Shown here one piece after another: positions 1 to 64,000 of a stretch of 64,000 nucleotides of DNA. The position numbers were made by a program, and so were the translations under genes. The stretch lies in the NCBI GenBank assembly GCA_036170235.1, contig JAVHOW010000017.1, forward strand, positions 4,143 through 68,142, given 5' to 3'. This stretch comes from Minisyncoccota bacterium. GTDB taxonomy: Bacteria > Patescibacteriota > Minisyncoccia > Phycocordibacterales > PALSA-1337. How positions within the stretch are numbered: the stretch's first letter is position 1; each line of letters opens with the position of its first letter. The notes below the pieces were generated by a model. The model was not told the DNA's origin. It saw only the letters and a program-made list of their open reading frames with translations, and ran no database searches.

Positions 1-647
1 GCCAATTGCTCCTTGCCGTCCTGGTATATGCCTTTGTTATCGTCAATGACAATCTTAATTCTTCCATCTGTAGGTGTATTGCCGCCGAAAGCAATCACCG
101 GTAACTCAAGCTTTTTCTTAATCAATCCGGAGTGTAACTTTTCCATATAAACAACAACATTATCGGTGAAGAAGTGATATTTTAATCTGGTCCAGAAGAC
201 TTTTACAGGTTCAATGTCTCCGAATAATGAAGAGAAAAAGATATCGGTTAGATATTCGCCTGTATTCTTGCTTTGTTCTTTGACGGCAAGAGCGCGACCC
301 GTTAACGACTCTTTTGGCGACAAGGTTAGAGATTCCTTGTATTTTTTCACAGGTAAATATATCCTTTCGTTGATCTTGTCATAACCAAAAGAAAAAGACT
401 GATCCTCGATCCGTTTGATGGTTTCTTTCTTATCATGTGCTGATAATGCTATATCCGAATCGACCACCTTTTTCTTGCCATCGATTTCCTGTCTTTCTGC
501 ATCAATTATTTCTAGTAAATCTTTTTGACTTTGAATAATATCGAAATATTCGTACACACTTTTGAATATGCTATGAAAGATTTTCATTTCCAAAGCGTTA
601 ATAAATTCCCGATATTTTTGGTCAAGCTGTGAGGTTACGAAATCCAT
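1..647 (-). CDS. hypothetical protein, N-terminal ~215 aa (C-terminus lies beyond window start)
   Basis: Not in the ORF track because it is open at the window edge. Hand translation of the minus strand from ATG 647-645 reads MDFVTSQLDQKYREFINALEMKIFHSIF... with no stop through base 1. No family recognised. Confidence 0.45.
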   Translation of the reverse strand, partial: MDFVTSQLDQKYREFINALEMKIFHSIFKSVYEYFDIIQSQKDLLEIIDAERQEIDGKKKVVDSDIALSAHDKKETIKRIEDQSFSFGYDKINERIYLPVKKYKESLTLSPKESLTGRALAVKEQSKNTGEYLTDIFFSSLFGDIEPVKVFWTRLKYHFFTDNVVVYMEKLHSGLIKKKLELPVIAFGGNTPTDGRIKIVIDDNKGIYQDGKEQL

Positions 648-684
648 ACATATAGTTTAACATCACCATAAAAGATTACATCTG

Positions 685-1000
685 TGGCGCCTCCCGCTCC
701 AACCGCCTTTTCCGGGCAGGTCGTGCGCGGCCGCTTGTACGAGAGCGCATGGTAGGAGTACGGGCGCGTACACCTCCGCCCTGATGGAGTATGTGGCGCT
801 CCTTACGCACACATCCGTATGTCTCCGCGCATTTCCCCAGTTGCTAATCGCAACAGGGGTGCGCTCTCGACATACCGATGTGTGCTAGTCGCGAATAGAT
901 TCCGTGGTAACGGGCTGAGGTCAACGCGCCCTTATCTGCCAAGCGTCTCGCGCACCACCTACCCTCCAAAGGCGGTAGAGGCGGTCGGCGAACAGGGGTA
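685..1000 (-). ncRNA. GC-rich, highly structured RNA candidate, class unresolved
   Basis: About two-thirds G+C (41/60 in 721-780 by my count) between AT-rich flanks. Segment 688-707 pairs with 971-990 (15 WC + 1 G-U of 20). Segment 714-729 pairs with 949-964 (14 WC + 1 G-U of 16). There is a nested hairpin at 817-875, and 740-749 is perfectly complementary to 860-869. Both wobble pairs are G-U only if the minus strand is the RNA. The ORFs here translate to Arg-rich nonsense. Confidence 0.45.
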
Positions 1001-1056
1001 TTCATAAATTGCTCATTTTGTTGTAGAATATCGTCATTAAGAAATAATATAAAATT

Positions 1057-1344
1057 ATGCCACAAATAATCTCACTGATCATTTTAGCGACAGCTATCTG
1101 GTATACGTTGAAAGTTAGGAAATCAGCTCGAGCAGGTCAAGCAATAGATAGTCTTGGGGAAGGAGAAAAGGTATATGTTTGGGTATCTTCGTTATTAAAC
1201 CCGGTCTTTTCTGGAGCCGCTTTTTATTATGGATGGAAGAAACTTCTACCACATAAGGCAAAACAAGCTAACGCTATCTCTCTTTGGGCGTTTTTGATCG
1301 AACTTGTATTGGGCGCCGCTCTGTTTTTTGCATTATCTCAATAA
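1057..1344 (+). CDS. small hydrophobic membrane protein, hypothetical
   Basis: 95-aa ORF with two or three hydrophobic segments (IISLIILATAIWY, LWAFLIELVLGAALFFAL). No family recognised. Confidence 0.5.
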   Translation: MPQIISLIILATAIWYTLKVRKSARAGQAIDSLGEGEKVYVWVSSLLNPVFSGAAFYYGWKKLLPHKAKQANAISLWAFLIELVLGAALFFALSQ

Positions 1345-1351
1345 TAAAATT

Positions 1352-2509
1352 ATGAATCCTATAAGCACACTGCAACAACAATTTCCGTTAAGTCCAAGGA
1401 AATTTTGGAAAAAAATAATTGAAAAATTAATAGCTTGGTATGCACTGGCTTTTATCGTAGCCGTGATTGATGCGGTTCTCATCATAATGACGAATGACGC
1501 TTATAACGACGGAGCAAAAGCGATTTTGTGGGGAGTTCTTCTAGTAGTCTTATTTATTGTAGTTCTTGTTACAGCTTTATATGGCTGGTATGTAAAAATC
1601 TACATCAAGCGCTATTACTATGACGGTGAGGAACATTTTATAACCATCAAAAAAGGGGTATTTGCTCCTGGTGAAATTCATGTTCAGTGGCAAAAAATCC
1701 AGGATGTATACGTTGATCAGGATATACTGGATCGAATCATGGGCTTATATGATGTTCATATTGCTAGTGCAACTGCAACATCTGGTATTGAAGCTCATAT
1801 TGATGGAGTAGAAAAATTTGCCGCTGAAGGTCTGAAAACTTTTCTATTAAATAAGGTATCGAGTGCTGGAAGAAATAATACGCAGAACAGTACAGCTAAC
1901 ATTACTACTGATCAAGTACAGGCTCAACAAGCTCAACCGCAGGCCTCGACGATTAAGCTAACAGAAGAAATATCGAGCGACACATATCCACTGACAGGAA
2001 AGTGGTTGATAATAAAATTATTCAGTAGATTAGTATCACCATTTGTTTATTGGGCAATCCTTATATTCTTTATCTTCGCCCGCCTTTCAGAAGATGTATC
2101 GTCTGATTATTACTGGATATATATTCTCGGATACATCGCTATTAGTCTATTGAGCGCAATCATCCACATTATTACGCTGTTTCTGTGGAAGAAGAATTAC
2201 GCATTCAAATTCACTTCGGATAATATCTATTATCGTGAAGGGGTTATCAGTCTCTCGGAGAAGCACATGCCATATTCTTCAATGCAGGATGTAACAGTTC
2301 ATCAAGGAGTGCTAGAGCGTCTTGTTGGCTTGGCCAAGGTCCGTATTGAGAACGCAGCACAACAAACAATGCGAACATCACGTGGAAATGTTGTATCGGT
2401 GTTTACTGGAATTATTATCCAGGGAATCTCAATCGATGATGCAAACAAAATTACGAATCTTCTCAAGACAACCGTTCTCGGTAAGAATACATCTCATTAC
2501 GGTTTATAA
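1352..2509 (+). CDS. membrane protein with bacterial PH (bPH_2 / YdbS-YdbT-like) domains
   Basis: TM hairpins are followed by PH-like segments (GEIHVQWQKIQDVYVDQDILDRIMGLYDVHIASA; MPYSSMQDVTVHQGVLERLVGLAKVRIENA). I chose the ATG at 1352 rather than the track start 1304, which overlaps the upstream ORF. Confidence 0.6.
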   Translation: MNPISTLQQQFPLSPRKFWKKIIEKLIAWYALAFIVAVIDAVLIIMTNDAYNDGAKAILWGVLLVVLFIVVLVTALYGWYVKIYIKRYYYDGEEHFITIKKGVFAPGEIHVQWQKIQDVYVDQDILDRIMGLYDVHIASATATSGIEAHIDGVEKFAAEGLKTFLLNKVSSAGRNNTQNSTANITTDQVQAQQAQPQASTIKLTEEISSDTYPLTGKWLIIKLFSRLVSPFVYWAILIFFIFARLSEDVSSDYYWIYILGYIAISLLSAIIHIITLFLWKKNYAFKFTSDNIYYREGVISLSEKHMPYSSMQDVTVHQGVLERLVGLAKVRIENAAQQTMRTSRGNVVSVFTGIIIQGISIDDANKITNLLKTTVLGKNTSHYGL

Positions 2510-2520
2510 AAAATAAATTT

Positions 2521-4194
2521 ATGAACAAACCGACATTCCCTACATGGGCAATCATTATCGTAATAGTTCTCGTAATCATCTTTGCCGGTGTTGTCGGTGG
2601 AATAGTTTATTTTGCATATAATCCATCGATTGCGGCTATACCAGGTAAAATAGTGAGTCTGTTCGTCAAACAAAAAGTTGATGTCATAAACCACAGCATC
2701 TATTTGTATACTTTACAGGATCCTGATCAAGATAAAGATGGATTATCTGATATCGCAGAGATACATATATATAAAACTGATCCAAAAAAGTCTGATTCAA
2801 CTGGAGCCGGTGTTACTGATGGGCAATATATTTACAGTGAGTACATGAAAGCATTTGAAGCTGGCAATGAGAGCTCACTATCACAATATAGAGCGAATTT
2901 TGATCTGTATCAAACGTCAATCTCATCGTCAACTATTGCGACGCAATTTCTAGGAACCGCCTCTCTTGAAGAGATGTTCAATATTAGAGCCCTAGAGACT
3001 TACAACTTATATGTTGGATTACCGGACGACTTGAAACAAATTGTTAGCCAAGCTCTTAATGCTAGACAAAAGGGAGACTACCAGAGATCGCTTGATTTGT
3101 TGCAAGACGCTTTATCAAAAAATTCAGATTCCTCTCTCTTGAAATACCATCTTGGTCTGACCTATCACGGCATGAAGCAATTCGACAATGCAATAAGAAC
3201 ATACGAAGGTATTGTTAATGACCCAACTCTTAAAAGCCCACTTTTATATAGCGATATTGCATCGGCATATTTAGCTCAAGAAAATAGCGATAAATTCGTT
3301 GAGAATATGAGAAAGTCCATACAGGCATTTCCTGAAGATCTAAATCAGTATTCAAAACTCGCTTTATATTATAAGAGTAAAAATCAGTTAAACAACGCTG
3401 AAGAAGTCTTGAACGAAGGACTCAAGGTTGAACCTAGATATGCGGATTATTACAATAGTCTTGCAATTATTGCCCACCTGAAAGGTGATGTGAAAGGCGA
3501 ACTCGAACTCTATAAAAAAGCAGTCTCGTATGATTTTCGATATGCGGCAGGACATGAAAACATTTCAATTCTTTACGAGGAAATACAGAATGATATAAAA
3601 GGAGCACTTACAGAAGCGCTTATAGCGTTAGAGATCAATCCTAACTCATATCATGTGAGTCGTGTGATGGCTCTATATGATAAGCTTGGAAATGTTGCAC
3701 AATCCCAGAAATTTGAAAAGGAATTACTTGCAATGAAAAATATAGATGCGCCTTCTTATAATTCTCTAGGTCTAAAGTACCTTGATGCAAATAATTATCA
3801 GAAAGCAGAGACATATTTTAGAAAAGCTATTGTCGTTGATCCAACTTTACCTAATCCATATAACAATTTGGGTATTGTTCTAGCTTCGACTGATAGAGCC
3901 GAAGAGTCGGCGGCGAGCTATAAAAAAGCTATAGAATTAAATCCGAATTATGCTAATGCGTACAGTAATCTGGGTATTTATTTCACAGGCAAGAAACAAT
4001 ATACGCAGGCAATAGATAGTTTCAACATGGCTATCAAATTGAACCCGAATCTTTGGAGACCATACCAGAGTATTGCCTATGTATACAGAATGCTCAATGA
4101 CACAACGAATGAGAAGCTATATTACGAGAAAGCTATACAATATGGCTGTACAGATCCGGCTGTAATAGAAAGACTGAGAATCCTTAACCAGTAG
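2521..4194 (+). CDS. TPR-repeat protein with N-terminal membrane anchor
   Basis: N-terminal TM (WAIIIVIVLVIIFAGVVGGIVYF) followed by many TPR-like repeats (AETYFRKAIVVDPTLPNPYNNLG, AASYKKAIELNPNYANAYSNLG). Confidence 0.75.
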   Translation: MNKPTFPTWAIIIVIVLVIIFAGVVGGIVYFAYNPSIAAIPGKIVSLFVKQKVDVINHSIYLYTLQDPDQDKDGLSDIAEIHIYKTDPKKSDSTGAGVTDGQYIYSEYMKAFEAGNESSLSQYRANFDLYQTSISSSTIATQFLGTASLEEMFNIRALETYNLYVGLPDDLKQIVSQALNARQKGDYQRSLDLLQDALSKNSDSSLLKYHLGLTYHGMKQFDNAIRTYEGIVNDPTLKSPLLYSDIASAYLAQENSDKFVENMRKSIQAFPEDLNQYSKLALYYKSKNQLNNAEEVLNEGLKVEPRYADYYNSLAIIAHLKGDVKGELELYKKAVSYDFRYAAGHENISILYEEIQNDIKGALTEALIALEINPNSYHVSRVMALYDKLGNVAQSQKFEKELLAMKNIDAPSYNSLGLKYLDANNYQKAETYFRKAIVVDPTLPNPYNNLGIVLASTDRAEESAASYKKAIELNPNYANAYSNLGIYFTGKKQYTQAIDSFNMAIKLNPNLWRPYQSIAYVYRMLNDTTNEKLYYEKAIQYGCTDPAVIERLRILNQ

Positions 4195-4355
4195 TTAATT
4201 TCGTTCTAATATCGTCCCACAGCGCGCACAATTGATTTGTACCCCATAAAGTGGACACAGATTTCACAATTCATTGGTTTCTTTTGTTAGAATTATTAAA
4301 TTAACAAAAGAACAAACATGAGAACAACACTTTATTTTCGTGGTATAATGCACCC

Positions 4356-5330
4356 ATGAATACAAAAACCTCACCCAAAGACTTCTTCCTTCACCTTGGC
4401 GCGACAGTAGCGCTATATGTAGCCGCTGGCGCTCTTATCAATCTTTCGTTTAGCGTCATCAATTATTTTTTACCTGACGCGCTCGCGGGATATTTCTATG
4501 GCAATTCAGTCGCATGGCCGATTTCCATGCTGATTGTGCTTGTTCCAATACTTTATGTGCTGGAGTGGTTTATCAATCGAGATATCACTCGTATGCCAGA
4601 AAAAGCCGATCTTTGGATACGCAAGTGGAGAATATATTTGACACTATTCCTAGCGGTGGTTCTTTTTGGGGGTGACCTCATCGCACTGATCAATACCTAT
4701 TTGAATGGAGAAATCACGGCGCGATTTGTTTACAAAATCATCTTGATACTTTTTGTTGCGGGATCGATTGGTAAATATTATTTCTTCAGCATATACACAT
4801 CACATCGCTGGTCAAAATTTGCGCGTCGTGCCAACGCTTGGTTTGGTATCGTATTGGTCATTGCCGCTATTATCATCGGGTTTATTGCAGTTGGCTCGCC
4901 AGCAAAACAACGTGCATTGCGATTTGACAGCCAGCGCGTCAATGATTTGAGTAGCATTCAGTGGCAGGTGATCAATTATTGGCAACAAAAACAGAAGTTA
5001 CCAGTTGTCCTAACTGATCTCAACGACACTGTTTCTGGTTTTATTGTTCCAACCGATCCTGAGACTAAGGCAGCTTATCAATATTCGATTAAGCCTCTAG
5101 TAGGCAATCTCTCGTTTGAATTATGTGCAACATTTGGTGAAGTAGCACAAGATAATTTTGGAAGGGGAGCTTATAGTGGAGGAGGTATGTATCCGACAAA
5201 TATCTCTTACCCAAGTCCTGTTGGAGGAGTTTCAGATGTCTGGAATCATGATAAGGGTCGAGTTTGTTTTGATCGTGCTATAGATCCTGATAAGTATCCG
5301 GTGAATAGAGTTGTTCCGAAGGGCATCTAG
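4356..5330 (+). CDS. multi-pass membrane protein (DUF5671-like N-terminus), hypothetical
   Basis: N-terminus SPKDFFLHLGATVALYVAAGALINL plus 5-6 TM segments, then a soluble C-terminal domain. TGgTATAAT at 4341-4349 ends 6 nt before the ATG. Confidence 0.55.
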   Translation: MNTKTSPKDFFLHLGATVALYVAAGALINLSFSVINYFLPDALAGYFYGNSVAWPISMLIVLVPILYVLEWFINRDITRMPEKADLWIRKWRIYLTLFLAVVLFGGDLIALINTYLNGEITARFVYKIILILFVAGSIGKYYFFSIYTSHRWSKFARRANAWFGIVLVIAAIIIGFIAVGSPAKQRALRFDSQRVNDLSSIQWQVINYWQQKQKLPVVLTDLNDTVSGFIVPTDPETKAAYQYSIKPLVGNLSFELCATFGEVAQDNFGRGAYSGGGMYPTNISYPSPVGGVSDVWNHDKGRVCFDRAIDPDKYPVNRVVPKGI

Positions 5331-5337
5331 AGTAAAT

Positions 5338-5380
5338 CTTGCAATTTCGCGAGTGAGTCCCGCAGGTATTTAAAAAAACA
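5338..5380. repeat. solo half-copy of hairpin-element arm (matches reverse complement of 6889-6930)
   Basis: The first 33 aligned positions are 27/33 identical to the reverse complement of 6889-6930, followed by an A-run. It starts 8 nt after the stop of the 4356..5330 gene. Confidence 0.6.
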
Positions 5381-5449
5381 TGTCACCAAGGTTACCATTT
5401 TTATGCTACAATAACTTCTCATTTTAATCATAAAACATATAAATCATCC

Positions 5450-6865
5450 ATGAACCTCGGAAAGAAAACTAAGATTGTTTGTACTATCGGACCTGTTACT
5501 GAAAGCGAAGAAAAACTCACTGAACTCGTTAATGCTGGTATGAATGTTATGCGCCTCAACTTTTCGCATGGAGATTTTGCTGAACATCAGAAGCGTGTAG
5601 ACACTATTCGGGAAGTTATGAAAAAGACTGGCAAGACAGTCGCTATTCTTCAAGATCTTTGTGGTCCCAAAATTCGTATAGGTACATTTAAAGATAAAAT
5701 GATCATGTTGCATGAAGGTAAAAATTTCACCTTGACCACAGATGAGATCGAAGGTACAGAAGAAAAAGTACACGTGAATTATCCTGAACTTCCTCGTGAG
5801 GTTAAAAAAGGCAGTATTATCATGCTTCAAGATGGTACCAAGCGTCTCGAAGTACTTGAAGTCAAAGGCAATGACATTATAACCAAAGTTATGATTGGTG
5901 GACGTCTCTCTGGTCGTAAAGGCGTCAATGTCCCAGGTGCCAATCTATCACTTTCTGCTTTGACTGAAAAAGATCGTGCTGACGTTGTATTTGGTATACA
6001 AAATAATGTTGATTTCATAGCCCTTTCATTTGTTCGTCGTGCATCTGATATTACCGATCTTCGCAAAATTCTTGATGACGCAAAGTCTGGTGCCCACATT
6101 ATTGCAAAAATTGAAACACCAGAAGCACTCAATTGTATTGATGAAATCATAGTGGCAGCTGATGGTATCATGATTGCTCGTGGCGACCTAGCTATTGAGA
6201 TTCCAGCCGAAGAAGTTCCACTCGTGCAGAAACTCATTATTTCAAAATGTAACGCTATCGGTAAACCTGTCATTACCGCAACACAGATGTTGGAGTCTAT
6301 GATCAAAAATCCTGTTCCAACTCGCGCTGAAGTTTCAGATATCGCCAATGCCATTATTGATGGTACAGACGCTATTATGCTTTCTGAAGAAACTACTCTC
6401 GGCGATTTTCCGATTGATGCCGTCAAAGTTATGACTAAGGTTGCTTTGCGTGTAGAAAAAGAAGTCTACACTCGCGATACGATTGCTGAATACGATTCAT
6501 CGCACGGTATCACAGATGTCGTCTCCCAGTCAGCTGTTCGAGCCGCACACAATGTGGACGCCGCTCTTATTGTCGCACTGACTCGTTCAGGACGTTCTGC
6601 TCGGATGATTGCTCGTTATAGGCCCGCAGAACATATTTTGGCTTTGTCTGATAATCAAGCTCATGCAAGCAAGTTGATGTTGACTTTCGGTTGTTATCCT
6701 ATGGTTGCGCCAACCTTCAAAACAGTAGATGAGATTATGGAAATCGTGCGTAAAGTGACTCTCGATACAGAACTCGTTAAAAAAGGGGATAAGGTGGTGA
6801 TAGTCGCTGGTATGCCATTCGGCACTGCCGCAGAGACGAATATGATTTTGGTGGAGACGTTGTAG
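5450..6865 (+). CDS. pyk: pyruvate kinase
   Basis: 471 aa. N-terminus KTKIVCTIGPVTESEEKLTELVNAGMNVMRLNFSHGDFAEH, plus IIAKIETPEAL and MIARGDLAIEIP motifs typical of pyruvate kinase. Confidence 0.95.
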   Translation: MNLGKKTKIVCTIGPVTESEEKLTELVNAGMNVMRLNFSHGDFAEHQKRVDTIREVMKKTGKTVAILQDLCGPKIRIGTFKDKMIMLHEGKNFTLTTDEIEGTEEKVHVNYPELPREVKKGSIIMLQDGTKRLEVLEVKGNDIITKVMIGGRLSGRKGVNVPGANLSLSALTEKDRADVVFGIQNNVDFIALSFVRRASDITDLRKILDDAKSGAHIIAKIETPEALNCIDEIIVAADGIMIARGDLAIEIPAEEVPLVQKLIISKCNAIGKPVITATQMLESMIKNPVPTRAEVSDIANAIIDGTDAIMLSEETTLGDFPIDAVKVMTKVALRVEKEVYTRDTIAEYDSSHGITDVVSQSAVRAAHNVDAALIVALTRSGRSARMIARYRPAEHILALSDNQAHASKLMLTFGCYPMVAPTFKTVDEIMEIVRKVTLDTELVKKGDKVVIVAGMPFGTAAETNMILVETL

Positions 6866-6866
6866 G

Positions 6867-7062
6867 AAAAATCAAGAACCACACACACGTGTTTTTTAAT
6901 ACCTGCGGGGCTTGCTCGTTAAATTACAAGGTATTTTGGCGTGGAGGGTCCATCGACACCAAAATACCTTGCAATTTATACTCGCTTCAGACATGTCCTC
7001 AATGAGCACATTGACCTACTGGGTCGGTATTAAAAAACACGTGTGTGTGGTTCTTGATTTTT
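6867..7062. repeat. long hairpin element, copy C (37-bp perfect outer inverted repeat + structured core)
   Basis: 6867-6903 is the perfect reverse complement of 7026-7062. An inner stem pairs 6921-6939 with 6959-6977 (19 bp, one mismatch). The core carries the motif tgtctgaagcgagta on the minus strand. The element starts 1 nt after the pyk stop. Confidence 0.85.
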
Positions 7063-7102
7063 TATTTGCAATTCTATTAAATTTTCATGTTATAATATCT
7101 CA

Positions 7103-7837
7103 ATGCAGAAGAGCATGTACATCATACCCGATACCACGCTCATTCTCGACCGACGCCCTCGTGAGTATCCACTCATGTTCAGGGACCTGCCGTCAGACGA
7201 GAAGCCGCGAGAAAAACTCTTGGCCCACGGCCCAGAGTCGCTTTCGATTGCCGAGCTCACAGCTCTTCTGCTTGTCACTGGGACTACCAAAGAAGATGTT
7301 TTAGAAATGTCCACTCGTGTCGTTCGTGAATATGGCGAAAAAAGTGTTTTTGCTGAACGAGATCCTGCGAAATTATTAGCCGAATTAGGTGTGCCGATTG
7401 TTAAAGCTTGCGCCATTATCGCCGCTGGAGAGTTGGGTCGCCGATTGTATGAACGTTCTGATTCAGGATTCAAAACTATTCGCAACGCCAAGGATGCCTA
7501 TGAATATCTCGTCGACATGCGTAACTTACCAAAAGAACATTTGCGCGGGTTGTACCTCAATAGTCACAACCGCGTGATTGCCGATGAAGTTATTTCTATT
7601 GGTACCGTCAATTCAAATGTCGTTCATCCACGCGAAGTATTCCGTCGCGCAATCGAATGCAATGCCGTGGCTGTAGTTTTAGCTCATAACCATCCATCAG
7701 GTGAAACAACCGCTAGTGCCGAAGATGTAGAAATTACCAGACAAATTATCCAAGCAGGGAAGATCTTGGGTATTCGTGTGCTCGATCATGTCATCATCAC
7801 CAAGGACGCGTACACTAGTGTGCATGCGGACTACTAA
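7103..7837 (+). CDS. radC: RadC-family JAB-domain protein
   Basis: Motifs LSIAELTALLL, VLAHNHPSGETTASAEDVEITRQI (JAMM-like HxHPSG) and the C-terminal LDHVII. TGtTATAAT at 7088-7096 ends 6 nt before the ATG. Confidence 0.88.
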   Translation: MQKSMYIIPDTTLILDRRPREYPLMFRDLPSDEKPREKLLAHGPESLSIAELTALLLVTGTTKEDVLEMSTRVVREYGEKSVFAERDPAKLLAELGVPIVKACAIIAAGELGRRLYERSDSGFKTIRNAKDAYEYLVDMRNLPKEHLRGLYLNSHNRVIADEVISIGTVNSNVVHPREVFRRAIECNAVAVVLAHNHPSGETTASAEDVEITRQIIQAGKILGIRVLDHVIITKDAYTSVHADY

Positions 7838-7848
7838 TTCTTACTACC

Positions 7849-8178
7849 ATGCGAGATTATCAACTTACGTCACCGTCTCTTGATGGTATTCTTCATCACG
7901 ACTCGATTGTATATGAGGGAATCAAACGTCCATTTGAATTATTGCGGATCATGGATGGTCCATCTACGCGGAGCAAAAAGAGAGGTTCGATTATAGATGA
8001 TGTCATTTATACCTTAAGTGAACAAAAAGTCATTCAAGAATATCTGCACGATCTTCAAAGTTTATTCATGAAAAAGTTCTCCCAGTTTATGGTTGAATCA
8101 GATCTGAAGCCTGATGAAGGTGTCAAACTAATGGCAATGTTACAGGAACTTATTAAAATCAAAAAACTCACGATGTAA
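7849..8178 (+). CDS. hypothetical protein
   Basis: 109-aa ORF, co-directional and 11 nt after radC. No family recognised. Confidence 0.4.
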   Translation: MRDYQLTSPSLDGILHHDSIVYEGIKRPFELLRIMDGPSTRSKKRGSIIDDVIYTLSEQKVIQEYLHDLQSLFMKKFSQFMVESDLKPDEGVKLMAMLQELIKIKKLTM

Positions 8179-8265
8179 TGATTCAATGTAGTAATTTAAA
8201 ATAGAATATAAAATATAGAAAAGAGCAACTTTGCGGTTGGAAGTCTTTCACTGTAAACTTATCGC

Positions 8266-9702
8266 ATGACACAACGCGACTATTTCAAAGGCAAACGCAT
8301 TGCGGTGATTGGTCTCGGCGCGCGTGGAGAAATGGTCGAAGACGTGAAATATCTCATCAAAGCCGGCGCGTGGGTCTCTATTTATGACCTGAAAAGCGAG
8401 GCGCGTCTCAAGAACCACCTCGTATTCTTGCGTTCTGTCGGTTTGGCAAATTATGTTTGCGGTTCTATTCCAGCCGAGGATTTGCTCGATATGGATTTGA
8501 TTATCTTATCACATGAATATCCGCGCGACTCGTCATTCCTGAAATCGGTGCATACGCAAAATAGTGAAATCAATATAGAAGGAAAGAGTGATAAAGAAAA
8601 AGTCATTGAAAATTCGGGCATGACAAACTCGGATGGTGAAAAAACTATTGAACGAGCTGAAAAAGATTATCAGAAAAAAATTCCGATTGAATACCCCGAA
8701 ACACTTTTTTTCAAATTGGCGCCACCGGTGACTTTGGTTGGGGTTATGGGTATTTGTGGCAAATCAACTGTTATATCTATTCTGACTCCATTACTTGATG
8801 ACGTTTGTGAAAAATACGAAACGCAGGGATTGTTTGTGGTAGACCCTGAATCCGCGGATGGCGTATTGGTACATCTTAAGAAAATAAAAAGCGGCGACAT
8901 TGTACTCATGCGTATTGTAGATCACATATTGCAAGAAATGAGCACGTTGCGCATCAGTCCACACGTTGCCATCTTCACGACTATTCCTCCAAAAAATTCA
9001 TACACAACATCGCCATTTGAAATTTTGGCGTATCAGACGTATAACAATTTCATTATCGCATCTGATGAAGTGATTGACGCGACTCGTCTCTCGAAGTTTC
9101 AGCCACGCGCCAAAATGTTGCGTACCAAAGCATCGCTTATTCCGGCTGATTGGGGTTTTCTTGGACGTGGTCCGCATGATTATTCCAATGCAGCTTTGGC
9201 TCTCCAGGCGGCAAAATTATTCAAAGTAGATAACGATATTGCTAGGCATATTTTGGGGAACTGGAAAGCCTTGAAAGGTAGATTGGAATTGGTCAAAAAA
9301 GTTAAAAATATAGAATTTTATAATGATACGATGTCGATGACACCTGATGCGACGCTGGCTGGAATTACCGCATTATCGGAAGGTAGAAATGTCATCTTGA
9401 TTTTTGGTGGCTCCGAAGTCGGATATGAATATAATAAATTATACGCGGAATTATCTCGCTACGTGCATACGGTCATAAGTATTCCGGGAAGTGGCACTAT
9501 TCGTCAACGCCTTTCATTGCAGGAGATCGAAGGTCTAACGGTTTATTCCAAATCATCAATCGAAGAAGCGGTTCGGACGGCTTTTGAACATGCGCAAAAA
9601 GGGGATCGGGTTCTTTTTAGTCCGGGTTTTGATGCTGGTGGAGTAGATGGTTCGAAGATCGAGCGTGGTGAGAAATTTGTGAAAGCGGTTAAGGGGTTGT
9701 AG
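8266..9702 (+). CDS. murD: UDP-N-acetylmuramoylalanine--D-glutamate ligase (MurD-like Mur ligase) with ~55-aa insertion
   Basis: N-terminal Rossmann motif KRIAVIGLGARG, P-loop-like VGVMGICGKSTV, and Mur ligase C-terminal features. An AT-rich Lys/Glu-rich insertion lies around aa 95-150. Confidence 0.72.
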   Translation: MTQRDYFKGKRIAVIGLGARGEMVEDVKYLIKAGAWVSIYDLKSEARLKNHLVFLRSVGLANYVCGSIPAEDLLDMDLIILSHEYPRDSSFLKSVHTQNSEINIEGKSDKEKVIENSGMTNSDGEKTIERAEKDYQKKIPIEYPETLFFKLAPPVTLVGVMGICGKSTVISILTPLLDDVCEKYETQGLFVVDPESADGVLVHLKKIKSGDIVLMRIVDHILQEMSTLRISPHVAIFTTIPPKNSYTTSPFEILAYQTYNNFIIASDEVIDATRLSKFQPRAKMLRTKASLIPADWGFLGRGPHDYSNAALALQAAKLFKVDNDIARHILGNWKALKGRLELVKKVKNIEFYNDTMSMTPDATLAGITALSEGRNVILIFGGSEVGYEYNKLYAELSRYVHTVISIPGSGTIRQRLSLQEIEGLTVYSKSSIEEAVRTAFEHAQKGDRVLFSPGFDAGGVDGSKIERGEKFVKAVKGL

Positions 9703-9703
9703 G

Positions 9704-9739
9704 GAACACAAGAAATACATACACACCTTCTTGTGTTCT
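9704..9739. terminator. bidirectional hairpin between convergent genes
   Basis: gaacacaagaa (9704-9714) pairs with ttcttgtgttc (9729-9739). It lies between the murD stop (9702) and the stop of the minus-strand gene (9742). Confidence 0.55.
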
Positions 9740-9741
9740 AA

Positions 9742-10674
9742 TTAATCACCGCAAATCATACATACCACTGCACCGTCAATTTTGTGCTCGACGTACACTG
9801 CTTTCATTGCTCCAACAACGGATAGTGCGCTGTTGGTGGAGATTTCTAGACCAGTGTGAGTTAGCGCCAATTCTTGCGCGGCCTCGACATCTTCGTTTGT
9901 CGCTACCCAACCTTTACCACCAGTTTTTTCGATGAGTGGAATAAGGACTGATTTTCTGTATCCAGTTATATCTACAATGGCATCGGCGATCGAAGGTTCA
10001 TCTGGACCGTCGTAGGTTTCAAATGCATCGGCAAGTGTGTGACATGAAGAGGTTTGCACGATATGAACTTGAATAGGTAGTTTATTTTTCAGAAAATAAG
10101 TGGCGAGCGCTTGCGCGGTTGTGCCTGAAGAAGTGCCGATAAAAACAGCACCAATTTTTTGCGGTTGCGCGCCTTTTGAATTTGAAGTTAATTTATCTGA
10201 AAATTCTTTAATTAATTCCTTAGCCAAAGATTCATAACCAACAAGCGCTTCATCATCGGTCGATTGGCGCAGACTGCGGATACCTTCTTGACTAGCTTGG
10301 GTTAATGCTTGCATTGGGCGTTCTTTCACTAGGACACGAATGTTACCGCTACTTTTTTCGGCTATTGCGCGAATCTTTGCGAGTTTTTTCGGCGATACAT
10401 GATTGCCGACGAAGATGTCTAGTTTCAGACTTCCAAGGTCTGACACTGGACTTTGATTTTTTTCTTGAATATAAAGTGCCCCTGCCAATGCCGCATTTCC
10501 TGAAGATGAAATAGCGAATGAACGGTCGCCGCTAGAATAATAGTGTTCAATCATAACTGGAATAGAGCGACCCTTGTGTGAGCCGTATAGGTGCTTGTCC
10601 TCACGCTTAAAATAGAGATCGGTGACGCTGATCGCTGTGGCTAGTTTCGGGTACTTTTCCAGTGGAGTTAGCAT
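9742..10674 (-). CDS. pyridoxal-phosphate-dependent enzyme, tryptophan-synthase-beta-like (PALP) fold
   Basis: YFKREDKHLYGSHKGRS (PLP-lysine motif of the threonine synthase/cysteine synthase superfamily) and a glycine-rich GTSSGTTAQ loop. Confidence 0.7.
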   Translation of the reverse strand: MLTPLEKYPKLATAISVTDLYFKREDKHLYGSHKGRSIPVMIEHYYSSGDRSFAISSSGNAALAGALYIQEKNQSPVSDLGSLKLDIFVGNHVSPKKLAKIRAIAEKSSGNIRVLVKERPMQALTQASQEGIRSLRQSTDDEALVGYESLAKELIKEFSDKLTSNSKGAQPQKIGAVFIGTSSGTTAQALATYFLKNKLPIQVHIVQTSSCHTLADAFETYDGPDEPSIADAIVDITGYRKSVLIPLIEKTGGKGWVATNEDVEAAQELALTHTGLEISTNSALSVVGAMKAVYVEHKIDGAVVCMICGD

Positions 10675-10699
10675 GAGACAAGTTTACAGGGAAATGCTC

Positions 10700-10727
10700 G
10701 AGGTGTCACCTATGGAGGTGACACCTC
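10700..10727. repeat. conserved GAGGTGnnACC / GGTnnCACCTC hairpin, copy 1
   Basis: An 11-bp perfect stem with loop tatgga. The same motif recurs at 60659-60692 with a compensatory change at the nn positions. Confidence 0.6.
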
Positions 10728-10828
10728 CTTATTCGCTTACTTTACTTTGCACTTTGTACTTCTTTCAGGTACTATTGGAAGAACAGCCCCTAGTAATGTA
10801 TTGGCGGCTGTTATTTACTTAAATATTA

Positions 10829-11026
10829 ATGTTTCATCAAAACCTAAAAACTATGAATATGCTATGTGTATGCCCAGAATGTAAAAATACTATTGATCTG
10901 TCGCGTTATCCAAATCTGACCGCCGGTATGGTCATTGAATGTAATCATTGTGGCATGACTCTTGTGGTAAAGAATATTGCCGCTGACGGCGCGGTCAAGA
11001 CGGAGATTGTTGACGAGGGGAAGTAG
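10829..11026 (+). CDS. small zinc-ribbon protein, LysW/ArgW-like amino-group carrier fold (tentative)
   Basis: CPEC...(17 aa)...CNHCG followed by LVV and an acidic tail TEIVDEGK, resembling LysW (CPxC..C..CG..LEV...EDWGE). The start is uncertain (ATG 10829 or 10853). Confidence 0.4.
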   Translation: MFHQNLKTMNMLCVCPECKNTIDLSRYPNLTAGMVIECNHCGMTLVVKNIAADGAVKTEIVDEGK

Positions 11027-11046
11027 GAAGAGAATTACTAATTGAC

Positions 11047-12456
11047 CTAATTTCTAAGTGGGGTTAATTTACTGACCACCTCCTCAATCATGCCTCTAAA
11101 TCCATGCGATCCAAGGAAGACGATAACGTCACCAGCGTGTGTTTCTGGCTTCAAAAAGTTAACAAGATTCTTGTCATCTTCTATGTAGTGGGTATTGGCG
11201 TGGGTTTTACTAATAATCGTGGTTAATTCTTCGCCTCCCAATGGTTTATCGGTCGCACTTTCGTCAATTTTTAGCTTAGTAAGGCGCGGGATAATTACCA
11301 GATCGGAATTCTTAAATGCATCGTCATACATATGTGCAGAATTTCTTTGTCGTCCTCCTATATTGGGTTCATATACAGCGACGATTTTTCGGTCATAAAC
11401 TTCGCGAATACTTTCAAGAACTGAAGCCGCCTTTTCTGGGGTTGGCGCATGACAATCAAGCACGGTTATTTCTCCTTCAAATCTTTTTTCAAATCGGCGT
11501 TTTATACCTTTGAAGTTGGCAATGGCTTGAATTATTTTATTTGGTTCAATACCAATACTATGTGCCAATGCAAAACAACCTGTTATATTTTCGGCATTGA
11601 AACGTCCGAGCATAGGGGAGTGAATGTTCCACGATTTGCCAGCGTGTTCCACTACAAAATCCAGACCATTTTTTGTGTGATTGATTGAGTGATAATAATA
11701 ATCAGCGCCAGAAGTTTTTCCGTAAGTAATGGTTTTGGAATTTTTGGTAACTTCAATCACACCTTCATTATCTTTGCAGGCGACGATGATTCCTTGTGTT
11801 GGGATTTTCTTTATGAGATTCTTGAATTCATCGAAATACGCTTTTTCGGTAGGATACAGATCTGCATGATCCCAAGACACTGAAGTTAGAAGAAGGTGAG
11901 TCGGAGAATAGTAGACGAATTTTGGTCTCTTGTCCGAAATGGAAACCTGATATTCGTCGCCCTCAACGACGCTCCATTCTGAATCGGATATGGCGCCGGT
12001 GCTGTGAGATAGCGAAAGCCCGCCGGTAAAATAACTTGGATCTAAACCGGATTGTATAAGAATGAATGATAGGAGTGAGGAATTTGTCGTCTTGCCCCAT
12101 GTGCCAACTGTCACGATAGAGTTTTTCTTGATGAAATATTTTTCTAATACTTCTGGATAAGTGTATACAGGTATGCCATGTTCCTTGGCGTATAGAACTT
12201 CTGGATTTGAAGGGCTTGTTCCGCCACCGCCAGTCATAACTATGTCCGGTGTGCCAATATTTTCCGGATGCCAGCCAGCATAAAAAGAGACCCGGTTCTT
12301 CTCCAATTCAGTTGAAACTGGAGGATAAAAACCCTTGTCACTGCCTGTTACAGTGCAACCCTTATTTTTGAAGGCTATAGCAATAGCGCTCGTAGCAACG
12401 CCACAAATGCCTATAACGTGGACTCTTTTGGGTAGATTTTCGGCACTTGATTTCAT
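11047..12456 (-). CDS. Mur ligase family protein, Mpl/MurC-like (UDP-N-acetylmuramate--amino acid/peptide ligase)
   Basis: VHVIGICGVATSAIAIAFKNKGCTVTGSDKGFYPPVSTELE closely follows the Mpl/MurC N-terminus. P-loop VGTWGKTT. Confidence 0.8.
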   Translation of the reverse strand: MKSSAENLPKRVHVIGICGVATSAIAIAFKNKGCTVTGSDKGFYPPVSTELEKNRVSFYAGWHPENIGTPDIVMTGGGGTSPSNPEVLYAKEHGIPVYTYPEVLEKYFIKKNSIVTVGTWGKTTNSSLLSFILIQSGLDPSYFTGGLSLSHSTGAISDSEWSVVEGDEYQVSISDKRPKFVYYSPTHLLLTSVSWDHADLYPTEKAYFDEFKNLIKKIPTQGIIVACKDNEGVIEVTKNSKTITYGKTSGADYYYHSINHTKNGLDFVVEHAGKSWNIHSPMLGRFNAENITGCFALAHSIGIEPNKIIQAIANFKGIKRRFEKRFEGEITVLDCHAPTPEKAASVLESIREVYDRKIVAVYEPNIGGRQRNSAHMYDDAFKNSDLVIIPRLTKLKIDESATDKPLGGEELTTIISKTHANTHYIEDDKNLVNFLKPETHAGDVIVFLGSHGFRGMIEEVVSKLTPLRN

Positions 12457-12509
12457 GGTTTGTTTAGTATAGCTTAAGTAGCAGAACCATCAAAATTCGA
12501 CTTTTACCT

Positions 12510-13181
12510 ATGAGCATAATACGCGAAATTGCCAAACAAGTAGAGTCACCAGTTTTGTCTCCCAAATTGATCAGCCTCATCACTGACGTCTGCTTTGGTC
12601 ACGAATGTTTCGAGCCAGGTCAATATGAGGCTGTGTTAATCTTCGGTACGCCACACGAAGTGAATCAACGGCTGATCGCTGATCTTTTGCCAAATATCAT
12701 TCAGCTCCATAATCCCAGTACGGTATATATTACCGGTAGGCCATATGGGACTAGAACTGCTGAGTCAGAACAAATTCTTCAATTGATTGGTCCTGAAAAA
12801 TATGGAAGCGTCAATTTTAAAGTTGATACGATCTCGACTAATACAAAAGAAAATGTCGAACAAGCCATGATTCTCGGTTTGGCTGATCATCAGAAAATCA
12901 TTTTTGTTGCAAAAACTCCACACTATGGTAGGTGCCATCTTACCCTCAGAAAGTATTTGCCGAATGCAACATTAAAAGGCAATTGCTATGATCCTGTTTT
13001 GTCTCCTGGTCTGTCAGGAACAAGAAATAGTTGGTGGGAATTTCCAGAGATTCGAAATCTGATGTGGGCCGAGTTCCTTCGGATTGAGCTCTATGGAGGG
13101 CGCCACGATATCGATTACCCAGAAGTTGTTCGAACGAAAGTCGAGCGAGTTCGGGAGTTGATTCAAGAGCAGTCTCAGTAA
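12510..13181 (+). CDS. DUF218 (YdcF/ElyC-like) domain protein
   Basis: DTISTNTKENVEQA matches the DUF218 STNTxEN signature. Confidence 0.6.
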   Translation: MSIIREIAKQVESPVLSPKLISLITDVCFGHECFEPGQYEAVLIFGTPHEVNQRLIADLLPNIIQLHNPSTVYITGRPYGTRTAESEQILQLIGPEKYGSVNFKVDTISTNTKENVEQAMILGLADHQKIIFVAKTPHYGRCHLTLRKYLPNATLKGNCYDPVLSPGLSGTRNSWWEFPEIRNLMWAEFLRIELYGGRHDIDYPEVVRTKVERVRELIQEQSQ

Positions 13182-13202
13182 ATGTCTTCAGACAATCGAA
13201 AT

Positions 13203-13234
13203 TGGCGATCCTTCAGTGGGTCGCCATTTTTTTT
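13203..13234 (+). terminator. rho-independent terminator
   Basis: tggcgatcc (13203-13211) pairs with gggtcgcca (13218-13226), followed by T8 (13227-13234). Confidence 0.75.
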
Positions 13235-13269
13235 GATAATTAAATCATTTCACCCGCGTTACTCAACCG

Positions 13270-13929
13270 TTATTCACCCTTCGCCAAAATTTCACGAACT
13301 TTCGCTTCGTCAGTGGACCACTTTTCACCGTCGAACCACTCGAGACCTTCGAATTGCAACTTATAAATATCTCCTGGTCTTTGGAGCGATCCAAGATATG
13401 CATAACCAAGCCCTTTTCCTTGTGCGTATTGAATAGCTTTTGTCATCATACCTAGCCCCATATCTTTTGATGATTTTCCAAGATCATAAAATGGATAGCT
13501 GTAGTGAATGATTTTTGAATTTATATAACAAATTGTGTATCCGATGAGACCTTGCGCGTTTGAAAATAAAAGCAGATTGGTGAAATTACTTTTTTCTTTG
13601 TTGGTGAGAATCTCCTTGATTTTCTGAGCACTCATTATACCTGGACCAAATTTTGCCTCATAAAAATCTTGAGCGAGCTTTCCTAGAGACCAATGATATT
13701 CGCCATAAGGCAAGGTCACTTCTTGCATAGCGATATCGTCGACTTTTTTGAGGATGCGTCGGTTTTCACTACTTGGTTTGAATTTCTCCAAATCAATGCG
13801 CACAGAACGTGTTTGATGCATTACACCTTTTCCAATACGCGTAAAAACGAAACCGTGACTGTACATTTCCGTGACGGATTTTTCAGAGAAGTCGGCGATA
13901 GTTTTTTCGTTCCAGTGTAAGTAAGTCAT
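13270..13929 (-). CDS. arginyl/leucyl-tRNA--protein transferase (ATE/Bpt) family GNAT-fold protein
   Basis: HGFVFTRIGKGVMHQTRSVRIDLEKFKPSSENRRILKK and YAYLGSLQRPGDIYKLQFEGLEWFDGEKW resemble the ATE_N/ATE_C signatures (GFRRSG...R..v..F..S.s.RR; YLGY...YK..F.P.E...W). Confidence 0.55.
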   Translation of the reverse strand: MTYLHWNEKTIADFSEKSVTEMYSHGFVFTRIGKGVMHQTRSVRIDLEKFKPSSENRRILKKVDDIAMQEVTLPYGEYHWSLGKLAQDFYEAKFGPGIMSAQKIKEILTNKEKSNFTNLLLFSNAQGLIGYTICYINSKIIHYSYPFYDLGKSSKDMGLGMMTKAIQYAQGKGLGYAYLGSLQRPGDIYKLQFEGLEWFDGEKWSTDEAKVREILAKGE

Positions 13930-13944
13930 CTGCGGTTATTTGTG

Positions 13945-13973
13945 GTATTCGTGTAATTCGTGGATTCGTATTA
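13945..13973. promoter_or_regulatory. 29-nt triple ATTCGT direct-repeat motif, copy 1
   Basis: gtATTCGTgtaATTCGTggATTCGTatta is 26/29 identical to 59351-59379. It lies between the mraY stop and the start of the ATE-like gene. Confidence 0.45.
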
Positions 13974-13974
13974 A

Positions 13975-15105
13975 TTAATGTAACGCCAACCAGAACCCAA
14001 ATACCACGAAAATAAAATGCACGACCCAGAAACGCATGACGGTTTTTTCTTCGGTCCAACCTTTGAGCTCAAAGTGGTGGTGTAGAGGTGCCATTTTAAA
14101 TATTTTACGGCCGAGGGTGTAACGAGAAATGACTTGGATTACGACTGAAAATGCTTCGATATAGAACATGAAACCAATAAATAAAAGGGAAATAGTCTCA
14201 CCAATTGCCATAGCGTTGACTGCTAGAAGCGCGCCAAGTCCTAGACTGCCGACGTCACCCATCATGAAGCGGGCTGGTTTTATATTGAAATAAGTATAGG
14301 CTACGAGTGCTCCAATAGTGGTAGCATTCAAAATTGCAATCTCACCAAAACCATTTATCCATGAAAGGATAGTCAGTGCACTGAATGTTGTGATAAGCAT
14401 ACCTCCAGCTAAACCATCCATACCATCAGCGATGTTGACGGCATTGGCAGTGAACATAACTATAAAAATAATAACAGGAACAATGATCCAGCCGAGATCA
14501 AAACCATTGGTAATAAATGGAATATAAATGTAATGCCAAGCAGGTCCTAGTTTGGTAAAAATCCACCAGGCGGCAATGGCTCCAGCGACAAATTGTAGGA
14601 TGAGTTTTTCATGAACAAATACACCTTTGCTTGTTCGTGAACCGAACCAAACTGACAGACGTTTGAAAGCACTCCATGGAAAAGTGATAGTGTACCAGAG
14701 GCGCATTTTCCAATCTTTGTGAATACGGATGAGGTTCATAATATGACCGAGTTTACGTGAGCGACGTTCAGCGCCATAAATGTTCATGAGGTCATCGATT
14801 GCACCCAAAGCTGCTGATATGATCATGACGCCTATTGGTACGTAAGTGAACGAACGATTCCAATTAAAAAAATAAGTGATTACTGCAACTGTGATAACAA
14901 CAAGTAGTCCACCCATGACTGGAGTGGTGGCTTTGTAAGCGTGTGAACCAAGAGTTGCTAGTTCTGTTTTGGCGCCTTTTATGATGTTAAATCGGTACAG
15001 AAAACGTATAAGTAATGGTGCCCAAATATAGGCGACAACAGCGCCTGCAAGGGCAAAACCAAGGATATAGGAGAGGTCGGCGGTACCTTCTAGGATGGTT
15101 ATCAT
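13975..15105 (-). CDS. mraY: phospho-N-acetylmuramoyl-pentapeptide transferase
   Basis: 376 aa, 10 TM-like segments. Motifs NAVNIADGMDGLAGG, GDVGSLGLGALLA and APLHHHFE. Confidence 0.93.
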   Translation of the reverse strand: MITILEGTADLSYILGFALAGAVVAYIWAPLLIRFLYRFNIIKGAKTELATLGSHAYKATTPVMGGLLVVITVAVITYFFNWNRSFTYVPIGVMIISAALGAIDDLMNIYGAERRSRKLGHIMNLIRIHKDWKMRLWYTITFPWSAFKRLSVWFGSRTSKGVFVHEKLILQFVAGAIAAWWIFTKLGPAWHYIYIPFITNGFDLGWIIVPVIIFIVMFTANAVNIADGMDGLAGGMLITTFSALTILSWINGFGEIAILNATTIGALVAYTYFNIKPARFMMGDVGSLGLGALLAVNAMAIGETISLLFIGFMFYIEAFSVVIQVISRYTLGRKIFKMAPLHHHFELKGWTEEKTVMRFWVVHFIFVVFGFWLALH

Positions 15106-15151
15106 GGGGTATAAAGTACCACAGAAATGGTGTTTTTGCTAGTTATTCTAA

Positions 15152-15328
15152 ATGTAAGAGCTGAACGACACCTATTTTTTTTGTTGTCTCGAAAACTCGC
15201 AACGTACACCTACCTCAAAATTTTTACACCTTTATTCAAAGTCCGTGGCGATTCCAATTTTGAGTCCGGTGTTACTCGCTCAAACAGTTCAAGACAACAA
15301 AAAAATAGGTGTCGTTTCGCTCTTACAT
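15152..15328. repeat. long hairpin element, copy B (37-38-bp near-perfect outer inverted repeat + conserved core)
   Basis: 15152-15189 pairs with 15292-15328 (two mismatches, T8 versus T7). The reverse complement of the core 15190-15291 aligns with the copy A core, sharing TGAACTGTyTGAGCGAGTAACAC...ACTCAAAATTGGAATC...AATTTTGAG...GTGTACGTTGmGAGTTTTC. Confidence 0.85.
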
Positions 15329-16099
15329 CCACTTCAATTTCCTCAACTCTGTCTTCGATTTTCCGGCACGCACAAAGATACGATTGGTGTCAGCTTGTTT
15401 GTCGTTTTCGGTCCAAACTTGTTCGGTGATGGGTTTGTTGATGTTGGTGATTTCAATAGTGCCTTGTATCACACCAGTGCCATATACACCATCTTCTGGA
15501 TAAGCGACTGCGTGGGAATAATGAATCTTGTATGGAATGAAATTTTGGTATTCGACTTGGTGAATGACGAGGATGTGGTCACGATCGTATTCTGCACTTT
15601 CGCCTACCATCGTAATGATATCTCCAGGCACAATTTCTTTTATCGAAATGGCACGACTATTTTTGTCATTGGTGAGAGTCGAGACATCACAGTTTTCAAT
15701 CGGGCGCAGAGAACAACGGATTTTACCAACAAGTCCGTGGCAATTAACAAATGATATATGTTTGTCGATCGAGCCCTTACCCAACTCTTCGCTTTCCACG
15801 TTGAGTATGTAATATGCGTATGCGGAACAATCGATGCCGAGGTTATTATCCGTGAGTATTTTTTTTAGTGATTCATCGGAAATTGACCCGACAGCTACAT
15901 GAGCTTTTACAAAAAGTGTCTGTACTTCATCAAAAATATCTTTTGGACTACCTTTGCCGCTACTCACACGCAAAGTAGCGCGCGCCTTGACGGTTTTATT
16001 ATTGAAATAGGGAACCGAGCATACGGCATTACCAACCTTGAAATGCAGGTATTGGTCGATGACATTGAGTGCGCGGTTAGAGAGGGTTTTGGTGTTCAT
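15323..16099 (-). CDS. hypothetical protein, possible NlpC/P60-like Cys-His hydrolase
   Basis: GIDCSAYAYYIL followed later by DRDHILVIHQV is compatible with a papain-like Cys...His arrangement. This is weak. Confidence 0.35.
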   Translation of the reverse strand: MNTKTLSNRALNVIDQYLHFKVGNAVCSVPYFNNKTVKARATLRVSSGKGSPKDIFDEVQTLFVKAHVAVGSISDESLKKILTDNNLGIDCSAYAYYILNVESEELGKGSIDKHISFVNCHGLVGKIRCSLRPIENCDVSTLTNDKNSRAISIKEIVPGDIITMVGESAEYDRDHILVIHQVEYQNFIPYKIHYSHAVAYPEDGVYGTGVIQGTIEITNINKPITEQVWTENDKQADTNRIFVRAGKSKTELRKLKWM

Positions 16100-16178
16100 G
16101 TGGCAATTTGGCGCGCAGGGTAGACCTGAGCATTTAAGTGCTCTTAAATATAGCTTAAAATAGAGGTTTTGGTGAGGG

Positions 16179-16207
16179 TTGACATATATAGAGTTTGGGT
16201 GTACAAT
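16179..16207 (+). promoter_or_regulatory. sigma70-type promoter of DGR target 1
   Basis: TTGACA (16179-16184), 17 nt spacer, TACAAT (16202-16207). About 108 nt upstream of the ATG. Confidence 0.55.
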
Positions 16208-16315
16208 ACAGGCAGAAAGTTGGGGTCAAGAACCTTGAGTTTCTAGCTGTGACGAAACCACTACGGCCAAGTCGACAGCGCAAAGAAAACAACAAAGAAA
16301 GGAAGGGTTGCGAAT

Positions 16316-16972
16316 ATGAGCAACAAGGCATCATTAACAAACACGGAACTGGAAGTCACACAAAAAATGCAGACGCATTTTCCACGCGGCTTGGATACGA
16401 AAGTGCTCGGAGCCGTCAACAGTTGCCCAGTGGAAAATCTCACCGCGGCGCTTATGGAGATGGTGGATAAATTGGCGAGCGGTGCGAAAGCCAAAGTCAG
16501 CAAACTCCTCGAATTGGTGACGTCGGTGAAAGTTGCTGCCGTCAAGGAGTTCATCGCCGCCGACAAATTCAAAGCTGGTGAAACAGTTGATGGGGTGAAG
16601 TATTACTCCTCATTCGGCGGCAACTTCATCAAGCACTTCCTGTCCAAGGTTGAGAGAGATGTGGCAGCGACGGATCTTCGGGTCCACAAACTGCTGTGTA
16701 ATTCCAAAGACCTTGGCATCCGCACAGGGATTGGTGAGGACAATGAAGAGACCAGCCTCGCGCACCTTCAGCAGTGCTTGAAGCGTCAGGGTAACGGTGA
16801 AAAAGGTGATCTCCTGATCAATGGTTGGGCGAACATCTTCTACATCCGTGACATGGACGGCAACCTCTGGGCCGTGCGCGCGTACTGGTGCGGCGTTGGT
16901 TGGTGCCTCAGTGCCGACTCCGTCGAGGACCCGGATGGTTGGAGTGCTGGCGACCAGGTCTTCTCCCGCTGA
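16316..16972 (+). CDS. DGR variable protein (target 1), C-terminal VR
   Basis: 218 aa. The last 35 codons are VR1. Paralogous to 19021..19614 (shared ...NIFYIR...GNLWAV...W...GW.L.A.SVE.P..W.AG.QVFSR). No signal peptide or TM seen. Confidence 0.85.
   Translation: MSNKASLTNTELEVTQKMQTHFPRGLDTKVLGAVNSCPVENLTAALMEMVDKLASGAKAKVSKLLELVTSVKVAAVKEFIAADKFKAGETVDGVKYYSSFGGNFIKHFLSKVERDVAATDLRVHKLLCNSKDLGIRTGIGEDNEETSLAHLQQCLKRQGNGEKGDLLINGWANIFYIRDMDGNLWAVRAYWCGVGWCLSADSVEDPDGWSAGDQVFSR
16865..16970 (+). repeat. DGR variable repeat VR1
   Basis: 106 nt aligned to TR 17304-17409 without gaps. There are 15 differences, all at TR adenines. Confidence 0.9.
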
Positions 16973-17023
16973 TTCTTTGTGGTTTTGAACCTCTGCGTTT
17001 GTGTTCTGACACTTTGAATCTCA

Positions 17024-17066
17024 GACCCTCTGAAACTTGCGAAAGTTTTGGAGGGTTCTTTTTTTA
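17024..17066 (+). terminator. hairpin plus T-run after target 1
   Basis: gaccctc...gagggtt outer stem, aaactt/aagttt inner stem, then a T-run at 17057-17067. Confidence 0.6.
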
Positions 17067-17069
17067 TTT

Positions 17070-17078
17070 TGGTATACT
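17070..17078 (+). promoter_or_regulatory. extended -10 element (TGgTATACT), candidate promoter of the TR RNA
   Basis: The sequence tggtatact lies directly after the target 1 terminator, about 225 nt upstream of the TR. Confidence 0.4.
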
Positions 17079-17303
17079 ACAGAGTGAGGATGTCTAAGCT
17101 GTGGCGGTTACGACTTCCACGGAGCGCCTTGGGTATCAAGGTTCGAGAATCGTTTCAAATATTATTTCAAACGAGTGGGGATATTGATATTCAAAAAAAT
17201 AAAAGAATCGGTGCGATATGTCAGATGGTTTCGAGGACCACGCAAAATAGTGAACCTCCCGAGTATTCGAGGGGTAGTCGTACGGATGACATATCGCACG
17301 AAG

Positions 17304-17409
17304 CTCTGGGCCGTGAACGCGAACTGGTACGACGATGGTTGGAACCTCAATGCCAACTCCGTCGAGAACCCGAATGATTGGAATGCTGGCAACCAGGTCT
17401 TCTCCCGCT
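17304..17409 (+). repeat. DGR template repeat (TR)
   Basis: A noncoding copy of the VRs. It carries 24 adenines, mostly in AAC/AAT codons as read in the VR frame. It is invariant elsewhere relative to both VRs. Confidence 0.9.
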
Positions 17410-17421
17410 ATTCATTTTTTT

Positions 17422-17445
17422 CTTCTCTACTTTATTGTAGAGAAG
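17422..17445. terminator. bidirectional hairpin shared by the TR transcript and avd
   Basis: cttctctac (17422-17430) pairs with gtagagaag (17437-17445), followed by ttttcttt on the plus strand. The avd stop codon lies in the loop. Confidence 0.6.
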
Positions 17446-17779
17446 TTTTCTTTATCATATCCTTTCTCCACCCGCCGACATTTTTTCCAATAGTTTCAAG
17501 TTCTGTACCAAAAGATATATATTGCTCATTGGACATCAAACGGTTTTCCCAAAGCAATTGGATGAAGAATCTGATGTCGTCGACTTTTACAACAGCGATT
17601 TCTAGTAGTGATATTTTTTGTTTTGGTTCAGAAAATGAGGCTCTTCTCAATGCTGTGAGTAAATCAAGAAAGGCATTATCTATTCTGGAACCAAGCCCAA
17701 ATCGTTCAGTGCGCGGGATTTTCCTATGAATAATTATCCATGATGAATAAAGTAGTTTAACTTTTTCCACAACTGGCAA
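17432..17779 (-). CDS. avd: DGR accessory variability determinant (Avd; four-helix-bundle, 23S rRNA-IVS protein family)
   Basis: 115 aa. IPRTERFGLGSRIDNAFLDLLTALRRA resembles the Avd FPK.ERF.L..QIRRAA motif. It lies directly beside the DGR RT. Start is a non-ATG codon (TTG 17779 or GTG 17770). Confidence 0.8.
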   Translation of the reverse strand: MPVVEKVKLLYSSWIIIHRKIPRTERFGLGSRIDNAFLDLLTALRRASFSEPKQKISLLEIAVVKVDDIRFFIQLLWENRLMSNEQYISFGTELETIGKNVGGWRKDMIKKTSLQ

Positions 17780-17799
17780 ATATGCTGGTGAAATTGGTT

Positions 17800-17813
17800 G
17801 GGGGGGGGTGGGG
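17800..17813. repeat. homopolymeric G9-T-G4 tract in the avd/RT divergent control region
   Basis: g(17800-17808) t g(17810-13), immediately upstream of TAGACT (17814-17819). Confidence 0.9.
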
Positions 17814-17820
17814 TAGACTT

Positions 17821-18840
17821 ATGAGTATGTGCCAAATTAAGAATATTCATACCTACGAGGATATCATTTCTATGGAAAATTTGCTTGAAGCCTGGAAAGA
17901 GTTTGTGCGTGGAAAAAGAAAAAGAATTGATGTGCAAGACTTTCAATTACGATTATTTGAAAACATCCAGAAACTTCATTCTGATCTTAAAAACATGTCT
18001 TATAGGCATGGCTGTTATACTCCCTTCAAAATCAACGACCCGAAACCTCGTGACATTCACAAAGCATTAGTGAGAGATCGACTTCTCCATCACGCCGTAT
18101 ATAGAAAATTATATCCATTTTTTGATCGTACATTTGTAGCGGATTCCTATTCGTGTAGGAATGAAAAGGGGACACACAGAGCTTTCAATAGGTTTGGCGA
18201 TTTTGCGTACAGATCATCATTCGCGCACACCAAAACGGTCTACGTACTCAAGTGTGATGTAAAGAAATTTTTTGCTTCTATAGATCATCAGATTTTATTT
18301 GTAATTCTTGAACAATACATTCCTGACGTAAATATCATGTGGCTGGTACGAGAAATCGTTAATAGTTTCTGCTCAACAAAAAAAGGAGTTGGTTTGCCGC
18401 TTGGTAATCTGACGTCGCAATTATTTGTGAATATTTACATGAATGAGTTTGACCAATTCATTAAGCATAAACTCAAAGCAGAATGGTATATCAGATATGC
18501 CGATGATTTTGTCATTCTGAATCAAGACCGAAAATGGTTGGGGTTTGTTCTTCAAGAAATTCAAAATTTCTTGAATGAAAAATTGCACTTAATTCTTCAT
18601 CCAAATAAAATAAGCATTGAAACATTTGCTGGAGGAGTTGATTTTCTTGGCTGGATTCATTTCCCAAATCATCGAGTATTGAGAACTGCTACTAAAAAAA
18701 GAATGTTTAGGAATATTGAGATGAAGAAAGGGCAGAATGATCTGGACAAATTGAATGCGACGATTTGGTCATATTTAGGAATGTTGGGTCACGGAGATGG
18801 GTATGGGTTGGAGTGTGTGATCTCAAGATCAATAGTCTAG
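17821..18840 (+). CDS. DGR reverse transcriptase
   Basis: LPLGNLTSQLFVNIYMNEFD (the DGR-specific LGxxxSQ motif), IRYADDFVIL (YxDD) and KCDVKKFFASIDH. The start is more likely ATG 17821 or 17827 than the track start 17782. Confidence 0.92.
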   Translation: MSMCQIKNIHTYEDIISMENLLEAWKEFVRGKRKRIDVQDFQLRLFENIQKLHSDLKNMSYRHGCYTPFKINDPKPRDIHKALVRDRLLHHAVYRKLYPFFDRTFVADSYSCRNEKGTHRAFNRFGDFAYRSSFAHTKTVYVLKCDVKKFFASIDHQILFVILEQYIPDVNIMWLVREIVNSFCSTKKGVGLPLGNLTSQLFVNIYMNEFDQFIKHKLKAEWYIRYADDFVILNQDRKWLGFVLQEIQNFLNEKLHLILHPNKISIETFAGGVDFLGWIHFPNHRVLRTATKKRMFRNIEMKKGQNDLDKLNATIWSYLGMLGHGDGYGLECVISRSIV

Positions 18841-18882
18841 CCATATTGAAGATTTGAATTGTTATCACTATAAAAAAGAGAG

Positions 18883-18911
18883 TTGACAGATATATACTTT
18901 ATGTGTATAGT
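18883..18911 (+). promoter_or_regulatory. sigma70-type promoter of DGR target 2
   Basis: TTGACA (18883-18888), 17 nt spacer, TATAGT (18906-18911). About 110 nt upstream of the ATG. Confidence 0.55.
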
Positions 18912-19020
18912 GTTTTCAGAGCTATGGTGATAGTTTCACCCTCTAGCAAACCGTCGCGTAGCGACCCCTCAACTTGCGGGTAGCAAGAAGTTTCCTGGCA
19001 ATGAGCTGGGGAAAGGTAGT

Positions 19021-19614
19021 ATGAGCAAAAACAAGTACAATGACATAAATAACGGTCAAAACTTCGCCATATACACCAAACTCGGTGGACCCGAGGGCGT
19101 GAAAAGGTTCTTGGCAGGTGAACTGATTATGCGGAAACCGTCGCCTAATCGCCGACTCAAGTCCGTGGATGCGGTCGAATGCCCGAGGATCGAACGTTTC
19201 GAAGCAAAGGACAACTTCGGCAAAGGTGTGGTCAACGGAGTGAAGTTTTATGATTTCAACGAGAATTTCAAAAAACTTTTCATTCCAAAAGTCGAGACTG
19301 ACGTTGCTGAGACGATTCTCCAATCCCACCAACTCCTTCGGAATTCGAATGATCTGGGCATTCTCAAGGAGATCGAGGATGGCAAGGAAATCACAAACCT
19401 AGCGCATCTTCATTACGCACTCACACTCCAAGGTGATGGTCGGGGTGGTGTACTACTGGTTAACGGATATGCAAACATCTTCTACATCCGCGGTACTGAT
19501 GGTAACCTCTGGGCCGTGTTCGCGGACTGGTGCGACGATGGTTGGAGCCTCAATGCCCACTCCGTCGAGTACCCGGATGTTTGGAATGCTGGCAGCCAGG
19601 TCTTCTCCCGCTGA
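19021..19614 (+). CDS. DGR variable protein (target 2), C-terminal VR
   Basis: 197 aa paralog of target 1, ending ...NLWAVFADWCDDGWSLNAHSVEYPDVWNAGSQVFSR. Confidence 0.85.
   Translation: MSKNKYNDINNGQNFAIYTKLGGPEGVKRFLAGELIMRKPSPNRRLKSVDAVECPRIERFEAKDNFGKGVVNGVKFYDFNENFKKLFIPKVETDVAETILQSHQLLRNSNDLGILKEIEDGKEITNLAHLHYALTLQGDGRGGVLLVNGYANIFYIRGTDGNLWAVFADWCDDGWSLNAHSVEYPDVWNAGSQVFSR
19507..19612 (+). repeat. DGR variable repeat VR2
   Basis: 106 nt aligned to the TR without gaps. There are 10 differences, all at TR adenines. Confidence 0.9.
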
Positions 19615-19664
19615 TTCTTTGGGGTTTTGACCCTCTGTGTTTGTGTTCTGACACTTTGAATCTT

Positions 19665-19705
19665 TGGCGCTTTGAAACTCATGGGGTTTTGGGGCGCCAT
19701 TTTTT
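19665..19705 (+). terminator. hairpin plus T-run after target 2
   Basis: tggcgc (19665-19670) pairs with gcgcca (19694-19699), followed by T6. Confidence 0.6.
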
Positions 19706-19751
19706 GTGGGAGAAATTAGTATAATTACAGTTTTTGTGTTATATTTCTGAT

Positions 19752-20159
19752 ATGAAAATTGATGCTTATACATCAGCCATTACAGCTTTTGCCGAGAAAT
19801 ACGAGCTTGATTTCGTGGTACTTTTTGGTTCACAGGCAACCGGAAAAACACATTCAAAAAGTGATGTAGACATTGCAGTGATCAAGCGTGGCGAGATTAA
19901 TGTTGCTCGTTTGGCGGTTGAATGTGAGAAAATATTTAAACGTGAAGATGTTGAAGTCATAAGTCTTTCTGGAGCGTCGCCAACACTTATGCGCGCGGTA
20001 TATAAAGATGGAATTCTTTTGTACGAAAAAGAACCGGGGACATATCTCAGATGGAGAGTGTATGCGGCAAAAATCTGGATGGATACCGAATGGTTACGCA
20101 GAATGCGTGATCGTAAACTTATGGATTGGTCCAAGGCATATAATATAGCTAATGCATAA
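19752..20159 (+). CDS. mntA: nucleotidyltransferase-domain antitoxin (MntA-like)
   Basis: The VVLFGSQATGKTHSKSDVDIAV motif (GSx10-SDxD) of minimal nucleotidyltransferases. I chose the ATG at 19752. Confidence 0.8.
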   Translation: MKIDAYTSAITAFAEKYELDFVVLFGSQATGKTHSKSDVDIAVIKRGEINVARLAVECEKIFKREDVEVISLSGASPTLMRAVYKDGILLYEKEPGTYLRWRVYAAKIWMDTEWLRRMRDRKLMDWSKAYNIANA

Positions 20160-20164
20160 TTCAA

Positions 20165-20584
20165 ATGAATTATCCAGAAATAAACAGAAAGCTCGAAATC
20201 TTGCGTGGATACATGGAAACTCTCAAACCATACAGCGTTATGGATTTTGCTGATATATTGAAAAATGAAGAGAGAATTTTAGCTATGGAACGATTGTTTC
20301 AATTAATTGTTGACGAAGCCGCTGACATCAATTCATATATTGCATATCAAGTTTTGAACAAAGTTCCTGAATCATACAAATCTTCCTTTGGTGTTTTAGT
20401 GGAGGGTAATATCCTCGATCAAACTCTCATAGATACTATATCCGAATCTGCCAAAGTTAGAAATCAAATTGTTCATGATTATGAAAAGTTACAGAAAAAA
20501 GACGCAGTATCAGCCATACAGAAATTCTTTCCTGTTTACGAACAATATTTAGATGCGTTAGTAAAAAAGTTTATTGCAAATTAG
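20165..20584 (+). CDS. hepT: HEPN-domain toxin (HepT / DUF86)
   Basis: VRNQIVHDY is the Rx4HxY HEPN motif. It lies 5 nt downstream of the MNT gene. Confidence 0.8.
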   Translation: MNYPEINRKLEILRGYMETLKPYSVMDFADILKNEERILAMERLFQLIVDEAADINSYIAYQVLNKVPESYKSSFGVLVEGNILDQTLIDTISESAKVRNQIVHDYEKLQKKDAVSAIQKFFPVYEQYLDALVKKFIAN

Positions 20585-20625
20585 TTCAGGATATTTTCCG
20601 GCTTGATTTGCATTCGCACCTATTT

Positions 20626-21840
20626 TTACGAAATCTTTTCCACCACTTCTTTTCCGCGGGAATTAAAAACCCCATGAGTCTCAATGATTCCACGCGCACC
20701 TTGTATCCTGACCAAATCTTCATTCAAATCAGTGTTCGGATAAATGGAAATGTTATAACCGACTGACTCTAGTGCCGCGATCTTTTCTGCTGGAACAGAC
20801 TTCACATTTTTTGTAACACGCTGGACTATTTGCGCGCCGTCATTTATGGGGATGAGTGGCTCAGTGATTTTTTCACCAAGGAGCGCTTTTAGATGGGCTT
20901 CGAATGTGGTGATGCCTTTCACTCCAGCGAGGCGATTTTCATTTTGCAAATAAGATTCGAAAGTAGTTGATGCGGGTTGGCGAGCGTTTATTTCTATAAG
21001 ATGAATGTTGCCAGTCTTATCATCGCGAATAATGTCCACACCATAGAGACCGCGCCAGCCAGCGATGTTCAACTTTTTGCCGATGTCACTGGTCATGGTT
21101 TCGATAAATTCAACCTCTGATTCATTGAGTAGACTATGCGTGGCACCCCAATCATTTCCCACAGTGCTAAATTGATTGTCGGTGAATGGCGCGATGCCAG
21201 TGATCTGATAGCTGATATTACCAACGAGTATTTTGTCCGCGGCAACTACGGCGTTGACGGTGAATGATGGACCAAGGACATAAATTGTACGACGAGTTAT
21301 ACGATATGGAAATTTTTCCTGAATAGCTTTGAGTTCGGCTTCGGTATTGATTAGAAGAGTTCCTCCACCGGTATGACCATGTGCCCATTGCACGATGAAT
21401 GGTTCGCCAGTCCATGTTAGTTTCTTAGCGGGCATGATGACATTGTGTGGCAAATACTTTTTTCCAAGTTCACCGAGCCATTCAACCTGACTCATTTTAT
21501 TTTCAACAGTTTCGGAAAGGTTGGCTTTTGGGTTCAAAATATGCAAACTATTTTTGGTGGCGGCTTCCTCTACACGCGCGGTATTTTTGAAGACCAAAAT
21601 ATCGCTCGGTCTAGTGGTAAGCTTTTCTTTGATGATTGGATGATCGATGAGTTCGCGTGTACCGAGGACGCCATTTTCTGGTGTGCCATTAACCAACCAG
21701 ACATTTTCAGGAAATCGTGCGGCGAATTTTTCCGCATACGGCGTCTTGTTGGCAACGATGACATAATCACCAGAAGGATCCATGCCTAGAGCTCTCTCAA
21801 TATCGCGGGTTATGTAGGTGATAGGTTTGGGGAGTTTCAT
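20626..21840 (-). CDS. ATP-grasp domain protein, substrate unknown
   Basis: WRGLYGVDIIRDDKTGNIHLIEINARQPAST is the ATP-grasp C-terminal signature. Confidence 0.7.
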   Translation of the reverse strand: MKLPKPITYITRDIERALGMDPSGDYVIVANKTPYAEKFAARFPENVWLVNGTPENGVLGTRELIDHPIIKEKLTTRPSDILVFKNTARVEEAATKNSLHILNPKANLSETVENKMSQVEWLGELGKKYLPHNVIMPAKKLTWTGEPFIVQWAHGHTGGGTLLINTEAELKAIQEKFPYRITRRTIYVLGPSFTVNAVVAADKILVGNISYQITGIAPFTDNQFSTVGNDWGATHSLLNESEVEFIETMTSDIGKKLNIAGWRGLYGVDIIRDDKTGNIHLIEINARQPASTTFESYLQNENRLAGVKGITTFEAHLKALLGEKITEPLIPINDGAQIVQRVTKNVKSVPAEKIAALESVGYNISIYPNTDLNEDLVRIQGARGIIETHGVFNSRGKEVVEKIS

Positions 21841-21985
21841 GAAGCTTAATGTAGCAGAAAACCATACAATGTTCTAATTGACTGGATGACTTACATATTA
21901 TGAAATTTGTCACTGTCTTTTGTTGAAAAAATTAGGTCGTGGTAGAAGTTCTTGCTTTTTTTGCGCGTAAGTATAGACTGCAACT

Positions 21986-22699
21986 ATGTCTATATTCTCA
22001 ATTGTTGCTACACCTATTGGAAACCTCGAAGACATCACGCTTCGAGCTTTGAAAACGCTTTCCGCCGCTGATATCATTCTCTGCGAAGATACGCGTGTGA
22101 CCAAAAAGTTACTCGATCGTCATGGAATTAAAAAATCAACCCTGTCTTATCATGCGCACAGCAAACTTTCGCGTGTTGATGAAATTATTTCGTATTTGAA
22201 AGAAGGAAAAAATTTGGCATTAGTTTCTGACGCAGGCACTCCTGGAATTTCTGATCCGGGATCTGAATTGATGAAAAAGATTCGTAAAGAATTAGAAAAT
22301 GAAATCAGAAGTGGCGAAGTAAAGATTGAAACTATTCCTGGTCCTTCAGCGCTTACTTCCGCGCTTTCTATAGCTGGTGTACCATGCGCTGATTTTGTTT
22401 TTCTTGGATTTTTACCACACAAAAAGGGCAGAGAAACTTTGTTCAAAGAAATTGCCAATTCGGAGCGCACAATGATTTTCTATGAATCACCGCATCGGAT
22501 TATGAAATCATTGGAAAGTTTGGAAGAACATTTGAATGACATATCAGATGCCAAGCCACCGCGGAAAGTCACAGTCTGTCGTGAATTGACGAAGATATTT
22601 GAAGAAGTTGTGCAGGGTACTGCCAAGGAAGTTAAGAATTATTTTGAGGAACATGCCGATAAAGTTAGAGGGGAGTTTGTGGTGATTGTTAGTAGTTAA
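21986..22699 (+). CDS. rsmI: 16S rRNA (cytidine1402-2'-O)-methyltransferase
   Basis: SIVATPIGNLEDITLRALKTLSAADIILCEDTR, LVSDAGTPGISDPG and FYESPHR motifs. Confidence 0.9.
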   Translation: MSIFSIVATPIGNLEDITLRALKTLSAADIILCEDTRVTKKLLDRHGIKKSTLSYHAHSKLSRVDEIISYLKEGKNLALVSDAGTPGISDPGSELMKKIRKELENEIRSGEVKIETIPGPSALTSALSIAGVPCADFVFLGFLPHKKGRETLFKEIANSERTMIFYESPHRIMKSLESLEEHLNDISDAKPPRKVTVCRELTKIFEEVVQGTAKEVKNYFEEHADKVRGEFVVIVSS

Positions 22700-22864
22700 G
22701 AGTTGGCAAGCGTGAGGATGTGTATTTGCACGTATTGAACTGTCTGAGCGAGTAACACGTAACTCAAAATTGGAATCACCACCGTAGCCACGTAAAATTT
22801 TGAGTGGAGTGTACGTTGAGAGTTTTCAAGACGCGCAAATACACATCCTCACGCTTGCCAACTC
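22700..22864. repeat. long hairpin element, copy A (30-bp perfect outer inverted repeat + conserved core)
   Basis: 22700-22729 is the perfect reverse complement of 22835-22864. The core 22735-22830 contains TGAACTGTCTGAGCGAGTAACAC, the stem ACTCAAAATT/AATTTTGAGT and GTGTACGTTGAGAGTTTTCA. The element starts 1 nt after the rsmI stop. Confidence 0.88.
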
Positions 22865-22907
22865 GTAATAAAAGAGCCGCGCAAATCAGTGAAGAGATGG
22901 CGGCTTG

Positions 22908-23336
22908 TTATGCTTTTTCAAGAAGATGCCCAATGGCGAGTACATCAGATCCACGGTATGACAGGTGGGTAAAACCTTCGACACTGGATATTCCAGCAAT
23001 CCCGTTTCCCTTTTCGAATATCGGATGCACGATCATCTGCGGCTCATTGAGTGTAAACTTCAGGACTTTATCTTTTGTGCCAGCAATAGCACGATCGATC
23101 ACTGCTTGTACCAAAGAATTTTCCGGAAGCCAGATGCTTTTTTGTGCTTGGCGTTCAAATCGGACTGAAGACTTCAGTTCGATAATGCACTTTGTACCAT
23201 CGAGTTCGTGGCTTGCAAGTATGCCAGCGTACCAATGGTATGGTGAGACAAAGAGCCGTACGACGATTATTTTAGAGATCGGGTACAGCTTGAGATGCTC
23301 CTCGGTCAGAGGAGTAGTTTCGTAGGGTGTGCTCAT
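22908..23336 (-). CDS. hypothetical protein
   Basis: The 142-aa ORF has an ordinary protein-like composition. I preferred it over the overlapping plus-strand ORF 22804..23325, which is Cys/Ser-rich and begins inside hairpin element A. Confidence 0.5.
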   Translation of the reverse strand: MSTPYETTPLTEEHLKLYPISKIIVVRLFVSPYHWYAGILASHELDGTKCIIELKSSVRFERQAQKSIWLPENSLVQAVIDRAIAGTKDKVLKFTLNEPQMIVHPIFEKGNGIAGISSVEGFTHLSYRGSDVLAIGHLLEKA

Positions 23337-23412
23337 AACTATACCTTTTCCTTTCTGGTTCTCGATGAACCGTTTCTGGCGTTATCATAGCACTTTGCGC
23401 TATACTATCAAC

Positions 23413-23655
23413 ATGTCAAAAAGACAACTTTTAATTGTGCTAGGAGTATGGGTTATAGTATTTTTATTCCTCCATTTTCCATCAACTTGGAATAAGATTT
23501 TTGCCGTGGTGACTGGTCTTCTGATTATCATTATCGCGCTCAAGTTCAAGTCTGCGGGCAAGGTTGTTTCAGCAGGACAAGTTCCGTACGTTGAATACAA
23601 GAGTGCTACAAAAACTCCACCCATTACCAACACCGATTTACCGACTGCCTCATGA
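23413..23655 (+). CDS. small membrane protein, hypothetical
   Basis: MSKRQLLIVLGVWVIVFLFLHF...LLIIIIALKF gives two TM segments. I chose the ATG at 23413. Confidence 0.45.
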   Translation: MSKRQLLIVLGVWVIVFLFLHFPSTWNKIFAVVTGLLIIIIALKFKSAGKVVSAGQVPYVEYKSATKTPPITNTDLPTAS

Positions 23656-24935
23656 TGCGAATGTTCCGCGGTTTTGGAGCTACTCGAACAGCGATCATCA
23701 TCGTTGGTGCTTTTTTAATTATAATTATTGGTTGTATCGTTGTAGTATCTCTTCCATTTGGGCATATTGATTATTCTGCTAACGTAAGTCAGGCTATTTC
23801 AGCAACTTCTTCGGCGATAACCACTTCCTCCACAACTCAATCGTTACTTTCAGCAAGTACGACGCCAGTATTCATCGTTACTCATGTTCCAACGCCATCT
23901 TCCGTAAAAGCGGTTTATATGACTAGTTGGGCGGCTGGCAATGATAAATTTCGAAAGCATTTGTTTGATCTTGTTGATACAACCGAGATTAACGCGGTTG
24001 TTATTGATGTCAAAGATTATAGTGGTCATATCAGTTTTCCTGTTGAAGATCCAATGCTCAAAGCAACAGGTGCCGCGGAAAAAAGAATCCCTGACGTAAA
24101 AGAGTTTGTTGGTGAACTCCATAAAAAAGGAGTTTATGTGATCGCGCGCATTTCTTCATTCCAAGATTCATATATGATAAATATTCATCCTGAATGGGCT
24201 GTAAAAACAAAAGAAGGGAAGGTTTGGCAAGATTATAAAGGCGTGAAGTGGCTCGATGCTGGAGCCAAGCCAGTGTGGGATTATTTGGTGGCAATTGGAA
24301 AAGAGGCGCACGCTGTTGGATTTGATGAATTAAATTTTGACTACATTCGTTTTCCTTCAGATGGAAATTTGGTAGATATTGCGTATTCATGGGGTGCTGG
24401 ACGTAATCGCGTGGAAGTCATGAAAGATTTCTTCAGATACATGCATGATCAATTTGCTACAACTGGCATCCCGATTTCCGCTGACTTATTTGGTTTAACT
24501 ACAAGTGCCGATGGTGATTTGGGAATTGGACAAGTCTTGGAATACGCTCTGGCAGAATTTGACTATGTATCGCCGATGGTTTACCCATCTCATTTTGGTT
24601 ATGGTTTCAATGGATATAAAAAGCCAGCGCAATATCCTTATGAAGTAGTAAAATATTCCATGGATCACGCTATTGCAAAAGCAGAGGCAACTACTACACG
24701 GTTACGTTCGTTGGGAGAAGAACTGATTGCTTCGACAACGCCACCACTTTACACAAAGCAGACGTATGACAAAAATAAATTACGACCGTGGTTGCAAGCA
24801 TTTGATTTGGGAGCGATTTACACGCCGGCAATGGTTCGTACGCAAATTCAAGCTACTTACGATTCTGGTTTGACTAGTTGGATGCTCTGGAATGCTGGGA
24901 GTGTGTATAACAAAGAGGCGTTATTGGTGAAGTAA
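23652..24935 (+). CDS. membrane-anchored putative glycoside hydrolase (DUF4015 / GHL family)
   Basis: VKAVYMTSWAAGN...INAVVIDVKDYSGHISF...FDELNFDYIRFPSDG is typical of DUF4015 TIM-barrel proteins. It has an N-terminal TM segment. Confidence 0.6.
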   Translation: MMRMFRGFGATRTAIIIVGAFLIIIIGCIVVVSLPFGHIDYSANVSQAISATSSAITTSSTTQSLLSASTTPVFIVTHVPTPSSVKAVYMTSWAAGNDKFRKHLFDLVDTTEINAVVIDVKDYSGHISFPVEDPMLKATGAAEKRIPDVKEFVGELHKKGVYVIARISSFQDSYMINIHPEWAVKTKEGKVWQDYKGVKWLDAGAKPVWDYLVAIGKEAHAVGFDELNFDYIRFPSDGNLVDIAYSWGAGRNRVEVMKDFFRYMHDQFATTGIPISADLFGLTTSADGDLGIGQVLEYALAEFDYVSPMVYPSHFGYGFNGYKKPAQYPYEVVKYSMDHAIAKAEATTTRLRSLGEELIASTTPPLYTKQTYDKNKLRPWLQAFDLGAIYTPAMVRTQIQATYDSGLTSWMLWNAGSVYNKEALLVK

Positions 24936-24967
24936 AGTTTCTTTTTGTGGTACACTTATATCTGAAT

Positions 24968-27001
24968 ATGGCTATAGTCCCTACAGATGAAAATCGCATA
25001 ACTTATTTCGCTGAAACAGATGCCCGCAACAAGCGAGTTAAATTTGGCATCAAAGCGAAAGATCGCGCCAAGCACGTCTACGTGATTGGTAAAACTGGCA
25101 TGGGAAAATCTACCATGCTGGAAAATATGGCAGTACAAGATATTCAGAACGGTGAAGGTATGTGCTTCATTGATCCGCACGGAAAAACCGCTGATTTACT
25201 TTTGGAATATGTACCCAAAGAACGTATTCGTGATGTGATATACATCGCGCCATTTGACGTTGAGTATCCGATTTCATTTAACGTTATGGAAAGTGTCGAT
25301 CCAGCCAAGCGGCACCTTGTGGTTTCAGGTCTGATGAGTACCTTCAAAAAGATTTGGGTTGATGCTTGGTCGGCGCGTATGGAATATATTTTGACAAATA
25401 CTTTGTTAGCTTTGCTTGAAGCACCTGGAACAACTTTGCTTGGAGTTAACAGAATGTTGTCTGACAAAGAATATCGCAAAGAAATCGTTTCGCATGTGCA
25501 AGATCCATCAGTCAAAGCTTTTTGGGTCAAAGAATTCGCTAGCTATACTGAACGTCAAGCCGCTGAAGCTGTGCCGGCAATTCAAAACAAAGTCGGTCAA
25601 TTCACCGCCAATCCACTGATTCGCAACATGATCGGTCAGCCAGTATCGTCATTCGATTTTCGTCAGGCTATGGATAGTCGCAAGATTATCATCATCAACT
25701 TATCAAAAGGAAGAATCGGTGACGAGAATATGAAATTGCTCGGTGGACTTTTGGTGACCAAAATATATTTGGCGGCAATGTCGCGCGCTGATGTGCCAGA
25801 TCGGGTTATGAAGATGTTACCGAACTTTTATTTATTTGTTGATGAATTCCAAAACTTTGCCAACGCTTCGTTTGCCGATATTCTTTCTGAAGCTCGAAAG
25901 TATAAATTGAACTTGACGATAGCGCACCAGTATATAGAACAAATGGATGAGATCGTTCGTCCGGCAGTCTTCGGTAACGTTGGCACGATGATAGCGTTTC
26001 GCGTTGGCGCCACTGATGCCGAAGCATTGGAACAAGAATTCGCGCCAGTGTTCGTAATTGAAGATTTGGTGAATTTGGGCGCGTATCAAATTTATTTAAA
26101 ATTGATGATAGATGGTTTGAGCTCGACGCCATTTTCAGCGAAAACGATTGACGCTATACCACACCCAGATACTTCATACATGAATGAGATTATTGCGGCA
26201 TCTCGTGAACAATTCTCTCGACCACGAGCGGAGGTTGAAGCGCTGGTCATCAAGTTCCATGAACCAACGGTTCCAGTGAAGAAGGTTGTTGCGCCTGTGG
26301 TCACGGTTCCGCCAGTTGTACCAATTACGACTCCAAAATCAACGACTCCCGGCTCCGCAAATGTAGGTTTGAGAGACACGCAGTCGTCCTCGCCTGCAAT
26401 TACGAAACCAGCAGGCGAGGACGCTACTAGTTCTCGTCGCCGCCTTAATGGGTTAGATAAACAACAACTCCGCGGCGGTTCCGAAATGTCTCCAAAACCT
26501 CCACTTGCTTCACTGGAGAGTCGTACTCCTTTACCTGTGGCGATCAAACCCAAACCTCCTTCTTCAGTAGAATTAAAAATTACACCAGCGCCGATTCAAA
26601 AAAACGCACCCCCAGTCCAACCATCTGTTCAACCATCTGTCCAAATAAAACCAGTATCACTAGCCTCGCTTTCTCCAAGTATTACGACTGCCAGACAAGA
26701 CCCGAAAGTTCCTTCAGCAAAGAATGTAAATGATTTGAAGAATGCCTTGACGGCGGCTTTGAATAAGTCAAAAGTTGAAACTAAATCTTCAATACCAGCT
26801 CAATCTTCACAACCAATTAAAATGCCAACTGAAGACGGTTTTCAGCCACTAACTTCTTTGAAAAACCTGAAACCAATTCAGAAAATTCAGTCATCACAGT
26901 CGCCAATTACTCCCGCACCAATTCAAAACAGCCAAAATGTTCCAATAAAGCCAGCAGAAGTTCCAGAAGATGTTCTCAAGAAGGTATTGAAAGTAGACTA
27001 A
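24968..27001 (+). CDS. VirD4/TraG/TraD-like P-loop ATPase (type IV coupling-protein-like) with Pro/Ser/Thr-rich tail
   Basis: HVYVIGKTGMGKSTMLENM (Walker A), FYLFVDEFQNF (Walker B) and TIAHQY. The last ~240 aa are low-complexity (PVQPSVQPSVQ...). Confidence 0.6.
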   Translation: MAIVPTDENRITYFAETDARNKRVKFGIKAKDRAKHVYVIGKTGMGKSTMLENMAVQDIQNGEGMCFIDPHGKTADLLLEYVPKERIRDVIYIAPFDVEYPISFNVMESVDPAKRHLVVSGLMSTFKKIWVDAWSARMEYILTNTLLALLEAPGTTLLGVNRMLSDKEYRKEIVSHVQDPSVKAFWVKEFASYTERQAAEAVPAIQNKVGQFTANPLIRNMIGQPVSSFDFRQAMDSRKIIIINLSKGRIGDENMKLLGGLLVTKIYLAAMSRADVPDRVMKMLPNFYLFVDEFQNFANASFADILSEARKYKLNLTIAHQYIEQMDEIVRPAVFGNVGTMIAFRVGATDAEALEQEFAPVFVIEDLVNLGAYQIYLKLMIDGLSSTPFSAKTIDAIPHPDTSYMNEIIAASREQFSRPRAEVEALVIKFHEPTVPVKKVVAPVVTVPPVVPITTPKSTTPGSANVGLRDTQSSSPAITKPAGEDATSSRRRLNGLDKQQLRGGSEMSPKPPLASLESRTPLPVAIKPKPPSSVELKITPAPIQKNAPPVQPSVQPSVQIKPVSLASLSPSITTARQDPKVPSAKNVNDLKNALTAALNKSKVETKSSIPAQSSQPIKMPTEDGFQPLTSLKNLKPIQKIQSSQSPITPAPIQNSQNVPIKPAEVPEDVLKKVLKVD

Positions 27002-27021
27002 GAATGTGGAAGTATGGAGGT

Positions 27022-28239
27022 ATGAACAAATCTCGCCGTGTCCTAATATTTTCATTGGTGTATTACCCTCGCTTTATCGGCGGGGCAGAGGTTGCTGTTA
27101 AAGAAATTACTGACCGTATTTCAGAAAAGGAAATTGAATTTGATATGGTGACCTTGCGTCTAGATGCGCGTCTGCCAAAATTTGAACGCATTGGCAATGT
27201 GAATGTGTATAGAGTTGGTTGGGCAAATCCAAGGTCGGACCTTGGACAAGTTTCTCTGGCAGATTCATTACCGCGGTATTTGCATCTAAATAAATACGCG
27301 TATTTGGTAACAGGATTTTTTAAAGCTCTATCACTTCAGCGTGTTCGAAAATACGATGCGACTTGGTCACTCATGGCGACCTACAATTCATTCGCGGCAC
27401 TTTTTTTCAAGTTGACTCATCCGAAAATTCCGTTTATTTTCACTCTCCAAGATGGCGATCCGATCGCGTATCTCAAACATCGGGCTCTGCCATTGTACCC
27501 ATTATTCAAAATGATTTTTACGCGAGCGGATCATATCCAAGCTATTTCAACATATTTGGCAGACTGGGCGCGTGATATGGGTGCGAAGTGTCCAGTTACA
27601 GTTGTACCGAACGCGGTTGATGTAGATTTATTTTCTCAAGATTTATCAATCGGTGAAGCGTCAGAACTCAAGCGTACATTAGGTAAAAAAGAGGGCGATG
27701 TCTTCTTAATCACAACTTCAAGATTGGTGACCAAAAACGCGGTCGGGGATATTATTTCAGCTCTTACTTATTTACCGCCGAATATTAAGTTGATTATTCT
27801 CGGTCAAGGATATCAGGAGGAAGATCTTAAAGCTCAAAGTGTTCAACTTAAACTCATGGGTCAATCAAATGCTGAAGACCGAGTGAAATTTTTGGGTCAT
27901 ATTCCACACGAAGACATGCCACCATATTTGCACATTTCTGAAATTTTTATTCGCCCGTCACTTTCAGAAGGTTTGGGTAATTCATTCTTGGAAGCGATGG
28001 CGGCTGGTATTCCAGTTATTGCCACGCCAGTCGGTGGTATTCCAGATTTTCTTGTTGATGGAGAGACTGGTTTATTTTGTGAAGTAAATAATCCGCACAG
28101 TATTGCGCAAAAAGTTGAGAAATTAATCAAGGATAAGGAGTCGCGGGAGTATATCGTCAGAAATGCGAAGAAGATGGTTGAGGAAAAATATAGTTGGGGA
28201 AGGGTGGTTGGGGAGATGAGGGAGATATTTGTGAGGTGA
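27022..28239 (+). CDS. glycosyltransferase family 4 (GT-B)
   Basis: PSLSEGLGNSFLEAMAAGIPVIATPVGGIPDFLVDGETG (E-x7-E type motif). Confidence 0.85.
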   Translation: MNKSRRVLIFSLVYYPRFIGGAEVAVKEITDRISEKEIEFDMVTLRLDARLPKFERIGNVNVYRVGWANPRSDLGQVSLADSLPRYLHLNKYAYLVTGFFKALSLQRVRKYDATWSLMATYNSFAALFFKLTHPKIPFIFTLQDGDPIAYLKHRALPLYPLFKMIFTRADHIQAISTYLADWARDMGAKCPVTVVPNAVDVDLFSQDLSIGEASELKRTLGKKEGDVFLITTSRLVTKNAVGDIISALTYLPPNIKLIILGQGYQEEDLKAQSVQLKLMGQSNAEDRVKFLGHIPHEDMPPYLHISEIFIRPSLSEGLGNSFLEAMAAGIPVIATPVGGIPDFLVDGETGLFCEVNNPHSIAQKVEKLIKDKESREYIVRNAKKMVEEKYSWGRVVGEMREIFVR

Positions 28240-28372
28240 GGTACGACACATGGCACAAAACACGGGATTCGGATACACGGATATTTTTCTGGTGAAAAAT
28301 TCCTATGCTCGGGCTCATCGCCCTCCGCAGTGTATCCTCACCCGTGTTTTGTGTCATGTGTCGTACCTCACC
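28235..28372. repeat. long hairpin element, copy D (32-bp outer inverted repeat with one G-T; core only loosely related)
   Basis: 28235-28266 pairs with 28341-28372. Inner stems are ggatacac/gtgtatcc and atttttc/gaaaaat. The minus strand carries tgagcccgagcata, resembling the TGAGCGAGTA motif. The left arm overlaps the stop codon at 28237-28239. Confidence 0.7.
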
Positions 28373-28395
28373 CAAATTATGCTAGACTTATAATT

Positions 28396-29514
28396 ATGAA
28401 AATCCTAATCGCTTCAGGAATATACCCACCCGACATTGGCGGCCCGGCGCAGTACGCACGCAATTTGTATGAGACATGGAAGAATGCAAAAGATGCGCCC
28501 GCCTTCGCTGAAGCTTCGGCGGGCAAGCAGGGCCAACTTTTACATGAAGTCAAAGTTGCGGCATATCGTTGGGAACGAGCATTTCCACCACTCGTTCGTC
28601 ACTTTTTGTATTTCTTGAAAATACTTCGTAAGGGTTGGAATGCAGATTTGATTTTAGTGCTTGATACTTGGTCTGCGGCAGTGCCGGCAATGTATGCGTG
28701 CAAATTGATGCGCAAAAAATACATCATTCGCACTGGTGGAGATTTTTTATGGGAATCGTATGTCGAGCGAACTGGTGATCTGGTTTTGTTCCGAGATTTT
28801 TATTTAGGAGGTTTTGGCGCAGAAAGATCGGGCGCGGAAGGATTTGACGGAGGTCAGAATTTTCTGGAGAAACTTTCGCGCAAAGAACGATTAATTTTCA
28901 AACTTGGAGGAAATGCTTTGCGCAATGCGTCCGCGCTTATTTTCAGTACCGATTGGCAGAAGCAGATTTTCGAAAAAGCATACAATTTAGACACGAAGAA
29001 AAGTCATATTGTGGAAAATTATTGCGGTGTACGTGAACCATTCATTGAACCAGAAAATCGGATGTTCGTGGCTGGTACTCGTCCGCTCAAATGGAAGAAC
29101 GCCGAACTACTAAAAGAAGCCTTCCTAGAGGCTCAAAATGAGGTTAAAAGGCTCAATTTGCCCGATATTGAGTTAGATTGCGGTAAAGCAGTTTATGATA
29201 GTTTTGTGGAGAAAATACACCGTTCTTACGCGGTAATTTTAGTCTCAATTGGTGATATTAGTCCGAATATGATATTTGACGCGGTACGCACAGGAACACC
29301 GTTTATTGTTACCAAAGAAAATGGAATTGCTGGTTGCATAAGAGATGCGGCGATTTTTATTGATCCAAAAAACAAAAAAGATATTGTGGAGAAAATCGTC
29401 TGGTTGGCTGATCCGAAAAATCGGGGGGTGCAGGCGAAGAAAGTTCAAGCATTAGCGTTTACGCATTCGTGGGAAGAGGTTGCTGATGAGATTGTGAGGA
29501 TTAGTCAGAAATAA
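28396..29514 (+). CDS. glycosyltransferase (GT-B fold, GT1/GT4-like)
   Basis: MKILIASGIYPPDIGGPAQYARNL is the N-terminus typical of GT-B enzymes. I chose the ATG at 28396 (TAGACT ends 7 nt upstream). Confidence 0.65.
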   Translation: MKILIASGIYPPDIGGPAQYARNLYETWKNAKDAPAFAEASAGKQGQLLHEVKVAAYRWERAFPPLVRHFLYFLKILRKGWNADLILVLDTWSAAVPAMYACKLMRKKYIIRTGGDFLWESYVERTGDLVLFRDFYLGGFGAERSGAEGFDGGQNFLEKLSRKERLIFKLGGNALRNASALIFSTDWQKQIFEKAYNLDTKKSHIVENYCGVREPFIEPENRMFVAGTRPLKWKNAELLKEAFLEAQNEVKRLNLPDIELDCGKAVYDSFVEKIHRSYAVILVSIGDISPNMIFDAVRTGTPFIVTKENGIAGCIRDAAIFIDPKNKKDIVEKIVWLADPKNRGVQAKKVQALAFTHSWEEVADEIVRISQK

Positions 29515-29533
29515 TTTTTGCTAACAATCAACT

Positions 29534-30610
29534 ATGCAACCAAAAAGACTATTAATGATTTCGACTGATAGGAAAATCTTCGAAGAAGGGAGCGCGGTTA
29601 GGGCGCGTCAAGTTGAATATGCGAAGGAGTGGGGAGAGGTGCATATAATTATTTTCGAAGGACGGAGCACGAAGGACGGAGAACGAATGGAGCAAAAAAA
29701 TTTTAGGGAAAATGAAACTGTCATTGCGCCAAATTGCTGGGCGTACTCGACAAGGTCAAGGTCAAAATTTTTGTACCCGTTTGACGCTATCCGTTTGGGG
29801 CGATTTATTATTGAAAAACGTGGGATAACGGAAATAACTTGCCAAGACGCTTCGTTGACTGCCATGGCTGGAATTTCTTTGAAGAAGCAGTTTCAGAATA
29901 AATCCAAATCTAATATTCCGATTCAACTTGAGATTCAAGTTCACGAAGATCTCGGCAGTCCGAATTTTGGTTATACTCTTTCAAATAAAATTCGCAAGAT
30001 GTTGGCACTTTCATACCTTCCAAAGGCGGATCGGATTCGGGTTGTTTCAAATAGGATTAAGAATTATTTAGTTGAGTCGCTTGACATCGATAGCGCGAAA
30101 ATTACCGTAAAGCCGATTGCAGTTGATGTAGAGAAAATTAAAAACGCGCCAATTCTTTCTGACGCTGATTTGCGCAAAAAGTATCCGCAGTTTGAAAAGA
30201 TTGTGTTGATGGCTGGGCGGTTGGAAAGGGAGAAGAATATTTCAGTTGCCTTGAAAGCTTTTAAGATTGTCCTCGATAAAATACCAAAAGCGGGACTTGT
30301 CATAATCGGGTCTGGTAGTCAGAAAAATAATCTTGAAGGTCAAGTAAGAAGACTTAAAATAGAAAATTCAGTTATTTTTGAAGGCTGGCAAAATTACCCG
30401 GTTTCTTACTACAAAACATGTGATTGTTTCTTGGTCACTTCTTTATTTGAAGGATATGGTTTAACGCTTGCAGAGGTGCGTGCCGCTAATATAGGTGTGT
30501 CGAACGTGATAGTATCTACTGATGTTGGAATCGCCAAGGAAGTCGGAGCTAGGATTGTAGGTTATACTCCAGACGAAATAGCTATAGGTGTCCTAGAAAA
30601 AATCTCATGA
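29534..30610 (+). CDS. glycosyltransferase family 4
   Basis: VLMAGRLEREKN, LVIIGSGS and LVTSLFEGYGLTLAEV motifs. Confidence 0.75.
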   Translation: MQPKRLLMISTDRKIFEEGSAVRARQVEYAKEWGEVHIIIFEGRSTKDGERMEQKNFRENETVIAPNCWAYSTRSRSKFLYPFDAIRLGRFIIEKRGITEITCQDASLTAMAGISLKKQFQNKSKSNIPIQLEIQVHEDLGSPNFGYTLSNKIRKMLALSYLPKADRIRVVSNRIKNYLVESLDIDSAKITVKPIAVDVEKIKNAPILSDADLRKKYPQFEKIVLMAGRLEREKNISVALKAFKIVLDKIPKAGLVIIGSGSQKNNLEGQVRRLKIENSVIFEGWQNYPVSYYKTCDCFLVTSLFEGYGLTLAEVRAANIGVSNVIVSTDVGIAKEVGARIVGYTPDEIAIGVLEKIS

Positions 30611-31659
30611 AACTTCTCATCATCACCCAAAAAGTAGACAAAAATGACCCGATTCTCGGTTTTTTTCATAGATGGATCATTGAGTTTGCTAAACATTGTG
30701 AGTCTATAGTTGTAATTTGTTTGGAAAAGGGTACGTACGAATTGCCGGCGAATGTCCGCTTACTATCTCTTGGTAAAGAAAAAGGGAAATCTAGAGTTAA
30801 GTATTTGAAGAACTTTTACAAGTATATTTGGAGTGAGAGAAAAAATTATGATGTGGTGTTCGTGCATATGAATCAGGAGTATGTGTTACTTGGAGGATTG
30901 ATTTGGCATTTATTGAGAAAAAACATTTATATGTGGAGGAATCATGTCAGAGGTGGCATGCCAACTAGATTGGCGGTGTTATTTTCTAATAAAGTATTCT
31001 GTACTTCTAAGCAGTCATTCACGGCAAGATTTAAAAAATCTCTGATAATGCCCGTGGGGATTGATACCGATCTTTTTACACCAAATAGTAAGTCTTTTAA
31101 AAGTAAAGGAAGCATTTTATATTTAGGAAGAATCGCACCAATAAAAAATATCGAGATGATCATTGAATCTATTGCAGAATTAAAGAAAGATGGTGAATTA
31201 ATTAGATTAACAATTGTTGGAAATTCTACACCAACTGATAGTTGGTATTATAAGAGTCTTAAGAAGATGGTATTAAGGATGAATCTTGTAGATGTTGTTG
31301 AATTTAGACCAGCAGTACCAAATTATCATGCAGTGAATTATTATATTTCTAATGAGATATTTATAAACGCAACGCCTGCAGGGAGTGCAGATAAAACAAT
31401 ATTTGAGGCAATGTCTTGCGGAACTATTGTAGTTGTCAGTAATGAAGAGATGATTAATAATGTATCGTTTGGAGGATATGTATTTAATAAAAGTAACGGA
31501 CTAGCTCCTGTTCTTAAAACAATCTTAAATATGAATGATTCTGAAAGAGAGTCCATTAGCAGATATCTTCATTCATACGTCATTAATAAACACAGTTTAA
31601 ATATTTTGATAACTAAATTAATTATGGAAATGAAAGATGTGTCAGATTTGCAAAAATAG
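30607..31659 (+). CDS. glycosyltransferase (GT-B fold)
   Basis: ILYLGRIAPIKN, LTIVGN and INATPAGSADKTIFEAMSCG motifs. It overlaps the upstream gene by 4 nt. Confidence 0.65.
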   Translation: MKLLIITQKVDKNDPILGFFHRWIIEFAKHCESIVVICLEKGTYELPANVRLLSLGKEKGKSRVKYLKNFYKYIWSERKNYDVVFVHMNQEYVLLGGLIWHLLRKNIYMWRNHVRGGMPTRLAVLFSNKVFCTSKQSFTARFKKSLIMPVGIDTDLFTPNSKSFKSKGSILYLGRIAPIKNIEMIIESIAELKKDGELIRLTIVGNSTPTDSWYYKSLKKMVLRMNLVDVVEFRPAVPNYHAVNYYISNEIFINATPAGSADKTIFEAMSCGTIVVVSNEEMINNVSFGGYVFNKSNGLAPVLKTILNMNDSERESISRYLHSYVINKHSLNILITKLIMEMKDVSDLQK

Positions 31660-31682
31660 TATGTTAATATAGTCTATAAATT

Positions 31683-32279
31683 ATGCATTCCTCATACGAA
31701 AAATTTATTGAACTAAAAGTTAAGGATATTAGCCGCTGTCATACGGTGCTTGATATTGGCGGAGGAGAACGTTTTCAGAAATGGCTGGCTCCGTATCAGC
31801 ATTTATTTGCTGACTGTGAATACAAGACCATGGATTATGATGCCTCGACTGGCGCAGACGTGGTCGGTGATATCCACGCGATACCGCTGGCGGATAACAG
31901 TGTTGACGGCATCATCTGCCACTCAGTGTTGGAGCACATCGAAAATCCCTGGAAAGCCATGGCTGAACTTCGTAGAATATTAAGACCTGGTGGAAAATTA
32001 TTCATCTATGTTCCATCGATCTATCCCTATCATGCGCGTAAAGGGTCCTATCCGGATTACTGGAGATTTTTCGATGATACATTATTGCTTCTCTGCAAAG
32101 GTATGCACGATGTTGAGCTGGTAAAACGTGGGGGATATTTCAAGGCGCTTTTGTTCTTCTTTCCGTTCCAGCACAAACTTCGCTGGATCATTGACCCAGT
32201 TGCCGGTTTTTTGGACAAGGTCCTCAAGACTGAGTCGCGAGTGACAACTTCGGGGTATTATTTGTACGCGGTAAAGTAG
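31683..32279 (+). CDS. class I SAM-dependent methyltransferase
   Basis: VLDIGGGE and DGIICHSVLEHIENPWKAMAELRRILRPGGKLFIYVP (Methyltransf_11-like). Confidence 0.75.
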   Translation: MHSSYEKFIELKVKDISRCHTVLDIGGGERFQKWLAPYQHLFADCEYKTMDYDASTGADVVGDIHAIPLADNSVDGIICHSVLEHIENPWKAMAELRRILRPGGKLFIYVPSIYPYHARKGSYPDYWRFFDDTLLLLCKGMHDVELVKRGGYFKALLFFFPFQHKLRWIIDPVAGFLDKVLKTESRVTTSGYYLYAVK

Positions 32280-32306
32280 GACGGCTAAGGATAGCAACAT
32301 ACTATC

Positions 32307-33476
32307 GTGAAGAAAATCATATACATATGTAATACACGCTTTCCGACGGAAAAAGCTCACGGCTTGTCTACAGTAAAGTTGTGCGAGGCTTTTGCCGAAG
32401 AAGGCTACCATGTTGATCTGGTTATTCCACGCCTGTGGAGAAAAAATACGCAAGATTTGTTTTTATACTACAACATCAAGAATAATTTCACCGTCCGGAC
32501 GGTACAGTGCATTGATTTTTTGGGATTATTTTTCATCCCGCAAATTGAGCGTCTAACTTTTTTGATACAAATAATGTCGTTCTCATTTCTTTCATATTTT
32601 TTTGTATTTAGAAAATACAGCCGTGAAGAGCGTTCGTCAGCAATCTTCATGTCGCACGACTACATGCCATTGTACGCTTCGAGTTTTGCTGGATCGCGTA
32701 TATTTTATGACGTTCATCATTTTCCCGGCAAAAATTTCATGTATCAGCGATTGATGAAAAAATGTTTTGGTTTTGCGGTTCAGACAAAGTGGAAAATCGG
32801 GGAGCTTTCAAAAATATACTCTATTGTCCCAGAAAAAATCGTGTATTGGCCCAACGGTACAGATGTTAGAAAATTTGGCCAGAATATTTCAAAAGCAGAA
32901 GCGCGTGCGGGGCTGGGTTTGGCAGTATCAAAGAATATGGTTGTCTATACTGGTCAGCTTTTTGGTTGGAAGGGAGTTGATACGCTTGTACGTTCGATAG
33001 AGCATATGGGTAAGGATGTGGCGCTGTACATTATTGGAGGAGTTGCGCATGATGTCGAACGAATGAAGTCTGAGATTGCCCAGGCACAAGACCCTCGTAT
33101 TGTTTTTATTGGTCCGCGTCCTCACGATGAAGTGGTTACCTGGCTCAAAGCCGCAGATGTCCTCGTTCTCCCGAATACGGGCAAACAGAAGGTTTCTTTG
33201 TACTACACTTCACCCATGAAACTGTTTGAGTACATGGCCGCGGGACGACCTATTGTTGCCACTAAAATACCATCAATACAGGAGATATTGAATGATACCA
33301 ATTCTGTGTTGGTCAATCCTGATGATCCGCAGGATATGGCGCGGGGTATTGAATGGGCATGTACTAATCAGAGCGACGCAGATGCACGAGCTCTGCAAGC
33401 GCAGAAAGATGTTCAGCAGTACACATGGGGTGAGCGTGCACGTAGAATAATTGGGCTTTTCACTATTTATGAATAA
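32307..33476 (+). CDS. glycosyltransferase family 4
   Basis: VVYTGQLFGWKGVD and YYTSPMKLFEYMAAGRPIVATKIPSIQEIL. GTG start. Confidence 0.8.
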   Translation: MKKIIYICNTRFPTEKAHGLSTVKLCEAFAEEGYHVDLVIPRLWRKNTQDLFLYYNIKNNFTVRTVQCIDFLGLFFIPQIERLTFLIQIMSFSFLSYFFVFRKYSREERSSAIFMSHDYMPLYASSFAGSRIFYDVHHFPGKNFMYQRLMKKCFGFAVQTKWKIGELSKIYSIVPEKIVYWPNGTDVRKFGQNISKAEARAGLGLAVSKNMVVYTGQLFGWKGVDTLVRSIEHMGKDVALYIIGGVAHDVERMKSEIAQAQDPRIVFIGPRPHDEVVTWLKAADVLVLPNTGKQKVSLYYTSPMKLFEYMAAGRPIVATKIPSIQEILNDTNSVLVNPDDPQDMARGIEWACTNQSDADARALQAQKDVQQYTWGERARRIIGLFTIYE

Positions 33477-34626
33477 AAAATTATCCAAAAGAATGTTCAT
33501 GATTGGTCTTATTGTGCTGTCATACGTGGCTGCACCGATATTGTTCATATGTAAGAAGTCGAAAAAGGCGAATCAAGTGAATGCTCCGCGGTTTTTGATC
33601 ATTCCCCAACTAACGCGCATCGGTGATGTTATTTGTACCACGCCAGTTTTTCGCGCAATAAAAGATAAATACCCACAGAGCCATATTGCAGTTTTCGTTT
33701 CAGTCATGACTTCATCGCTTCTTACGCACAATCCACATGTTGATGAGATTGTCCAATTTGAAGATTATTCGTTTTTTCAATTAGCAAAGAAAATCCGTGC
33801 AGAACACTATGATTGGTGTTTTAGTTTTTCCGGAACATCATTGAGTACATTGATTGCGCTCTGGGGGTTGATTACTCGTCGCGCCAAGATAACCAGACCT
33901 GATAGGCCACTCAGCGAGTCGTTGACTGATTGGATGGCTACGGACACACTTGAATATGCAGATCACTCGTATTTGCCGCAGGTGTATTTGAATCTGTTAA
34001 GATATGCCGGTATCGATTCATTTGATACAAAAAAGGAGGTGTTTACGAGTCCAGGTGGTGAGCAAAAGGCCGAAGCATTCCTTGCATCATATGCTCTTTC
34101 TAGTACAGATATGATAGTTGGTATCAGTGTAACCGCCGGTAATGCTATCAAAGAATGGGGTGATGAAAAATTTGTTGCGCTTGTCATACGTATCATTGAT
34201 CGCTACAAAGCGAAGATTGTTTTTATCGGATCACCTCGAGATGGTGCACGCATATCTACGGTCATTTCTTCAATTGATGGAGTGCACAGAACATCATGTG
34301 TCCAAGCAACAGATTTTTCTCTAGAAGAATTACCGTCACTCATCAAGCGTTTTAATTTCTTTATAAGCGGGGATACGGGACCTATGCATATAGCGCACGC
34401 TCTCGGGGTGCCACTCATCGATATCATCGGTCCAGTCCACCATGGTGAGCAGGCTCCTCGAGATAGTAAGAGTATCATCGTAAAACCAGAAGAAGAGTAT
34501 CAGCCGACCATATTTGCTTTTGAAAAAGCGGGTGACTCCAAACTTTCTCGCAAGGCGCTTGATACTACGAGTGTGGAGGCGGTGTTTTGGGCGTTTGAGG
34601 GGCTCATTGAAAGGATAAAGCGGTAG
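33469..34626 (+). CDS. glycosyltransferase family 9 (heptosyltransferase-like)
   Basis: FLIIPQLTRIGDVICTTPVFRAIKDKYPQSHIAVFV and ISGDTGPMHIAHALGVPLIDIIGP. Confidence 0.8.
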   Translation: MNKKLSKRMFMIGLIVLSYVAAPILFICKKSKKANQVNAPRFLIIPQLTRIGDVICTTPVFRAIKDKYPQSHIAVFVSVMTSSLLTHNPHVDEIVQFEDYSFFQLAKKIRAEHYDWCFSFSGTSLSTLIALWGLITRRAKITRPDRPLSESLTDWMATDTLEYADHSYLPQVYLNLLRYAGIDSFDTKKEVFTSPGGEQKAEAFLASYALSSTDMIVGISVTAGNAIKEWGDEKFVALVIRIIDRYKAKIVFIGSPRDGARISTVISSIDGVHRTSCVQATDFSLEELPSLIKRFNFFISGDTGPMHIAHALGVPLIDIIGPVHHGEQAPRDSKSIIVKPEEEYQPTIFAFEKAGDSKLSRKALDTTSVEAVFWAFEGLIERIKR

Positions 34627-34759
34627 TATTGATATATATCAAACAACGCATTTCACCTAATAAGATGAATTAATAATGTAGGCGTGCGTGTTTCGACATC
34701 CTTGCATTTCTGTTATTTTAGATGTACTGTACGATTGTTCTATTTAATCGCTCAATGCA

Positions 34760-35758
34760 ATGGCAATTCAGCATATTCTAATAACTGGCGGTACGGGATC
34801 TTTCGGATCAACTATGGCAAGTAGGCTGCTTAATGATGGTCGTATTTCAAAAGTAACAATTTTGAGTCGTGACGAGAAAAAACAACACGATATGCGTCAG
34901 CAATTTAGTTCGCCAAAAATCAGGTTTATTGTTGGTGATATCCGTGATTATCAGGCAGTCGATCAGGCTATGGAAGGGGTTGATGTTGTATTCCATGCGG
35001 CTGCGCTAAAACAAGTTCCTACAGGTGAGTTTTTTCCGATTGAATTAGTCAAGACTAATATTTTAGGAACACATAACGTCTTTCAGGCTGCAAAGAAGCA
35101 TCATGTAAAAAAAGTTATTTTATTGACTACTGATAAGGCGGTGTATCCAATTAACGCCATGGGAATATCAAAGGCAATGGCGGAAAAGGTAATGATTGCA
35201 GAGTCTGCGAACAGTAGTCAAACGGTTTTTTGTGGTGTCCGATACGGAAATGTTATGGCCTCGCGTGGGTCAGTTATACCCCTTTTTGTTGATGCTATGT
35301 TAGAGGGTAAGAATATAAAAATTACTGATCCACTCATGACTCGCTTTCTGCTTTCTTTGAACGACGCTATTGATCTAGTTGATTTTGCTATTCAACATGG
35401 ACAACAGGGTGACATCTTTATACAAAAAGCTCCAGCGGCTACTATTCGAGACCTCGGTCAAGCATTACTAAATATTTTCAACTCAAAAAGTAAGATAGAG
35501 CTTATCGGTACACGAGAAGGGGAAAAGATGCATGAGACATTGGCTACTTACATAGAGTTATCAAAGGCGCATGATATGGGCAAGTTTTATCGTATTAGTA
35601 ATATATTGGGACAGGATTATGGTCGGTATTATGAAAAAGGTAAAAAAAGAGGTTCATTGAAAGATTATACTTCAGAAAATACCAAACGTTTGTCAGTAAA
35701 ACAAATTGAAAAACTCCTACTATCTCTTGATTATATTCAACAGAAATTATCAAAATGA
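34760..35758 (+). CDS. fnlA: UDP-N-acetylglucosamine 4,6-dehydratase/5-epimerase (CapE/FnlA/WbjB type)
   Basis: Close collinear resemblance to S. aureus CapE as I recall it: LITGGTGSFGS, SRDEKKQ, FHAAALKQVP, YPINAMGISKAM, RYGNVMASRGSVIPLF, TDPLMTRF, IGTREGEK. Confidence 0.88.
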   Translation: MAIQHILITGGTGSFGSTMASRLLNDGRISKVTILSRDEKKQHDMRQQFSSPKIRFIVGDIRDYQAVDQAMEGVDVVFHAAALKQVPTGEFFPIELVKTNILGTHNVFQAAKKHHVKKVILLTTDKAVYPINAMGISKAMAEKVMIAESANSSQTVFCGVRYGNVMASRGSVIPLFVDAMLEGKNIKITDPLMTRFLLSLNDAIDLVDFAIQHGQQGDIFIQKAPAATIRDLGQALLNIFNSKSKIELIGTREGEKMHETLATYIELSKAHDMGKFYRISNILGQDYGRYYEKGKKRGSLKDYTSENTKRLSVKQIEKLLLSLDYIQQKLSK

Positions 35759-36870
35759 AGAAAATCGGCATTACAGGAAGCGGCGGATTTATTGGGTGGC
35801 ATCTTAGATGCGCCATAAAATCCTATTGTACGGATATTGTGCCTGTACTCATACCACGGACTGCATTTGATAATCCGGTTGAAATGGAAAAATATGTGTC
35901 AGAGTGTGATGTGATTGTGCATTTGGCTGGACTCAATAGGGCAGATGAACAGGTAATTTACCAGACAAACATTTCGTTGGTCCAAGCAATCATTAGTGCA
36001 TGTGTAAAGGGCAACGTATCTCCACAGATCGTTTTTTCATCATCAACGCACGTCGATAATAATACTGAGTACGGTAGATCGAAGAAAGATTCGGTCATGT
36101 TATTGAGAAATTGGGCCAATACGCATAAGGCAGTTTTTTCAAACATCATTATTCCGAATGTCTTCGGTGAATATGGGAAACCTTTTTACAATAGTGTTAT
36201 TGCAACATTTTGTCAGCAGATTGTCGATGGTACCCCATGTGATATCAAGAGTGATGGGGAGTTTAAGATTATATATGTCCAAGATGTAGTAAAAAATATT
36301 TTGGAAGCCATTGATACGAGATCAAATCAGGAATTGAGGCTTGTCGGCGTGCCTGTTTCTCCGCGGTCTATACATTCCAAACTTCTCGACTTTAAAGCAG
36401 ATTATGATCGGAATATCATACCAGAGTCTCAGTCTGATATTGATGTGCAATTATTTAATACGTTTAGGTCATTTTTATTTCCTGAATATTTTCCACGAAA
36501 ACTGGAACTTAAAACTGATAACCGTGGATCACTGTTTGAAATTATTAAAGGAAATACAAAGGGTCAAATTTTTTATTCTACGACCAAACCAGGAATTACA
36601 CGAGGAAATCATTATCATTTGAGAAAAATAGAGAGATTTTGTGTTGTACAAGGTAAAGCTGAAATATCATTGCGTAGGTTATTTACTGACAAAATACAGA
36701 CATATACAGTGGATGGAAGTCAGCCGGTCTATATCGACATGCCGACATGTACCACACATAATATAACTAATATTGGCCAGGATCCGCTTCATACCTTGTT
36801 TTGGTCAAATGAGGTCTTTAATCAACAAGACCCAGATACATACTCGGATACAATACCAACATCTAAATGA
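35755..36870 (+). CDS. fnlB: UDP-2-acetamido-2,6-dideoxy-hexose 3-epimerase/reductase (CapF/FnlB/WbjC type; SDR + cupin)
   Basis: HLAGLNRA, YNSVIATFC, TDNRGSLFEIIK, KPGITRGNHYH and QQDPDTY match the CapF layout. Confidence 0.85.
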   Translation: MKKIGITGSGGFIGWHLRCAIKSYCTDIVPVLIPRTAFDNPVEMEKYVSECDVIVHLAGLNRADEQVIYQTNISLVQAIISACVKGNVSPQIVFSSSTHVDNNTEYGRSKKDSVMLLRNWANTHKAVFSNIIIPNVFGEYGKPFYNSVIATFCQQIVDGTPCDIKSDGEFKIIYVQDVVKNILEAIDTRSNQELRLVGVPVSPRSIHSKLLDFKADYDRNIIPESQSDIDVQLFNTFRSFLFPEYFPRKLELKTDNRGSLFEIIKGNTKGQIFYSTTKPGITRGNHYHLRKIERFCVVQGKAEISLRRLFTDKIQTYTVDGSQPVYIDMPTCTTHNITNIGQDPLHTLFWSNEVFNQQDPDTYSDTIPTSK

Positions 36871-38012
36871 ACAAAGATCACATAAAAATTAAAGTTATGA
36901 CCGTAGTTGGAACTCGACCAGAGATTGTTCGTCTGTCCGAAGTAATTAAAGAACTTGATCTTCATACAGATCACTGTTTGGTTCATACAGGTCAAAATTA
37001 TGACTACGAGCTGAATGAAATATTTTTTAAGGAACTCAAATTGAGAAAACCTGATTATTTTTTGGATGCAGCAAAGAAAACTTCTGTAGGTACCATTGCA
37101 AACATTATTGCAAAGATAGACATCGTTCTTGAAAAGGAAAAACCAGATGCTTTTTTGGTTCTTGGCGATACAAACAGTTGCTTGGCTGCCTATGCAGCGA
37201 AACGAAGGAAAATTCCAATATTCCATATGGAAGCCGGCAATCGATGTTTTGATGAGCGCGTCCCCGAGGAGATCAATCGAAAAATTATTGATCATATAAG
37301 CGATATTAATATCACGTATAGTGATTTGTCTCGTACAAATTTATTGCGAGAAGGATTGTCACCGAACAGGGTGCTAAAAAGCGGGTCGCCGATGTATGAA
37401 GTTATCTCGGCCCATAAAAAGGAGATTGACTCTTCACGTGTACTTAAACGTTTAAAGCTTTCGCCGCGTGGATATTTTGTGCTCAGTGCACACCGCGAAG
37501 AGAATGTTAGTGATGATGGACAATTTCAGAGATTACTTGATATTATTCGAGTTGTTTCTGATACCTATAAACTGCCAATTATTTTTTCAGCTCATCCACG
37601 AACCAAGAAAAAGCTGGAAGAAAAAAATGTCATATTGCCGAAACAAGTTATTATTTCAAAGCCAATGGGTTTTTTTGACTTTGTTAAGCTTCAAATAAAT
37701 GCTGTTTGCACGCTCAGTGATAGTGGTACTATAAGTGAAGAATCATCCATATTGAAATTTTCAGCAATTAATTTGCGTGAAGCGCACGAAAGGCCAGAGG
37801 CTATGGATGAAACGGCCGTTATTATGACCGGGTTGAATACAAAACGTGTTATACAATCGATTGAATTGCTTACAGCCCAACGTGTATTAAAGAATGCAGT
37901 CACCACACCATCAGATTATATGGTGGGTAATGTGTCTAAAAAAATTGTTAGGATTATTTTGAGTCACGTCGATTATATTAATGTGCATGTATGGAAAAAG
38001 AGGTTAAACTAG
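36867..38012 (+). CDS. fnlC: UDP-N-acetylglucosamine 2-epimerase, non-hydrolysing (CapG/FnlC/WbjD type)
   Basis: VMTVVGTRPEIVRLS, HTGQNYDYELNEIFF, VLGDTNSC, IPIFHMEAGNRCFDERVPEEINR, SDSGTISEESS and AHERPE. Confidence 0.88.
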   Translation: MNKDHIKIKVMTVVGTRPEIVRLSEVIKELDLHTDHCLVHTGQNYDYELNEIFFKELKLRKPDYFLDAAKKTSVGTIANIIAKIDIVLEKEKPDAFLVLGDTNSCLAAYAAKRRKIPIFHMEAGNRCFDERVPEEINRKIIDHISDINITYSDLSRTNLLREGLSPNRVLKSGSPMYEVISAHKKEIDSSRVLKRLKLSPRGYFVLSAHREENVSDDGQFQRLLDIIRVVSDTYKLPIIFSAHPRTKKKLEEKNVILPKQVIISKPMGFFDFVKLQINAVCTLSDSGTISEESSILKFSAINLREAHERPEAMDETAVIMTGLNTKRVIQSIELLTAQRVLKNAVTTPSDYMVGNVSKKIVRIILSHVDYINVHVWKKRLN

Positions 38013-38017
38013 TCTAA

Positions 38018-38881
38018 CTATCTCTTGTACGTAAATATATCGATGCATGAGTAAAAGAGCCGTTTGAGGTTTTCGTACAATCCTGGCATGTGTCTTTTGA
38101 AGATGTCGAGTAATTTGATGCGTCCACGGATAAGGTAGATTTTTTTTGCCGGGATGAGATTCCCTCCATATCGTTTTGCGATGATTTTTCTTTCTGCGGT
38201 AAATTTATTCTGACTCATGGAGGTCTTTGATTTTTCCCATATTCTGAATGCACCAACAGTGTAAGGAAGATACATGGCTTTTGATAATTTAAATATTCGA
38301 AACCAAAGATCCAAATCCATACAGTATTGAAGAGATTCATCGAGGTAACCAACTTTGTCTAGTATTTTTTTTGTAAAAAAATTCAGAGCAAAAGAATTTC
38401 CTCGTGTTCGTAGGCTCTCAAAATTTTCATCGTTTCGTGGCCGTGGGTCTATAGATGGAGCACGACCATTGTTATACACCTTCAGACAGTCAGTGTAGAT
38501 AAAATCAATATTTGGTTTATTCTCAAACGCCTGACTCACTTCCGAAAAGGCACCTGGCATATAATAGTCATCCGAATTCATCCATGCACAAGCATATCCT
38601 TGAGCCATACGAAGCCCCATGTTTATGGCGCTTGTCTGCCCGCCATTTTTTCGAGTCACATATCGGTATGAAATACCAAGGCATTTTACTGGCCATAATT
38701 TATTTTTTAGGATACGGTCGTATTTTTCTATGATCGACAATGTTGTATCGGTGCTTCCATCATTGATTATTAAGTAATCTATGTAGAAATCTCCCTCTTG
38801 GGACAAAATGCTTTCGATTGTTTGGCCAATGTATGCATCCTGGTTGTACGTTGGCGTAACAATACTTAAAGTTATAGGCAT
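38018..38881 (-). CDS. glycosyltransferase family 2
   Basis: LSIVTPTYNQDAYIGQTIESILSQ, IINDGSTD and MNSDDYY (DxD). Confidence 0.88.
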   Translation of the reverse strand: MPITLSIVTPTYNQDAYIGQTIESILSQEGDFYIDYLIINDGSTDTTLSIIEKYDRILKNKLWPVKCLGISYRYVTRKNGGQTSAINMGLRMAQGYACAWMNSDDYYMPGAFSEVSQAFENKPNIDFIYTDCLKVYNNGRAPSIDPRPRNDENFESLRTRGNSFALNFFTKKILDKVGYLDESLQYCMDLDLWFRIFKLSKAMYLPYTVGAFRIWEKSKTSMSQNKFTAERKIIAKRYGGNLIPAKKIYLIRGRIKLLDIFKRHMPGLYENLKRLFYSCIDIFTYKR

Positions 38882-38886
38882 TCTAG

Positions 38887-39555
38887 TTACTTTACACCCT
38901 CTAAATTCAGGCCAATACTATAAATGCCATGTACTTTTCTTGGACCAGCCCAGTCTTTGAATGAATAGTATGGAGCGGTTTCTGGATCCCACTCACGCAC
39001 AGATGAAAAACCAGCTTTCAAAAGTATGTCAGTTAAATATGATTTATTGAAAACCGCTCGATGAAAATCGAAATCTCCACTTTCGTGAGTCCCCATGAGT
39101 GGAGGGATTATTCGATAAATATCGTGGTTTTCTTTTTCGTAGATGTGTATTATCTTATCGAAATCAGGTACAGATAATCTTAATACACCGCCTTTTTTCA
39201 ACACACGTCCCCACTCTTGTAATATTTCGACTAGTTTCTGATGCGAAAGGTGCTCTAATACATGACAGGCGTACACTAAGTCAGCAAAGTTGTCAGCGAA
39301 CATGGGCAGTTTTTCTACGCGGGAGAGGTAGTGAACATGTGGAAATGGAAGTCCATCCACATTAATATAACGGCTGTCATTTTGATAACCGCAACCCAAA
39401 TGAATCAATTTTTTATTATCCTTATTGTGTGGCAATGCTGGCGGATTTACTAATCGTTTTGTCCCGTACAACGCATTAGTCATAAGAAACCTAGTCTTCA
39501 GTTTGAGGGGTCTAAGGATTTTTCGTATTTTTTTATATATAGTGTGTATGGGCAT
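38887..39555 (-). CDS. class I SAM-dependent methyltransferase
   Basis: LIHLGCG and YACHVLEHLSHQKLVEILQEWGRVLKKGGVLRLSVPDF. Confidence 0.72.
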   Translation of the reverse strand: MPIHTIYKKIRKILRPLKLKTRFLMTNALYGTKRLVNPPALPHNKDNKKLIHLGCGYQNDSRYINVDGLPFPHVHYLSRVEKLPMFADNFADLVYACHVLEHLSHQKLVEILQEWGRVLKKGGVLRLSVPDFDKIIHIYEKENHDIYRIIPPLMGTHESGDFDFHRAVFNKSYLTDILLKAGFSSVREWDPETAPYYSFKDWAGPRKVHGIYSIGLNLEGVK

Positions 39556-39673
39556 AGTTTGTGTATATTTATGTGTCCATACTATCTTAAATAATATATT
39601 TTGTCATTAAACGCGTCCTCTAGAAATTTTCCTGAAAATGAGGTACAGTCATGTTTCAAGACTCGTTATCACG

Positions 39674-41089
39674 ATGGAACATCCTACGCCCACAAAGCCA
39701 TCAACACCAAAGCCATTTTACAAGACGTACCTCAAGGGGGAGTTCTTTTTTGGTGTATGGAATGTAGTATCGCGCGGTGTTGGTTTTTTCAATACGCTGA
39801 TCGTACTTTCAAAGCTCACCGTCTATCAGTATGGTGTATTTCAGCTCATTTTGTCGTCATTTTCAGGCATTGCAGTCTTTATGGGGTTGGGAGGGGAAAC
39901 GATGCGTAATGACATTCTCCGCTATGTGGGCGAGCAGGATATTCCGCGTGCAAAGAGACTTTTCTATGAATCGACCGTTGCGCGCGTGGGGATTGGTATT
40001 ATCTTGTGGGCTGTAATATTTTTTGGTGCATCATTCTTTTTCTCAAAATACAGCACGGATTTTATATTCTACATTCGCATTATGTCGTTCCTGTTCCTTC
40101 ATGATGCGATTCTTCCTTCGCTGCGTTTGGCCCTGGAAGCTGAGAAAAAGTTCAGTTTGATTGCGAGCAGATCATCAATAAGTCGATTTATTCAGCTCGC
40201 CATCATCGCCTGGTTTTATTTCTTTGCATCTGTCGGACTCAAAGAAGTTATTCTTTCGCTTGTTGCTGCGTCATATATCTCAATTATTTTCATGGTAGTC
40301 CCTGTGGTGAGAAGTTATTTCAAAATATGGCGACAGTATCCAGTTGCTGGAGAATATATGACGTGGCCTCTTCTGTCTTCATATGGAAAGTGGGAGCTCT
40401 TGCGTCCAGTTGCGGCCAAATTGGTCGATTTCGTCCAGGTCTGGATGACAAAGTTCTTGATCAGTACCGAAGCTGTGGCTATATTCTCAGTAGCGCAGAC
40501 CATGATCGGAACGCTGGCGAACTTTATGCCAGTCAATACATTATCCGTACTTATACCGCTTCACATTGCCGAAAAGGAGAAACTTCAAAAAATATATAAC
40601 ACTGGCACGAAATATCTCATCCTTTTCTCAATCGTTGTTGGTATTGGTGGACTTATTGCCGCACAGCCATTTATCCATTGGTTCTTTCCAAAATATATCG
40701 CGGCATTGCCATATTTTGATGTTCTGTTATTGACGTTACCAATTACGGCTGCGACAGCAGTCGCAGGAGTATTTTTCGTTGTGTATCGTCGACAGGGGTT
40801 CTTGTTGTTCCAAAAGCTTATGAAAGGTGTCTTGGGAATCGCCCTGTACGCGCTCTTGATACCAGTCTTTGGTATGTGGGGTTTGGTAGTGCAAGCAATT
40901 ATACTGTCATTGGTTCTTTTCGTAATTGTGTATGTATACATGGTCAGATCAAAACTTGATGTCAGTCTCAATTGGAAATATCTGACCAGTTATAATGACG
41001 CGGACAAAGAGTTCCTCAGGAATTTCTTTTCGGATGTGAAAAAGGTTATGGGGAGATGGATCCCGTCATTTGCAAAAACCAAAGAATAG
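39674..41089 (+). CDS. polysaccharide flippase (Wzx / MOP superfamily-like)
   Basis: About 12-14 hydrophobic segments in a layout typical of oligosaccharide flippases. Preferred start is ATG 39674. Confidence 0.7.
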   Translation: MEHPTPTKPSTPKPFYKTYLKGEFFFGVWNVVSRGVGFFNTLIVLSKLTVYQYGVFQLILSSFSGIAVFMGLGGETMRNDILRYVGEQDIPRAKRLFYESTVARVGIGIILWAVIFFGASFFFSKYSTDFIFYIRIMSFLFLHDAILPSLRLALEAEKKFSLIASRSSISRFIQLAIIAWFYFFASVGLKEVILSLVAASYISIIFMVVPVVRSYFKIWRQYPVAGEYMTWPLLSSYGKWELLRPVAAKLVDFVQVWMTKFLISTEAVAIFSVAQTMIGTLANFMPVNTLSVLIPLHIAEKEKLQKIYNTGTKYLILFSIVVGIGGLIAAQPFIHWFFPKYIAALPYFDVLLLTLPITAATAVAGVFFVVYRRQGFLLFQKLMKGVLGIALYALLIPVFGMWGLVVQAIILSLVLFVIVYVYMVRSKLDVSLNWKYLTSYNDADKEFLRNFFSDVKKVMGRWIPSFAKTKE

Positions 41090-41108
41090 TAATGTGACGA
41101 GTATGTTT

Positions 41109-41918
41109 TTACCAAGCAGTCTGACCTCCATCTACAACTATGTTGCTGGCGGTGACGAATTCTGACGCCTTTGAAGAGAGGAATAGGATGACACCACGGT
41201 ATTCATCTGGCTGAGCTGGTCTGCCAAGCATATTTCTGGAGCCAAGTTTGGCTAAAAATTCTGGTTCCATTGATCCAAAATTGACCGCGCCAAATGAGAC
41301 TGAGTTTACGCGTACTCCAGGTGCTACAGCGGCAAAATATGATGCCCATGCGCGAGTAAGTCCAAGCAGGGCAGTCTTGACCGTCGGGTAGGCGACTGAT
41401 TTAAATTTACCTTTTTCATATTTTCCATGCTGTGGAGCGGTAATGGCGGAAGTAGAGGAAATGTTTATGACAGATCCTTCTTTTTGCTTCATCATGTAGG
41501 GCGCTACTGCTTGTGTGCAGAATTGGGCTCCCGAGAGGCCAACAGAAATTTCTTTTTCCCATTGGGGTTGGGGGTATTTTTCATAGGGGCTGAACATCGC
41601 CTCATCAGCCGCAGTAGCATCTTTGCCGACTTTCGGATTGAGAGCGGCATTATTAATGAGAATGTGGATACCTCCGTGAGCTGACGCGACTTCGTCAACA
41701 ACTTTTTTTATATCTAGTGGTTTCGTAATGTCTACGATATATTGGTCAGCAATGCCGTCGAGTGCGGGGTTTTTTGTCATATCAAATGATACAACATGTG
41801 CCCCCGCATCTTTTAAAATAGTTGCGTGTTCAATACCAAGTCTTCCTGCACCACCAGTAATGATGGAGGTTTTTCCTTCGAGTGAAAAAAGCCTGAGTAT
41901 TTTTTTAGTATTAATCAT
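41109..41918 (-). CDS. SDR-family oxidoreductase
   Basis: GKTSIITGGAGRLGIEHA (TGxxxGxG), NNAA and a Y-x3-K context (AYPTVK). Confidence 0.82.
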   Translation of the reverse strand: MINTKKILRLFSLEGKTSIITGGAGRLGIEHATILKDAGAHVVSFDMTKNPALDGIADQYIVDITKPLDIKKVVDEVASAHGGIHILINNAALNPKVGKDATAADEAMFSPYEKYPQPQWEKEISVGLSGAQFCTQAVAPYMMKQKEGSVINISSTSAITAPQHGKYEKGKFKSVAYPTVKTALLGLTRAWASYFAAVAPGVRVNSVSFGAVNFGSMEPEFLAKLGSRNMLGRPAQPDEYRGVILFLSSKASEFVTASNIVVDGGQTAW

Positions 41919-41929
41919 AATGGTGGTTT

Positions 41930-42739
41930 TTATGTAACTAGCTTTCGTACGAAGTCTAGATACGTGGTATTGAGTGATACATCGTCGATTTGCGCGTCGC
42001 GTGCACCTTGGAGAATATAAGGTCCATTGTAGCCGATGCGATTGAGTGCGTCAAAAGCTCCACCAAAATCGGCAGTACCTGTGCCGAGCCGTACACTCTC
42101 ACCTCCGTTTTCCCGTCTGTCTTTTATGTGTACACCTTTGATCAATTGTCCGAGCGTTAGGATGTCATGTGCGAGATTGACACCCATACTCGCCATATTC
42201 CCAATATCATAGTAGATACCGATAGCTGGTGAATTGAACGATTCGACAAATTCTTTCAATTCTGGTGCGGACATTTCCGCCTCAATGGCAATTGAGATAC
42301 CATATTTCTCTGCACACGTTAGTGGTTTGGCGAGTTGGGAGCGGGCTTTTTTCTTGTCTGTTTCGGTTCGTAGGATCATATCATTGAAAAAAGATACCAG
42401 AATTGTCCGAGCTCCAATGAGTGATGCTTGGGCAATGAGTGTGCAGTATACATCGGGATACCATGATTCTGATGAGAAGAATCCGTGTATAGATGGTGTT
42501 TCAATCCTATATTTTTTTTGTAGTGCCACTATCTTTTGTGTGCCGGTTTCAGTAAACAGTGGATTGTGGTGGTATCCATCTTTTTTTACCAGCAATTCAA
42601 TACATGAGAATCCTATTTTCTGAGCACTACTGAATTCATCGCGCCACTCTGTGTCGGGAAAAAACTGGATGCCTCTACCGTTTGAAGGTGTCAGTCGTCC
42701 TTGCAAGATCCCAATTCTATTGTGCGCCTTGGAAGCCAT
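41930..42739 (-). CDS. sugar phosphate isomerase/epimerase (xylose-isomerase-like TIM barrel)
   Basis: GFSCIELLV, IAIEAE and VHIKD, elements typical of AP_endonuc_2/IolE-like barrels. Confidence 0.65.
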   Translation of the reverse strand: MASKAHNRIGILQGRLTPSNGRGIQFFPDTEWRDEFSSAQKIGFSCIELLVKKDGYHHNPLFTETGTQKIVALQKKYRIETPSIHGFFSSESWYPDVYCTLIAQASLIGARTILVSFFNDMILRTETDKKKARSQLAKPLTCAEKYGISIAIEAEMSAPELKEFVESFNSPAIGIYYDIGNMASMGVNLAHDILTLGQLIKGVHIKDRRENGGESVRLGTGTADFGGAFDALNRIGYNGPYILQGARDAQIDDVSLNTTYLDFVRKLVT

Positions 42740-43701
42740 TATTTTTTCTTTTTTCCGATAAAAATGATATTTGAAGTAATCTTCAGATCCGCAAGTGTTT
42801 TTTTGTATTCAATATCCACACGCTTGATGAATGCATCAAGTGTCTTCGTAATGCGTAGGGAAACATTCTTTCGAATAGGAAGAACTGGCGCCGATAGTCC
42901 AGCAAGTGGTGTACCTTGAGGAGCATCATTTACGATCCAGTTCATGTGGTTCAGGATATTGTAGTCTTGCGTGTGAAAAGTTTTACCCTTGAATCCTGAG
43001 GCGGACATGACTTTTTCGAGGCTTTTTTCGGTGAAATACCAGAGATGGGATTTGTGATAGAAAAATTGATAATGACGAGGCAAGTCATACATGTGTGCCA
43101 AAGCGTCATTGAGATTTGGCACTTCGATAGCGATAACACCACCTGGTGCAAGATATTCTTCAAGGCCCGCAATGAATGTTCTATGGTCGCTCACATGTTC
43201 GAGCGTTTGAAATGCAACTATCACGTCAAAGTATTTCTTCTTCAAGGGAGTTTCTTTGATATCTGTTGTGTAAACCTTGCACTTGCATTTTTTGGCTGCA
43301 TACGCTGCTGACGCTAGATCAAAATCAATGCCAACAATTTCTTTTACTAAAGGCTTTACATGATGAAGAAACATGCCAGCTGAACAACCAACTTCAAGCA
43401 ATTTTGTTTTCTTGGTGAGATATGGTTTGAGCAGGCGTAAGCGATCTACTTGGAATCTTTCGTATATAGAAAATAGTTCATCAGTCTCGGATGTTGCCGC
43501 AAGTTTTGGTCGGCCAATCTTGCGGTATTCGCTCGCGTAATATTTTTTGAGATCTGCTACGCTAATATGTGCATCGAGGATGCCAAGTTCACAATGTGAA
43601 CACAGAAAAACTTTTCGCTTTTCTCCGGTGCGTAGAGTGTTGGCAATTACTTTTGATGATGTTTTGTTACAAATGGGGCAGTTCATGATAGTTTTGGCCA
43701 T
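42739..43701 (-). CDS. SAM-dependent methyltransferase with N-terminal zinc ribbon (C-methyltransferase-like)
   Basis: CPICNK...CSHCELG, then LLEVGCSAGMF and AFQTLEHV. Confidence 0.75.
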   Translation of the reverse strand: MAKTIMNCPICNKTSSKVIANTLRTGEKRKVFLCSHCELGILDAHISVADLKKYYASEYRKIGRPKLAATSETDELFSIYERFQVDRLRLLKPYLTKKTKLLEVGCSAGMFLHHVKPLVKEIVGIDFDLASAAYAAKKCKCKVYTTDIKETPLKKKYFDVIVAFQTLEHVSDHRTFIAGLEEYLAPGGVIAIEVPNLNDALAHMYDLPRHYQFFYHKSHLWYFTEKSLEKVMSASGFKGKTFHTQDYNILNHMNWIVNDAPQGTPLAGLSAPVLPIRKNVSLRITKTLDAFIKRVDIEYKKTLADLKITSNIIFIGKKKK

Positions 43702-44624
43702 TGGGCAGGATCTACTTGGTTTGGTGTATTAAGTGCGATTTTGTGTAATCTGACGACAATCTCTGATGGCAATGGACCGTCTTTAAGAGCGTTCACTGCT
43801 TTTTGTACATTACCAATTTTATTGCTACCAATCAATGAGGATGAAATTAGTGGACTATTGAGTGCGAAACGGATGGCTAATGTCGGTAGGTCAGTGCCTA
43901 TTTCGCGAGCGATTGTTTCAATTTCGTCAATGGTGTGTTGCAAACCTTCAAGACCTGCAGGTAACTTTTTTCTTAGTGCGGTAAGAGATCCTTTTAGAAG
44001 GACTGATCTATTTATGATTCCAACACCAGCTTTTTGTGCCGCAAGGAATACACGAGGTTCCATGCGCTGGTCAGGAACATTGTACGCAACCTGTATGACA
44101 TCAAAGAAGCCTGAATTAATAGCTGAAAGCGGCGACTCTTCACCTCGCGTTGAAACTCCAGTGAAGCGAATTTTTCCGGCCTGTTTGAGATCCTTCAATA
44201 TTCCAGTCAATTCACCTCGTTCGATATCTTCAACACTCGGTCCATGCAACATCAGTATTGGCAGGGAGTCAATCTGTAATTTTTCTAGACTTTCATTGAC
44301 TTGCACACTTATTTTTTCTGTAAGCTCTGGAAGTGAATATTTTTCGCCCTTTTCAAGAAACTGCGCGCATTTTGTTTCTACGATAATGTCTGGATCTTTG
44401 AGTATTCCTGATTTACCAATACGCTCTTCAGCCACGCCGTAATAGCTGGCCGTATCAAAAAAAGTAATGCCGAGGTCGACTGATTGTCTGAGGAGATCGA
44501 TAGCTTCAGTTTCGGAAGGAAGCGGTCTCTCACCAAGTCCATAAGAAAAACCAATTTCCGCAGTTCCAAGTCCAATACGAGAAACCTTGAGTCCGGTGCG
44601 GCCAAGTTTCGAATACGTCATCAT
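43683..44624 (-). CDS. aldo/keto reductase
   Basis: YSKLGRTGLKVSRIGLGTAEIG, FFDTASYYG and LMLHGP. ATG 44624 forms an ATGA overlap with the upstream stop. Confidence 0.85.
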   Translation of the reverse strand: MMTYSKLGRTGLKVSRIGLGTAEIGFSYGLGERPLPSETEAIDLLRQSVDLGITFFDTASYYGVAEERIGKSGILKDPDIIVETKCAQFLEKGEKYSLPELTEKISVQVNESLEKLQIDSLPILMLHGPSVEDIERGELTGILKDLKQAGKIRFTGVSTRGEESPLSAINSGFFDVIQVAYNVPDQRMEPRVFLAAQKAGVGIINRSVLLKGSLTALRKKLPAGLEGLQHTIDEIETIAREIGTDLPTLAIRFALNSPLISSSLIGSNKIGNVQKAVNALKDGPLPSEIVVRLHKIALNTPNQVDPAQWPKLS

Positions 44625-45994
44625 GAGAGTAATTCGGCGAAGCATTCGTCGATGACTGTCACACCCTCGATAAGTGCGGCGTCGGGTATGGTGAGCGGGG
44701 GGCCAATCTTTATTGATTCTCTACCGGTATGAACCATGAGGAGTCCCTTCTGCATTGCACGCTCGCAGATGTGGGTCGCAAGTTCGCTCAGGGGTGCACC
44801 CTTAGTATCCTCAATAATAAGTGCGGCCACCATGCCGGTTCCCAAAATTCTGGCAATAACTTTCGGATATTTCGCTTTAAGTTTGGCTAGTTCTGTGTGG
44901 AGAATCTTTCCTTTGCGTCCGGCTTCTGCAACAAGTCCCTTTTTCTCAAAATAATTTAGAGTCGCGAGACCAGCCGCACATCCGAGCGGTTGTGCTGAGT
45001 GCGTACTCGACATTGAACCAAAAGCGGGAATATCGAGGATATTCTTACGGCCAATGACTGCGGAGATGGGGAAGCCGCTGCCAAGCGCTTTTCCGAGGCA
45101 CAGCAAATCAGGGGTTACGTCGTAGTGCTGATAGCAGAATAACTTACCTGTTCGGCCGAAGCCGGATTGGATTTCATCAAACATGACCAGTATACCGTGC
45201 TTCCGGGCGAAGGCAACAAGCGCTTGGATATACGCTTTCGGGTAGAGTACTGCACCCCATCCTTGGTACGACTCGATCGCGAATCCTATGACCTTCTTCA
45301 TGTTCACGCCACTCTTTTCGAGGGTGTGCATATCTTTTTCAAAATGTTTTTTCCAATCATATCCTTTATTTTCATGTTTCCATGAATAAGGGAATGGGAC
45401 GTGGTGTATATTCGGGTCTGCATGACCGATCCAGGCGGATGAGTCTGGACGGCCGCGAAGCATCTCGGCGCCCATGGTTCGCCCGTGCATGCTTCCAGTG
45501 AATGAAATAATGCCGACGCGGTCGGATGAAGTCTGCTGACCGTAGAGTCGCATCAGTTTGAGGGCGCACTCGGACGCTTCTGTTCCCGATGAAACCAGGA
45601 ATGCTTTTTCACAGAATGCTGGAGTGAATTCGACAAGTTTTTTAAGGAATTGCGCGCGAATATTGCTGGCAAAGGTATAGGTATGAATCAGTGGCTGTTT
45701 GAGTTGAGTTTGCATAGCCTTGATAACGTCTGGATTTGAATGTCCTGCATTGGCCACGAAAATAGTTGAAGTGAAGTCTATCCAACAGTTGCCGTGCTTG
45801 TCGAATACTTGGAAATCTTTTGCTTTGTCCCAGACTATCGGCAATTGGCCGTGCATCGATCGCGACTCATATTTCTCGAGCTCTGCGAAAATATCAGCTG
45901 TTCCTGGCGCAGGAATTGCGGTCCGAATCTTGCGGTATTTGGTGCTGATGGCGGGTACGCGTGCCAGTTTTTTTGAAAAATCTGAATGGGCCAT
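44621..45994 (-). CDS. class III (GABA/GSA-type) pyridoxal-phosphate aminotransferase
   Basis: SGTEASECALKL, FDEIQSGFGRTGKLF and LCLGKALGSGFPISAV (PLP lysine). Confidence 0.85.
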   Translation of the reverse strand: MAHSDFSKKLARVPAISTKYRKIRTAIPAPGTADIFAELEKYESRSMHGQLPIVWDKAKDFQVFDKHGNCWIDFTSTIFVANAGHSNPDVIKAMQTQLKQPLIHTYTFASNIRAQFLKKLVEFTPAFCEKAFLVSSGTEASECALKLMRLYGQQTSSDRVGIISFTGSMHGRTMGAEMLRGRPDSSAWIGHADPNIHHVPFPYSWKHENKGYDWKKHFEKDMHTLEKSGVNMKKVIGFAIESYQGWGAVLYPKAYIQALVAFARKHGILVMFDEIQSGFGRTGKLFCYQHYDVTPDLLCLGKALGSGFPISAVIGRKNILDIPAFGSMSSTHSAQPLGCAAGLATLNYFEKKGLVAEAGRKGKILHTELAKLKAKYPKVIARILGTGMVAALIIEDTKGAPLSELATHICERAMQKGLLMVHTGRESIKIGPPLTIPDAALIEGVTVIDECFAELLS

Positions 45995-46758
45995 TATTTT
46001 TTTGGAAAATTCTTTTTTAAATACTCGTAAATATCCCAGGCTGTTTTCTCAAGATTATACTCGGTGAACCGGAAATCTTCCTTCGAGTCGATCTCGCCAG
46101 TATCTGGGCTGGTATACGCCAGAATTTTTGGACCGTGCAAGCTCGATGAGTTCATAATATGTTTTGTGACTAAAATGTCAACGTAGCCATCTGGCTGATA
46201 TACAGGAGGAAATGTTTGTCGTGGTAGGTCGTAATATTCTGGACGAGGATCATCAGGAAAAAGTCCGGTAAAGTGTCCGTCATTGATGCCAAATAGTTTG
46301 TAGGGCGATTCGCGAATCTCGTGGCCCGATCGTAGTGACGTTGACCCTTTTGATGTACGCATGAGTTTGATAGCCTCATCTATGTGACGGGAATTGCGGA
46401 GGGGAGTTGTTGGTCGTAAATACACTAGAAAATCAGGGTGGTGATTTTCATTCTTCTTGAGCCAGTCGAGGACGTGCCTGATGACGTCTATGTCCTTTGA
46501 TTTATCAGTCGCGTATTCATCTGGTCGGAGAAACGGAACTTCAGCTCCATAGTGTCGCGCGATTTCCGCAATTTCTTCGTTGTCGGTACTGACAATAACG
46601 CGCTCAATATCTTTAGATAACTTCGCAGCGGCAATAGAGTAGGCGATCAGAGGGTATCCAGCAAGTGAATGCACGTTCTTTTTTGGCACACCCTTCGAAC
46701 CACCTCGTGCAGGAATGAGTGCGATGACTTTGTGCTTTGTTGGGCGCTTTGGCTTCAT
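45994..46758 (-). CDS. acylneuraminate cytidylyltransferase family (CMP-nonulosonate synthetase)
   Basis: VIALIPARGGSKGVPKKNVHSLAGYPLIAYSI and YLRPTTPLR. Confidence 0.85.
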   Translation of the reverse strand: MKPKRPTKHKVIALIPARGGSKGVPKKNVHSLAGYPLIAYSIAAAKLSKDIERVIVSTDNEEIAEIARHYGAEVPFLRPDEYATDKSKDIDVIRHVLDWLKKNENHHPDFLVYLRPTTPLRNSRHIDEAIKLMRTSKGSTSLRSGHEIRESPYKLFGINDGHFTGLFPDDPRPEYYDLPRQTFPPVYQPDGYVDILVTKHIMNSSSLHGPKILAYTSPDTGEIDSKEDFRFTEYNLEKTAWDIYEYLKKNFPKK

Positions 46759-46843
46759 AGTGAAGGATTATAGCTGGTGTAAGGAGGAAATACAAAGGTC
46801 TATTTGACTTATAAAGTCGCAGTATTTTTATTAATAAAAAAAT

Positions 46844-46869
46844 CCGGCAGGGGTTTGGGACCCTGCCGG
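46844..46869 (-). terminator. rho-independent terminator of the GC-rich neuB-like gene
   Basis: ccggcaggg/ccctgccgg stem. An A-run on the plus strand at 46834-46840 gives a U-run on the minus-strand transcript. Confidence 0.65.
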
Positions 46870-46892
46870 TTGTTTGCATGACTGATTATTGG

Positions 46893-47909
46893 TTAACCTG
46901 GAGATGTTCGCAACCAAGCGACACCGACGTCGGAACGCGGAGAGCGACGCACGCGGCGCAGTTTCTTTGCGACCTCCTCTTCGCCGGGGTAGATGACGAT
47001 CTTGCCGTTACCTTTGGCAACGTCGAGTTCCTTGACCGCCTTGAAGAGGCGACTGAACTCTGCCGGCTCAAGGGAGCTCGCTTGATCTGAACCGTACATC
47101 CCGCGTTCGAGCGTGATGTGGACCTCGATCATACACGCGCCCATGGCAACCGCCGCATACACCGGCATGATGCCGCTGAAGTGGCTGGAGAACCCGACGG
47201 GAACATCGAAGGTGTCAGCCAAGACTTCGATGCCGTTGAGGTTGACCATCGACAGAAGCTCGTCACCGTGCTCCGTACCTTTTGGATAGACACTGGTGCA
47301 GTGTAGGATGATGAGGTTTTCCTTGCCGAGAACATCAACCGCCGCGCCCACACCATATATGTCCGTCATGCCCGTCGAGAGAATGACCGGCTTGCCAGTC
47401 TTGCTCACTGCCGCCAAAAGTTCGTCGTCTTCGTTGCATGCAGACGCGATCTTGTGACACGGGAGGTTGAAGGGAATCATCCGGGCCAGTGCCTGGGTGT
47501 CCCAGCACGAGGTCAACCAGACGATTCCTTTTTCCGCACAGTAAAAATCAATTGCGCGGTATTCATCATCAGTAAACTCGAGAATCCGCTTGAGGTCACC
47601 GTTGGTGGTGTTTTCGAAATCCGACTGCATTAGTCGTTCGACAGAAAGCGGTGGAAGTACGCCACGCTTGATGCCGTTTTCGATCATTGATCGAGGGACG
47701 GGCCGTGCTTTTGCCAGTTCTTCTGGCGTATACACGACTTCGATCGTGCGAGTCTGGAATTTGACCGCATCGGCACCTGCCTTTGCAGCCGTGTCGATGA
47801 GTTGCTTCGCAATCTTGATGTCGCCATTGTGATTGATGCCGATTTCCGCGACAATAAAGCACGGGCAATTGGGGCCGACAAGTCGGCCGTTGATGTTAAG
47901 AACTTTCAT
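46893..47909 (-). CDS. neuB: N-acetylneuraminate (nonulosonate) synthase NeuB family, GC-rich, SAF domain apparently truncated
   Basis: CFIVAEIGINHNGDIKIAKQLIDTAAKAGADAVKFQTR. 39/60 G+C in 46921-46980, against 27/60 in 46741-46800. The C-terminus RRSPRSDVGVAWLRTSPG is far shorter than a SAF domain. AAGGAAG lies 8 nt before the ATG. Confidence 0.82.
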   Translation of the reverse strand: MKVLNINGRLVGPNCPCFIVAEIGINHNGDIKIAKQLIDTAAKAGADAVKFQTRTIEVVYTPEELAKARPVPRSMIENGIKRGVLPPLSVERLMQSDFENTTNGDLKRILEFTDDEYRAIDFYCAEKGIVWLTSCWDTQALARMIPFNLPCHKIASACNEDDELLAAVSKTGKPVILSTGMTDIYGVGAAVDVLGKENLIILHCTSVYPKGTEHGDELLSMVNLNGIEVLADTFDVPVGFSSHFSGIMPVYAAVAMGACMIEVHITLERGMYGSDQASSLEPAEFSRLFKAVKELDVAKGNGKIVIYPGEEEVAKKLRRVRRSPRSDVGVAWLRTSPG

Positions 47910-48027
47910 TTTGTTTCTTCCTTGGTTGGTGGTTGCCGAATAAATTCAGTGACTCAAGGAGTGAGTCTACTATAAAGCTAACACGACATCCTAGACGTGA
48001 CACTATTGACGCATAAGCATATAAATG

Positions 48028-48729
48028 CTACTTTTTTTCCAACCAAATCCAAAAATAACGCTGACCTTCACCTTCAGATTTGATAATGGTGAGTGGTAGA
48101 TCTCTGATGAGCTTGTTTGCATCAGCAACAGAAAAAGAAGGACCGTAGAACCAATTCTTTTTGCTGGTCGGTAAGCCACGAAGTTGTATTTTTGCGATAC
48201 CATTTGGACGAAGTACACGTGATACTTCCGTCAGATTCTTTTCAATAGTCTGTCTGTCCGGCATGTGCTGAAATACTATAAATGAAAAAACGAAATCAAA
48301 TGAAGAATTGGCAAATAGGAAACTGGTCCCGTCTGTTGCTTTGAAAGAAATGTTTTTCGTTGAAGCGAGTCGTTGACCGCCTTTACGTATCATCTCTTCG
48401 GAAATATCTACAGCTGATATCGTTTTGAAATTTTTTGAAAGAAATTCAGTAATACGACCGATACCGCATCCAATTTCCATAACATCTTTAGTGTTGAAAG
48501 GAGAGAGGCGACTTTGAACTAAGGTGTCACCGGCAATAAGCTCATTATAGTCTTTCATGCCTGAAGCCCTAAACTGTTCTTCGGTGATACCTTCTCCATA
48601 ATCAGTCATCACAAAATATGCGGCATTTTTCTCAGCCAGCGAGTTCCACTTTTTCTTGCTGTCGATAAGGTTCTCTGTCGGTACAAAGCTATTAATTAGT
48701 GTGTGAATCCATTTTTTGACAGTATGCAT
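48028..48729 (-). CDS. class I SAM-dependent methyltransferase
   Basis: VMEIGCGIGRITEFLSKNFKTISAVDISEEMI and SFIVFQHMP. Confidence 0.78.
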   Translation of the reverse strand: MHTVKKWIHTLINSFVPTENLIDSKKKWNSLAEKNAAYFVMTDYGEGITEEQFRASGMKDYNELIAGDTLVQSRLSPFNTKDVMEIGCGIGRITEFLSKNFKTISAVDISEEMIRKGGQRLASTKNISFKATDGTSFLFANSSFDFVFSFIVFQHMPDRQTIEKNLTEVSRVLRPNGIAKIQLRGLPTSKKNWFYGPSFSVADANKLIRDLPLTIIKSEGEGQRYFWIWLEKK

Positions 48730-48748
48730 AAGTATGCGCTATTGTATC

Positions 48749-50068
48749 ATGGCATTCATGAATGTCACCTCACCCGTTCGAAAGCCGAGGATAGTGCTCG
48801 TACCACATTATACCGGTAGCCTCAGGTATTACGAGAAGCTCGGCGAATATCTCAAGGAACACTACGACGTCTCTTTTCTATTGATTCAATTGCCGCGCCT
48901 TGGTAGAAAAAGTTACACCGCATCCCATTATAATTTTGATGAGATGGTGTCGCGTTGTACGGAGAAGGGTCTTACTTTTTATACGATTCGTCAACCGGCA
49001 CCATTGCCTTTGCTCGCTCGATTTCCATTCATACAATTTCTTGCGTCTGCTCGTACCTACGCTCGCGATGTCAGTAACGTCTTGTCCGACACACGTATCC
49101 GAAAACTCATCGCGATCAATGATGCTGGTTTTTATTTTGGCACCATTTTTGGAGAAGCAAAGAAGCGAGGAATAAAGACATATGTACTTCAGTGGGACGT
49201 AACGTACGACGTGCAAGCCAATGGCGCTTCAATGAAATCAATTTCCGCATGGCGTCGTTCGGTGCATGCGGTGAGAAAAAACATTGAGAATTCAATAAAA
49301 GCACTGATGCTAAAATTTGTTGCTGGACGTAATGCGCGCAATGTAAAATCTGTGCCAGGATCAAATCTATCGGACAAATTTGGGGTCATCAATCAGCAGG
49401 CTTTTGATTATTTTTCTTCTCTTGGGGTGCAACAAGAAAAAATGACAGTTGTAGGGTATCTCGATTTCCATGTGACAACAGTGCTCAAACAAAGACTTGA
49501 TACCGATGTGTCTGTGAGGGCTGACGTCGCACATCGATTGGGGATTAATGTATCAAAAAATAATATTGTCATTTTTAGTTCAGCATATAATTCTAATGTC
49601 GTGCATGTGCTTGATGATGCTGGCCAGCTTGCGTTCTATGAGGAAATCATTGAGATGATTCGCGAGTCATGTCCGGCAGAACATTATGCTATATCTATTA
49701 AAATTCATCCTATCGAAAATGCTACACTTTATGAGCCTCTCAAACAGCGCGGAGTGAAAATATATGATAAATTTATCGACAATGCCGAATTGATTTATTT
49801 TTCTGATCTATATATTGCAGATAGTACGACGGTCAATTTTGTACCCGTATTGATGAATAAAAAAGCTCTGTTTGTTAATTTTGTTAAATTACCACTTATT
49901 GAAGCGTCGCGAGAATATTTTGGTATCAAAAAATACATTACTGACAAAGACGAGTTCCGTGCTCTGATTAAGGCTTATGCAGGTGGTCATCTCGAGTCTC
50001 AATATGATTCGGATACGCGCATTTTTACCAAGGATTCATTAAAGAGAATAGTTGAGTGGATCGGATAA
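48749..50068 (+). CDS. hypothetical protein, possibly GT-B-like capsule/teichoic-type transferase
   Basis: About 440-aa soluble protein in the glycan island with no firm motif. The start is ambiguous (48734/48749/48758). It diverges from the methyltransferase gene. Confidence 0.35.
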   Translation: MAFMNVTSPVRKPRIVLVPHYTGSLRYYEKLGEYLKEHYDVSFLLIQLPRLGRKSYTASHYNFDEMVSRCTEKGLTFYTIRQPAPLPLLARFPFIQFLASARTYARDVSNVLSDTRIRKLIAINDAGFYFGTIFGEAKKRGIKTYVLQWDVTYDVQANGASMKSISAWRRSVHAVRKNIENSIKALMLKFVAGRNARNVKSVPGSNLSDKFGVINQQAFDYFSSLGVQQEKMTVVGYLDFHVTTVLKQRLDTDVSVRADVAHRLGINVSKNNIVIFSSAYNSNVVHVLDDAGQLAFYEEIIEMIRESCPAEHYAISIKIHPIENATLYEPLKQRGVKIYDKFIDNAELIYFSDLYIADSTTVNFVPVLMNKKALFVNFVKLPLIEASREYFGIKKYITDKDEFRALIKAYAGGHLESQYDSDTRIFTKDSLKRIVEWIG

Positions 50069-50075
50069 TACACAC

Positions 50076-51128
50076 ATGATATCTTCAACATCTACAACTG
50101 AGCTCACCATTTGTACCGTATCTTTTGGTCAACGAGATATTATCGAGGCGAATATTGTGCAAACTAAGCGATTTAATCCTGGAGTTTCTATCCGATGGAT
50201 AATTGTCGAAAATGGTCATGAAAGTATGGTGGGTAGATTTCCTATTGGTAACTTTGTAGATGGTATTGTTATACAAGGTATAAAGAATGAGTTTACCGGT
50301 GTAGCTCCGGCAAGTTATCACCACGCATCTGGACTCAATCGAGCAATTAAGGAAGTTGTTACTCGTTTTACACTTGTGCTTGATCCAGATTTTTATATTG
50401 TAAAAAAGGGATGGGTACGTGAAATTCTTGAGCACATGAATGATAGGGGGCTCGCATTTTTTGGAGCCCCGTACAATCCGAAACGATATATGAAGTATCG
50501 CTATTTTCCGTGTATTCACTGTATGTTCATTGATCTTAAAAAAGTGGAAAAGGGTCAGCTCGATTTTTCACCACGTTACGAACAAGACCGACTTCTTGCG
50601 GGTCGAGCAAAAGCCACCGCAGCTTCGGAGCAAAAAAACACTTCTGTTAAAACAAATTCAACACACAAAATAGCCAGAATAATTCCAACTCTCAAACATT
50701 TTTTAAAAATGTGGTTGCGAAGATCGGCGATCGTCGGTTCTTCACGTGATACAGGATATGGTGTCTATGAGGTGTTCGACACACAATCTAACATTCATGC
50801 AGAATGTGCCCAGCCGGTTTTCAAGTTTAGCTCAAGTAATATCAATCCAAGGTACCTTATCTCGTCCTTCAATCGTTTTGTAGAGAAATTCCTACCAGAA
50901 CGTCTGTGTTATCTGCCCAAAAAACGCGGATATTTCACGGAAAAGGGATTTGCAGAATACGGTATAACAGACGTATTTTCTCGTGGCTGGGATGAGTTTG
51001 TGTGGAAGGATATGCCATTCGGTTTTCATCTCCAAGGCGCGCGTCGTGATGGAAAAACTACAGATCATACGTCAGAAATTCCTGCGCTTCTGGAAATTTT
51101 CAAAGTATGCGAGAATATGATGCCATGA
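50076..51128 (+). CDS. glycosyltransferase family 2-like protein
   Basis: ICTVSFGQRDIIEANI...WIIVENG...LVLDPDFYIV (DxD-like). Confidence 0.5.
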   Translation: MISSTSTTELTICTVSFGQRDIIEANIVQTKRFNPGVSIRWIIVENGHESMVGRFPIGNFVDGIVIQGIKNEFTGVAPASYHHASGLNRAIKEVVTRFTLVLDPDFYIVKKGWVREILEHMNDRGLAFFGAPYNPKRYMKYRYFPCIHCMFIDLKKVEKGQLDFSPRYEQDRLLAGRAKATAASEQKNTSVKTNSTHKIARIIPTLKHFLKMWLRRSAIVGSSRDTGYGVYEVFDTQSNIHAECAQPVFKFSSSNINPRYLISSFNRFVEKFLPERLCYLPKKRGYFTEKGFAEYGITDVFSRGWDEFVWKDMPFGFHLQGARRDGKTTDHTSEIPALLEIFKVCENMMP

Positions 51129-52480
51129 AAACAATTTTTATTACGGTATTCGAAGGAGTGGAAGCAAAGAATATTTTGCGTACTGGCATTGTTGATGCGA
51201 TCCTCAAAAATAGTTCTGACACGCGGATTGTACTTTTTGTAAAAAATAAAGAGCGTGCGGACTATTATGGCCGTGAATTTTCTAACCCAAGAATATCATA
51301 TGAAGTTGTTGCTCCTTATGACCAGGTTGGCATTCACAAGCTTTTTAGTTCTTGGAAGTTTCTCTTTTTGCAGACGGACACTACTGATTTACGTGCCAAG
51401 ATGGTTTCGGAAGATCGTGGTGCATGGTATTGGTATTATTCCCGTGTGATTCACCGTATATTGGCCCATCGTCCTTTTGTTGCGCTTTTCCGTACGCTCG
51501 ATCGTATGTTGTCGAGGAATCCTGTCTTTGATCAGTATTTTCGCACCTACAAACCTGATTTGATCTTACTCGCGAATCTATTTGAGGATTTTGAAGTTGA
51601 TTTTCTCAAATCTGCCAAGAGGCATGGCGTTCGATCTATTGGACTCACCAACAGCTGGGATCGTGCAACTGCACGTTGCATTTTGCGTGTGATTCCAGAC
51701 AAGACTATTGTGTTCAATGATACGTTGCTTGATCAGATGGCTACACACAATTACATACCACGTTCGGATTTCTTTCTTTCCGGCATTCCGCAGTACGATG
51801 ATTATTTTTCACCACCGAGTGTGTCGCGTGATGAATTTTTCAAAAGTATAGGTATTGATCCAAAAAAGAAATTGATGGTCTATTCGCCGATCGGTGGAAT
51901 GTTCAGTAATTCTGATTGGGACATCATGGATCATTTGCATGAGCTTCATGTCGCGGGGAAGTTTGGTGCGGATGTCGAAATTCTCGTACGCTTTTCTCCA
52001 AATGATTTTATTAAGGAAGTCGATCTCAAAAAGCGTCCGTATCTTCATTATCAAATTCCTGGAACTCGTTTTTCGTCAGTACGCTCGACCGATTGGGATA
52101 TGAATGGTCGTGAACTCGAGGAGCTCCGCAATACGCTTCATCATATGTCGCTCATTCTTTGTTATGCGTCGAGTATTTCGGTGGATGCGGCAGTCGTCAA
52201 CAAGCCAGTTATCAATATTGATTTTGAGATCAAGGATAACGGCAAACTTTCAAAATCTCCGACTGTATTTTATGGCATGACTCATTATGCCAAAGCGTTG
52301 AGCTATGGAGGTGTACGCATGGCTACGAATACAGATGAGCTGGTAACCTGGGTCAATAAGTATATAAGTGATCCAATCCTTGATGCAGAAGGACGCAAAA
52401 AACTGTCCGTTGCGCAGTGCCAGTTTCTCGACGGAAAGTCAGTTGATAGGATTTCGACGTATATCGTGGCGAATCTTTAA
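51125..52480 (+). CDS. hypothetical GT-B-like protein (CDP-glycerol glycerophosphotransferase/TagF-like, tentative)
   Basis: MKTIFITVFEG... has a Rossmann-like two-domain layout. The C-terminal half (LILCYASSISVDAAVVNKPVINI) resembles GT-B donor domains. Confidence 0.35.
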   Translation: MKTIFITVFEGVEAKNILRTGIVDAILKNSSDTRIVLFVKNKERADYYGREFSNPRISYEVVAPYDQVGIHKLFSSWKFLFLQTDTTDLRAKMVSEDRGAWYWYYSRVIHRILAHRPFVALFRTLDRMLSRNPVFDQYFRTYKPDLILLANLFEDFEVDFLKSAKRHGVRSIGLTNSWDRATARCILRVIPDKTIVFNDTLLDQMATHNYIPRSDFFLSGIPQYDDYFSPPSVSRDEFFKSIGIDPKKKLMVYSPIGGMFSNSDWDIMDHLHELHVAGKFGADVEILVRFSPNDFIKEVDLKKRPYLHYQIPGTRFSSVRSTDWDMNGRELEELRNTLHHMSLILCYASSISVDAAVVNKPVINIDFEIKDNGKLSKSPTVFYGMTHYAKALSYGGVRMATNTDELVTWVNKYISDPILDAEGRKKLSVAQCQFLDGKSVDRISTYIVANL

Positions 52481-52513
52481 ACGTTCTATATAGTCGGTTT
52501 ATATACAGGTTTG

Positions 52514-53053
52514 TTATTTTCTCACTCGAAGCTCAAATGTAAGCGTCTTGATGATATCCCAAAAGAATCGGCCGAATATGCGGTTGATGCCTGGAACATG
52601 GCGGAACCACGGTGTGTAGTATTTGTAGGAAATATTTTTGACCTGAAAATCACATTTCATATGATAATCAGGCAGGCGTCCGGCATTGAGAAGGTTTTTG
52701 TCAAAATATTCAAACGTACGCTCAGTAAAGAATTTTTTGTGAGTTGGATCCTTGAAAGCAGCAGTTGATTTTACATAAGGGACGGTGATGATAATTTTTG
52801 CGTTGTTTTTTGAAACGCGATACATTTCTTCCATAATAAAAACAGTATCTTCCAAATGTTCGATAATACTGAGCGCCAAGATTTCTTCTACAGAATTGTC
52901 CGGCAGAGGGATGCCTTTGGTAATGTCTGCAACAATATCAACCTCTGGATAGGCGATAATATCGATGGTAGCATAGCCAAGTTGCTTGTTTCTTCCACCA
53001 CCTAAATTGATCTTCGTGCAGTCTTTCATGGGGTATAGTATAGTATTAGTCAT
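52514..53053 (-). CDS. class I SAM-dependent methyltransferase
   Basis: INLGGG and ILALSIIEHLEDTVFIMEEMYRVSKNNAKIIITVPY. The ATG at 53053 abuts the divergent ATG at 53054 (CATATG). Confidence 0.68.
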   Translation of the reverse strand: MTNTILYPMKDCTKINLGGGRNKQLGYATIDIIAYPEVDIVADITKGIPLPDNSVEEILALSIIEHLEDTVFIMEEMYRVSKNNAKIIITVPYVKSTAAFKDPTHKKFFTERTFEYFDKNLLNAGRLPDYHMKCDFQVKNISYKYYTPWFRHVPGINRIFGRFFWDIIKTLTFELRVRK

Positions 53054-53929
53054 ATGAAAATGGAAATGACACAAACTGAGTACCAGAATATTATTGATAC
53101 GACAAAGGCCGACATTGTCGTTGGCGTTGATCGTGTTGGTAATGAAGTGTCAGTTTTGGCTACACGAAAAGGGGTGACTCGTGAGACCGCGCAGAATATA
53201 TTTCCGGTAGTTATCGATGAATATGAATGGTCGCGTGAAGAGCAGATCAAGCGTGCTCAGCAGTTTCGTGATCGAATCGAGTATATTTATTCTCCTGAAA
53301 ATGATTCGTCACATCCGATGCTTGCGACATGGAGACTGGATGATACGGCACGCCTCAAGACGACATTGGCCTTACCGTTTGGTGAAAAAGTGCTTGAGAC
53401 AGGATGTTCATCGGGCACGGTTGCCATCGAGATTGCCAAACTTGATGAGGTCAAGAAAGTTGTCGGTATTGATCTTCGACCAGATGCTATCGCTACAGCC
53501 AATGAATTGTTGAATACTCTGCGTACACAAGGAAAGATTTCGGCCGAGGACGCTGGTAAGGTTCGTTTTGAAGTTTCAGCCATAGAAGATCTCAAGTCTG
53601 TCGACGGCTATTATGACAGTGTCTGCGCGTTTGAAGTATTGGAGCATTTGACGATCACCGATTTTCACAAAGCCATGGCTAACATGCTCCGCCTACTTTC
53701 GTCAGAGGGAGCATTTCTTATGAGTGTGCCAAACAGGTATCCTGATGCATTTTATACTGATGCAAAACGCGCTCGCTGGAATGCGCCTGACCACAAGGAT
53801 TATTTCAGCAAAGAGAGCCTGGAGTGGCTGTTCAAGCCGTATTTCAAGCAGGTGACATTCCATTCGGTCGACAATCGTCCGGTCGGTAAAGGAGTCTATT
53901 TGTTCGCGGAAGGTAGGAAAAAGAAATAG
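53054..53929 (+). CDS. class I SAM-dependent methyltransferase
   Basis: VLETGCSSGTVAIEIAKL, VVGIDL and AFEVLEHL. Confidence 0.72.
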   Translation: MKMEMTQTEYQNIIDTTKADIVVGVDRVGNEVSVLATRKGVTRETAQNIFPVVIDEYEWSREEQIKRAQQFRDRIEYIYSPENDSSHPMLATWRLDDTARLKTTLALPFGEKVLETGCSSGTVAIEIAKLDEVKKVVGIDLRPDAIATANELLNTLRTQGKISAEDAGKVRFEVSAIEDLKSVDGYYDSVCAFEVLEHLTITDFHKAMANMLRLLSSEGAFLMSVPNRYPDAFYTDAKRARWNAPDHKDYFSKESLEWLFKPYFKQVTFHSVDNRPVGKGVYLFAEGRKKK

Positions 53930-53980
53930 CTGGATAGGTCTTTACGACTACCATATAAGTGTGGTAGAGTAAGTTTTCTC

Positions 53981-54829
53981 ATGAACGCACTATATAATAC
54001 CCCAAAAATCATCGCGGAAATCGCCTCGTCCCATAATGGCGACATTGAGCTGGCAAAAAAGATGATCTGGGCGGCAAAAGATGCGGGTGTTGATATTGTG
54101 AAGTTCCAATCCTGGCAGAGTAAAAATGTCGACGAGTCGGATCCTGACAAAAAGCGCTACGCATCACTCGAACTTTCAGACGAGGCTCATATTATTCTCA
54201 AGAAAGAATGTGAAAAGGCTGGCGTTAAATTTATGACGACTTGCTATGATGCCGCACGCATTCCGTTTCTAAAAAAACTTGGCCTCACGTCGATAAAAGT
54301 TGCTAGTACTGATCTCAAGCACTACGCATTTTTGCAGAAACTTCGTGACAATTTTGATGAAGTCATTGCTTCGGCCGGCATGACGACTGAAGATGAGATC
54401 AAAAAAGCGCTCAAGATATTGAAAAATGGTGAGTTTACGATTATGCACTGCGTGTCGGTCTATCCATGTCCTTTGGAAAAAGCTAATCTTGGCAAGTTGG
54501 TATGGCTCAAAGAGCAAACGCCTCATGTTGGCTATTCCGATCACGTGCAAGGTGCGGTAGCAGCCATACTTACTCTTGGCATGGGTGTAAAATATATTGA
54601 AAAGCATTTTACCCTCGACCGCGAGACGCCACAGCCGGACCACACTGTCGGCAAAGGGCTGAAACCAATCACTACGCATAGTATTGCAGATGAGCCGGGC
54701 GTATTCAAGGAACTTGTTGAATGGAGGGATCGCTTTGTTACTGCTCTGGGCACGAGCAGTCTCGAACTGTTGCCTGAGGAGAAACTGACCCGCGCAAAAT
54801 ACACCGGCAGACTTGGTAATAATAGCTAA
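53981..54829 (+). CDS. neuB: NeuB-family nonulosonate synthase (no SAF domain)
   Basis: KIIAEIASSHNGDIELAKKMIWAAKDAGVDIVKFQSW and MHCVSVYPCP. Confidence 0.8.
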   Translation: MNALYNTPKIIAEIASSHNGDIELAKKMIWAAKDAGVDIVKFQSWQSKNVDESDPDKKRYASLELSDEAHIILKKECEKAGVKFMTTCYDAARIPFLKKLGLTSIKVASTDLKHYAFLQKLRDNFDEVIASAGMTTEDEIKKALKILKNGEFTIMHCVSVYPCPLEKANLGKLVWLKEQTPHVGYSDHVQGAVAAILTLGMGVKYIEKHFTLDRETPQPDHTVGKGLKPITTHSIADEPGVFKELVEWRDRFVTALGTSSLELLPEEKLTRAKYTGRLGNNS

Positions 54830-54833
54830 TTAG

Positions 54834-56042
54834 ATGTATATGAAAATCATAAAAAATAAAAACCCACAGACGCCAAAACGAAAAATTTGTTTTGTGATAA
54901 CGAGTTTTATCCATTACAGCAGAAATATGCTTGTTTTAAACGAACTCAATAAAAGAAAGGACGTTGAACTCCACGTCGTTGTCGGCGGAAGTGCACTTAT
55001 TTCAAAATATACATCAAGGTATGCACAGGTAAAATCATTACTTCAAGCTGATGGTGTCAATAATGTTCACGAAGTTTTTTTCAATCTCGAAGGAGATAGT
55101 GCTGTTGTCAAAGCCAAGACTGCAGGACTCGGTATTGTCGAGTTTGCCAACCTGTTTAGTGAAATTATGCCCGATGTGGTCATCGTCCGAGGTGACCGTT
55201 TTGAGGTGTTGGCTGCGGCGACTGCGGCGGCGTACATGAATATCACAGTTGCTCACATCGAGGGTGGAGATGTGTCAGGGACTCTTGATGAGAGTGTTCG
55301 TCATGCCATAACTAAACTTTCCCATATCCATTTTGCGACCAATGAGCCCGCAAAAAACAGAATTATTTCCATGGGTGAAAATAAAAAGTACGTTTTCAAT
55401 TTCGGCAGTCCTGATATCGAAGTGGTGCAAAAAATTAGTAAGGACGACTCGATAGATTTGAACGATACTGGAAGTGGTGCGCCTTTTGACGTTAATGCCG
55501 AATTCATTGTTGTGCTATATCATCCAGTTGCGACTGAATACACGAAACTTTCAGAGCAGACCAGGAAAGTTCTTAAAGCTGTCTATGAACTTGGTGTGCC
55601 TACCATTTGGTTTTGGCCAAATGTGGATATTGGCGCGGAAGAGATTTCGCACGAGCTACGCATTTTCAACAATGAGGTCAAGGATCACAAAATCCGCTTC
55701 ATGCGCTATTTGCCACCAAAGAAATTTATTTCGCTTCTCAATAAATCGAAGTGTCTAGTCGGTAACTCCTCTGCAGGCATCAAGGAATGTTCATATCTCG
55801 GTGTCCCTGTAGTGAATATTGGTTCCCGCCAGAAAAATCGTATGAGGAGTGCGAATGTTCTGGATGTTCAATATCATACCTCGTCGATTAAAGATGCAAT
55901 TGCAATACAGATCGGTAAAAGGAGATTTAAATCCTCAGATATGTATTTCGTAAAAGACACTGCAAAAAAAATTGCTAAAACGGTGGCGGCGATTCCACTT
56001 TATGTGCAAAAGAAATATCATGATCAAAAAACAAATGATTAA
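54834..56042 (+). CDS. neuC: UDP-N-acetylglucosamine 2-epimerase (hydrolysing), NeuC type
   Basis: VRGDRFEVLAAATAAAYMNITVAHIEGGDVSGTLDESVRHAITKLSHIHFATNE and VGNSSAGIKECSYLGVPVVNIGSRQ, collinear with SiaA/NeuC as I recall it. Confidence 0.88.
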   Translation: MYMKIIKNKNPQTPKRKICFVITSFIHYSRNMLVLNELNKRKDVELHVVVGGSALISKYTSRYAQVKSLLQADGVNNVHEVFFNLEGDSAVVKAKTAGLGIVEFANLFSEIMPDVVIVRGDRFEVLAAATAAAYMNITVAHIEGGDVSGTLDESVRHAITKLSHIHFATNEPAKNRIISMGENKKYVFNFGSPDIEVVQKISKDDSIDLNDTGSGAPFDVNAEFIVVLYHPVATEYTKLSEQTRKVLKAVYELGVPTIWFWPNVDIGAEEISHELRIFNNEVKDHKIRFMRYLPPKKFISLLNKSKCLVGNSSAGIKECSYLGVPVVNIGSRQKNRMRSANVLDVQYHTSSIKDAIAIQIGKRRFKSSDMYFVKDTAKKIAKTVAAIPLYVQKKYHDQKTND

Positions 56043-56751
56043 TATTTTATGTGTCATCACTGCTCGTGGCGGGTCGAAAGGGATACCATGCAAGAATATA
56101 AAGATGCTCGGAGACAAACCGCTTATCGCTTACAGCGTTTTGGCGGCCTCAAAAAGTAAACTCATTACTCATACTATCGTCTCCACGGATGATCCGGAAA
56201 TAGCCGAAGCGGCAAAAAAATATGGTGCAGATGTGCCATTTATGCGCCCCAAAGAAATAGCGCAAGACATGACTCCGCATGTGCCAGTCATGCAGCACGC
56301 CATCGATTTTATGGAAAAGAAACTGGGTATTGTGTTTGATTATACAGTTATTTTCCAGCCAACTTCACCATTCAGGCTGACGGAGGACATTGATGGAACT
56401 CTCAATATTCTTATTGATTCGAAGGCCGATAGTGCGGTCAGTCTTGTCAAAGCCGACTCACATGAACATCCGATCAAGATGAAAAAATTGGAGGGAACCA
56501 AAGTTGTCCCGTACTGTATCCCCGAACCAGAAGGAATCGGGCGACAAGGTCTATCTCCGGTATATCGCCGCAGTTCAGCTGTTTATGCGATGAGACGTGA
56601 TATTATTATCAAAAATAGTAAACTATTTGGTGATAATATTGTTGGATACGTTGTTCCAGAAGAAAGATCAATAGATATAGATACACCATTTGATTGGATT
56701 AAAGCAGAATATATGCTTCAGGATTTAAAAAATAAAGGATACACATGGTAG
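56020..56751 (+). CDS. neuA: acylneuraminate cytidylyltransferase (CMP-nonulosonate synthetase)
   Basis: ILCVITARGGSKGIPCKNIKMLGDKPLIAYSV and IFQPTSPFR. I chose the ATG at 56020, which overlaps the neuC end. Confidence 0.85.
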   Translation: MIKKQMINILCVITARGGSKGIPCKNIKMLGDKPLIAYSVLAASKSKLITHTIVSTDDPEIAEAAKKYGADVPFMRPKEIAQDMTPHVPVMQHAIDFMEKKLGIVFDYTVIFQPTSPFRLTEDIDGTLNILIDSKADSAVSLVKADSHEHPIKMKKLEGTKVVPYCIPEPEGIGRQGLSPVYRRSSAVYAMRRDIIIKNSKLFGDNIVGYVVPEERSIDIDTPFDWIKAEYMLQDLKNKGYTW

Positions 56752-56850
56752 TCATAGTATTGAACTCGAGGTCTAATCCATAGCACTTTCCACAACCACA
56801 TGTTATATTAGCATCTACGTTATTATTTTAATTATTTATAACTAATTTTT

Positions 56851-59232
56851 ATGAACCTACAGAAAACCTTAAGTTATATCGCCGTTGGATCTTTATTTCT
56901 CATACCTATCTTTCCACTCCTAGTCGCTAACTCGTTCTTCTTTCCATTCATCACCGGCAAGGCATTTTATTTCCGTATTCTAGTAGAGTTAGCGTTCTCA
57001 AGCTGGATCATTCTAGCTTTTCTGGATACTAAGTATCGTCCAAAATTTACCCCGCTTACGATCGGCGTAACTCTGTTTGCGGTTATTGCGTTAGTTGCAG
57101 ATCTTCTCGGAGTTGCTCCAATTCGTAGTATTTGGTCAAACTTCGAACGTATGGAAGGTTGGTTGGTAGTTGCACATCTATGGATGTTCTACATGGTTGC
57201 CGTGCACATGTTTGGGGCAGGAGAAGAGGGTAAGCGCATGTGGCATCGTTGGCTGAACATGTCACTTGGAGTTGCTTGTATTATAACTATATATGCACTT
57301 GTCCAACTTTTTGGTGGAGCGGCTATACACCAAGGTAGTACTCGTTTGGATGCGTCATTGGGTAATGCGGCATATCTAGCGGTGTATTTATTGATGCACA
57401 TTGGTATCACGATGTACTTGTTCTTTGTTGCGCGAGCAAAACAGATTGCAAATGCAGGATTTTTGCAGTTGGCTTATCCGATACTCGCAATCATTTTTAG
57501 TTTTATTGTTCTTGAAACACAAACTCGCGGTACCATCGTTGGTCTCATTGGAGCAGTTCTTCTCGCCCTTGCACTCTACGCACTCTGTGCTCGCGGAGCG
57601 ACTGCAAAGAAGTCTCGCATCATATCAGGGAGTATTATTGGAGGAATTATACTGGTGATCCTAATGTTTACAAGTATTGTATACCTACACCGAATCCCAT
57701 TAGCTTCAGTTAAGAATGAGTCTCCAATAGTGCGAGCTATAATGTATGTTGATGTGATGAGTGCGGTGTCGGGTGGTCCATCATTGATATATAGAGTTGG
57801 TAATTTTATCGACAAAAGCCCCATCCTCAATCGTATCGCGAGTATTTCTTTGAGTGATACCAAAACTCAAGCTCGTGCCTATATTTGGCCCATGGCGCTA
57901 AAAGGCGCCCTAGAACGTCCCATCCTCGGCTGGGGACAAGAGAACTTTAACTACATCTTCAACAAGGATTACAACCCAAAGATGTGGACTCAAGAACAGT
58001 GGTTCGACCGCGCACACAGCGTTTTTCTGGATTGGTTAGTGGCGTCTGGTTTTGTGGGTCTGATAGCTTATCTCGCATTGTATGTATTGGCGCTAGTTGC
58101 AATCTGGAGGTCCGACCTCAAGATTGCGCAAAAAAGTGTCTTGACTGGACTTATTGCAGGCTACGCTGTTCACAACATATTCGTGTTCGATAACTTGGCT
58201 AGTTATGTATTCTTCTTTGCCTTACTTGGTTTTACAGGTTCTCTATCTGTGTCAGCGTCATTAAAATCAAAGAAATCTGGCGTATCATCAGGCGCAGTAT
58301 TGGGTGCGTCAAGTTCATCAAAACTTTCTTTGTGGTTCGAACAGAAAACTTTCAGCAAAGATGCTGTCGAATACATCGTCGCCCCAATCGCAATCGTGGC
58401 TTTGGTTGCGGGCATCTATTTCTTGAACGTCCGTCCGATTCAAGCAAACACTCAACTGATCACTGCTCTTACCGCTTGTTCAGGTAGTGCTGGTACTGCT
58501 GACACCACATTGTTCACCAAAGCATTGCTAGTTTCACCGATTGCAAATCAAGAAATTCGCGAGCAGATCCTCTCGTGCGCAGGTAATGTCATCGGCAGTC
58601 AATATCCAGGACCAACAAAGCAGGCTTTCTTCGAGCTTGCCACAAAAGCGATTCAAGATCAGATTGCGGCCGCTCCGAAAGACGCGCGTATGTATGTTTT
58701 GGGAGGAGTATTTTTGGCTAATGTAAATCAGGCTACTCAAGCTCTGCCTATTCTCGAAAAGGCGCATGAACTTACTCCAGGCAAACAAATGGTCGCGATA
58801 CAGTTGGCTTCAATCTATATCAATACTGGCAAAACCGATGAGGCTCTGGCTCTACTCAAAACTGCATACGAATCGGATCCAAGTTATGGTGAGGCACAAT
58901 CGGCATACGTGACTGGTTTGATTATTGCAAACAAGGACGCTGAAGCTCACAGATTATTTGGGACTACAACTCCATCATTATTTGAAACAGATCGTGTAGC
59001 TCGAGCATATTTGTCAATAAAGCAATATGACAAGGCGATTGAAATATATAAGAAATTACTTGCAACGGATGATAAGAATGTGGATCTTCGCGCACAGTTA
59101 GCTCAAGCGTATTATGGGGCTGGAATGATTTGGTTGGCAGTTGATACGATGCGTGCCATAGAAAAGGATCATCCTGAATACAAAGCTCAAGTTGAGGCGG
59201 CTATCAAGCAGATTCAGGCGCCACAAAAATAG
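56851..59232 (+). CDS. O-antigen ligase/polymerase-like (Wzy_C) membrane protein with C-terminal TPR domain
   Basis: Many TM segments, ETQTRGTIVGLIGAVLLALALY (Wzy_C-type loop), and C-terminal TPR-like repeats. Confidence 0.7.
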   Translation: MNLQKTLSYIAVGSLFLIPIFPLLVANSFFFPFITGKAFYFRILVELAFSSWIILAFLDTKYRPKFTPLTIGVTLFAVIALVADLLGVAPIRSIWSNFERMEGWLVVAHLWMFYMVAVHMFGAGEEGKRMWHRWLNMSLGVACIITIYALVQLFGGAAIHQGSTRLDASLGNAAYLAVYLLMHIGITMYLFFVARAKQIANAGFLQLAYPILAIIFSFIVLETQTRGTIVGLIGAVLLALALYALCARGATAKKSRIISGSIIGGIILVILMFTSIVYLHRIPLASVKNESPIVRAIMYVDVMSAVSGGPSLIYRVGNFIDKSPILNRIASISLSDTKTQARAYIWPMALKGALERPILGWGQENFNYIFNKDYNPKMWTQEQWFDRAHSVFLDWLVASGFVGLIAYLALYVLALVAIWRSDLKIAQKSVLTGLIAGYAVHNIFVFDNLASYVFFFALLGFTGSLSVSASLKSKKSGVSSGAVLGASSSSKLSLWFEQKTFSKDAVEYIVAPIAIVALVAGIYFLNVRPIQANTQLITALTACSGSAGTADTTLFTKALLVSPIANQEIREQILSCAGNVIGSQYPGPTKQAFFELATKAIQDQIAAAPKDARMYVLGGVFLANVNQATQALPILEKAHELTPGKQMVAIQLASIYINTGKTDEALALLKTAYESDPSYGEAQSAYVTGLIIANKDAEAHRLFGTTTPSLFETDRVARAYLSIKQYDKAIEIYKKLLATDDKNVDLRAQLAQAYYGAGMIWLAVDTMRAIEKDHPEYKAQVEAAIKQIQAPQK

Positions 59233-59350
59233 TGTGGATAACTAGTTTGATTTTTCTACTTAATTGTGACATCATATTCTGGTGAGTGCTCGTGTGGGCA
59301 TTTCCAGATAATAAATGTTTCGCAAAGTCCCGCTCTCGGCGGGCTTTTGC

Positions 59351-59379
59351 GTATTCGCGTAATTTGTAGATTCGTATTA
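59351..59379. promoter_or_regulatory. 29-nt triple ATTCGT direct-repeat motif, copy 2
   Basis: gtATTCGCgtaATTTGTagATTCGTatta is 26/29 identical to 13945-13973. It lies about 140 nt upstream of murB, just after a hairpin at 59321-59351. Confidence 0.45.
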
Positions 59380-59516
59380 TACTATATTTCAGATTGTACC
59401 AAATGACGGCGACGGCTGTACTCACATAAATTTAAACATTTTATTTGGAGCTCGCACCCGTCGCCATCATTCGGCGCAAAAGTAAATATTCCATATTGTA
59501 GAATTGAAAATGGAGT

Positions 59517-60656
59517 ATGGAAATAAAGATTAGCGACTTTACTATGACTATTCAGGAACAAATACCACTTGCGTCATATACGACTTTTAAAATCGGTGGT
59601 CCAGCCAGATTTTTTTGTCAGGTATCAGATGAGGATGGATTGCGTGAAGCGGTGACTTTTGCGCATGACAAAAAATTGCGCGTATTTATTCTTGGAGGCG
59701 GGTCGAATATTTTGATGAATGATAAAGGTTTTGATGGATTGGTTATCAAGATGGAGATAATAGGATTCACGATTCAAGATTCAGGAATCACGAATAAGGG
59801 AGTAGGGAGCACGATTAACGATTCAGGAATAACGAATAACAAGGAAGCAAAAATTACGCACGGTGAAAATGTTACTGTTTCAGTTGGCGCTGGTGAGCAG
59901 TGGGACACCTTGGTTGAGCAGACCGTTGAGCGTGGTCTGTATGGCTTGGAAAATTTGTCTGCGATCCCTGGCACAGTTGGCGCGGCTCCGGTGCAGAACA
60001 TTGGTGCGTACGGTTCTGAAGCCGCCAAAGTGATTACGAATGTTCGTGCTTTTGATACAAAAACTATGAAGTTCGTTGAATTTTCTAATGCTGATTGTCA
60101 TTTTTCATATCGCGATAGCTTATTTAAGAAAGAAAAAGGTCACTATATCATCACTAGAGTTGACTTTTCATTATCAAAAAATGGCAAAGTTAATATCGGT
60201 TACAAAGATCTTGCGGATTATTTTGCGAATCTGACGAGGGTAGACCCCAGCAAGAAATTCCCAAATCTCCATGAAGTGCGCGAAGCGGTCATCAATGTTC
60301 GTTGGGGTAAATTACCAGATTGGAAATTGTGGGGAACCGCTGGTTCATTTTTCAAGAATCCGATAATTTCAGCTGACAAATTTGCAGAGCTTAAAAGTAA
60401 GTATCCTGAATTGCCAGGATTTCCAGAATCAGATGGTCGAGTAAAAATTTCACTTGGTTGGTTTTTGGATAAGGTTTGTGATGTTAAGGGTCTGCAAAAA
60501 GGGAATGTTCAGGTTTATGAAAAACAGGCGTTGGTGCTTGTTACAAAACCCGGCGCCACATCCGAAGAAGTTGTTAGTCTGGCGCATGAATTGATGAATC
60601 TGGTCAAGGAGAAAACTGGTATCGAGATTGAAGGGGAGGTGGAATGGGTGAATTAA
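59517..60656 (+). CDS. murB: UDP-N-acetylenolpyruvoylglucosamine reductase with internal repeat-bearing insertion
   Basis: PLASYTTFKIGGPARFF, ILGGGSNIL and AGSFFKNP. An insertion at about aa 85-125 contains the tandem DSGITN (DNA gattcaggaatcacgaataa at 59787-59806 and gattcaggaataacgaataa at 59820-59839, 19/20). An alternative start is at 59544. Confidence 0.85.
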   Translation: MEIKISDFTMTIQEQIPLASYTTFKIGGPARFFCQVSDEDGLREAVTFAHDKKLRVFILGGGSNILMNDKGFDGLVIKMEIIGFTIQDSGITNKGVGSTINDSGITNNKEAKITHGENVTVSVGAGEQWDTLVEQTVERGLYGLENLSAIPGTVGAAPVQNIGAYGSEAAKVITNVRAFDTKTMKFVEFSNADCHFSYRDSLFKKEKGHYIITRVDFSLSKNGKVNIGYKDLADYFANLTRVDPSKKFPNLHEVREAVINVRWGKLPDWKLWGTAGSFFKNPIISADKFAELKSKYPELPGFPESDGRVKISLGWFLDKVCDVKGLQKGNVQVYEKQALVLVTKPGATSEEVVSLAHELMNLVKEKTGIEIEGEVEWVN

Positions 60657-60658
60657 TG

Positions 60659-60692
60659 TGGAGGTGCTACCTACTGAGGTAGCACCTCCACA
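60659..60692. repeat. conserved GAGGTGnnACC / GGTnnCACCTC hairpin, copy 2 (possible murB terminator)
   Basis: A 14-bp perfect stem (gtggaggtgctacc / ggtagcacctccac) with loop tactga. No T-run follows. Confidence 0.6.
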
Positions 60693-60783
60693 ACCTCCAC
60701 AAGTCGCTAACTTTATTTAACTCGAACACATTTTTAATTAGTTGGGAACTTCACAAAACTGTTTTTTCGCCTATAATTATAGT

Positions 60784-60999
60784 ATGAAAGTATTAGATTT
60801 TACAAAAGTTGCAATAAAATACAAAGGTATGTGGGTGGCGTTGGCTGGACCACAAACAACCAAAGTTGCGGGAGCTGGAAAGACTATTGAAGAGGCATTA
60901 AAACATGCTTATGAAAAAGGATGTAAAAATCCAATATTATCTTTCATGTCTCCTAATATTACCAAGATTCACGTCGGGTGTTTTCCAATTGATATATGA
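60784..60999 (+). CDS. DUF5678-like small protein
   Basis: KYKGMWVALAG...TIEEALKHAYEKG matches the DUF5678 pattern (kYrGkWVAi...). TTCACA, 16 nt spacer, TATAAT (60772-60777) ends 6 nt before the ATG. Confidence 0.55.
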   Translation: MKVLDFTKVAIKYKGMWVALAGPQTTKVAGAGKTIEEALKHAYEKGCKNPILSFMSPNITKIHVGCFPIDI

Positions 61000-61171
61000 T
61001 CAAATTTCCCTATATGCAATATGGTCCGAATCCAAGGCCGGTGATTCCGGTCGTTATTTCTAATAAGGGCAAGAAGGTTGCTATGGTATTCTGGGGCAAC
61101 GTGGTTTTTTCGATAATTTTTTGATTAAGTTTGATCTTAGTAAAAGGGAAGTCTCGATCAAAAGGAACTAA
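60996..61171 (+). pseudogene. remnant of a retropepsin-like aspartyl protease gene (internal deletion + frameshift)
   Basis: An ATGA overlap with the upstream gene. Frame 1 gives MIKFPYMQYGPNPRPVIPVVISNKGKKVAMVFWGNVVFSIIF*. A +2 shift gives GFFDNFLIKFDLSKREVSIKRN*. These match the N- and C-terminal ends of the family, but the D(T/S)G catalytic middle is missing. Confidence 0.45.
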
Positions 61172-61225
61172 TTTTCATATCAGGGTTTTTTTATTAACTA
61201 AAATGTGTTAAAGTGCCCTCTACAT

Positions 61226-63976
61226 ATGGCATTTTTGACCAAACTATTCAACCGTTCGAACACCAAGAATGTGAAGGAATTCGAGCCTTTTGTGGCACAA
61301 ATTAACGCTTTTGAGGCGGCGATGAAGGCATTGTCGGATGTGGAATTGAGGGCTAAAACTGATGAATTTAAGGCAAAAATAAAGGAGTATGATGAACGTA
61401 ATAAAAAACCCGAAACTCGAAATCCCGATCGAGCACGATCGCCACTGGGTCAATCCGAGACAAATTCCAAATCAGAAATTCAAAATTCAAAAAAGGCGCA
61501 ACACCCAGTATTGGATGAAATTATGCCAGAAGCTTTTGCCGTTGTTCGTGAAGCATCACGTCGCACACTTGGTCAACGTCACTTTGATGTACAACTTCTT
61601 GGAGGCATGGTTTTGAATTCTGGAGCAATTGCCGAGATGCGCACTGGTGAAGGAAAAACTTTGGTTGCGACACTTCCCGCATATTTAAATGCGCTTACAG
61701 GTAAAGGTGTTCACATTGTGACCGTTAACGATTACCTCTCACGTCGTGACGCAGTCTGGATGGGTCAAATTTACGCATTCCTCGGATTGTCGGTTGCAGT
61801 AATAAACAATGAGGCGAGTTTTGTGTATGATTCGATGCATCGAAGTGACGCGGACGGTACCGCAACTGTTCCTCAGGACACGCCGTCAACCTCTGGTGAG
61901 GTTGCGGCTGGTTCTCCTTCGCCTTCGCTCAGTCCGAAGCGTCCTTCGGATTCAGTTGCGGTACCGTCCGCTAACAACGACCCGCTCGACAAAGAACGCG
62001 ACCAACTTGGTGCTTTTAAAGTTGTTCACGAATTCCTCCGACCAGTCACACGCAGGGAAGCCTATGCCGCTGACATTACTTATGGAACAAACAATGAATT
62101 TGGTTTTGATTATCTTCGTGACAACCTCGAATACAGCCCAGACAAATTACGTCAGCGTGAACCGAACTATGCCATCGTTGATGAAATAGATTCTATTCTC
62201 ATTGATGAGGCGCGCACGCCGCTGATCATTTCCGCACCGATGCGTGATGCCGAATCGACCTACAAACAGTTCGCCTCGATGGTTCGGGCATTTAAAAAAG
62301 ATGAAGATTATACAGTTGAAGAAAAGCATCGCTCGATTTCTTTGACCTCAGACGGTATTACCAAAGCTGAAAAAATTCTTGGTATCGACAATATTTATAC
62401 TGACAAAGGCATCAAGTCTGTGCACCATTTGGAAACTGCCATCAAGGCGCAAGCTTTGTATCACAATGACAAGGAGTATGTCGTTAAGGATGGTCAGATT
62501 GTCATTGTTGATGAATTCACAGGTCGCATGCAACCAGGTCGTCGTTGGTCAGATGGTTTGCATCAAGCTATTGAGGCAAAGGAGGGTGTTGGTATTCAGC
62601 AAGAATCTCGCACCTATGCCTCGATCACATTTCAAAACTTTTTCCGAATGTATCCAAAATTAGCAGGTATGACTGGTACTGCCGCTACGTCAGCGGAGGA
62701 ATTTTTCAAAGTTTATGGTTTGGAAGTCGCTGTTGTTCCAACAAATGTCCAACCGATTCGTCTTGATCGCAATGATCAAATTTTTCAGACCGAGCTCGGT
62801 AAATTCAAAGCTATCGCACGTAAAGTCAAAGAATTGCATGCCAAAGGTCAGCCAGTCCTTATCGGTACAGTTTCTATTGAAAAGAATGAACTTCTGTCAC
62901 AATTTTTGAAATCCGAAGGCGTTCCACATCAGATGTTGAATGCCAAAAACCACGAACGTGAAGGTGAGATCATCGCGCAGGCCGGTAAGAAAGGTGGAGT
63001 TACTATAGCCACGAACATGGCTGGTCGCGGCGTGGACATCAAGCTCGGTGGTAATCCGAATACTCCGGAATTATATGAACAAATAAAGTCAGCTGGTGGT
63101 CTGTTCGTGCTCGGAACTGAACGTCATGAAGCACGCCGTATCGACAATCAGCTTCGTGGTCGTTCTGGTCGTCAAGGAGATCCTGGCGAAACTCAATTTT
63201 TCGTATCTCTTGAAGATACATTGATGCGTGTCTTTGCGTCTGATATGTTGAAGTCGATGATGGGTAAACTTGGCGTGGCTGATGATGAACCGATAGAGCA
63301 CAAACTTATTTCAAAGTCATTGGAGAGCGCGCAGGAAAAGATTGAGGGATTCAACTTCGATTCACGCAAACATGTTTTGGAATTTGATGACATCATCAAT
63401 ACGCAGAGGAAGAATATTTACGGACGGCGCAGGAGGTTGCTGTTGGGGACGGTTGATGATGTGGAGGGTGAATTGATGAATATCGTCGGAGTTGGTTCTG
63501 CGGAGCCAGAACAAGCTTTGGTATCAATCATCGACAAAAAAATCGCGGAATTTGGTCGCGAGAATTTCCTCAATGCGGTACGCATTGTCCTATTACAAGC
63601 TATAGACATGTATTGGGTGGAACACCTCGAAGTCATGGATTACACACGTTCCAGCGTCAATTTGCGCGCATACGGTCAACGTGATCCGTTAGTTGAATAC
63701 AAAAAGGAAGGATTGCGTCTATTCAAAGAAATGCAGGTCGCCATGCGTGCGCAGGTAGTCAAAGTTTTGCCTCATGTAGTCCCGATGATGAATGGCACAG
63801 CGGTCGCTCCTGAACAAAAGAACCTAAAAGAAGTTCATGAAAATGCGCAAATTATCGGCGCAGGTGATGGTTCCAGTGGCAACTCTGATGGAATTAAAAA
63901 GGAGCCAGAAGTTGGCAGAAATGACCTCTGTCCTTGCGGTTCAGGCAAGAAGTACAAGAAGTGTCATGGGAAATAA
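61226..63976 (+). CDS. secA: preprotein translocase ATPase SecA, with two lineage-specific insertions
   Basis: MPEAFAVVREASRRTLGQRHFDVQLLGG, MRTGEGKTLVATLPAYLNALTGKGVHIVTVNDYL, DEIDSILIDEARTPLII, TNMAGRGVDI and the C-terminal CPCGSGKKYKKCHGK. Insertions lie at about aa 55-95 and aa 210-275. Confidence 0.95.
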   Translation: MAFLTKLFNRSNTKNVKEFEPFVAQINAFEAAMKALSDVELRAKTDEFKAKIKEYDERNKKPETRNPDRARSPLGQSETNSKSEIQNSKKAQHPVLDEIMPEAFAVVREASRRTLGQRHFDVQLLGGMVLNSGAIAEMRTGEGKTLVATLPAYLNALTGKGVHIVTVNDYLSRRDAVWMGQIYAFLGLSVAVINNEASFVYDSMHRSDADGTATVPQDTPSTSGEVAAGSPSPSLSPKRPSDSVAVPSANNDPLDKERDQLGAFKVVHEFLRPVTRREAYAADITYGTNNEFGFDYLRDNLEYSPDKLRQREPNYAIVDEIDSILIDEARTPLIISAPMRDAESTYKQFASMVRAFKKDEDYTVEEKHRSISLTSDGITKAEKILGIDNIYTDKGIKSVHHLETAIKAQALYHNDKEYVVKDGQIVIVDEFTGRMQPGRRWSDGLHQAIEAKEGVGIQQESRTYASITFQNFFRMYPKLAGMTGTAATSAEEFFKVYGLEVAVVPTNVQPIRLDRNDQIFQTELGKFKAIARKVKELHAKGQPVLIGTVSIEKNELLSQFLKSEGVPHQMLNAKNHEREGEIIAQAGKKGGVTIATNMAGRGVDIKLGGNPNTPELYEQIKSAGGLFVLGTERHEARRIDNQLRGRSGRQGDPGETQFFVSLEDTLMRVFASDMLKSMMGKLGVADDEPIEHKLISKSLESAQEKIEGFNFDSRKHVLEFDDIINTQRKNIYGRRRRLLLGTVDDVEGELMNIVGVGSAEPEQALVSIIDKKIAEFGRENFLNAVRIVLLQAIDMYWVEHLEVMDYTRSSVNLRAYGQRDPLVEYKKEGLRLFKEMQVAMRAQVVKVLPHVVPMMNGTAVAPEQKNLKEVHENAQIIGAGDGSSGNSDGIKKEPEVGRNDLCPCGSGKKYKKCHGK
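61850..61971. repeat. GC-rich palindromic element embedded in the secA coding sequence
   Basis: gcggacggtaccgcaactg (61850-61868) is the perfect reverse complement of 61953-61971. The interior has its own hairpin tccgaag/cttcgga. It is translated as a Pro/Ser/Thr-rich segment absent from canonical SecA. Confidence 0.75.
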
Positions 63977-64000
63977 AAATTTCTAAATAAGTTTCTTACC

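Follow-up and report, generated by a model that had tools for sequence, protein, structure and literature searches.

A GC-rich rod on a small rolling-circle element of Patescibacteria, most likely its single-stranded-DNA replication origin rather than a housekeeping RNA

Near one end of the 64-kb stretch of patescibacterial DNA analysed here (the window), about 310 nt of GC-rich, apparently non-coding sequence can fold upon itself over almost its entire length, and the question is what such a sequence is for. The sequence-only reading had taken it for a structured RNA, possibly a highly divergent housekeeping RNA, or else a large cis-regulatory or novel RNA. It is the terminal non-coding part of an integrated mobile element of about 4 kb. 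This element has the genes of a rolling-circle replicon, and the rod that it carries is most likely its single-stranded-DNA replication origin and not a housekeeping RNA. More exactly, we favour, at slightly better than even odds (a probability of roughly 0.55), an origin that is specific to one strand and works in single-stranded DNA in the manner of the single-strand origins (sso) of known replicons; that the acting molecule is DNA, and that it serves in the priming of the lagging strand, we infer.

The base composition sets the region off from its AT-rich context, as had been noticed from the letters. In 200-nt windows across 601-1000 the G+C content is 0.53-0.60, versus 0.33-0.40 in the flanks, and over the conserved rod itself (309 nt; Table 1) it is about 0.6, versus about 0.37. 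The rod is placed between two divergent genes, one starting at 647 on the minus strand and the other, ORF95, at 1057 on the plus strand; its distance from the ATG of the former is 36 nt, in agreement with the earlier estimate of about 35. Two ORFs that overlap the rod can be derived mechanically (819-1007 on the plus strand and 844-1065 on the minus strand). Neither is credible, because the related rods described below differ by paired compensatory changes, and the region may be regarded as lacking a credible ORF, as first stated.

With RNA parameters, the plus strand of the region folds into one long imperfect hairpin of -172 kcal/mol (z = -8.9) and the minus strand reaches -179.8 kcal/mol (z = -9.8); none of 100 shuffled sequences folds as well. 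With DNA parameters, the corresponding values for the rod are -98.4 kcal/mol (z = -10.4) on the minus strand, which is the sense strand of the adjoining gene, and -87.3 kcal/mol (z = -7.7) on the plus strand. The two ends of the region had been described as pairing into an interrupted rod, and this pairing was recovered as an inverted repeat of 42 nt (688-729 with 949-990, 76% complementary). Further inverted repeats join 759-781 with 912-934, and 807-823 with 869-885 (94%). The search also recovered the perfect 10-nt complementarity between 740-749 and 860-869 that had been said to compete with a local hairpin. In the window this complementarity is a real feature, only one of 300 shuffles containing one as long, but it does not extend to the family, where it is supported in only three of 13 rods (the window and two of the 12 others); a conserved pseudoknot was rejected on this count. 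No second copy of the rod was found within the 64 kb by BLAST or with a covariance model. A MITE or repeated palindromic element was likewise rejected, the rod being present in single copy in the 64 kb and, in the main family, always upstream of the same gene.

Table 1. Positions in the window of the rod, its parts and the adjoining features (minus-strand features are named in the gene-sense reading).
Feature	Position	Strand	Basis or remark
297-aa gene (first gene of the module)	1..647	-	translation; cut by window edge; ATG 645-647
Extended -10-like element TGTTAAACT of the 297-aa gene	654..662	-	between rod and ATG
Whole conserved rod	684..992	-	TTCGCC...GGCGCCAC read on the minus strand; both ends kept in 10/13 relatives
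Outer helix, 3' arm	688..729	-	inverted repeat and covariation
Bulge segment of the 3' arm	740..749	-	unpaired; perfect pairing possible with 860-869, giving an alternative conformer
Large internal loop, 3' side, CACATACTCCATCA within conserved GCGCCACATAC	782..795	-	alignment A5
Conserved core, helices 8-11 and apical hairpin	794..895	-	covariance model R1, 94.8 bits, E 4e-24
Apical hairpin CCCCTGTTGC-GATTA-GCAACTGGGG	835..859	-	alignments A5, A6
Large internal loop, 5' side, conserved ..ACCACGGA.. and A/T-rich tail	894..911	-	read from alignment A5
Outer helix, 5' arm	949..990	-	pairs with 688-729; inverted repeat I1
Host flank, outside the element	1001..1344	+	promoter-like site 1001-1029, ORF95 gene 1057-1344; marks element end

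The rod is not peculiar to the window. Twelve further metagenomic loci, all distinct (L088, L092, L099, L101, L102, L103, L104, L107, L108, L111, L114 and L115), carry it ahead of their homologue of the 297-aa gene, where it is again GC-rich, measures 258-316 nt and stands 35-45 nt upstream of the gene. The identity of the 297-aa protein to the window copy goes down to about 31% among the rod-bearing loci. A distant homologue of the protein in a locus of 28% G+C (L109) is without the rod.

The 13 rods (window plus 12) were aligned (alignment A5), and a consensus structure was derived with RNAalifold. Compensatory double changes are present in 38 of the 64 consensus pairs, so that the search for homologues and the covariation check proposed at the outset both gave positive results. 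Of all cells in paired positions, 93.1% are actually paired, and column shuffles give 81.3%. Covariation scores 0.448, versus 0.231 in the shuffles, none of 500 of which reaches the observed value, and it drops to 0.07-0.10 once the partners are slid by one to three columns. The arms are highly divergent in sequence among the loci and have retained their complementarity. The single-stranded fold of the rod is under selection; whether the folding nucleic acid is RNA or DNA cannot be said from the covariation.

Consensus helices 1-3 are 90-97% paired, with six pairs changed on both sides, and in helix 11 seven of the ten pairs are changed on both sides. The stems of the apical hairpin vary among the relatives, while the loop keeps a TGYG..TA-like motif. 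Conservation of the primary sequence is concentrated in four places, namely the base of the rod (TTCGCC...GGCGCCAC), the large internal loop (..ACCACGGA.. facing ..GCGCCACATAC..), segments such as TTCGCGCCTAGC and GCGTAAGG, and the apical loop (TGYG..TA). A TTGACC motif ahead of the 5' side of the internal loop is carried by seven of the 13 rods; a -35/-10 pair with conserved register was not demonstrated within the rod. The inner and outer segments are mosaic across the loci. For example, L003, from a second sample of the window's own species, combines the outer arm of the window copy with an L103-type inner part. In several samples, Logan unitigs break repeatedly inside the rod.

A covariance model (R1) was built on the 13 rods for the 103-nt core only, the full rod being beyond the calibration limit. 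In the 64 kb it matches nothing but the window copy (Table 1), and it gives 31 bits for a remnant of the rod in the locus L084, described below. Outside the training set it finds one copy, L104:1235-1351, in a shorter rod homologue (L104:1200-1385) that adjoins a second, different serine-recombinase gene. No Rep was found near this second rod in the sequence available, and the gene downstream of it was ruled out as a homologue of the 297-aa gene. With this one exception, the rod always accompanies the 297-aa protein, a rolling-circle Rep and a serine integrase.

The computed fold is clearly strand-specific, in favour of the gene-sense strand (the minus strand of the window). This strand is the more stable in all 13 rods, by 8.5-28 kcal/mol, and the consensus pairs contain 54 G:T cells versus 17 A:C cells. 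The sequence-only reading had also noted two G-U pairs available only in the minus-strand reading, but the minimum-free-energy structures of the window copy, with 4 versus 9 G-U pairs on the two strands, do not favour that strand; the preference for the minus strand comes from the fold energies and the family-wide counts instead. The sense strand is assumed to be the one displaced in replication, by analogy with inoviruses and microviruses.

The order of the element is rod, 297-aa protein, 66-aa ORF, HUH rolling-circle Rep and large serine recombinase. The same gene order is seen wherever the context suffices, including L097, a contig of the window's own species. The window itself holds only the first gene of the module, cut by its edge, and the 66-aa ORF, Rep and integrase lie outside. 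No other non-coding stretch of the element comes near the rod region in size; the remaining gaps measure 64-104 nt. The Rep matches the Pfam family PF23343 (REP_ORF2-G2P; 8e-21, 74.6 bits with a cut-off of 27.8) and, at 5.6e-30, phrog_3419, 'rolling circle DNA replication initiation'. Its identity to the Reps of small Bacillales plasmids of the rolling-circle kind is about 30%, and to those of Ralstonia inoviruses and another phage record 28-34%; there are matches to Microviridae records as well, and a faint one to RepSA. The recombinase, with its Resolvase, Recombinase and zinc-ribbon domains, is matched by phrog_95 ('integrase'). No recognisable structural (virion) proteins are present in the element. 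One MAG carries two copies of it. No description of this element or of the rod was found in the literature, and the element represents a family, new to description, of small integrative replicons that use the rolling-circle mode in Patescibacteria.

The 297-aa protein has no family match (scans of the neighbour genes against Pfam, NCBIfam and defence collections were uninformative). Its homologues form about 40 clusters, all of them metagenomic and of uncultured Patescibacteria type. Its AlphaFold2 model (mean pLDDT 81) consists of a helical N-domain and a C-terminal winged helix, and by Foldseek the latter resembles the DNA-binding domains of OmpR, ToxR and CadC, with local probabilities of 0.9-0.99 and weak E-values. 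As modelled, the protein could be a regulator or an origin-binding protein.

In every integrated copy that can be read past the integrase, a tRNA gene is found at the 3' end of the integrase gene, on the opposite strand, and in most copies it overlaps the last 13-40 nt of that gene. At least six tRNAs are targeted (Lys, Ile, Val, Leu, Gln and Tyr). At the end of L097 stands tRNA-Ile(GAU), in reverse complement. These data give the layout of the window locus as tRNA-Ile, the leftward genes for integrase, Rep, 66-aa ORF and 297-aa protein, the rod, and host ORF95. The tRNA-overlapping junction is at the integrase end, and the window rod is at or near the opposite boundary. A displaced 3' fragment of the target tRNA was absent beside the rod in L088, L092, L104 and L108. 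In L115, the tRNA-Leu 3' end recurs as a 19-nt triple repeat, by which the boundary would lie 1.6 kb past the rod and the large gene on the far side of that rod would probably be inside the element. Large unannotated genes (435-1166 aa) are seen beyond the far side of the rod in some copies. The window copy has no such extra gene, and its rod abuts the promoter of host ORF95.

On the host side, ORF95 is followed on the plus strand by the gene of a bPH_2 membrane protein, homologues of which are common in Patescibacteria. Searches by BLAST, nhmmer and the covariance model found no rod at 80 GTDB loci that are syntenic for bPH_2, their 5-kb flanks included, and the GC-rich patches that occur upstream of bPH_2 homologues are tRNAs or ordinary sequence, not rods. 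On this comparison of loci, the rod is not tied to the host bPH_2 gene. In L084, the closest relative (bPH 85% identical) and a locus without the module, the ORF95-bPH-TPR genes follow a tRNA-Ile(GAU) that is directly upstream of ORF95. Between the two lies a truncated rod, with pieces matching window 776-866 and 952-1008. The remnant folds no better than shuffles (z from about 0 to -0.7), and the module genes are gone. L084 corresponds to the same site from which the module has been lost, and the rod decays without the module genes. A likeness of window 759-775 to the 3' end of tRNA-Ile, seen in the alignment with L084, was rejected as an artefact of aligning across the deletion.

The rod resembles no catalogued sequence in the collections searched. 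No family of Rfam 15 reaches the gathering score anywhere in the 64 kb. At E<=10 the only match in 550-1150 is a chance one to snoR1, outside the element, and ARAGORN finds no tRNA or tmRNA in the whole window, which agrees with the earlier observation that hallmarks of the known RNAs are lacking. In blastn ('distant' mode), the rod matches none of 72,556 PLSDB plasmids and 50,697 phage records, and hence it is not a member of the ssoA, ssoU, ssoT, ssoW or ssoL sequence classes; no RSB or CS-6 motif was recognised in it. The nick motif CTTGATA of the pC194/phiX type is not conserved among the elements.

The signals of transcription around the rod are distributed unevenly. In all main-group loci, an extended -10 element (consensus TGnTA(A/G)A(C/A)T) precedes the ATG of the 297-aa gene by about 6-8 nt, and a promoter scan recovers it in L111. 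The flank anchored on this ATG is 64% identical, versus 31% (about random) for the flank beyond the rod. Since the gene has its own extended -10 (TGnTAAACT) downstream of the rod, the rod is not its leader and forms no 5' UTR for it. Consensus scans reveal no conserved promoter in the flank upstream of the rod and no intrinsic terminator after it. In L088, the rod is preceded, at a distance of 22 nt, by a terminator-like hairpin with a T-run.

In rolling-circle replicons, the displaced single strand needs a strand-specific structured origin for its conversion to duplex (PMC5703833, PMC4595007). Such ssos are orientation-specific, form large secondary structures in single-stranded DNA and are primed by RNA polymerase; they depend on structure over sequence and span about 160-340 nt (PMC5703833, PMC4595007). 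The rod lies on an HUH-Rep replicon, is predicted to fold extensively as a single DNA strand and is preserved in structure over sequence, but homology to a described class (ssoA/U/T/W/L; RSB, CS-6) is missing. In the mechanism that we propose, the element would excise as a circle and Rep would nick one strand, whereupon leading-strand synthesis would displace that strand as single-stranded DNA. In the displaced gene-sense strand, the 310 nt would snap back into the long imperfect hairpin, and this hairpin would be recognised by the host machinery, probably RNA polymerase, which would prime synthesis of the complementary strand, the role of an sso. The base of the rod and the adjoining flank may double as the double-strand origin of Rep.

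The reading as DNA is favoured because the element has a rolling-circle mode that needs an sso and a lone long non-coding stretch to hold one, and because an RNA gene fits poorly with the unconserved upstream flank, the terminator-like hairpin of L088 and the lack of a terminator after the rod. It is further favoured by the position of the gene promoter after the rod, by the decay of the rod once the module genes were lost in L084, and by pGTG5, a plasmid with a related Rep and a similar GC-rich rod before rep. Against a single-strand origin it may be said that the high G+C content, the wobble pairs and the conserved internal loops are equally expected of a structured RNA, that the extra rod of L104 is without a Rep in the available sequence, that the known sso classes show no similarity to the rod, that the CTTGATA nick motif is not conserved, and that neither circles nor single strands of the element were seen.

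The first alternative is that the element encodes a structured non-coding RNA transcribed from the sense strand. The covariation and the excess of G:U over A:C fit such an RNA equally well, as do the GC-richness of the rod in an AT-rich genome, its RNA fold (z = -9.8) and the conserved sequences of the internal and apical loops. Its source could be an unrecognised promoter or, in the excised circle, the transcript of the integrase operon, of which it would be the 3' end; its role would be to control copy number, to partner the 297-aa protein or to counter host defence. Nevertheless, no conserved promoter or flank precedes the rod, which in L088 is preceded by the terminator-like hairpin, no intrinsic terminator follows it, no Rfam family matches it, and the placement of the downstream gene's promoter denies it a leader role. 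Of the original proposal of a structured RNA, the structure has survived, as a conserved strand-specific fold that covaries in 13 copies and matches no Rfam family, while the context favours single-stranded DNA, and we regard a rod RNA as possible but rather unlikely.

Less probable still is a rod that acts in double-stranded DNA, whether as a region bound by Rep or by the 297-aa protein or as an accessory or attachment region of the integrase; double-strand origins, cruciforms and iteron-like forms are all covered by this reading. The rod does stand at the boundary of the conserved module, beside the promoter of the gene for the winged-helix protein, its shorter homologue adjoins a second serine-recombinase gene, and unitigs break inside it. 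However, action in duplex DNA gives no reason for the excess of G:T over A:C or for the same strand bias in 13 of 13 rods, and the sequence is free to vary as long as the pairing is kept. Large serine integrases use sites of only about 50 bp, and the site that overlaps the tRNA lies at the end of the integrated element away from the rod.

The rod may also be imagined as a packaging signal by which single-stranded DNA enters the particles of a helper filamentous phage, as hairpin A of the Ff phages does, but this is very improbable. The packaging signals of Ff are long, orientation-specific hairpins, which the rod resembles, the relatives of the Rep include inovirus and microvirus initiators, and an element without recognisable structural proteins would depend on a helper. 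On the other side, relatives of the 297-aa protein were missing from the IMG/VR viral contigs in a protein-pattern scan, these hosts have no known helper phage, and 310 nt is far longer than the known packaging hairpins. Finally, a divergent RNase P, SRP, 6S or tmRNA, suggested by loose motif resemblances only, and a decayed GC-rich foreign gene fragment may both be dismissed, the former by the absence of any Rfam match within the element at E<=10, the absence of the rod at the 80 syntenic loci and their 5-kb flanks and its linkage to a mobile module, and the latter by the covarying pairs, which exclude decaying coding sequence.

Mobile elements of the Patescibacteria (CPR) are poorly known, and this compact family of about 4 kb was not found described. 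If the rod is an sso, it represents a new structural class and an unusually clean case of an origin in which structure rather than sequence is maintained, and it is a candidate part for replicons in organisms that so far are without genetic tools. If the rod is instead an RNA, it belongs to a new family of rod-shaped RNAs. Should the rod be transcribed, a doubtful case, it would define a new class of viroid-like rod RNAs of about 310 nt on minimal integrative replicons of Patescibacteria, and these RNAs might cooperate with the 297-aa winged-helix protein, either to control replication or to counter host defence. For genome scans in general, there is a caution in that GC-rich covarying hairpins in AT-rich genomes can, instead of being RNA genes, be origins that serve mobile elements at the level of DNA.

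Among known systems, ROOL, GOLLD, HEARO, OMEGA RNAs and raiA are likewise GC-rich, highly structured non-coding regions on mobile DNA. They are, however, branched and multi-domain, in contrast to the simple rod; none of their Rfam models matches it, and no IscB, TnpB or IS110 neighbours it. We know of no comparable rod in the actinomycete integrative elements (AICEs). Those of the pSAM2 type have tRNA genes as their integration sites and, after excision, replicate by rolling circle via a RepSA-type initiator (PMC2440964). They differ from the present element, which has a large serine recombinase, about 4 kb and no transfer genes, in that pSAM2 has a tyrosine integrase, about 11 kb and conjugative functions.

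A further likeness is offered by the intergenic hairpins of the Ff phages, of which B and C form the minus-strand origin and A is the packaging signal, and by Frpo, a single-stranded-DNA promoter. These hairpins work only in the displaced mRNA-sense single strand, and RNA polymerase uses in them a promoter-like duplex that contains an unpaired stretch. In the rod, TTGACC followed by the conserved A/T-rich internal loop is reminiscent of this arrangement. The Ff initiator gpII belongs to REP_ORF2-G2P, the Pfam family matched by the Rep of the element, which, unlike the Ff phages, is without virion genes.

The Geobacillus plasmid pGTG5 (NC_022994.1, 1540 bp) has a related Rep (31% identity, E 5e-26) and, directly upstream of rep, a GC-rich long imperfect hairpin in the sense strand (DNA z = -7.5). 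This hairpin is about 180 nt long as compared with 310, has no detectable sequence homology to the rod and is unannotated in its record, and pGTG5 is a free plasmid without an integrase.

With ssoA, ssoU, ssoT, ssoW, ssoL and sso1 of ICEBs1, the rod shares its non-coding nature, its place on an HUH-Rep replicon, its intrastrand hairpins and the precedence of structure over sequence, and at 160-340 nt these origins are of similar size. They are orientation-specific, and the computed fold of the rod favours one strand. ICEBs1 sso1, too, sits on an integrative element (PMC5703833, PMC4595007). What distinguishes the rod is its form, one continuous rod of 310 nt where the known ssos have two or three stem-loops, together with its hosts, the Patescibacteria (CPR), and its carrier, a 4-kb element with a tRNA-targeting serine integrase.

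In L088, L092, L112, L090 and L097 the integrase gene and the target tRNA gene lie on opposite strands and share sequence: the final 13-40 nt of the former fall within the 3' portion of the latter. The element therefore provides the terminal part of its integrase gene as well as that of the tRNA. About 160 nt past the tRNA in locus L092, a 20-nt sequence nearly repeats the tRNA-Ile 5' end and is a possible scar of a previous integration event.

In a single MAG (assembly GCA_964646515.1; loci L093 and L115) the module is present twice, in diverged form: one copy sits at tRNA-Ile, the second at tRNA-Leu, and their 297-aa proteins are 75% and 43% identical to that of the window. The 19-nt 3' end of tRNA-Leu, GTGCGCGGGAGAGGACTCG, occurs three times in L115, and this triple repeat suggests that the element there takes in a 435-aa cargo gene.

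Coordinates of the features compared
Sequence	Positions	Feature
L088	8578-8651	site of integrase/tRNA overlap
L092	8586-8659	site of integrase/tRNA overlap
L112	3624-3698	site of integrase/tRNA overlap
L090	3655-3728	site of integrase/tRNA overlap
L097	3670-3715	site of integrase/tRNA overlap
L092	8801-8820	near-copy of tRNA-Ile 5' end
L115	4026-4044, 9514-9532, 9682-9700	19-nt repeat: one within the integrase gene, one in the tRNA, one 1.6 kb past the rod
L084	5422-5650	tRNA-Ile(GAU), truncated rod, ORF95
L003	1-60	composite rod, compared with window 856-920
L104	1200-1385 (minus strand)	shorter rod homologue
L104	1360-3117	second large serine-recombinase gene
L104	750-1150	very GC-rich stretch
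Window	16200-17400, 44400-45600, 46800-47700	raised G+C
L045	4134-4916	GC-rich stretch
pGTG5	306-486	GC-rich rod

In a related genome (L084), tRNA-Ile(GAU) is directly adjoined by a truncated rod, which is followed by the host gene ORF95. The truncated rod consists of pieces matching window 776-866 and 952-1008 and has lost its folding; the locus appears to be the insertion site seen in the window, with the module genes since lost.

The rods appear to be mosaic or recombining, because L003, from another sample of the window's species, combines the outer arm of the window's rod with inner sequence of another type, similar to that of L103. Each of the Logan unitigs L002, L097 and L089-L091 has its break point within the rod.

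A shorter rod homologue in L104 scores 47 bits with R1, the covariance model of the 103-nt rod core, and its internal-loop motifs are conserved. It adjoins a second, different large serine-recombinase gene, and downstream of it lie a very GC-rich stretch and an unrelated gene; no Rep was seen nearby within the L104 sequence examined.

G+C is also raised (0.49-0.58) in three other stretches of the window, all overlapped by long ORFs and none with an Rfam match. Across the whole window (1-64000) there are no tRNA genes, and no Rfam families at gathering score. The GC-rich stretch of L045 (up to 0.68 G+C), upstream of a distant homologue of the membrane protein bPH, contains a strong terminator-like hairpin, has no Rfam match, and bears no resemblance to the rod.

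Among known replicons, the 1540-bp Geobacillus rolling-circle plasmid pGTG5 (NC_022994.1) encodes a related Rep and carries, just 5' of rep, a rod that is rich in G+C and about 180 nt long (DNA z -7.5), which is followed by ACTTGATTA, a sequence similar to the pC194-type nick motif.

Follow-up and report, generated by a model that had tools for sequence, protein, structure and literature searches.

Palindromic repeats dispersed in bacterial genomes are known from several systems, three of which come close to the hairpins described here. REP/REPIN sequences, which go with RAYT transposases, share with them a core consisting of a short conserved imperfect palindrome (here a 19-mer), the building of larger hairpins from inverted units, an intergenic position, often at gene ends, and the presence of many copies per genome; their co-option by the host as terminators or mRNA stabilizers is known. 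The Rickettsia palindromic elements (RPEs), compared here by description, are likewise palindromic repeats of 100–200 nt with an unknown mechanism of mobilization, and they too are found both between genes and translated in frame within essential genes (here secA and topA). MITEs (Neisseria Correia/NEMIS, ERIC, RUP) are small, non-autonomous, and hairpin-forming; as here, they occupy gene boundaries, can be used as terminators or RNase III targets, and are polymorphic for presence and absence among relatives. Two further phenomena concern the hairpin itself. Template-switch mutagenesis at quasipalindromes explains perfect Watson–Crick arms without a G·T bias and concerted change of both arms, and d(GCGAAGC) is a hyperstable DNA mini-hairpin known from the origins of the phages phiX174 and G4.

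Dispersed palindromic repeats are not described for bacteria of the Candidate Phyla Radiation (CPR) in the literature that we searched, and CPR genomes, which are tiny and compact, are thought to carry little selfish DNA. We analyzed a 64-kb stretch of DNA (the window) that contains a nested hairpin next to pyk, here called copy C. We suggest, with a probability of about one-half, that copy C belongs to a dispersed, non-coding nested-palindrome DNA repeat of Paceibacteria (CPR), similar in kind to REP/REPIN sequences, RPEs, and MITEs, whose complementarity would be generated and kept at the DNA level and which may have been co-opted as the pyk terminator. A selfish palindromic DNA element is favored over an RNA because of the Watson–Crick stems, the mixed orientation of the copies, their position against stop codons or in frame within genes, and the turnover at orthologous sites.

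Architecture of copy C and the other hairpins of the window

The host is a tiny groundwater bacterium. The window was compared with about 2.2 Mb of Paceibacteria loci, made up of 80 pyk loci (genomes) and 80 metagenome loci around ORF 24947..27001, from which 51 long hairpins (loop of at least 20 nt) were catalogued. The pyk product is 89% identical to that of Candidatus Taylorbacteria RIFCSPHIGHO2_12_FULL_45_16, and the sole other contig with this pyk gene stops 31 nt past the gene. The pyk ORF (5450..6865) ends with the stop codon TAG at 6863-6865, and copy C begins 1 nt past it. Its outer arms, reported in the preliminary description as a 37-bp perfect repeat, are indeed complementary at 37 of 37 positions (6867-6903 and 7026-7062), with 122 nt in between. 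The parts of copy C are as follows.

6867..6903: outer arm on the side of the pyk stop, AAAAATCAAGAACCACACACACGTGTTTTTTAATACC, with the internal palindrome CACACGTGTG
6904..6919, minus strand: family 3' block, ACGAGCAAGCCCCGCA(G), a diverged right motif half plus CCGCAG
6920..6939, minus strand: 3' arm of the inner stem, CCAAAATACCTTGTAATTTA
6940..6958, minus strand: apical loop of 19 nt, TGTCGATGGACCCTCCACG, without conservation in other members
6959..6978, minus strand: 5' arm of the inner stem, TAAATTGCAAGGTATTTTGG
6979..7000, minus strand: family 5' block, GAGGACATGTCTGAAGCGAGTA, the left half of the 19-mer plus GAGGAC
7001..7025, minus strand: 25-nt extra segment that only C has, GACCCAGTAGGTCAATGTGCTCATT, folding into two mini-hairpins and separating the 5' block from the outer arm
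7026..7062: outer arm on the radC side, from which the plus strand reads into the T-tract 7058-7067, TTTTTTATTT

In 12 hairpins, YGCAG marks the point where the 3' block meets the outer arm. The motif TGTCTGAAGCGAGTA, described before on the minus strand of C, lies at 6979-6993. The 19-nt apical loop had been counted among the features common to the copies because of its CCACG end; the loop itself is present, but this end is kept neither in B nor in other members. The base of the 20-bp inner stem, TAAATTGC, is common to three hairpins of other loci (L084_3757, L119_9288, and L119_12982). Compared with shuffled sequences, copy C folds very strongly, with z=-14.2 for the minus strand as RNA and z=-13.0 and -14.8 for the DNA strands. 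The core of C also contains an ATG-initiated ORF of 31 codons, found in C only; since it is not conserved among the other members, the idea of a small peptide was rejected.

Besides C, the window contains four further long hairpins, A, B, D, and E, each with its own outer arms, and a truncated paralogue of C, which we call C'.

22696..22868, plus strand: copy A; the stop codon TAA of a methylase gene (22697-22699) lies inside the outer arm
15152..15328, minus strand: copy B; its arm includes the final codon and the stop of ORF 15323..16099 (minus strand)
28235..28372, plus strand: hairpin D, of the related 'family 2', ending in …CTCCGCAG; the stop codon TGA of ORF 27004..28239 lies inside the arm
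61850..61971, plus strand: hairpin E, with 19-bp perfect arms, translated in frame within secA
5326..5383, plus strand: C', which retains the 3' half of a C-like copy (…CTTGCAATTTCGCGAGTGAGTCCCGCAGG) and some 18 nt of outer arm, GTATTTAAAAAAACATGT

The three copies of the family to which C is assigned (family 1) are oriented A(+), B(-), and C(-). C' lies just past the stop of ORF 4356..5330, across pyk from C and in the opposite orientation; it is the best non-self match of C(-) in the window, with a score of 47 against a null of 16.1±2.2 and 37 of 46 positions identical. Hairpin D has relatives that include L004_8592, L095_4307, and L122_13530 (z=13.7-23.9), and hairpin E, whose minus strand carries the motif-like sequence GGACTGAGCGAAGGCGAAGG, matches L009_12437 with z of about 12. 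The GC hairpin of family 2 resembles positions 2346-2369 of the E. coli 23S rRNA (z=6.7); this is the sole similarity to rRNA, and we judged it a curiosity.

Family membership of copy C and the split 19-mer

The cores of A and B are clearly homologous (z of about 30). The comparison of C with A is not significant on its own (score 22, null mean 16.9, z=2.1), and the TGTCTGAAGCGAGTA-type motif, at up to three mismatches, is not enriched in the window, where it has 3 matches, a number reached or exceeded in 13 of 100 shuffles. Both results agree with the possibility that C is unrelated to A and B, the common 15-mer and the hairpin shape being a coincidence in AT-rich intergenic DNA. Hairpins from other genomes argue strongly against this. 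In the all-against-all comparison, C is linked to L084_3757 (z=8.4) and L119_9288 (z=7.5), and these two in turn link on to A and B (z=4.7-5.4) as well as to L119_12982, L119_3646, and L092_3033. When either of the bridging copies was used as the query in a scan of the window, C(-) was the best of 2554 windows. At the 5' block, C and L084_3757 are identical at 26 of 28 positions (GAGGAC-TGTTTGAA-CGACTATAAATTGC versus GAGGACATGTCTGAAGCGAGTATAAATTGC), and the match with L119_9288 is similar. Moreover, an HMM built from non-window members only retrieves A (E=0.004) and B (E=0.008) as its top two window matches, the blocks of C have the order and the placement relative to the stems seen in the other members, and C has a paralogue in C'.

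Given the bridging copies, the retrieval of A and B by the HMM, and the paralogue, copy C is a true member of the A/B family, although this is solid only via copies from other genomes. A chance resemblance, which we now regard as very improbable, is effectively refuted by these comparisons. The preliminary description was thus right to place C with A and B, and the search for further diverged copies that it proposed yielded L084_3757, L119_9288, and others, plus C'. Its reservation that the sharing of the motif might be due to chance in AT-rich DNA was justified for the motif alone, which is at chance level, but for C chance is rejected by the bridging copies. Less sensitive searches added little: the nhmmer model of the 3' block was too weak and gave no matches, that of the 5' block misses C because C carries two 1-nt insertions, a fuzzy motif search of the 80 pyk loci returned noise only, and the exact gapped pattern of the A/B core, TGAGCGAGTAAC…GTGTACGTTG, had 0 matches in JGI metagenomes.

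Family-1 copies have a locus-specific, near-perfect outer stem of 28-44 bp that encloses a 5' block, GAGGAC-TGTCTGAGCGA-(C/G)TA, and a 3' block, A(A/C)G-GAGCGAGTT-CCGCAG. The inner hairpin between the blocks is of unrelated sequence from subgroup to subgroup: C, L084, and two L119 copies have TAAATTGC…, A and B have ACAC…ACTCAAAATT, L092 has GAAACAGACC…, and L119_3646 has CATTC…. Similarity between copies falls off outward from the core, and in A, B, C, and the copies of L084, L119, and L092 the outer arms have only the 10-18 nt nearest the core in common. The two conserved blocks are the halves of one 19-mer, TGTCTGAGCGA/AGCGAGTT. This 19-mer, TGTCTGAGCGAAGCGAGTT, with closing pairs of the GGAC/GTTCC type, is found split in all family-1 copies and also in unsplit copies, one of which, in the viral contig L164, has the same GAGGAC…CCGCAG flanks. 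The inner module is absent from L164 and Ralstonia, is 9 nt long in L166 and L027, and reaches 20-60 bp in the Paceibacteria copies; the short-insert form of L027 stands at the same intergenic site as copy B. Since the blocks are the halves of a 19-mer that occurs unsplit at hairpin tips, the 'replaced stem' of C is a variable palindromic module at the apex of the 19-mer and not one drifted ancestral helix.

The exact unsplit 19-mer has 18 matches in IMG/VR viral contigs, where we estimate that about 0.3 would be expected, and it is present at 3-5 places per record in 130 Ralstonia plasmid records (megaplasmids). It sits at or near the tips of stems that are unrelated in sequence, mostly at intergenic sites and gene ends; in Ralstonia GMI1000, for instance, it tips a nested hairpin (22-bp and 8-bp stems) between convergent ORFs. 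Scans of viral contigs with 15-mers and 17-mers gave mostly chance-level matches, with L164 and L166 as exceptions, and in E. coli genomes the only matches were chance ones inside a restriction-modification gene. Our literature searches found no paper with the motif sequence, and nothing relevant on CPR hairpins or on the translated repeat. The center of the 19-mer is exactly GCGAAGC, which we take to be the classic hyperstable mini-hairpin, and the GA/AG positions around it could form tandem sheared G·A pairs. The inner hairpin of Paceibacteria is a palindromic insert placed exactly in the GAA loop of this center. Known cases of d(GCGAAGC), unlike this one, are isolated occurrences at replication origins and promoters and do not form a dispersed repeat. 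Of our results, this cross-phylum occurrence of the 19-mer at hairpin tips is the most interesting and the least explained: that Paceibacteria, Ralstonia, and diverse phage contigs have an identical 19-nt motif at hairpin tips implies either a very widespread recognition system or the horizontal spread of a minimal element.

Base pairing, orientation, and genomic placement

The preliminary description held that the apical stem of C has an entirely different sequence from that of A and B while pairing is conserved. Whole-core MAFFT alignments were not structure-consistent; covariation was therefore counted on a hand-anchored mini-alignment, A5, of the seven basal inner-stem pairs. In A5, which is biased towards pairing because it was anchored by hand on the helix, 89% of the cells are paired, both sides have changed in each of the 7 pairs, and the observed score was reached in 0 of 500 shuffles. 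Allowing for this anchoring bias, the replacement of the sequence with pairing kept is real. The conclusion formerly drawn from it, compensatory replacement under selection on structure at the RNA or ssDNA level, survives in part: a role as an ssDNA hairpin is compatible with the data, but selection on an RNA is not borne out, nor is the replacement of a single drifted helix, given an inner module that ranges from absent to 60 bp.

The outer stems of the 51 hairpins contain 1291 Watson–Crick pairs, 14 G·T, 17 A·C, and 26 other mismatches. Within family 1, the motif strand has 13 G·U pairs and the opposite strand has 11. There is thus no strand-specific wobble signal. The inner stem of C does have its sole mismatch at 6926A·6972C (plus strand), which is G·U on the minus strand only, as reported, but as an indication of strand it fails: it is one transition, which could have fallen either way with equal chance. 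Although C' has diverged to 37/46 over the stretch that it has in common with C, the arms of C remain 37/37 complementary, which suggests concerted change of both arms.

The orientation of the motif relative to the abutting gene is mixed, being sense in A, B, L084_3757, and L119_3646 and antisense in C, L119_9288, L119_12982, and L092_3033. In 7 of 8 members the motif strand has the lower folding energy, which leaves room for a role as a single strand, be it RNA or ssDNA.

Among the 51 hairpins, 21 end within ±8 nt of a stop codon (ORFs of at least 120 aa), and another 7 overlap the 3' end of an ORF by at least 15 nt. Orthologous sites differ in their occupants. The site 3' of pyk, occupied by C in the window, has unrelated hairpins in L009, L012, and L015 and is empty, with only about 25-35 nt, in L007, L010, and L013. 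In the window, L084, and L119, the site of copy B, which is the intergenic gap between ORFs 15323..16099 and 13975..15105, is taken by family 1; L095 and L089 have family 2 there, L009, L090, L096, and L099 have other hairpins, and L002 has a tRNA. In about 20 genomes this gap measures just 15-60 nt. At the site of hairpin D we found family 1 in L119 and another hairpin in L090. Copy A sits between the methylase stop and an ancestral bidirectional terminator; since this terminator is intact beside it, the hairpin of copy A, arms included, is extra DNA.

Some copies lie within genes. The secA ORF is intact with hairpin E, and its homologues have at the same codon either no insert or different hairpins; in L162 the insert is a doublet with 27-bp arms ('VIPAKAGIQ…LDSRLRGND') that consists of two inverted copies of a mini-palindrome. 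The exact 19-mer is found in an insert of roughly 58 aa in the type IA topoisomerase (topA) of L164.

These observations bear on the alternative that C is a structured RNA under RNA-level selection, either a cis-acting 3'-UTR hairpin (terminator, RNase III site, or stabilizer) or a small RNA from a long processing stem, in which the 19-mer could be a K-turn- or loop-E-like protein-binding internal loop with tandem G·A pairs. The very strong folds, the unpaired conserved blocks with covarying helices at their sides, the better folding of the motif strand in 7/8 members, and the placement exactly at gene ends and between convergent genes (e.g., L007_6660 and L122_13530) all agree with it, as do the T-tract that follows C on the pyk sense strand and the tRNA-Ile that stands on a 21-bp flanking stem in L030. 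Yet four members, C among them, carry the motif antisense to the abutting gene, and stems that are 97-98% Watson–Crick, with G·T roughly equal to A·C, are unlike selected RNA helices. A, B, and D have no T-tracts, the inner stem is sometimes missing altogether, and the translated in-frame copies in secA and topA speak against excision or processing. With Rfam 15 covariance models at the gathering threshold, 0 matches were obtained over the whole window; E-value searches, run on A, the 600-1100 region, L166, and L164, brought up no genuine match, and those on A, L166, and L164 returned only miRNA-like noise from long hairpins. The tRNA scan of the window found no tRNA and no tRNA-like core, and hammerhead, twister, and attC motifs, looked for by eye, were absent. 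We consider an RNA under selection unlikely.

Maintenance of the palindromes at the DNA level is favored instead by the Watson–Crick stems without wobble bias, the concerted arms of C as compared with C', the mixed orientation, and the in-frame copies. The matching stems look like a property of the DNA and are not proof of a functional RNA. A further indication comes from L090 13188-13276, whose left arm contains conserved coding sequence of the upstream gene; its right arm must then be an inverted copy of host sequence, as template switching at quasipalindromes would produce, and we infer extension by fold-back or template-switch copying from this arm. Such mutagenesis is known from E. coli and phage reporter assays and not as a genome-wide maker of 30-55 bp arms, the role that we infer for it here.

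Under the DNA-level reading, the 19-nt module would be split at its apex in this lineage by a variable palindromic insert and enclosed by long, locus-specific, essentially perfect outer arms. The elements would spread and be remodeled as DNA, and their complementarity would arise from hairpin-templated processes rather than from stepwise compensatory substitution under RNA selection. As candidate processes, palindromes could insert at the tips of hairpins, and copying by fold-back or template switching could perfect and extend the arms, at times taking in host flanks. Once in place, a copy such as C could serve the host as an orientation-independent hairpin. Several observations count against a DNA element. 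There are no evident target-site duplications, no two copies have full-length arms in common, which leaves no defined unit of mobility, and fold-back extension rests on one clear case (L090). The strict conservation of the unpaired nucleotides of the 19-mer and the 7/8 folding preference of the motif strand would also fit a sequence-specific ligand of RNA or ssDNA.

Copy C itself could be a giant intrinsic terminator for pyk, since its radC-side arm runs into the T-tract 7058-7067 on the plus strand. As in intrinsic (Rho-independent) terminators, it comes right after the stop codon and is followed on the sense strand by the T-tract and then by the promoter of the next gene, the radC -10 box lying just downstream of the T-tract. 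The outermost arm, CTTGATTTTT(T/G)ATT, and the T-run that follows match a small hairpin at the same site in L022. Unlike usual intrinsic terminators, however, C is 196 nt long, with 37-bp arms and a branched interior, and it is not detected by a terminator consensus scan, whose loops have to be 3-8 nt long; a T-tract follows the stem of C and not those of A, B, and D. From its sequence, C plausibly serves as a pyk terminator or 3'-end protector.

Comparison with described elements and search for a mobilizing enzyme

The element differs from every defined family tested, being without common terminal repeats, target-site duplications, GTAG, or an Rfam match. Unlike REP/REPIN sequences, it has no GTAG at the block boundaries, its outer arms are locus-specific and lie outside the repeated unit, the search near the copies gave no RAYT, and copies also occur in frame within ORFs; its 19-mer is cross-phylum, whereas REPs are species-specific. 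RPEs belong to hosts of a different phylum, and the copies of an RPE family align over their full length, whereas here only the core blocks do. In MITEs the terminal inverted repeats are conserved and the target site is directly duplicated. The termini here are unique to each copy, and no direct repeat of at least 3 nt was found in the flanks of C (TTGTAGG / TATTTGC), A (GTTAGTAG / TAAAAGAG), and B (TTATTCTAA / CCACTTCAA).

Three other kinds of hairpin were rejected. Integron attC sites would have R''/R' cores (RYYYAAC … GTTRRRY), which are not present at the ends, and no integrase was seen among the ORFs at 1-28 kb; the neighbors of the copies are housekeeping genes at a spacing of 6-8 kb. 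A retron msr/msd was set aside as the only reverse transcriptase (17782-18840), 2.4-11 kb from the copies, belongs to a diversity-generating system (DGR). As for a DGR target hairpin, C follows pyk, where there is no template-like repeat; the variable repeats are at 16862-16970 and 19504-19612.

Neither the window ORFs at 1-28 kb nor a search for Y1 transposases in the 2.2 Mb of Paceibacteria loci yielded a transposase, recombinase, or nuclease that could be linked to the elements. Apart from housekeeping genes, the ORFs at 1-28 kb comprise an MNT/HepT pair, a TraG-like ATPase, and the one reverse transcriptase. Y1 transposases were sought by tblastn in the 2.2 Mb, including the 64-kb window, with IS200 TnpA and RAYT sequences as queries. 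One IS200-type tnpA was found (L082 2671-3129, E=5e-22), which comes with end hairpins of its own and has no 19-mer motif beside it; none was found in the window or in hairpin-rich loci.

It is nevertheless conceivable that the hairpins are substrates of a dedicated ssDNA enzyme encoded elsewhere in the genome, with the 19-mer as the recognition hairpin; candidates are a Y1/HUH transposase of the IS200/IS605-RAYT type, which would make the hairpins true REP/REPIN sequences, or a reverse transcriptase. The 19-mer is short, imperfect, hyperstable, and cross-phylum, as might be expected of a protein recognition site, and doublet and nested hairpins recall REPINs, the secA insert of L162 with its two inverted mini-palindromes in particular. 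Both kinds of enzyme are also represented, by the tnpA of L082 in the clade and by the reverse transcriptase in the window. On closer view neither fits well: the sister genome in which the tnpA of L082 lies is free of hairpins with loops of at least 20 nt over the roughly 40 kb sampled, and the window reverse transcriptase is that of a canonical DGR, with its own template repeat (17301-17409) and two variable repeats that differ from it specifically at adenines. Considering also that Y1 transposases are missing from the window and the hairpin-rich loci, and that the copies have no GTAG-type REP signature, we give this possibility limited credence.

A bolder version of the DNA-level reading, which we think doubtful, is that the 19-31 nt module (GAGGAC)TGTCTGAGCGAAGCGAGTT(CCGCAG) is itself a tiny cross-phylum mobile hairpin that enters or nucleates at single-stranded hairpin tips, with lineage-specific growth by fold-back or template switching in Paceibacteria. 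The target tips would be those of terminators, of other copies, and even of sites within genes. Palindromes would then grow inward at the apex and outward by copying host flanks, giving rise de novo to 'Russian-doll' hairpins of 100-200 nt at gene ends. If this is true, selfish DNA would propagate and terminators would be born in a new way, with an ssDNA enzyme or a polymerase activity as the driving force.

The fixed sequence of the 19-mer offers a concrete handle for finding the enzyme responsible. The nested, locus-specific perfect arms provide a natural system for the origin and upkeep of long palindromes, and may also show how a mobile hairpin turns into a terminator or into a peptide insert of an essential protein. 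The hairpins described here, moreover, break assemblies, as at the end of the other contig with this pyk gene, which makes them relevant to the reconstruction of genomes from metagenomes.

Hairpins within protein-coding genes and the 19-mer in Ralstonia

We observed that hairpins resembling these repeats in their palindromic design are not confined to intergenic sequence. One of them, hairpin E, is translated in frame within SecA (secA ORF, 61205..63976 of the window), and at the same SecA codon homologues either lack the insert or carry other hairpins. The conserved hairpin-tip motif, the 19-mer, is likewise found in frame within a topoisomerase gene of a viral contig of 56% GC, and it forms the tip of a nested hairpin in Ralstonia.

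Window, 61850-61971: hairpin E, a 19-bp perfect inverted repeat
L162, 10574-10741: secA-site hairpin with 27-bp perfect arms, GTCATTCCCGCGAAGGCGGGAATCCAG
L163, 891-1046: secA-site hairpin in which each arm is its own mini-hairpin, compensated separately
L164 (the viral contig), 9694-10503, minus strand: exact 19-mer in a type IA topoisomerase ORF, in frame (…GEDCLSEASSAA…), inside an insert of ~58 aa
L250, 1455-1590: nested hairpin between convergent ORFs, with 22-bp and 8-bp stems and the exact 19-mer TGTCTGAGCGAAGCGAGTT as its tip

The last of these lies on the 302.9-kb megaplasmid of Ralstonia pseudosolanacearum GMI1000. Across Ralstonia plasmid records (n = 130), we found 3-5 such 19-mer places per record, all without annotation.

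A second hairpin family

A second family of hairpins (family 2) combines a TGSTG loop with a GC hairpin, and its members show compensatory differences among themselves.

Window, 28235-28372: family 2 hairpin (D)
L004, 8592-8708: family 2 hairpin
L095, 4307-4427: family 2 hairpin
L122, 13530-13643: family 2 hairpin

The GC hairpin is identical to Escherichia coli 23S rRNA positions 2346-2369 at 22 of 23 positions (z = 6.7), a likeness that is probably coincidental.

The surroundings of pyk

Only one other contig carries the exact pyk gene (L001, Logan contig SRR25490533_1213640). It stops 31 nt past the gene, and its end maps within hairpin C, the nested palindrome that follows pyk in the window, which suggests that palindromes of this kind break short-read assemblies. 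In more distant relatives (L018-L021), the pyk-radC spacer just 3' of pyk contains repeated TTATCCACAG(A/T)GTTATGAAATTTTGATAAAATTTT motifs that are DnaA-box-like, and this spacer may be an origin-proximal region.

Upstream, relatives carry tRNA-Leu and tRNA-Ile genes 3-5 kb from pyk, at about the location of a GC-rich stretch of ~320 nt (680-1000) in the window; the window as a whole contains no tRNA gene. The predicted folding of this stretch is extreme (-110 kcal/mol per 220 nt), and Rfam yielded no match to it. In L030 (852-995), the tRNA-Ile sits atop a 21-bp perfect inverted-repeat stem; both here and in L038 (about 526-700), the tRNA 3' half is duplicated ~70 nt downstream, and the duplicate resembles an att-site scar.

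The retroelement island and neighboring genes

The window contains a complete diversity-generating retroelement (16316-19614).

17782-18840, plus strand: reverse transcriptase
17301-17409: template repeat
16862-16970 and 19504-19612: variable repeats

Each variable repeat makes up the 3' end of an ORF (16316..16972 and 19021..19614, respectively); their variable positions correspond to adenines of the template, and conservation also extends ~65 nt 3' of both. In the nearest sister genome (L082), the variable region equivalent to this island contains an IS200-type tnpA with flanking end hairpins.

L082, 2533-3262: IS200-type tnpA (ORF 2671-3129, 152 aa) and its end hairpins

Elsewhere in the window, we noted an MNT/HepT nucleotidyltransferase-ribonuclease toxin-antitoxin pair (19734-20584) and a TraG/VirD4-like coupling ATPase (24947-27001), the latter in a neighborhood otherwise made up of cell-envelope genes.

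What the first reader, a model, noticed from the sequence alone, without database searches (positions are those of the whole stretch)
17780..17829. G9 homopolymer in the avd/RT divergent promoter: possible phase switch for DGR activity
The ~45-nt region between the avd start (17779, minus strand) and the RT ATGs (17821/17827) contains G9-T-G4 (17800-17813). This is very unusual for an AT-rich genome.

It lies between a candidate -35 (TTGGTT, 17794-17799) and a -10-like TAGACT (17814-17819). The spacer is only 14 nt, so slipped-strand gain or loss of Gs would change promoter spacing.

If the RT really starts at the track start 17782, the tract would instead be coding (VGGGWG) and slippage would frameshift the RT. 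Either way the tract could switch diversification ON or OFF. Promoter assignment and function are inference.
Basis: inference. Interest (0 to 1): 0.55.

Follow-up and report, generated by a model that had tools for sequence, protein, structure and literature searches.

The report
Slippery G-tract switch in DGR avd
The run of nine Gs between the two enzyme genes of this diversity-generating retroelement is a conserved repeat whose length varies in related species and sets the reading frame of the accessory gene avd, so it most likely switches targeted hypermutation on and off in a large group of Patescibacteria.

Summary
G9-T-G4 lies at 17800-17813 and is the only G or C run of 7 or more in the 64 kb window.

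It is not a chance feature. Of 80 Patescibacteria relatives of the RT, 68 carry G6-G14 at the same place. Eight more carry another simple repeat there: (GT)n, (CT)n, (GGCT)n or (GATTGCT)n.

The tract is not in the RT coding sequence. The RT starts downstream, at ATG 17827, behind a conserved TAnnnT box.

On the minus strand, an ATG opposite the RT's conserved His codon (17850-17848) opens a frame that is stop-free up to the tract in 57 of 57 loci. In suitable alleles this frame runs through the tract as oligo-proline into the bAvd domain.

In four related species, contigs that are otherwise identical differ in tract length: G8/9, G9/10/11, G9/11 and G10/12/13. These differences put avd in or out of frame.

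The window's allele is out of frame. One more G or two fewer would fuse the leader to Avd.

The best reading is a contingency locus that gates Avd, and therefore DGR activity. I found no published description in the papers I could search.

The parts
17800..17813 (-). Simple-sequence repeat G9-T-G4, read as C4-A-C9 on the avd strand. It lies in the 5' coding leader of avd and would encode Pro-Pro-Pro-Pro. Only the G9 part is long enough to be strongly hypermutable.
17848..17850 (-). Proposed native avd start codon ATG. It is the reverse complement of the RT's conserved His codon CAT.
   Evidence: Gene callers use the equivalent ATG for bAvd proteins of 138-149 aa in relatives.
17734..17850 (-). 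The avd leader ORF as it reads in this allele: MNILNLAHTHKSTPPPPNQFHQHICQLWKKLNYFIHHG*. It is out of frame with the bAvd body. G10 or G7 would fuse it to give MNILNLAHTHKSTPPPPQPISPAYLPVVEK...
17432..17800 (-). bAvd body reading frame. It is open from the tract onwards. The residues QPISPAY upstream of TTG 17779 are conserved at protein level with in-frame homologues.
17814..17819 (+). TAGACT, a member of the conserved TAnnnT box directly after the tract. It is the likely -10 element of the RT promoter, 7 nt before the RT ATG, which implies a leaderless or nearly leaderless RT mRNA (inferred).
   Evidence: T1 17/18, A2 16/18, T6 17/18
17827..18840 (+). DGR reverse transcriptase. The start at ATG 17827 is assigned by alignment with relatives (M-x-K/Q-I-K/Q-F/N-x-H). 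Its first 8 codons overlap the avd leader on the opposite strand.
17301..17409 (+). Template repeat (TR).
16862..16970 (+). Variable repeat 1, at the 3' end of target gene 16316-16972. All differences from TR are at TR adenines.
19504..19612 (+). Variable repeat 2, at the 3' end of target gene 19021-19614. All differences from TR are at TR adenines.

Best explanation
The tract is a hypermutable simple-sequence repeat (a contingency locus) inside the 5' coding region of avd, the DGR accessory gene.

Proposed mechanism:
1. avd translation starts at an ATG on the minus strand, 24 nt inside the RT gene and opposite the RT's His codon (window 17850-17848).
2. Translation runs through about 12 leader codons and then through the poly-C tract, which encodes 2-5 prolines.
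3. It reaches the four-helix-bundle bAvd domain only when the tract length puts the two parts in frame.
4. Slipped-strand mispairing at replication adds or removes Gs, so lineages switch heritably and reversibly between Avd-ON and Avd-OFF.
5. In the characterised Bordetella phage system the RT needs Avd for cDNA synthesis, so this would switch adenine mutagenesis of the two target genes on and off.

The window's allele (G9-T-G4) is OFF. G10 or G7 would be ON.

Shown here: conservation and specificity of the repeat, the open antisense leader frame, natural length polymorphism that toggles the frame, and in-frame gene products in databases.

Inferred: the start codon actually used, the loss of Avd function in OFF alleles, the switching rate, and the effect on DGR activity.

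A secondary effect on the adjacent RT -10 box is possible.
For: 1. Conservation. 68 of 80 RT relatives (58-73% identity, different species) have G6-G14 at the same junction, with a mode of G9-G10. In 486 kb of these loci there are 65 runs of G8 or longer at the junction and 4 elsewhere.

2. What is conserved is repetitiveness, not sequence. Eight loci carry (GT)n, (CT)n, (GGCT)n or (GATTGCT)n instead. No unit length is a multiple of 3. (GATTGCT)n is open in all frames on the avd strand and closed in all frames on the RT strand.

3. Open leader frame. The minus-strand frame starting at the ATG opposite the RT His codon is stop-free up to the tract in 57 of 57 loci. The other two frames are open in 5 of 57 and 11 of 57. 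The same antisense frame is open in 58% of 13-codon windows within RT gene bodies. None of the 12 Leu and 24 Ser codons in the overlapped RT codons would give an antisense stop, against 26% and 23% in RT bodies (P about 5e-5).

4. Polymorphism within species, among contigs encoding an identical RT:
- G8 (5 contigs, 149-aa bAvd called) versus G9 (4 contigs, 96-aa stub).
- G9, G10 and G11, with G10 in frame.
- G9 versus G11, with G11 in frame; 1 mismatch plus this indel in 2325 nt.
- C10 and C13 in frame versus C12 out of frame; 0 mismatches plus the indel in 1620 nt.
Within these loci the only variable columns are the tract and the VRs, plus one isolated substitution in one group and a divergent upstream target-gene segment in one contig (L108).

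5. Database proteins. bAvd proteins of 131-149 aa start M-x-x-L-N/D-x-S/A-H-x4-T-P-P-P...LPVVEK. The window's Avd with one added G aligns end to end with them at 74-78% identity. Variants with a decayed tract are fixed in frame (P0121, P0124, P0127).

6. Position. In L062 (which has a Shine-Dalgarno (SD) motif and ATG directly upstream of the repeat) and in L066, the repeat stays beside avd although the RT start is 45-130 nt away. None of the eight loci with other repeats has a usable start codon at the conserved Leu of Avd.
Against: - No experimental evidence for the start codon, the switching rate or the effect on DGR activity.
- The window's own population could not be examined. Only two identical assemblies exist and the closest relative is 79% identical.
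- In-frame alleles are a minority among species representatives (8 of 57, against 19 expected). This fits a system kept mostly OFF. It is also what one would see if fusion of an upstream ORF to Avd were disfavoured.
- Many loci, including the window (TTG 17779), have a TTG at the conserved Leu codon. That codon might allow some Avd synthesis independent of the repeat.
- The ATG has only a weak SD-like AGG two bases upstream.
- Conservation of the leader peptide is confounded by the overlapping RT codons.
- The T interruption in the window shortens the pure tract to G9.
- One species showed no variation in 10 contigs.
Confidence: 0.75

Rival explanations
1. Promoter-spacer phase variation of the RT gene. 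The tract would lie between the -35 and -10 elements of the RT promoter, so its length would set promoter strength.
For: - A conserved TAnnnT box directly follows the tract, 7 nt before the RT ATG.
- With CTGGCA (the avd Leu-Pro codons read backwards) as the -35, spacers fall at 15-22 nt.
- The same organisms do use this design. L036 has TTGCCA, an 18-nt spacer that includes G10, then TATAAT, 6 nt and the ATG of another gene.
Against: - No conserved -35 at a fixed distance, and the spacer distribution is broad.
- In the window the candidate spacers are 14 or 23 nt.
- The replacement repeats of roughly 17-84 nt are mostly too long to be promoter spacers. In L062 and L066 the repeat is 45-130 nt from the RT start but adjacent to avd.
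- This model does not explain the open antisense frame found in 57 of 57 loci.
- It may still be a secondary effect in the poly-G loci.
Confidence: 0.1
2. The RT starts upstream at ATG 17782, so the tract encodes VGGGWG and slippage frameshifts the RT itself.
For: - In the window the ORF is open from 17782.
- A gene caller chose that start, giving the 352-aa protein P0001.
Against: - Relatives share a start codon and the N-terminus M-x-K-I-Q-F-x-H downstream of the tract, and there is no conserved upstream start.
- 15 of 69 poly-G loci (the window included) have a stop in the RT frame after the start of the tract and before the RT start.
- (GATTGCT)n has stops in all plus-strand frames.
- The residues upstream are not conserved.
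Confidence: 0.02
3. The tract is a site of transcriptional slippage or ribosomal frameshifting. Any allele would then yield a fixed small fraction of full-length Avd, giving expression tuning rather than a heritable switch.
For: - Long homopolymers promote RNA polymerase slippage (general knowledge).
- Most consensus alleles are out of frame (49 of 57), yet the DGRs look intact and their VRs vary between samples.
Against: - The two out-of-frame states are equally common (23 and 26), so no single programmed shift fits.
- DNA-level polymorphism that restores the frame is observed directly.
- Tetra- and heptanucleotide repeats are not good slippage sites for a polymerase or a ribosome.
- Both processes could coexist.
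Confidence: 0.08
4. The ATG-initiated frame is a separate short upstream ORF (a proline-rich leader peptide) that regulates avd. avd itself would start at the TTG or Leu codon, and tract length would only change where the upstream ORF ends.
For: - In-frame fusion is under-represented (8 of 57).
- Many loci have a TTG at the conserved Leu codon.
Against: - Loci without any start codon near the Leu (TTA, CTA, CTG or CTC; the QPKLIPVV subgroup) cannot make Avd that way.
- Residues between the tract and Leu-Pro-Val are conserved at protein level.
- Variants with a decayed tract are fixed in the fused frame.
Confidence: 0.04
5. Sequencing or assembly artefact, or a chance homopolymer.
For: - Poly-G is a known artefact of two-colour Illumina chemistry.
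- One relative (L042) starts with C52 at this position.
Against: - The same feature appears in 68 of 80 independent assemblies from many projects and years, always at the same junction.
- The sequence is identical in NCBI and Logan assemblies.
- The chance expectation is 0.07 per window.
Confidence: 0.01

Closest known systems
Translational phase variation by poly-G/C or tetranucleotide repeats near the 5' end of ORFs (contingency loci of Neisseria, Haemophilus and Campylobacter, for example hmbR/hpuA; PMC3786947, PMC4965091, PMC11868660)
   Same: The repeat unit is not a multiple of 3. The repeat lies just downstream of the start codon. Tracts are typically G8-G13. Length is polymorphic between near-identical genomes and puts the ORF in or out of frame. 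Interrupted or decayed tracts are fixed in one state.
   Different: The gated gene is not a surface antigen or a restriction-modification enzyme but the accessory factor of a targeted hypermutation machine. The hosts are free-living or episymbiotic groundwater Patescibacteria, not host-adapted pathogens. The leader overlaps the divergent RT gene on the opposite strand. Switching has not been measured.
Promoter-spacer homopolymer switches (N. meningitidis porA and opc, from my own knowledge; nspA poly-A, PMC6389960)
   Same: A G/C homopolymer lies directly upstream of a -10-like box of the RT gene. A clear example of this design (TTGCCA, 18-nt spacer, TATAAT) occurs in relative L036.
   Different: At the avd/RT junction no fixed -35 was found. 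The long repeat variants and loci L062 and L066 do not fit a spacer role.
Bordetella phage BPP-1 DGR (mtd-avd-TR-brt; PMC5758913, PMC7826257)
   Same: It has an RT, an Avd four-helix bundle, TR/VR pairs with adenine-specific differences, and hairpins downstream of the VR.
   Different: Here avd is divergent from the RT and the two overlap at their 5' ends. There are two targets. The avd gene carries a hypermutable repeat, and no such control is described for BPP-1 or in the DGR surveys I could read.
Phasevarions (phase-variable DNA methyltransferases that switch whole regulons; from my own knowledge)
   Same: One simple repeat switches a system that has wide downstream consequences.
   Different: The downstream effect here would be the mutation rate of specific genes, not gene expression.

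Membership tests
Diversity-generating retroelement (DGR) | Reverse transcriptase of the DGR clade | tested here: met
   RVT_1 at E 1.8e-20. The nearest relatives are RTs at Patescibacteria loci that share the divergent avd and the junction repeat; a TR/VR pair was checked only in the window, though clustered variable sites at the expected VR positions appear in three species groups.
Diversity-generating retroelement (DGR) | Template repeat and variable repeat(s) that differ at template adenines | tested here: met
   TR at 17301-17409 against VR1 and VR2. All mismatches are at TR adenines.
Diversity-generating retroelement (DGR) | Accessory variability determinant (Avd) | tested here: met
   Pfam bAvd at E 1.9e-10, above the curated cut-off.
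Diversity-generating retroelement (DGR) | Ongoing mutagenic retrohoming | not testable with these tools
   Only indirect evidence. The two VRs differ from each other, and VRs vary between samples in related species.
SSR contingency locus (translational phase variation) | Simple repeat with a unit that is not a multiple of 3, inside the ORF and downstream of the start codon | tested here: met
   The repeat units are 1, 2, 4 and 7 nt. The leader frame is open from the ATG to the tract in 57 of 57 loci. In-frame gene products are present in databases. The start codon itself is inferred.
SSR contingency locus (translational phase variation) | Repeat length polymorphic among otherwise near-identical genomes | tested here: met
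   Met in four of five related species examined. It could not be tested for the window's own species.
SSR contingency locus (translational phase variation) | Length changes move the gene between in-frame and out-of-frame states | tested here: met
   In silico: G8/G9, G9/G10/G11, G9/G11 and C10/C12/C13. The window is out of frame.
SSR contingency locus (translational phase variation) | High-frequency, reversible switching with a phenotypic consequence | not testable with these tools
   This needs read-level or culture data. These organisms are uncultivated.
Promoter-spacer SSR switch | Repeat located between functional -35 and -10 elements, so that its length sets the spacing | tested here: inconclusive
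   A -10-like TAnnnT adjoins the tract. No fixed -35 was found and the spacer distribution is broad. The long repeat variants and L062/L066 do not fit. The promoter scan found nothing at the junction.

The most novel reading that the evidence does not exclude
In a whole clade of Patescibacteria DGRs, a targeted hypermutation machine is itself gated by a hypermutable repeat in its accessory gene avd.

Most genomes would sit in the OFF state. Rare slippage variants would turn diversification on, and reverse slippage would lock in a successful variant. This would be a two-tier evolvability switch that prevents a useful variable-protein sequence from being mutated away.

The depletion of in-frame alleles in consensus genomes (8 of 57) would be the footprint of this dynamic.
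Probability: 0.55. Interest if true: 0.8.

Novelty: new variant of a known kind. Interest (0 to 1): 0.72.

Why it matters
How DGR activity is controlled in cells is an open question. Surveys classify many DGRs as "active" or "inactive" without a known cause (PMC8144416).

A conserved contingency repeat in avd would give a simple, heritable and reversible ON/OFF control. It can be tested directly from existing metagenome reads, by comparing the fraction of each tract allele with VR diversity.

It would also:
- extend contingency loci to Patescibacteria/CPR bacteria;
- show a case where one mutational mechanism gates another;
- expose an annotation problem, since gene callers truncate avd, extend the RT through the tract, or shorten the RT to avoid the 5' antisense overlap.

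Tried and rejected
- Exact-protein look-ups with the 339-aa RT and the 115-aa Avd found nothing. Only the 352-aa gene call is on record.
- A scan of JGI metagenome contigs for the window's own flanks with a variable tract gave 0 hits. The window's own population therefore could not be assessed.
- Rfam found nothing at the junction. The only hit was a sub-threshold Na+ riboswitch match at 18536-18584, E 0.13, which is probably chance.
- The sigma-70 pattern scan found no promoter at the junction.
- Testing CTGGCA as a fixed -35 gave a broad spacer distribution of 15-22 nt.
- An avd -10/-35 pair on the minus strand (TTGAAT, 15-16 nt, AnnnTA) was considered and dropped, because the spacing is too short and the -10 is poor (by inspection).
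- G-quadruplex or other sequence-specific roles were rejected because unrelated repeats replace poly-G.
- Enrichment of the in-frame state was expected but the opposite was found.
- Look-ups by RT proteins whose gene call runs through the tract (P0013) are biased towards one tract length. Alleles were recovered through the Avd proteins instead.
- Paul et al. 2017 (Nat Microbiol), the main paper on CPR DGRs, is not held. I cannot exclude that it mentions the tract.
- Five full-text searches, plus searches within three DGR papers (Wu 2017, Roux 2021 and a 2022 review), found no link between DGRs and simple repeats or phase variation of the element.

Full report
**1. Observation**

G9 is at 17800-17808, T at 17809 and G4 at 17810-17813, followed by TAGACT (17814-17819) and ATGs at 17821 and 17827.

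The window is 41.9% G+C. This is its only G or C run of 7 or more, and about 0.07 runs of G9 or longer would be expected from composition. A Logan assembly of run SRR25490533 is identical over 6174 nt, tract included.

**2. Context**

The locus is a DGR.
- The minus-strand ORF 17432-17779 matches Pfam bAvd, and the plus-strand ORF ending at 18840 matches RVT_1.
- TR (17301-17409) matches VR1 (16862-16970) and VR2 (19504-19612), which lie at the 3' ends of two target genes.
- Every TR/VR difference lies at a TR adenine, and the two VRs differ from each other. The element has therefore acted on both targets.

**3. The tract is a conserved feature of a DGR clade**

A genome scan with the RT returned 80 loci, nearly all titled as Patescibacteria-type lineages (58-73% identity).
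- At the same place, between the divergent avd and RT genes, 68 loci carry G6-G14. With the window included the counts are G8 11, G9 18, G10 18 and G11 12.
- In 486 kb of these loci there are 65 runs of G8 or longer at the junction and only 4 elsewhere.
- Eight loci carry a different simple repeat at that position: (GT)n in L014, L019, L064 and L066; (CT)n in L062; (GGCT)n in L022 and L068; (GATTGCT)n in L072.
- The remaining four loci have no repeat (L038), a decayed tract (L045, L046), or a contig that ends at the tract (L042).

What is conserved is therefore repetitiveness, not sequence. That argues against a quadruplex, a Shine-Dalgarno (SD) role or any other sequence-specific role. No repeat unit length is a multiple of three.

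**4. The tract does not belong to the RT**

- Relatives share an RT start codon and the N-terminus M-x-K-I-Q-F-x-H downstream of the tract. By alignment, the window's start is ATG 17827.
- Directly after the tract there is a conserved TAnnnT (T1 in 17 of 18 loci, A2 in 16 of 18, T6 in 17 of 18), followed by 7 nt and the ATG. This looks like a -10 box of a leaderless or nearly leaderless RT mRNA, which is an inference.
- The ORF from 17782 that gene callers report (352 aa, P0001) is an artefact of the stop-free G run.
- The (GATTGCT)n variant has stops in all three plus-strand frames.

**5. The tract lies in the avd reading frame**

On the minus strand, the reverse complement of the RT's conserved His codon (CAT at 17848-17850) is an ATG.
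- The frame it opens is free of stops up to the tract in 57 of 57 loci. The two other frames are open in only 5 and 11 of 57.
- As a control, the same codon-aligned antisense frame is open in only 58% of 13-codon windows within RT gene bodies.
- Among the RT codons overlapped by this leader, none of 12 Leu and 24 Ser codons is TTA, CTA or TCA, the codons that would give an antisense stop. In RT bodies these make up 26% of Leu and 23% of Ser codons (P about 5e-5).

The leader is therefore under selection to stay open.

Loci with other repeats support the same reading.
- In L072, L064, L062 and L066 the ATG-initiated frame runs through the repeat into Avd. L062 also has an SD motif directly upstream of the ATG.
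- In L068 a GTG does the same.
- In L062 and L066 the repeat remains next to avd although the RT start is 45-130 nt away.
- None of these eight loci has a usable start at the conserved Leu codon of Avd.

Public gene calls include many bAvd proteins of 131-149 aa that begin M-x-x-L-N/D-x-S/A-H-x4-T-P-P-P...LPVVEK. The window's Avd, read with one extra G, aligns end to end with them at 74-78% identity. This includes the residues QPISPAY that precede the TTG at 17779. Homologues with a decayed tract (P0121, P0124, P0127) are fixed in the fused frame.

**6. Natural polymorphism**

I compared contigs that encode an identical RT protein, or alleles of the same Avd. Four of five species show tract alleles.

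| Species group | Alleles seen | Frame and gene call |
|---|---|---|
| P0005 | G8 (5 contigs); G9 (4 contigs) | G8 in frame, 149-aa bAvd called; G9 out of frame, 96-aa stub called |
| P0009 / L002 | G9, G10, G11 | G10 in frame |
| P0003 (79% identical to the window's RT) | G9 (3 contigs); G11 (1 contig) | G11 in frame; 1 mismatch plus the 2-nt indel over 2325 nt |
| P0013 | C10 and C13; C12 | C10 and C13 in frame (Avd with PPP or PPPP); C12 out of frame; 0 mismatches plus the indel over 1620 nt |
| P0046 | G9 in all 10 contigs | out of frame |

Across whole loci within a species, the variable columns are the tract and clusters in the VRs, plus one isolated substitution in the P0003 group and a divergent upstream target-gene segment in one P0005 contig (L108).

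That criterion is not met, so the phase-switch idea survives.

**7. State of the window and of the clade**

In the window the ATG leader reads MNILNLAHTHKSTPPPPNQF... and stops at 17734. The Avd frame has a stop at 17819-17821. The allele is therefore out of frame, and G10 or G7 would fuse the two.

Among 57 species representatives the leader is in frame in 8 and out of frame in 23 and 26 for the two other states. In-frame alleles are thus under-represented, since 19 would be expected. The two OFF states are equally common, which argues against a single programmed ribosomal frameshift. The pattern fits a system that is mostly kept OFF.

**8. Mechanism proposed**

Slipped-strand mispairing changes the tract length. 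That sets whether the avd leader is fused to the bAvd domain, and this turns Avd, and with it Avd-dependent cDNA synthesis, on or off.

The dependence of cDNA synthesis on Avd is established for the Bordetella phage system (PMC7826257), not for this one.

Inferred steps are the start codon actually used, the loss of function in OFF alleles, and the rate and reversibility of switching.

**9. Rivals**

- **RT promoter spacer.** The adjacent TAnnnT box makes this possible as a secondary effect. L036 shows the design elsewhere: TTGCCA, an 18-nt spacer including G10, TATAAT, 6 nt and an ATG. It cannot be the general function (see sections 3 and 5).
- **RT coding frameshift.** Rejected (section 4).
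- **Transcriptional slippage or an upstream regulatory ORF.** Neither is excluded, but both fit the data less well. DNA alleles restore the frame, some loci have no alternative start, and decayed tracts are fixed in frame.
- **Artefact.** Rejected, because many independent assemblies agree.

**10. Comparison and novelty**

The mechanism is classical translational phase variation at a contingency locus. The element is a standard DGR of the Patescibacteria clade.

The new points are the combination and the architecture:
- a hypermutable repeat gates the accessory gene of a hypermutation system;
- this arrangement is conserved across a clade;
- avd and the RT overlap antisense at their 5' ends.

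Full-text searches and the DGR papers I could read did not mention it. Paul et al. 2017 could not be read.

Verdict: new variant of a known kind, interest 0.72.

Noticed in passing
L036:3390-3430: A second G10 tract in a relative sits inside a near-consensus promoter: TTGCCA, an 18-nt spacer that includes the G10, TATAAT, 6 nt, then the ATG of a gene for a signal-peptide protein. The following gene ends in a motif I judged by eye to resemble a C-type lectin VR (not tested). This looks like a promoter-spacer phase switch and suggests that contingency loci are more widespread in these Patescibacteria.
   Followed up: partly
L036:5240-5290: A third G10 tract lies directly upstream of TGATAT, 6 nt and the ATG of a 133-aa ORF that I judged by eye to resemble a second four-helix-bundle (Avd-like) protein; no family search was run.
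   Followed up: no
window 17827-17850: The RT and the proposed avd ORF overlap antisense by 24 nt at their 5' ends. In L064 the two ATGs share a CATG palindrome. Gene callers respond by truncating avd, extending the RT through the tract, or starting the RT at an internal Met. The result is systematic mis-annotation in public records.
   Followed up: partly
window 16805-17037 and 19447-19679: A 233-nt segment covering each VR and its downstream flank is repeated at 84% identity. Each copy ends in, or runs into, a long terminator-like hairpin (17024-17057 and 19665-19699), probably the hairpin that flanks the VR in DGRs.
   Followed up: no
window 16179-16207 and 18883-18911: Near-consensus sigma-70 promoters (TTGACA-17-TACAAT and TTGACA-17-TATAGT) lie about 100 nt upstream of both DGR target genes.
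   Followed up: no
window 19734-20584: A nucleotidyltransferase (Polbeta/MNT) and HepT-like RNase pair, a toxin-antitoxin module, lies directly downstream of VR2.
   Followed up: no
window 17422-17445: A terminator-like hairpin follows the TR and overlaps the avd stop codon. It may end the TR RNA and the convergent avd transcript.
   Followed up: no
L042:1-52: This contig begins with C52 exactly where poly-G is expected. It is probably an assembly break or a poly-G read artefact at the tract.
   Followed up: no
L026:6050-6085: A G9 between convergent genes forms the 3' arm of a terminator-like hairpin (CCCCGGCAC...GTGTCGGGG). It is unrelated to the DGR switch.
   Followed up: partly
L110-L116, L118-L121, L101-L109: Within a species, the DGR loci from different samples are identical except for the tract, the VR positions and, in L108, a divergent upstream target-gene segment (L097-L100 show the tract and one isolated substitution only). 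These sample series are ready-made material for testing whether tract state tracks VR turnover.
   Followed up: partly
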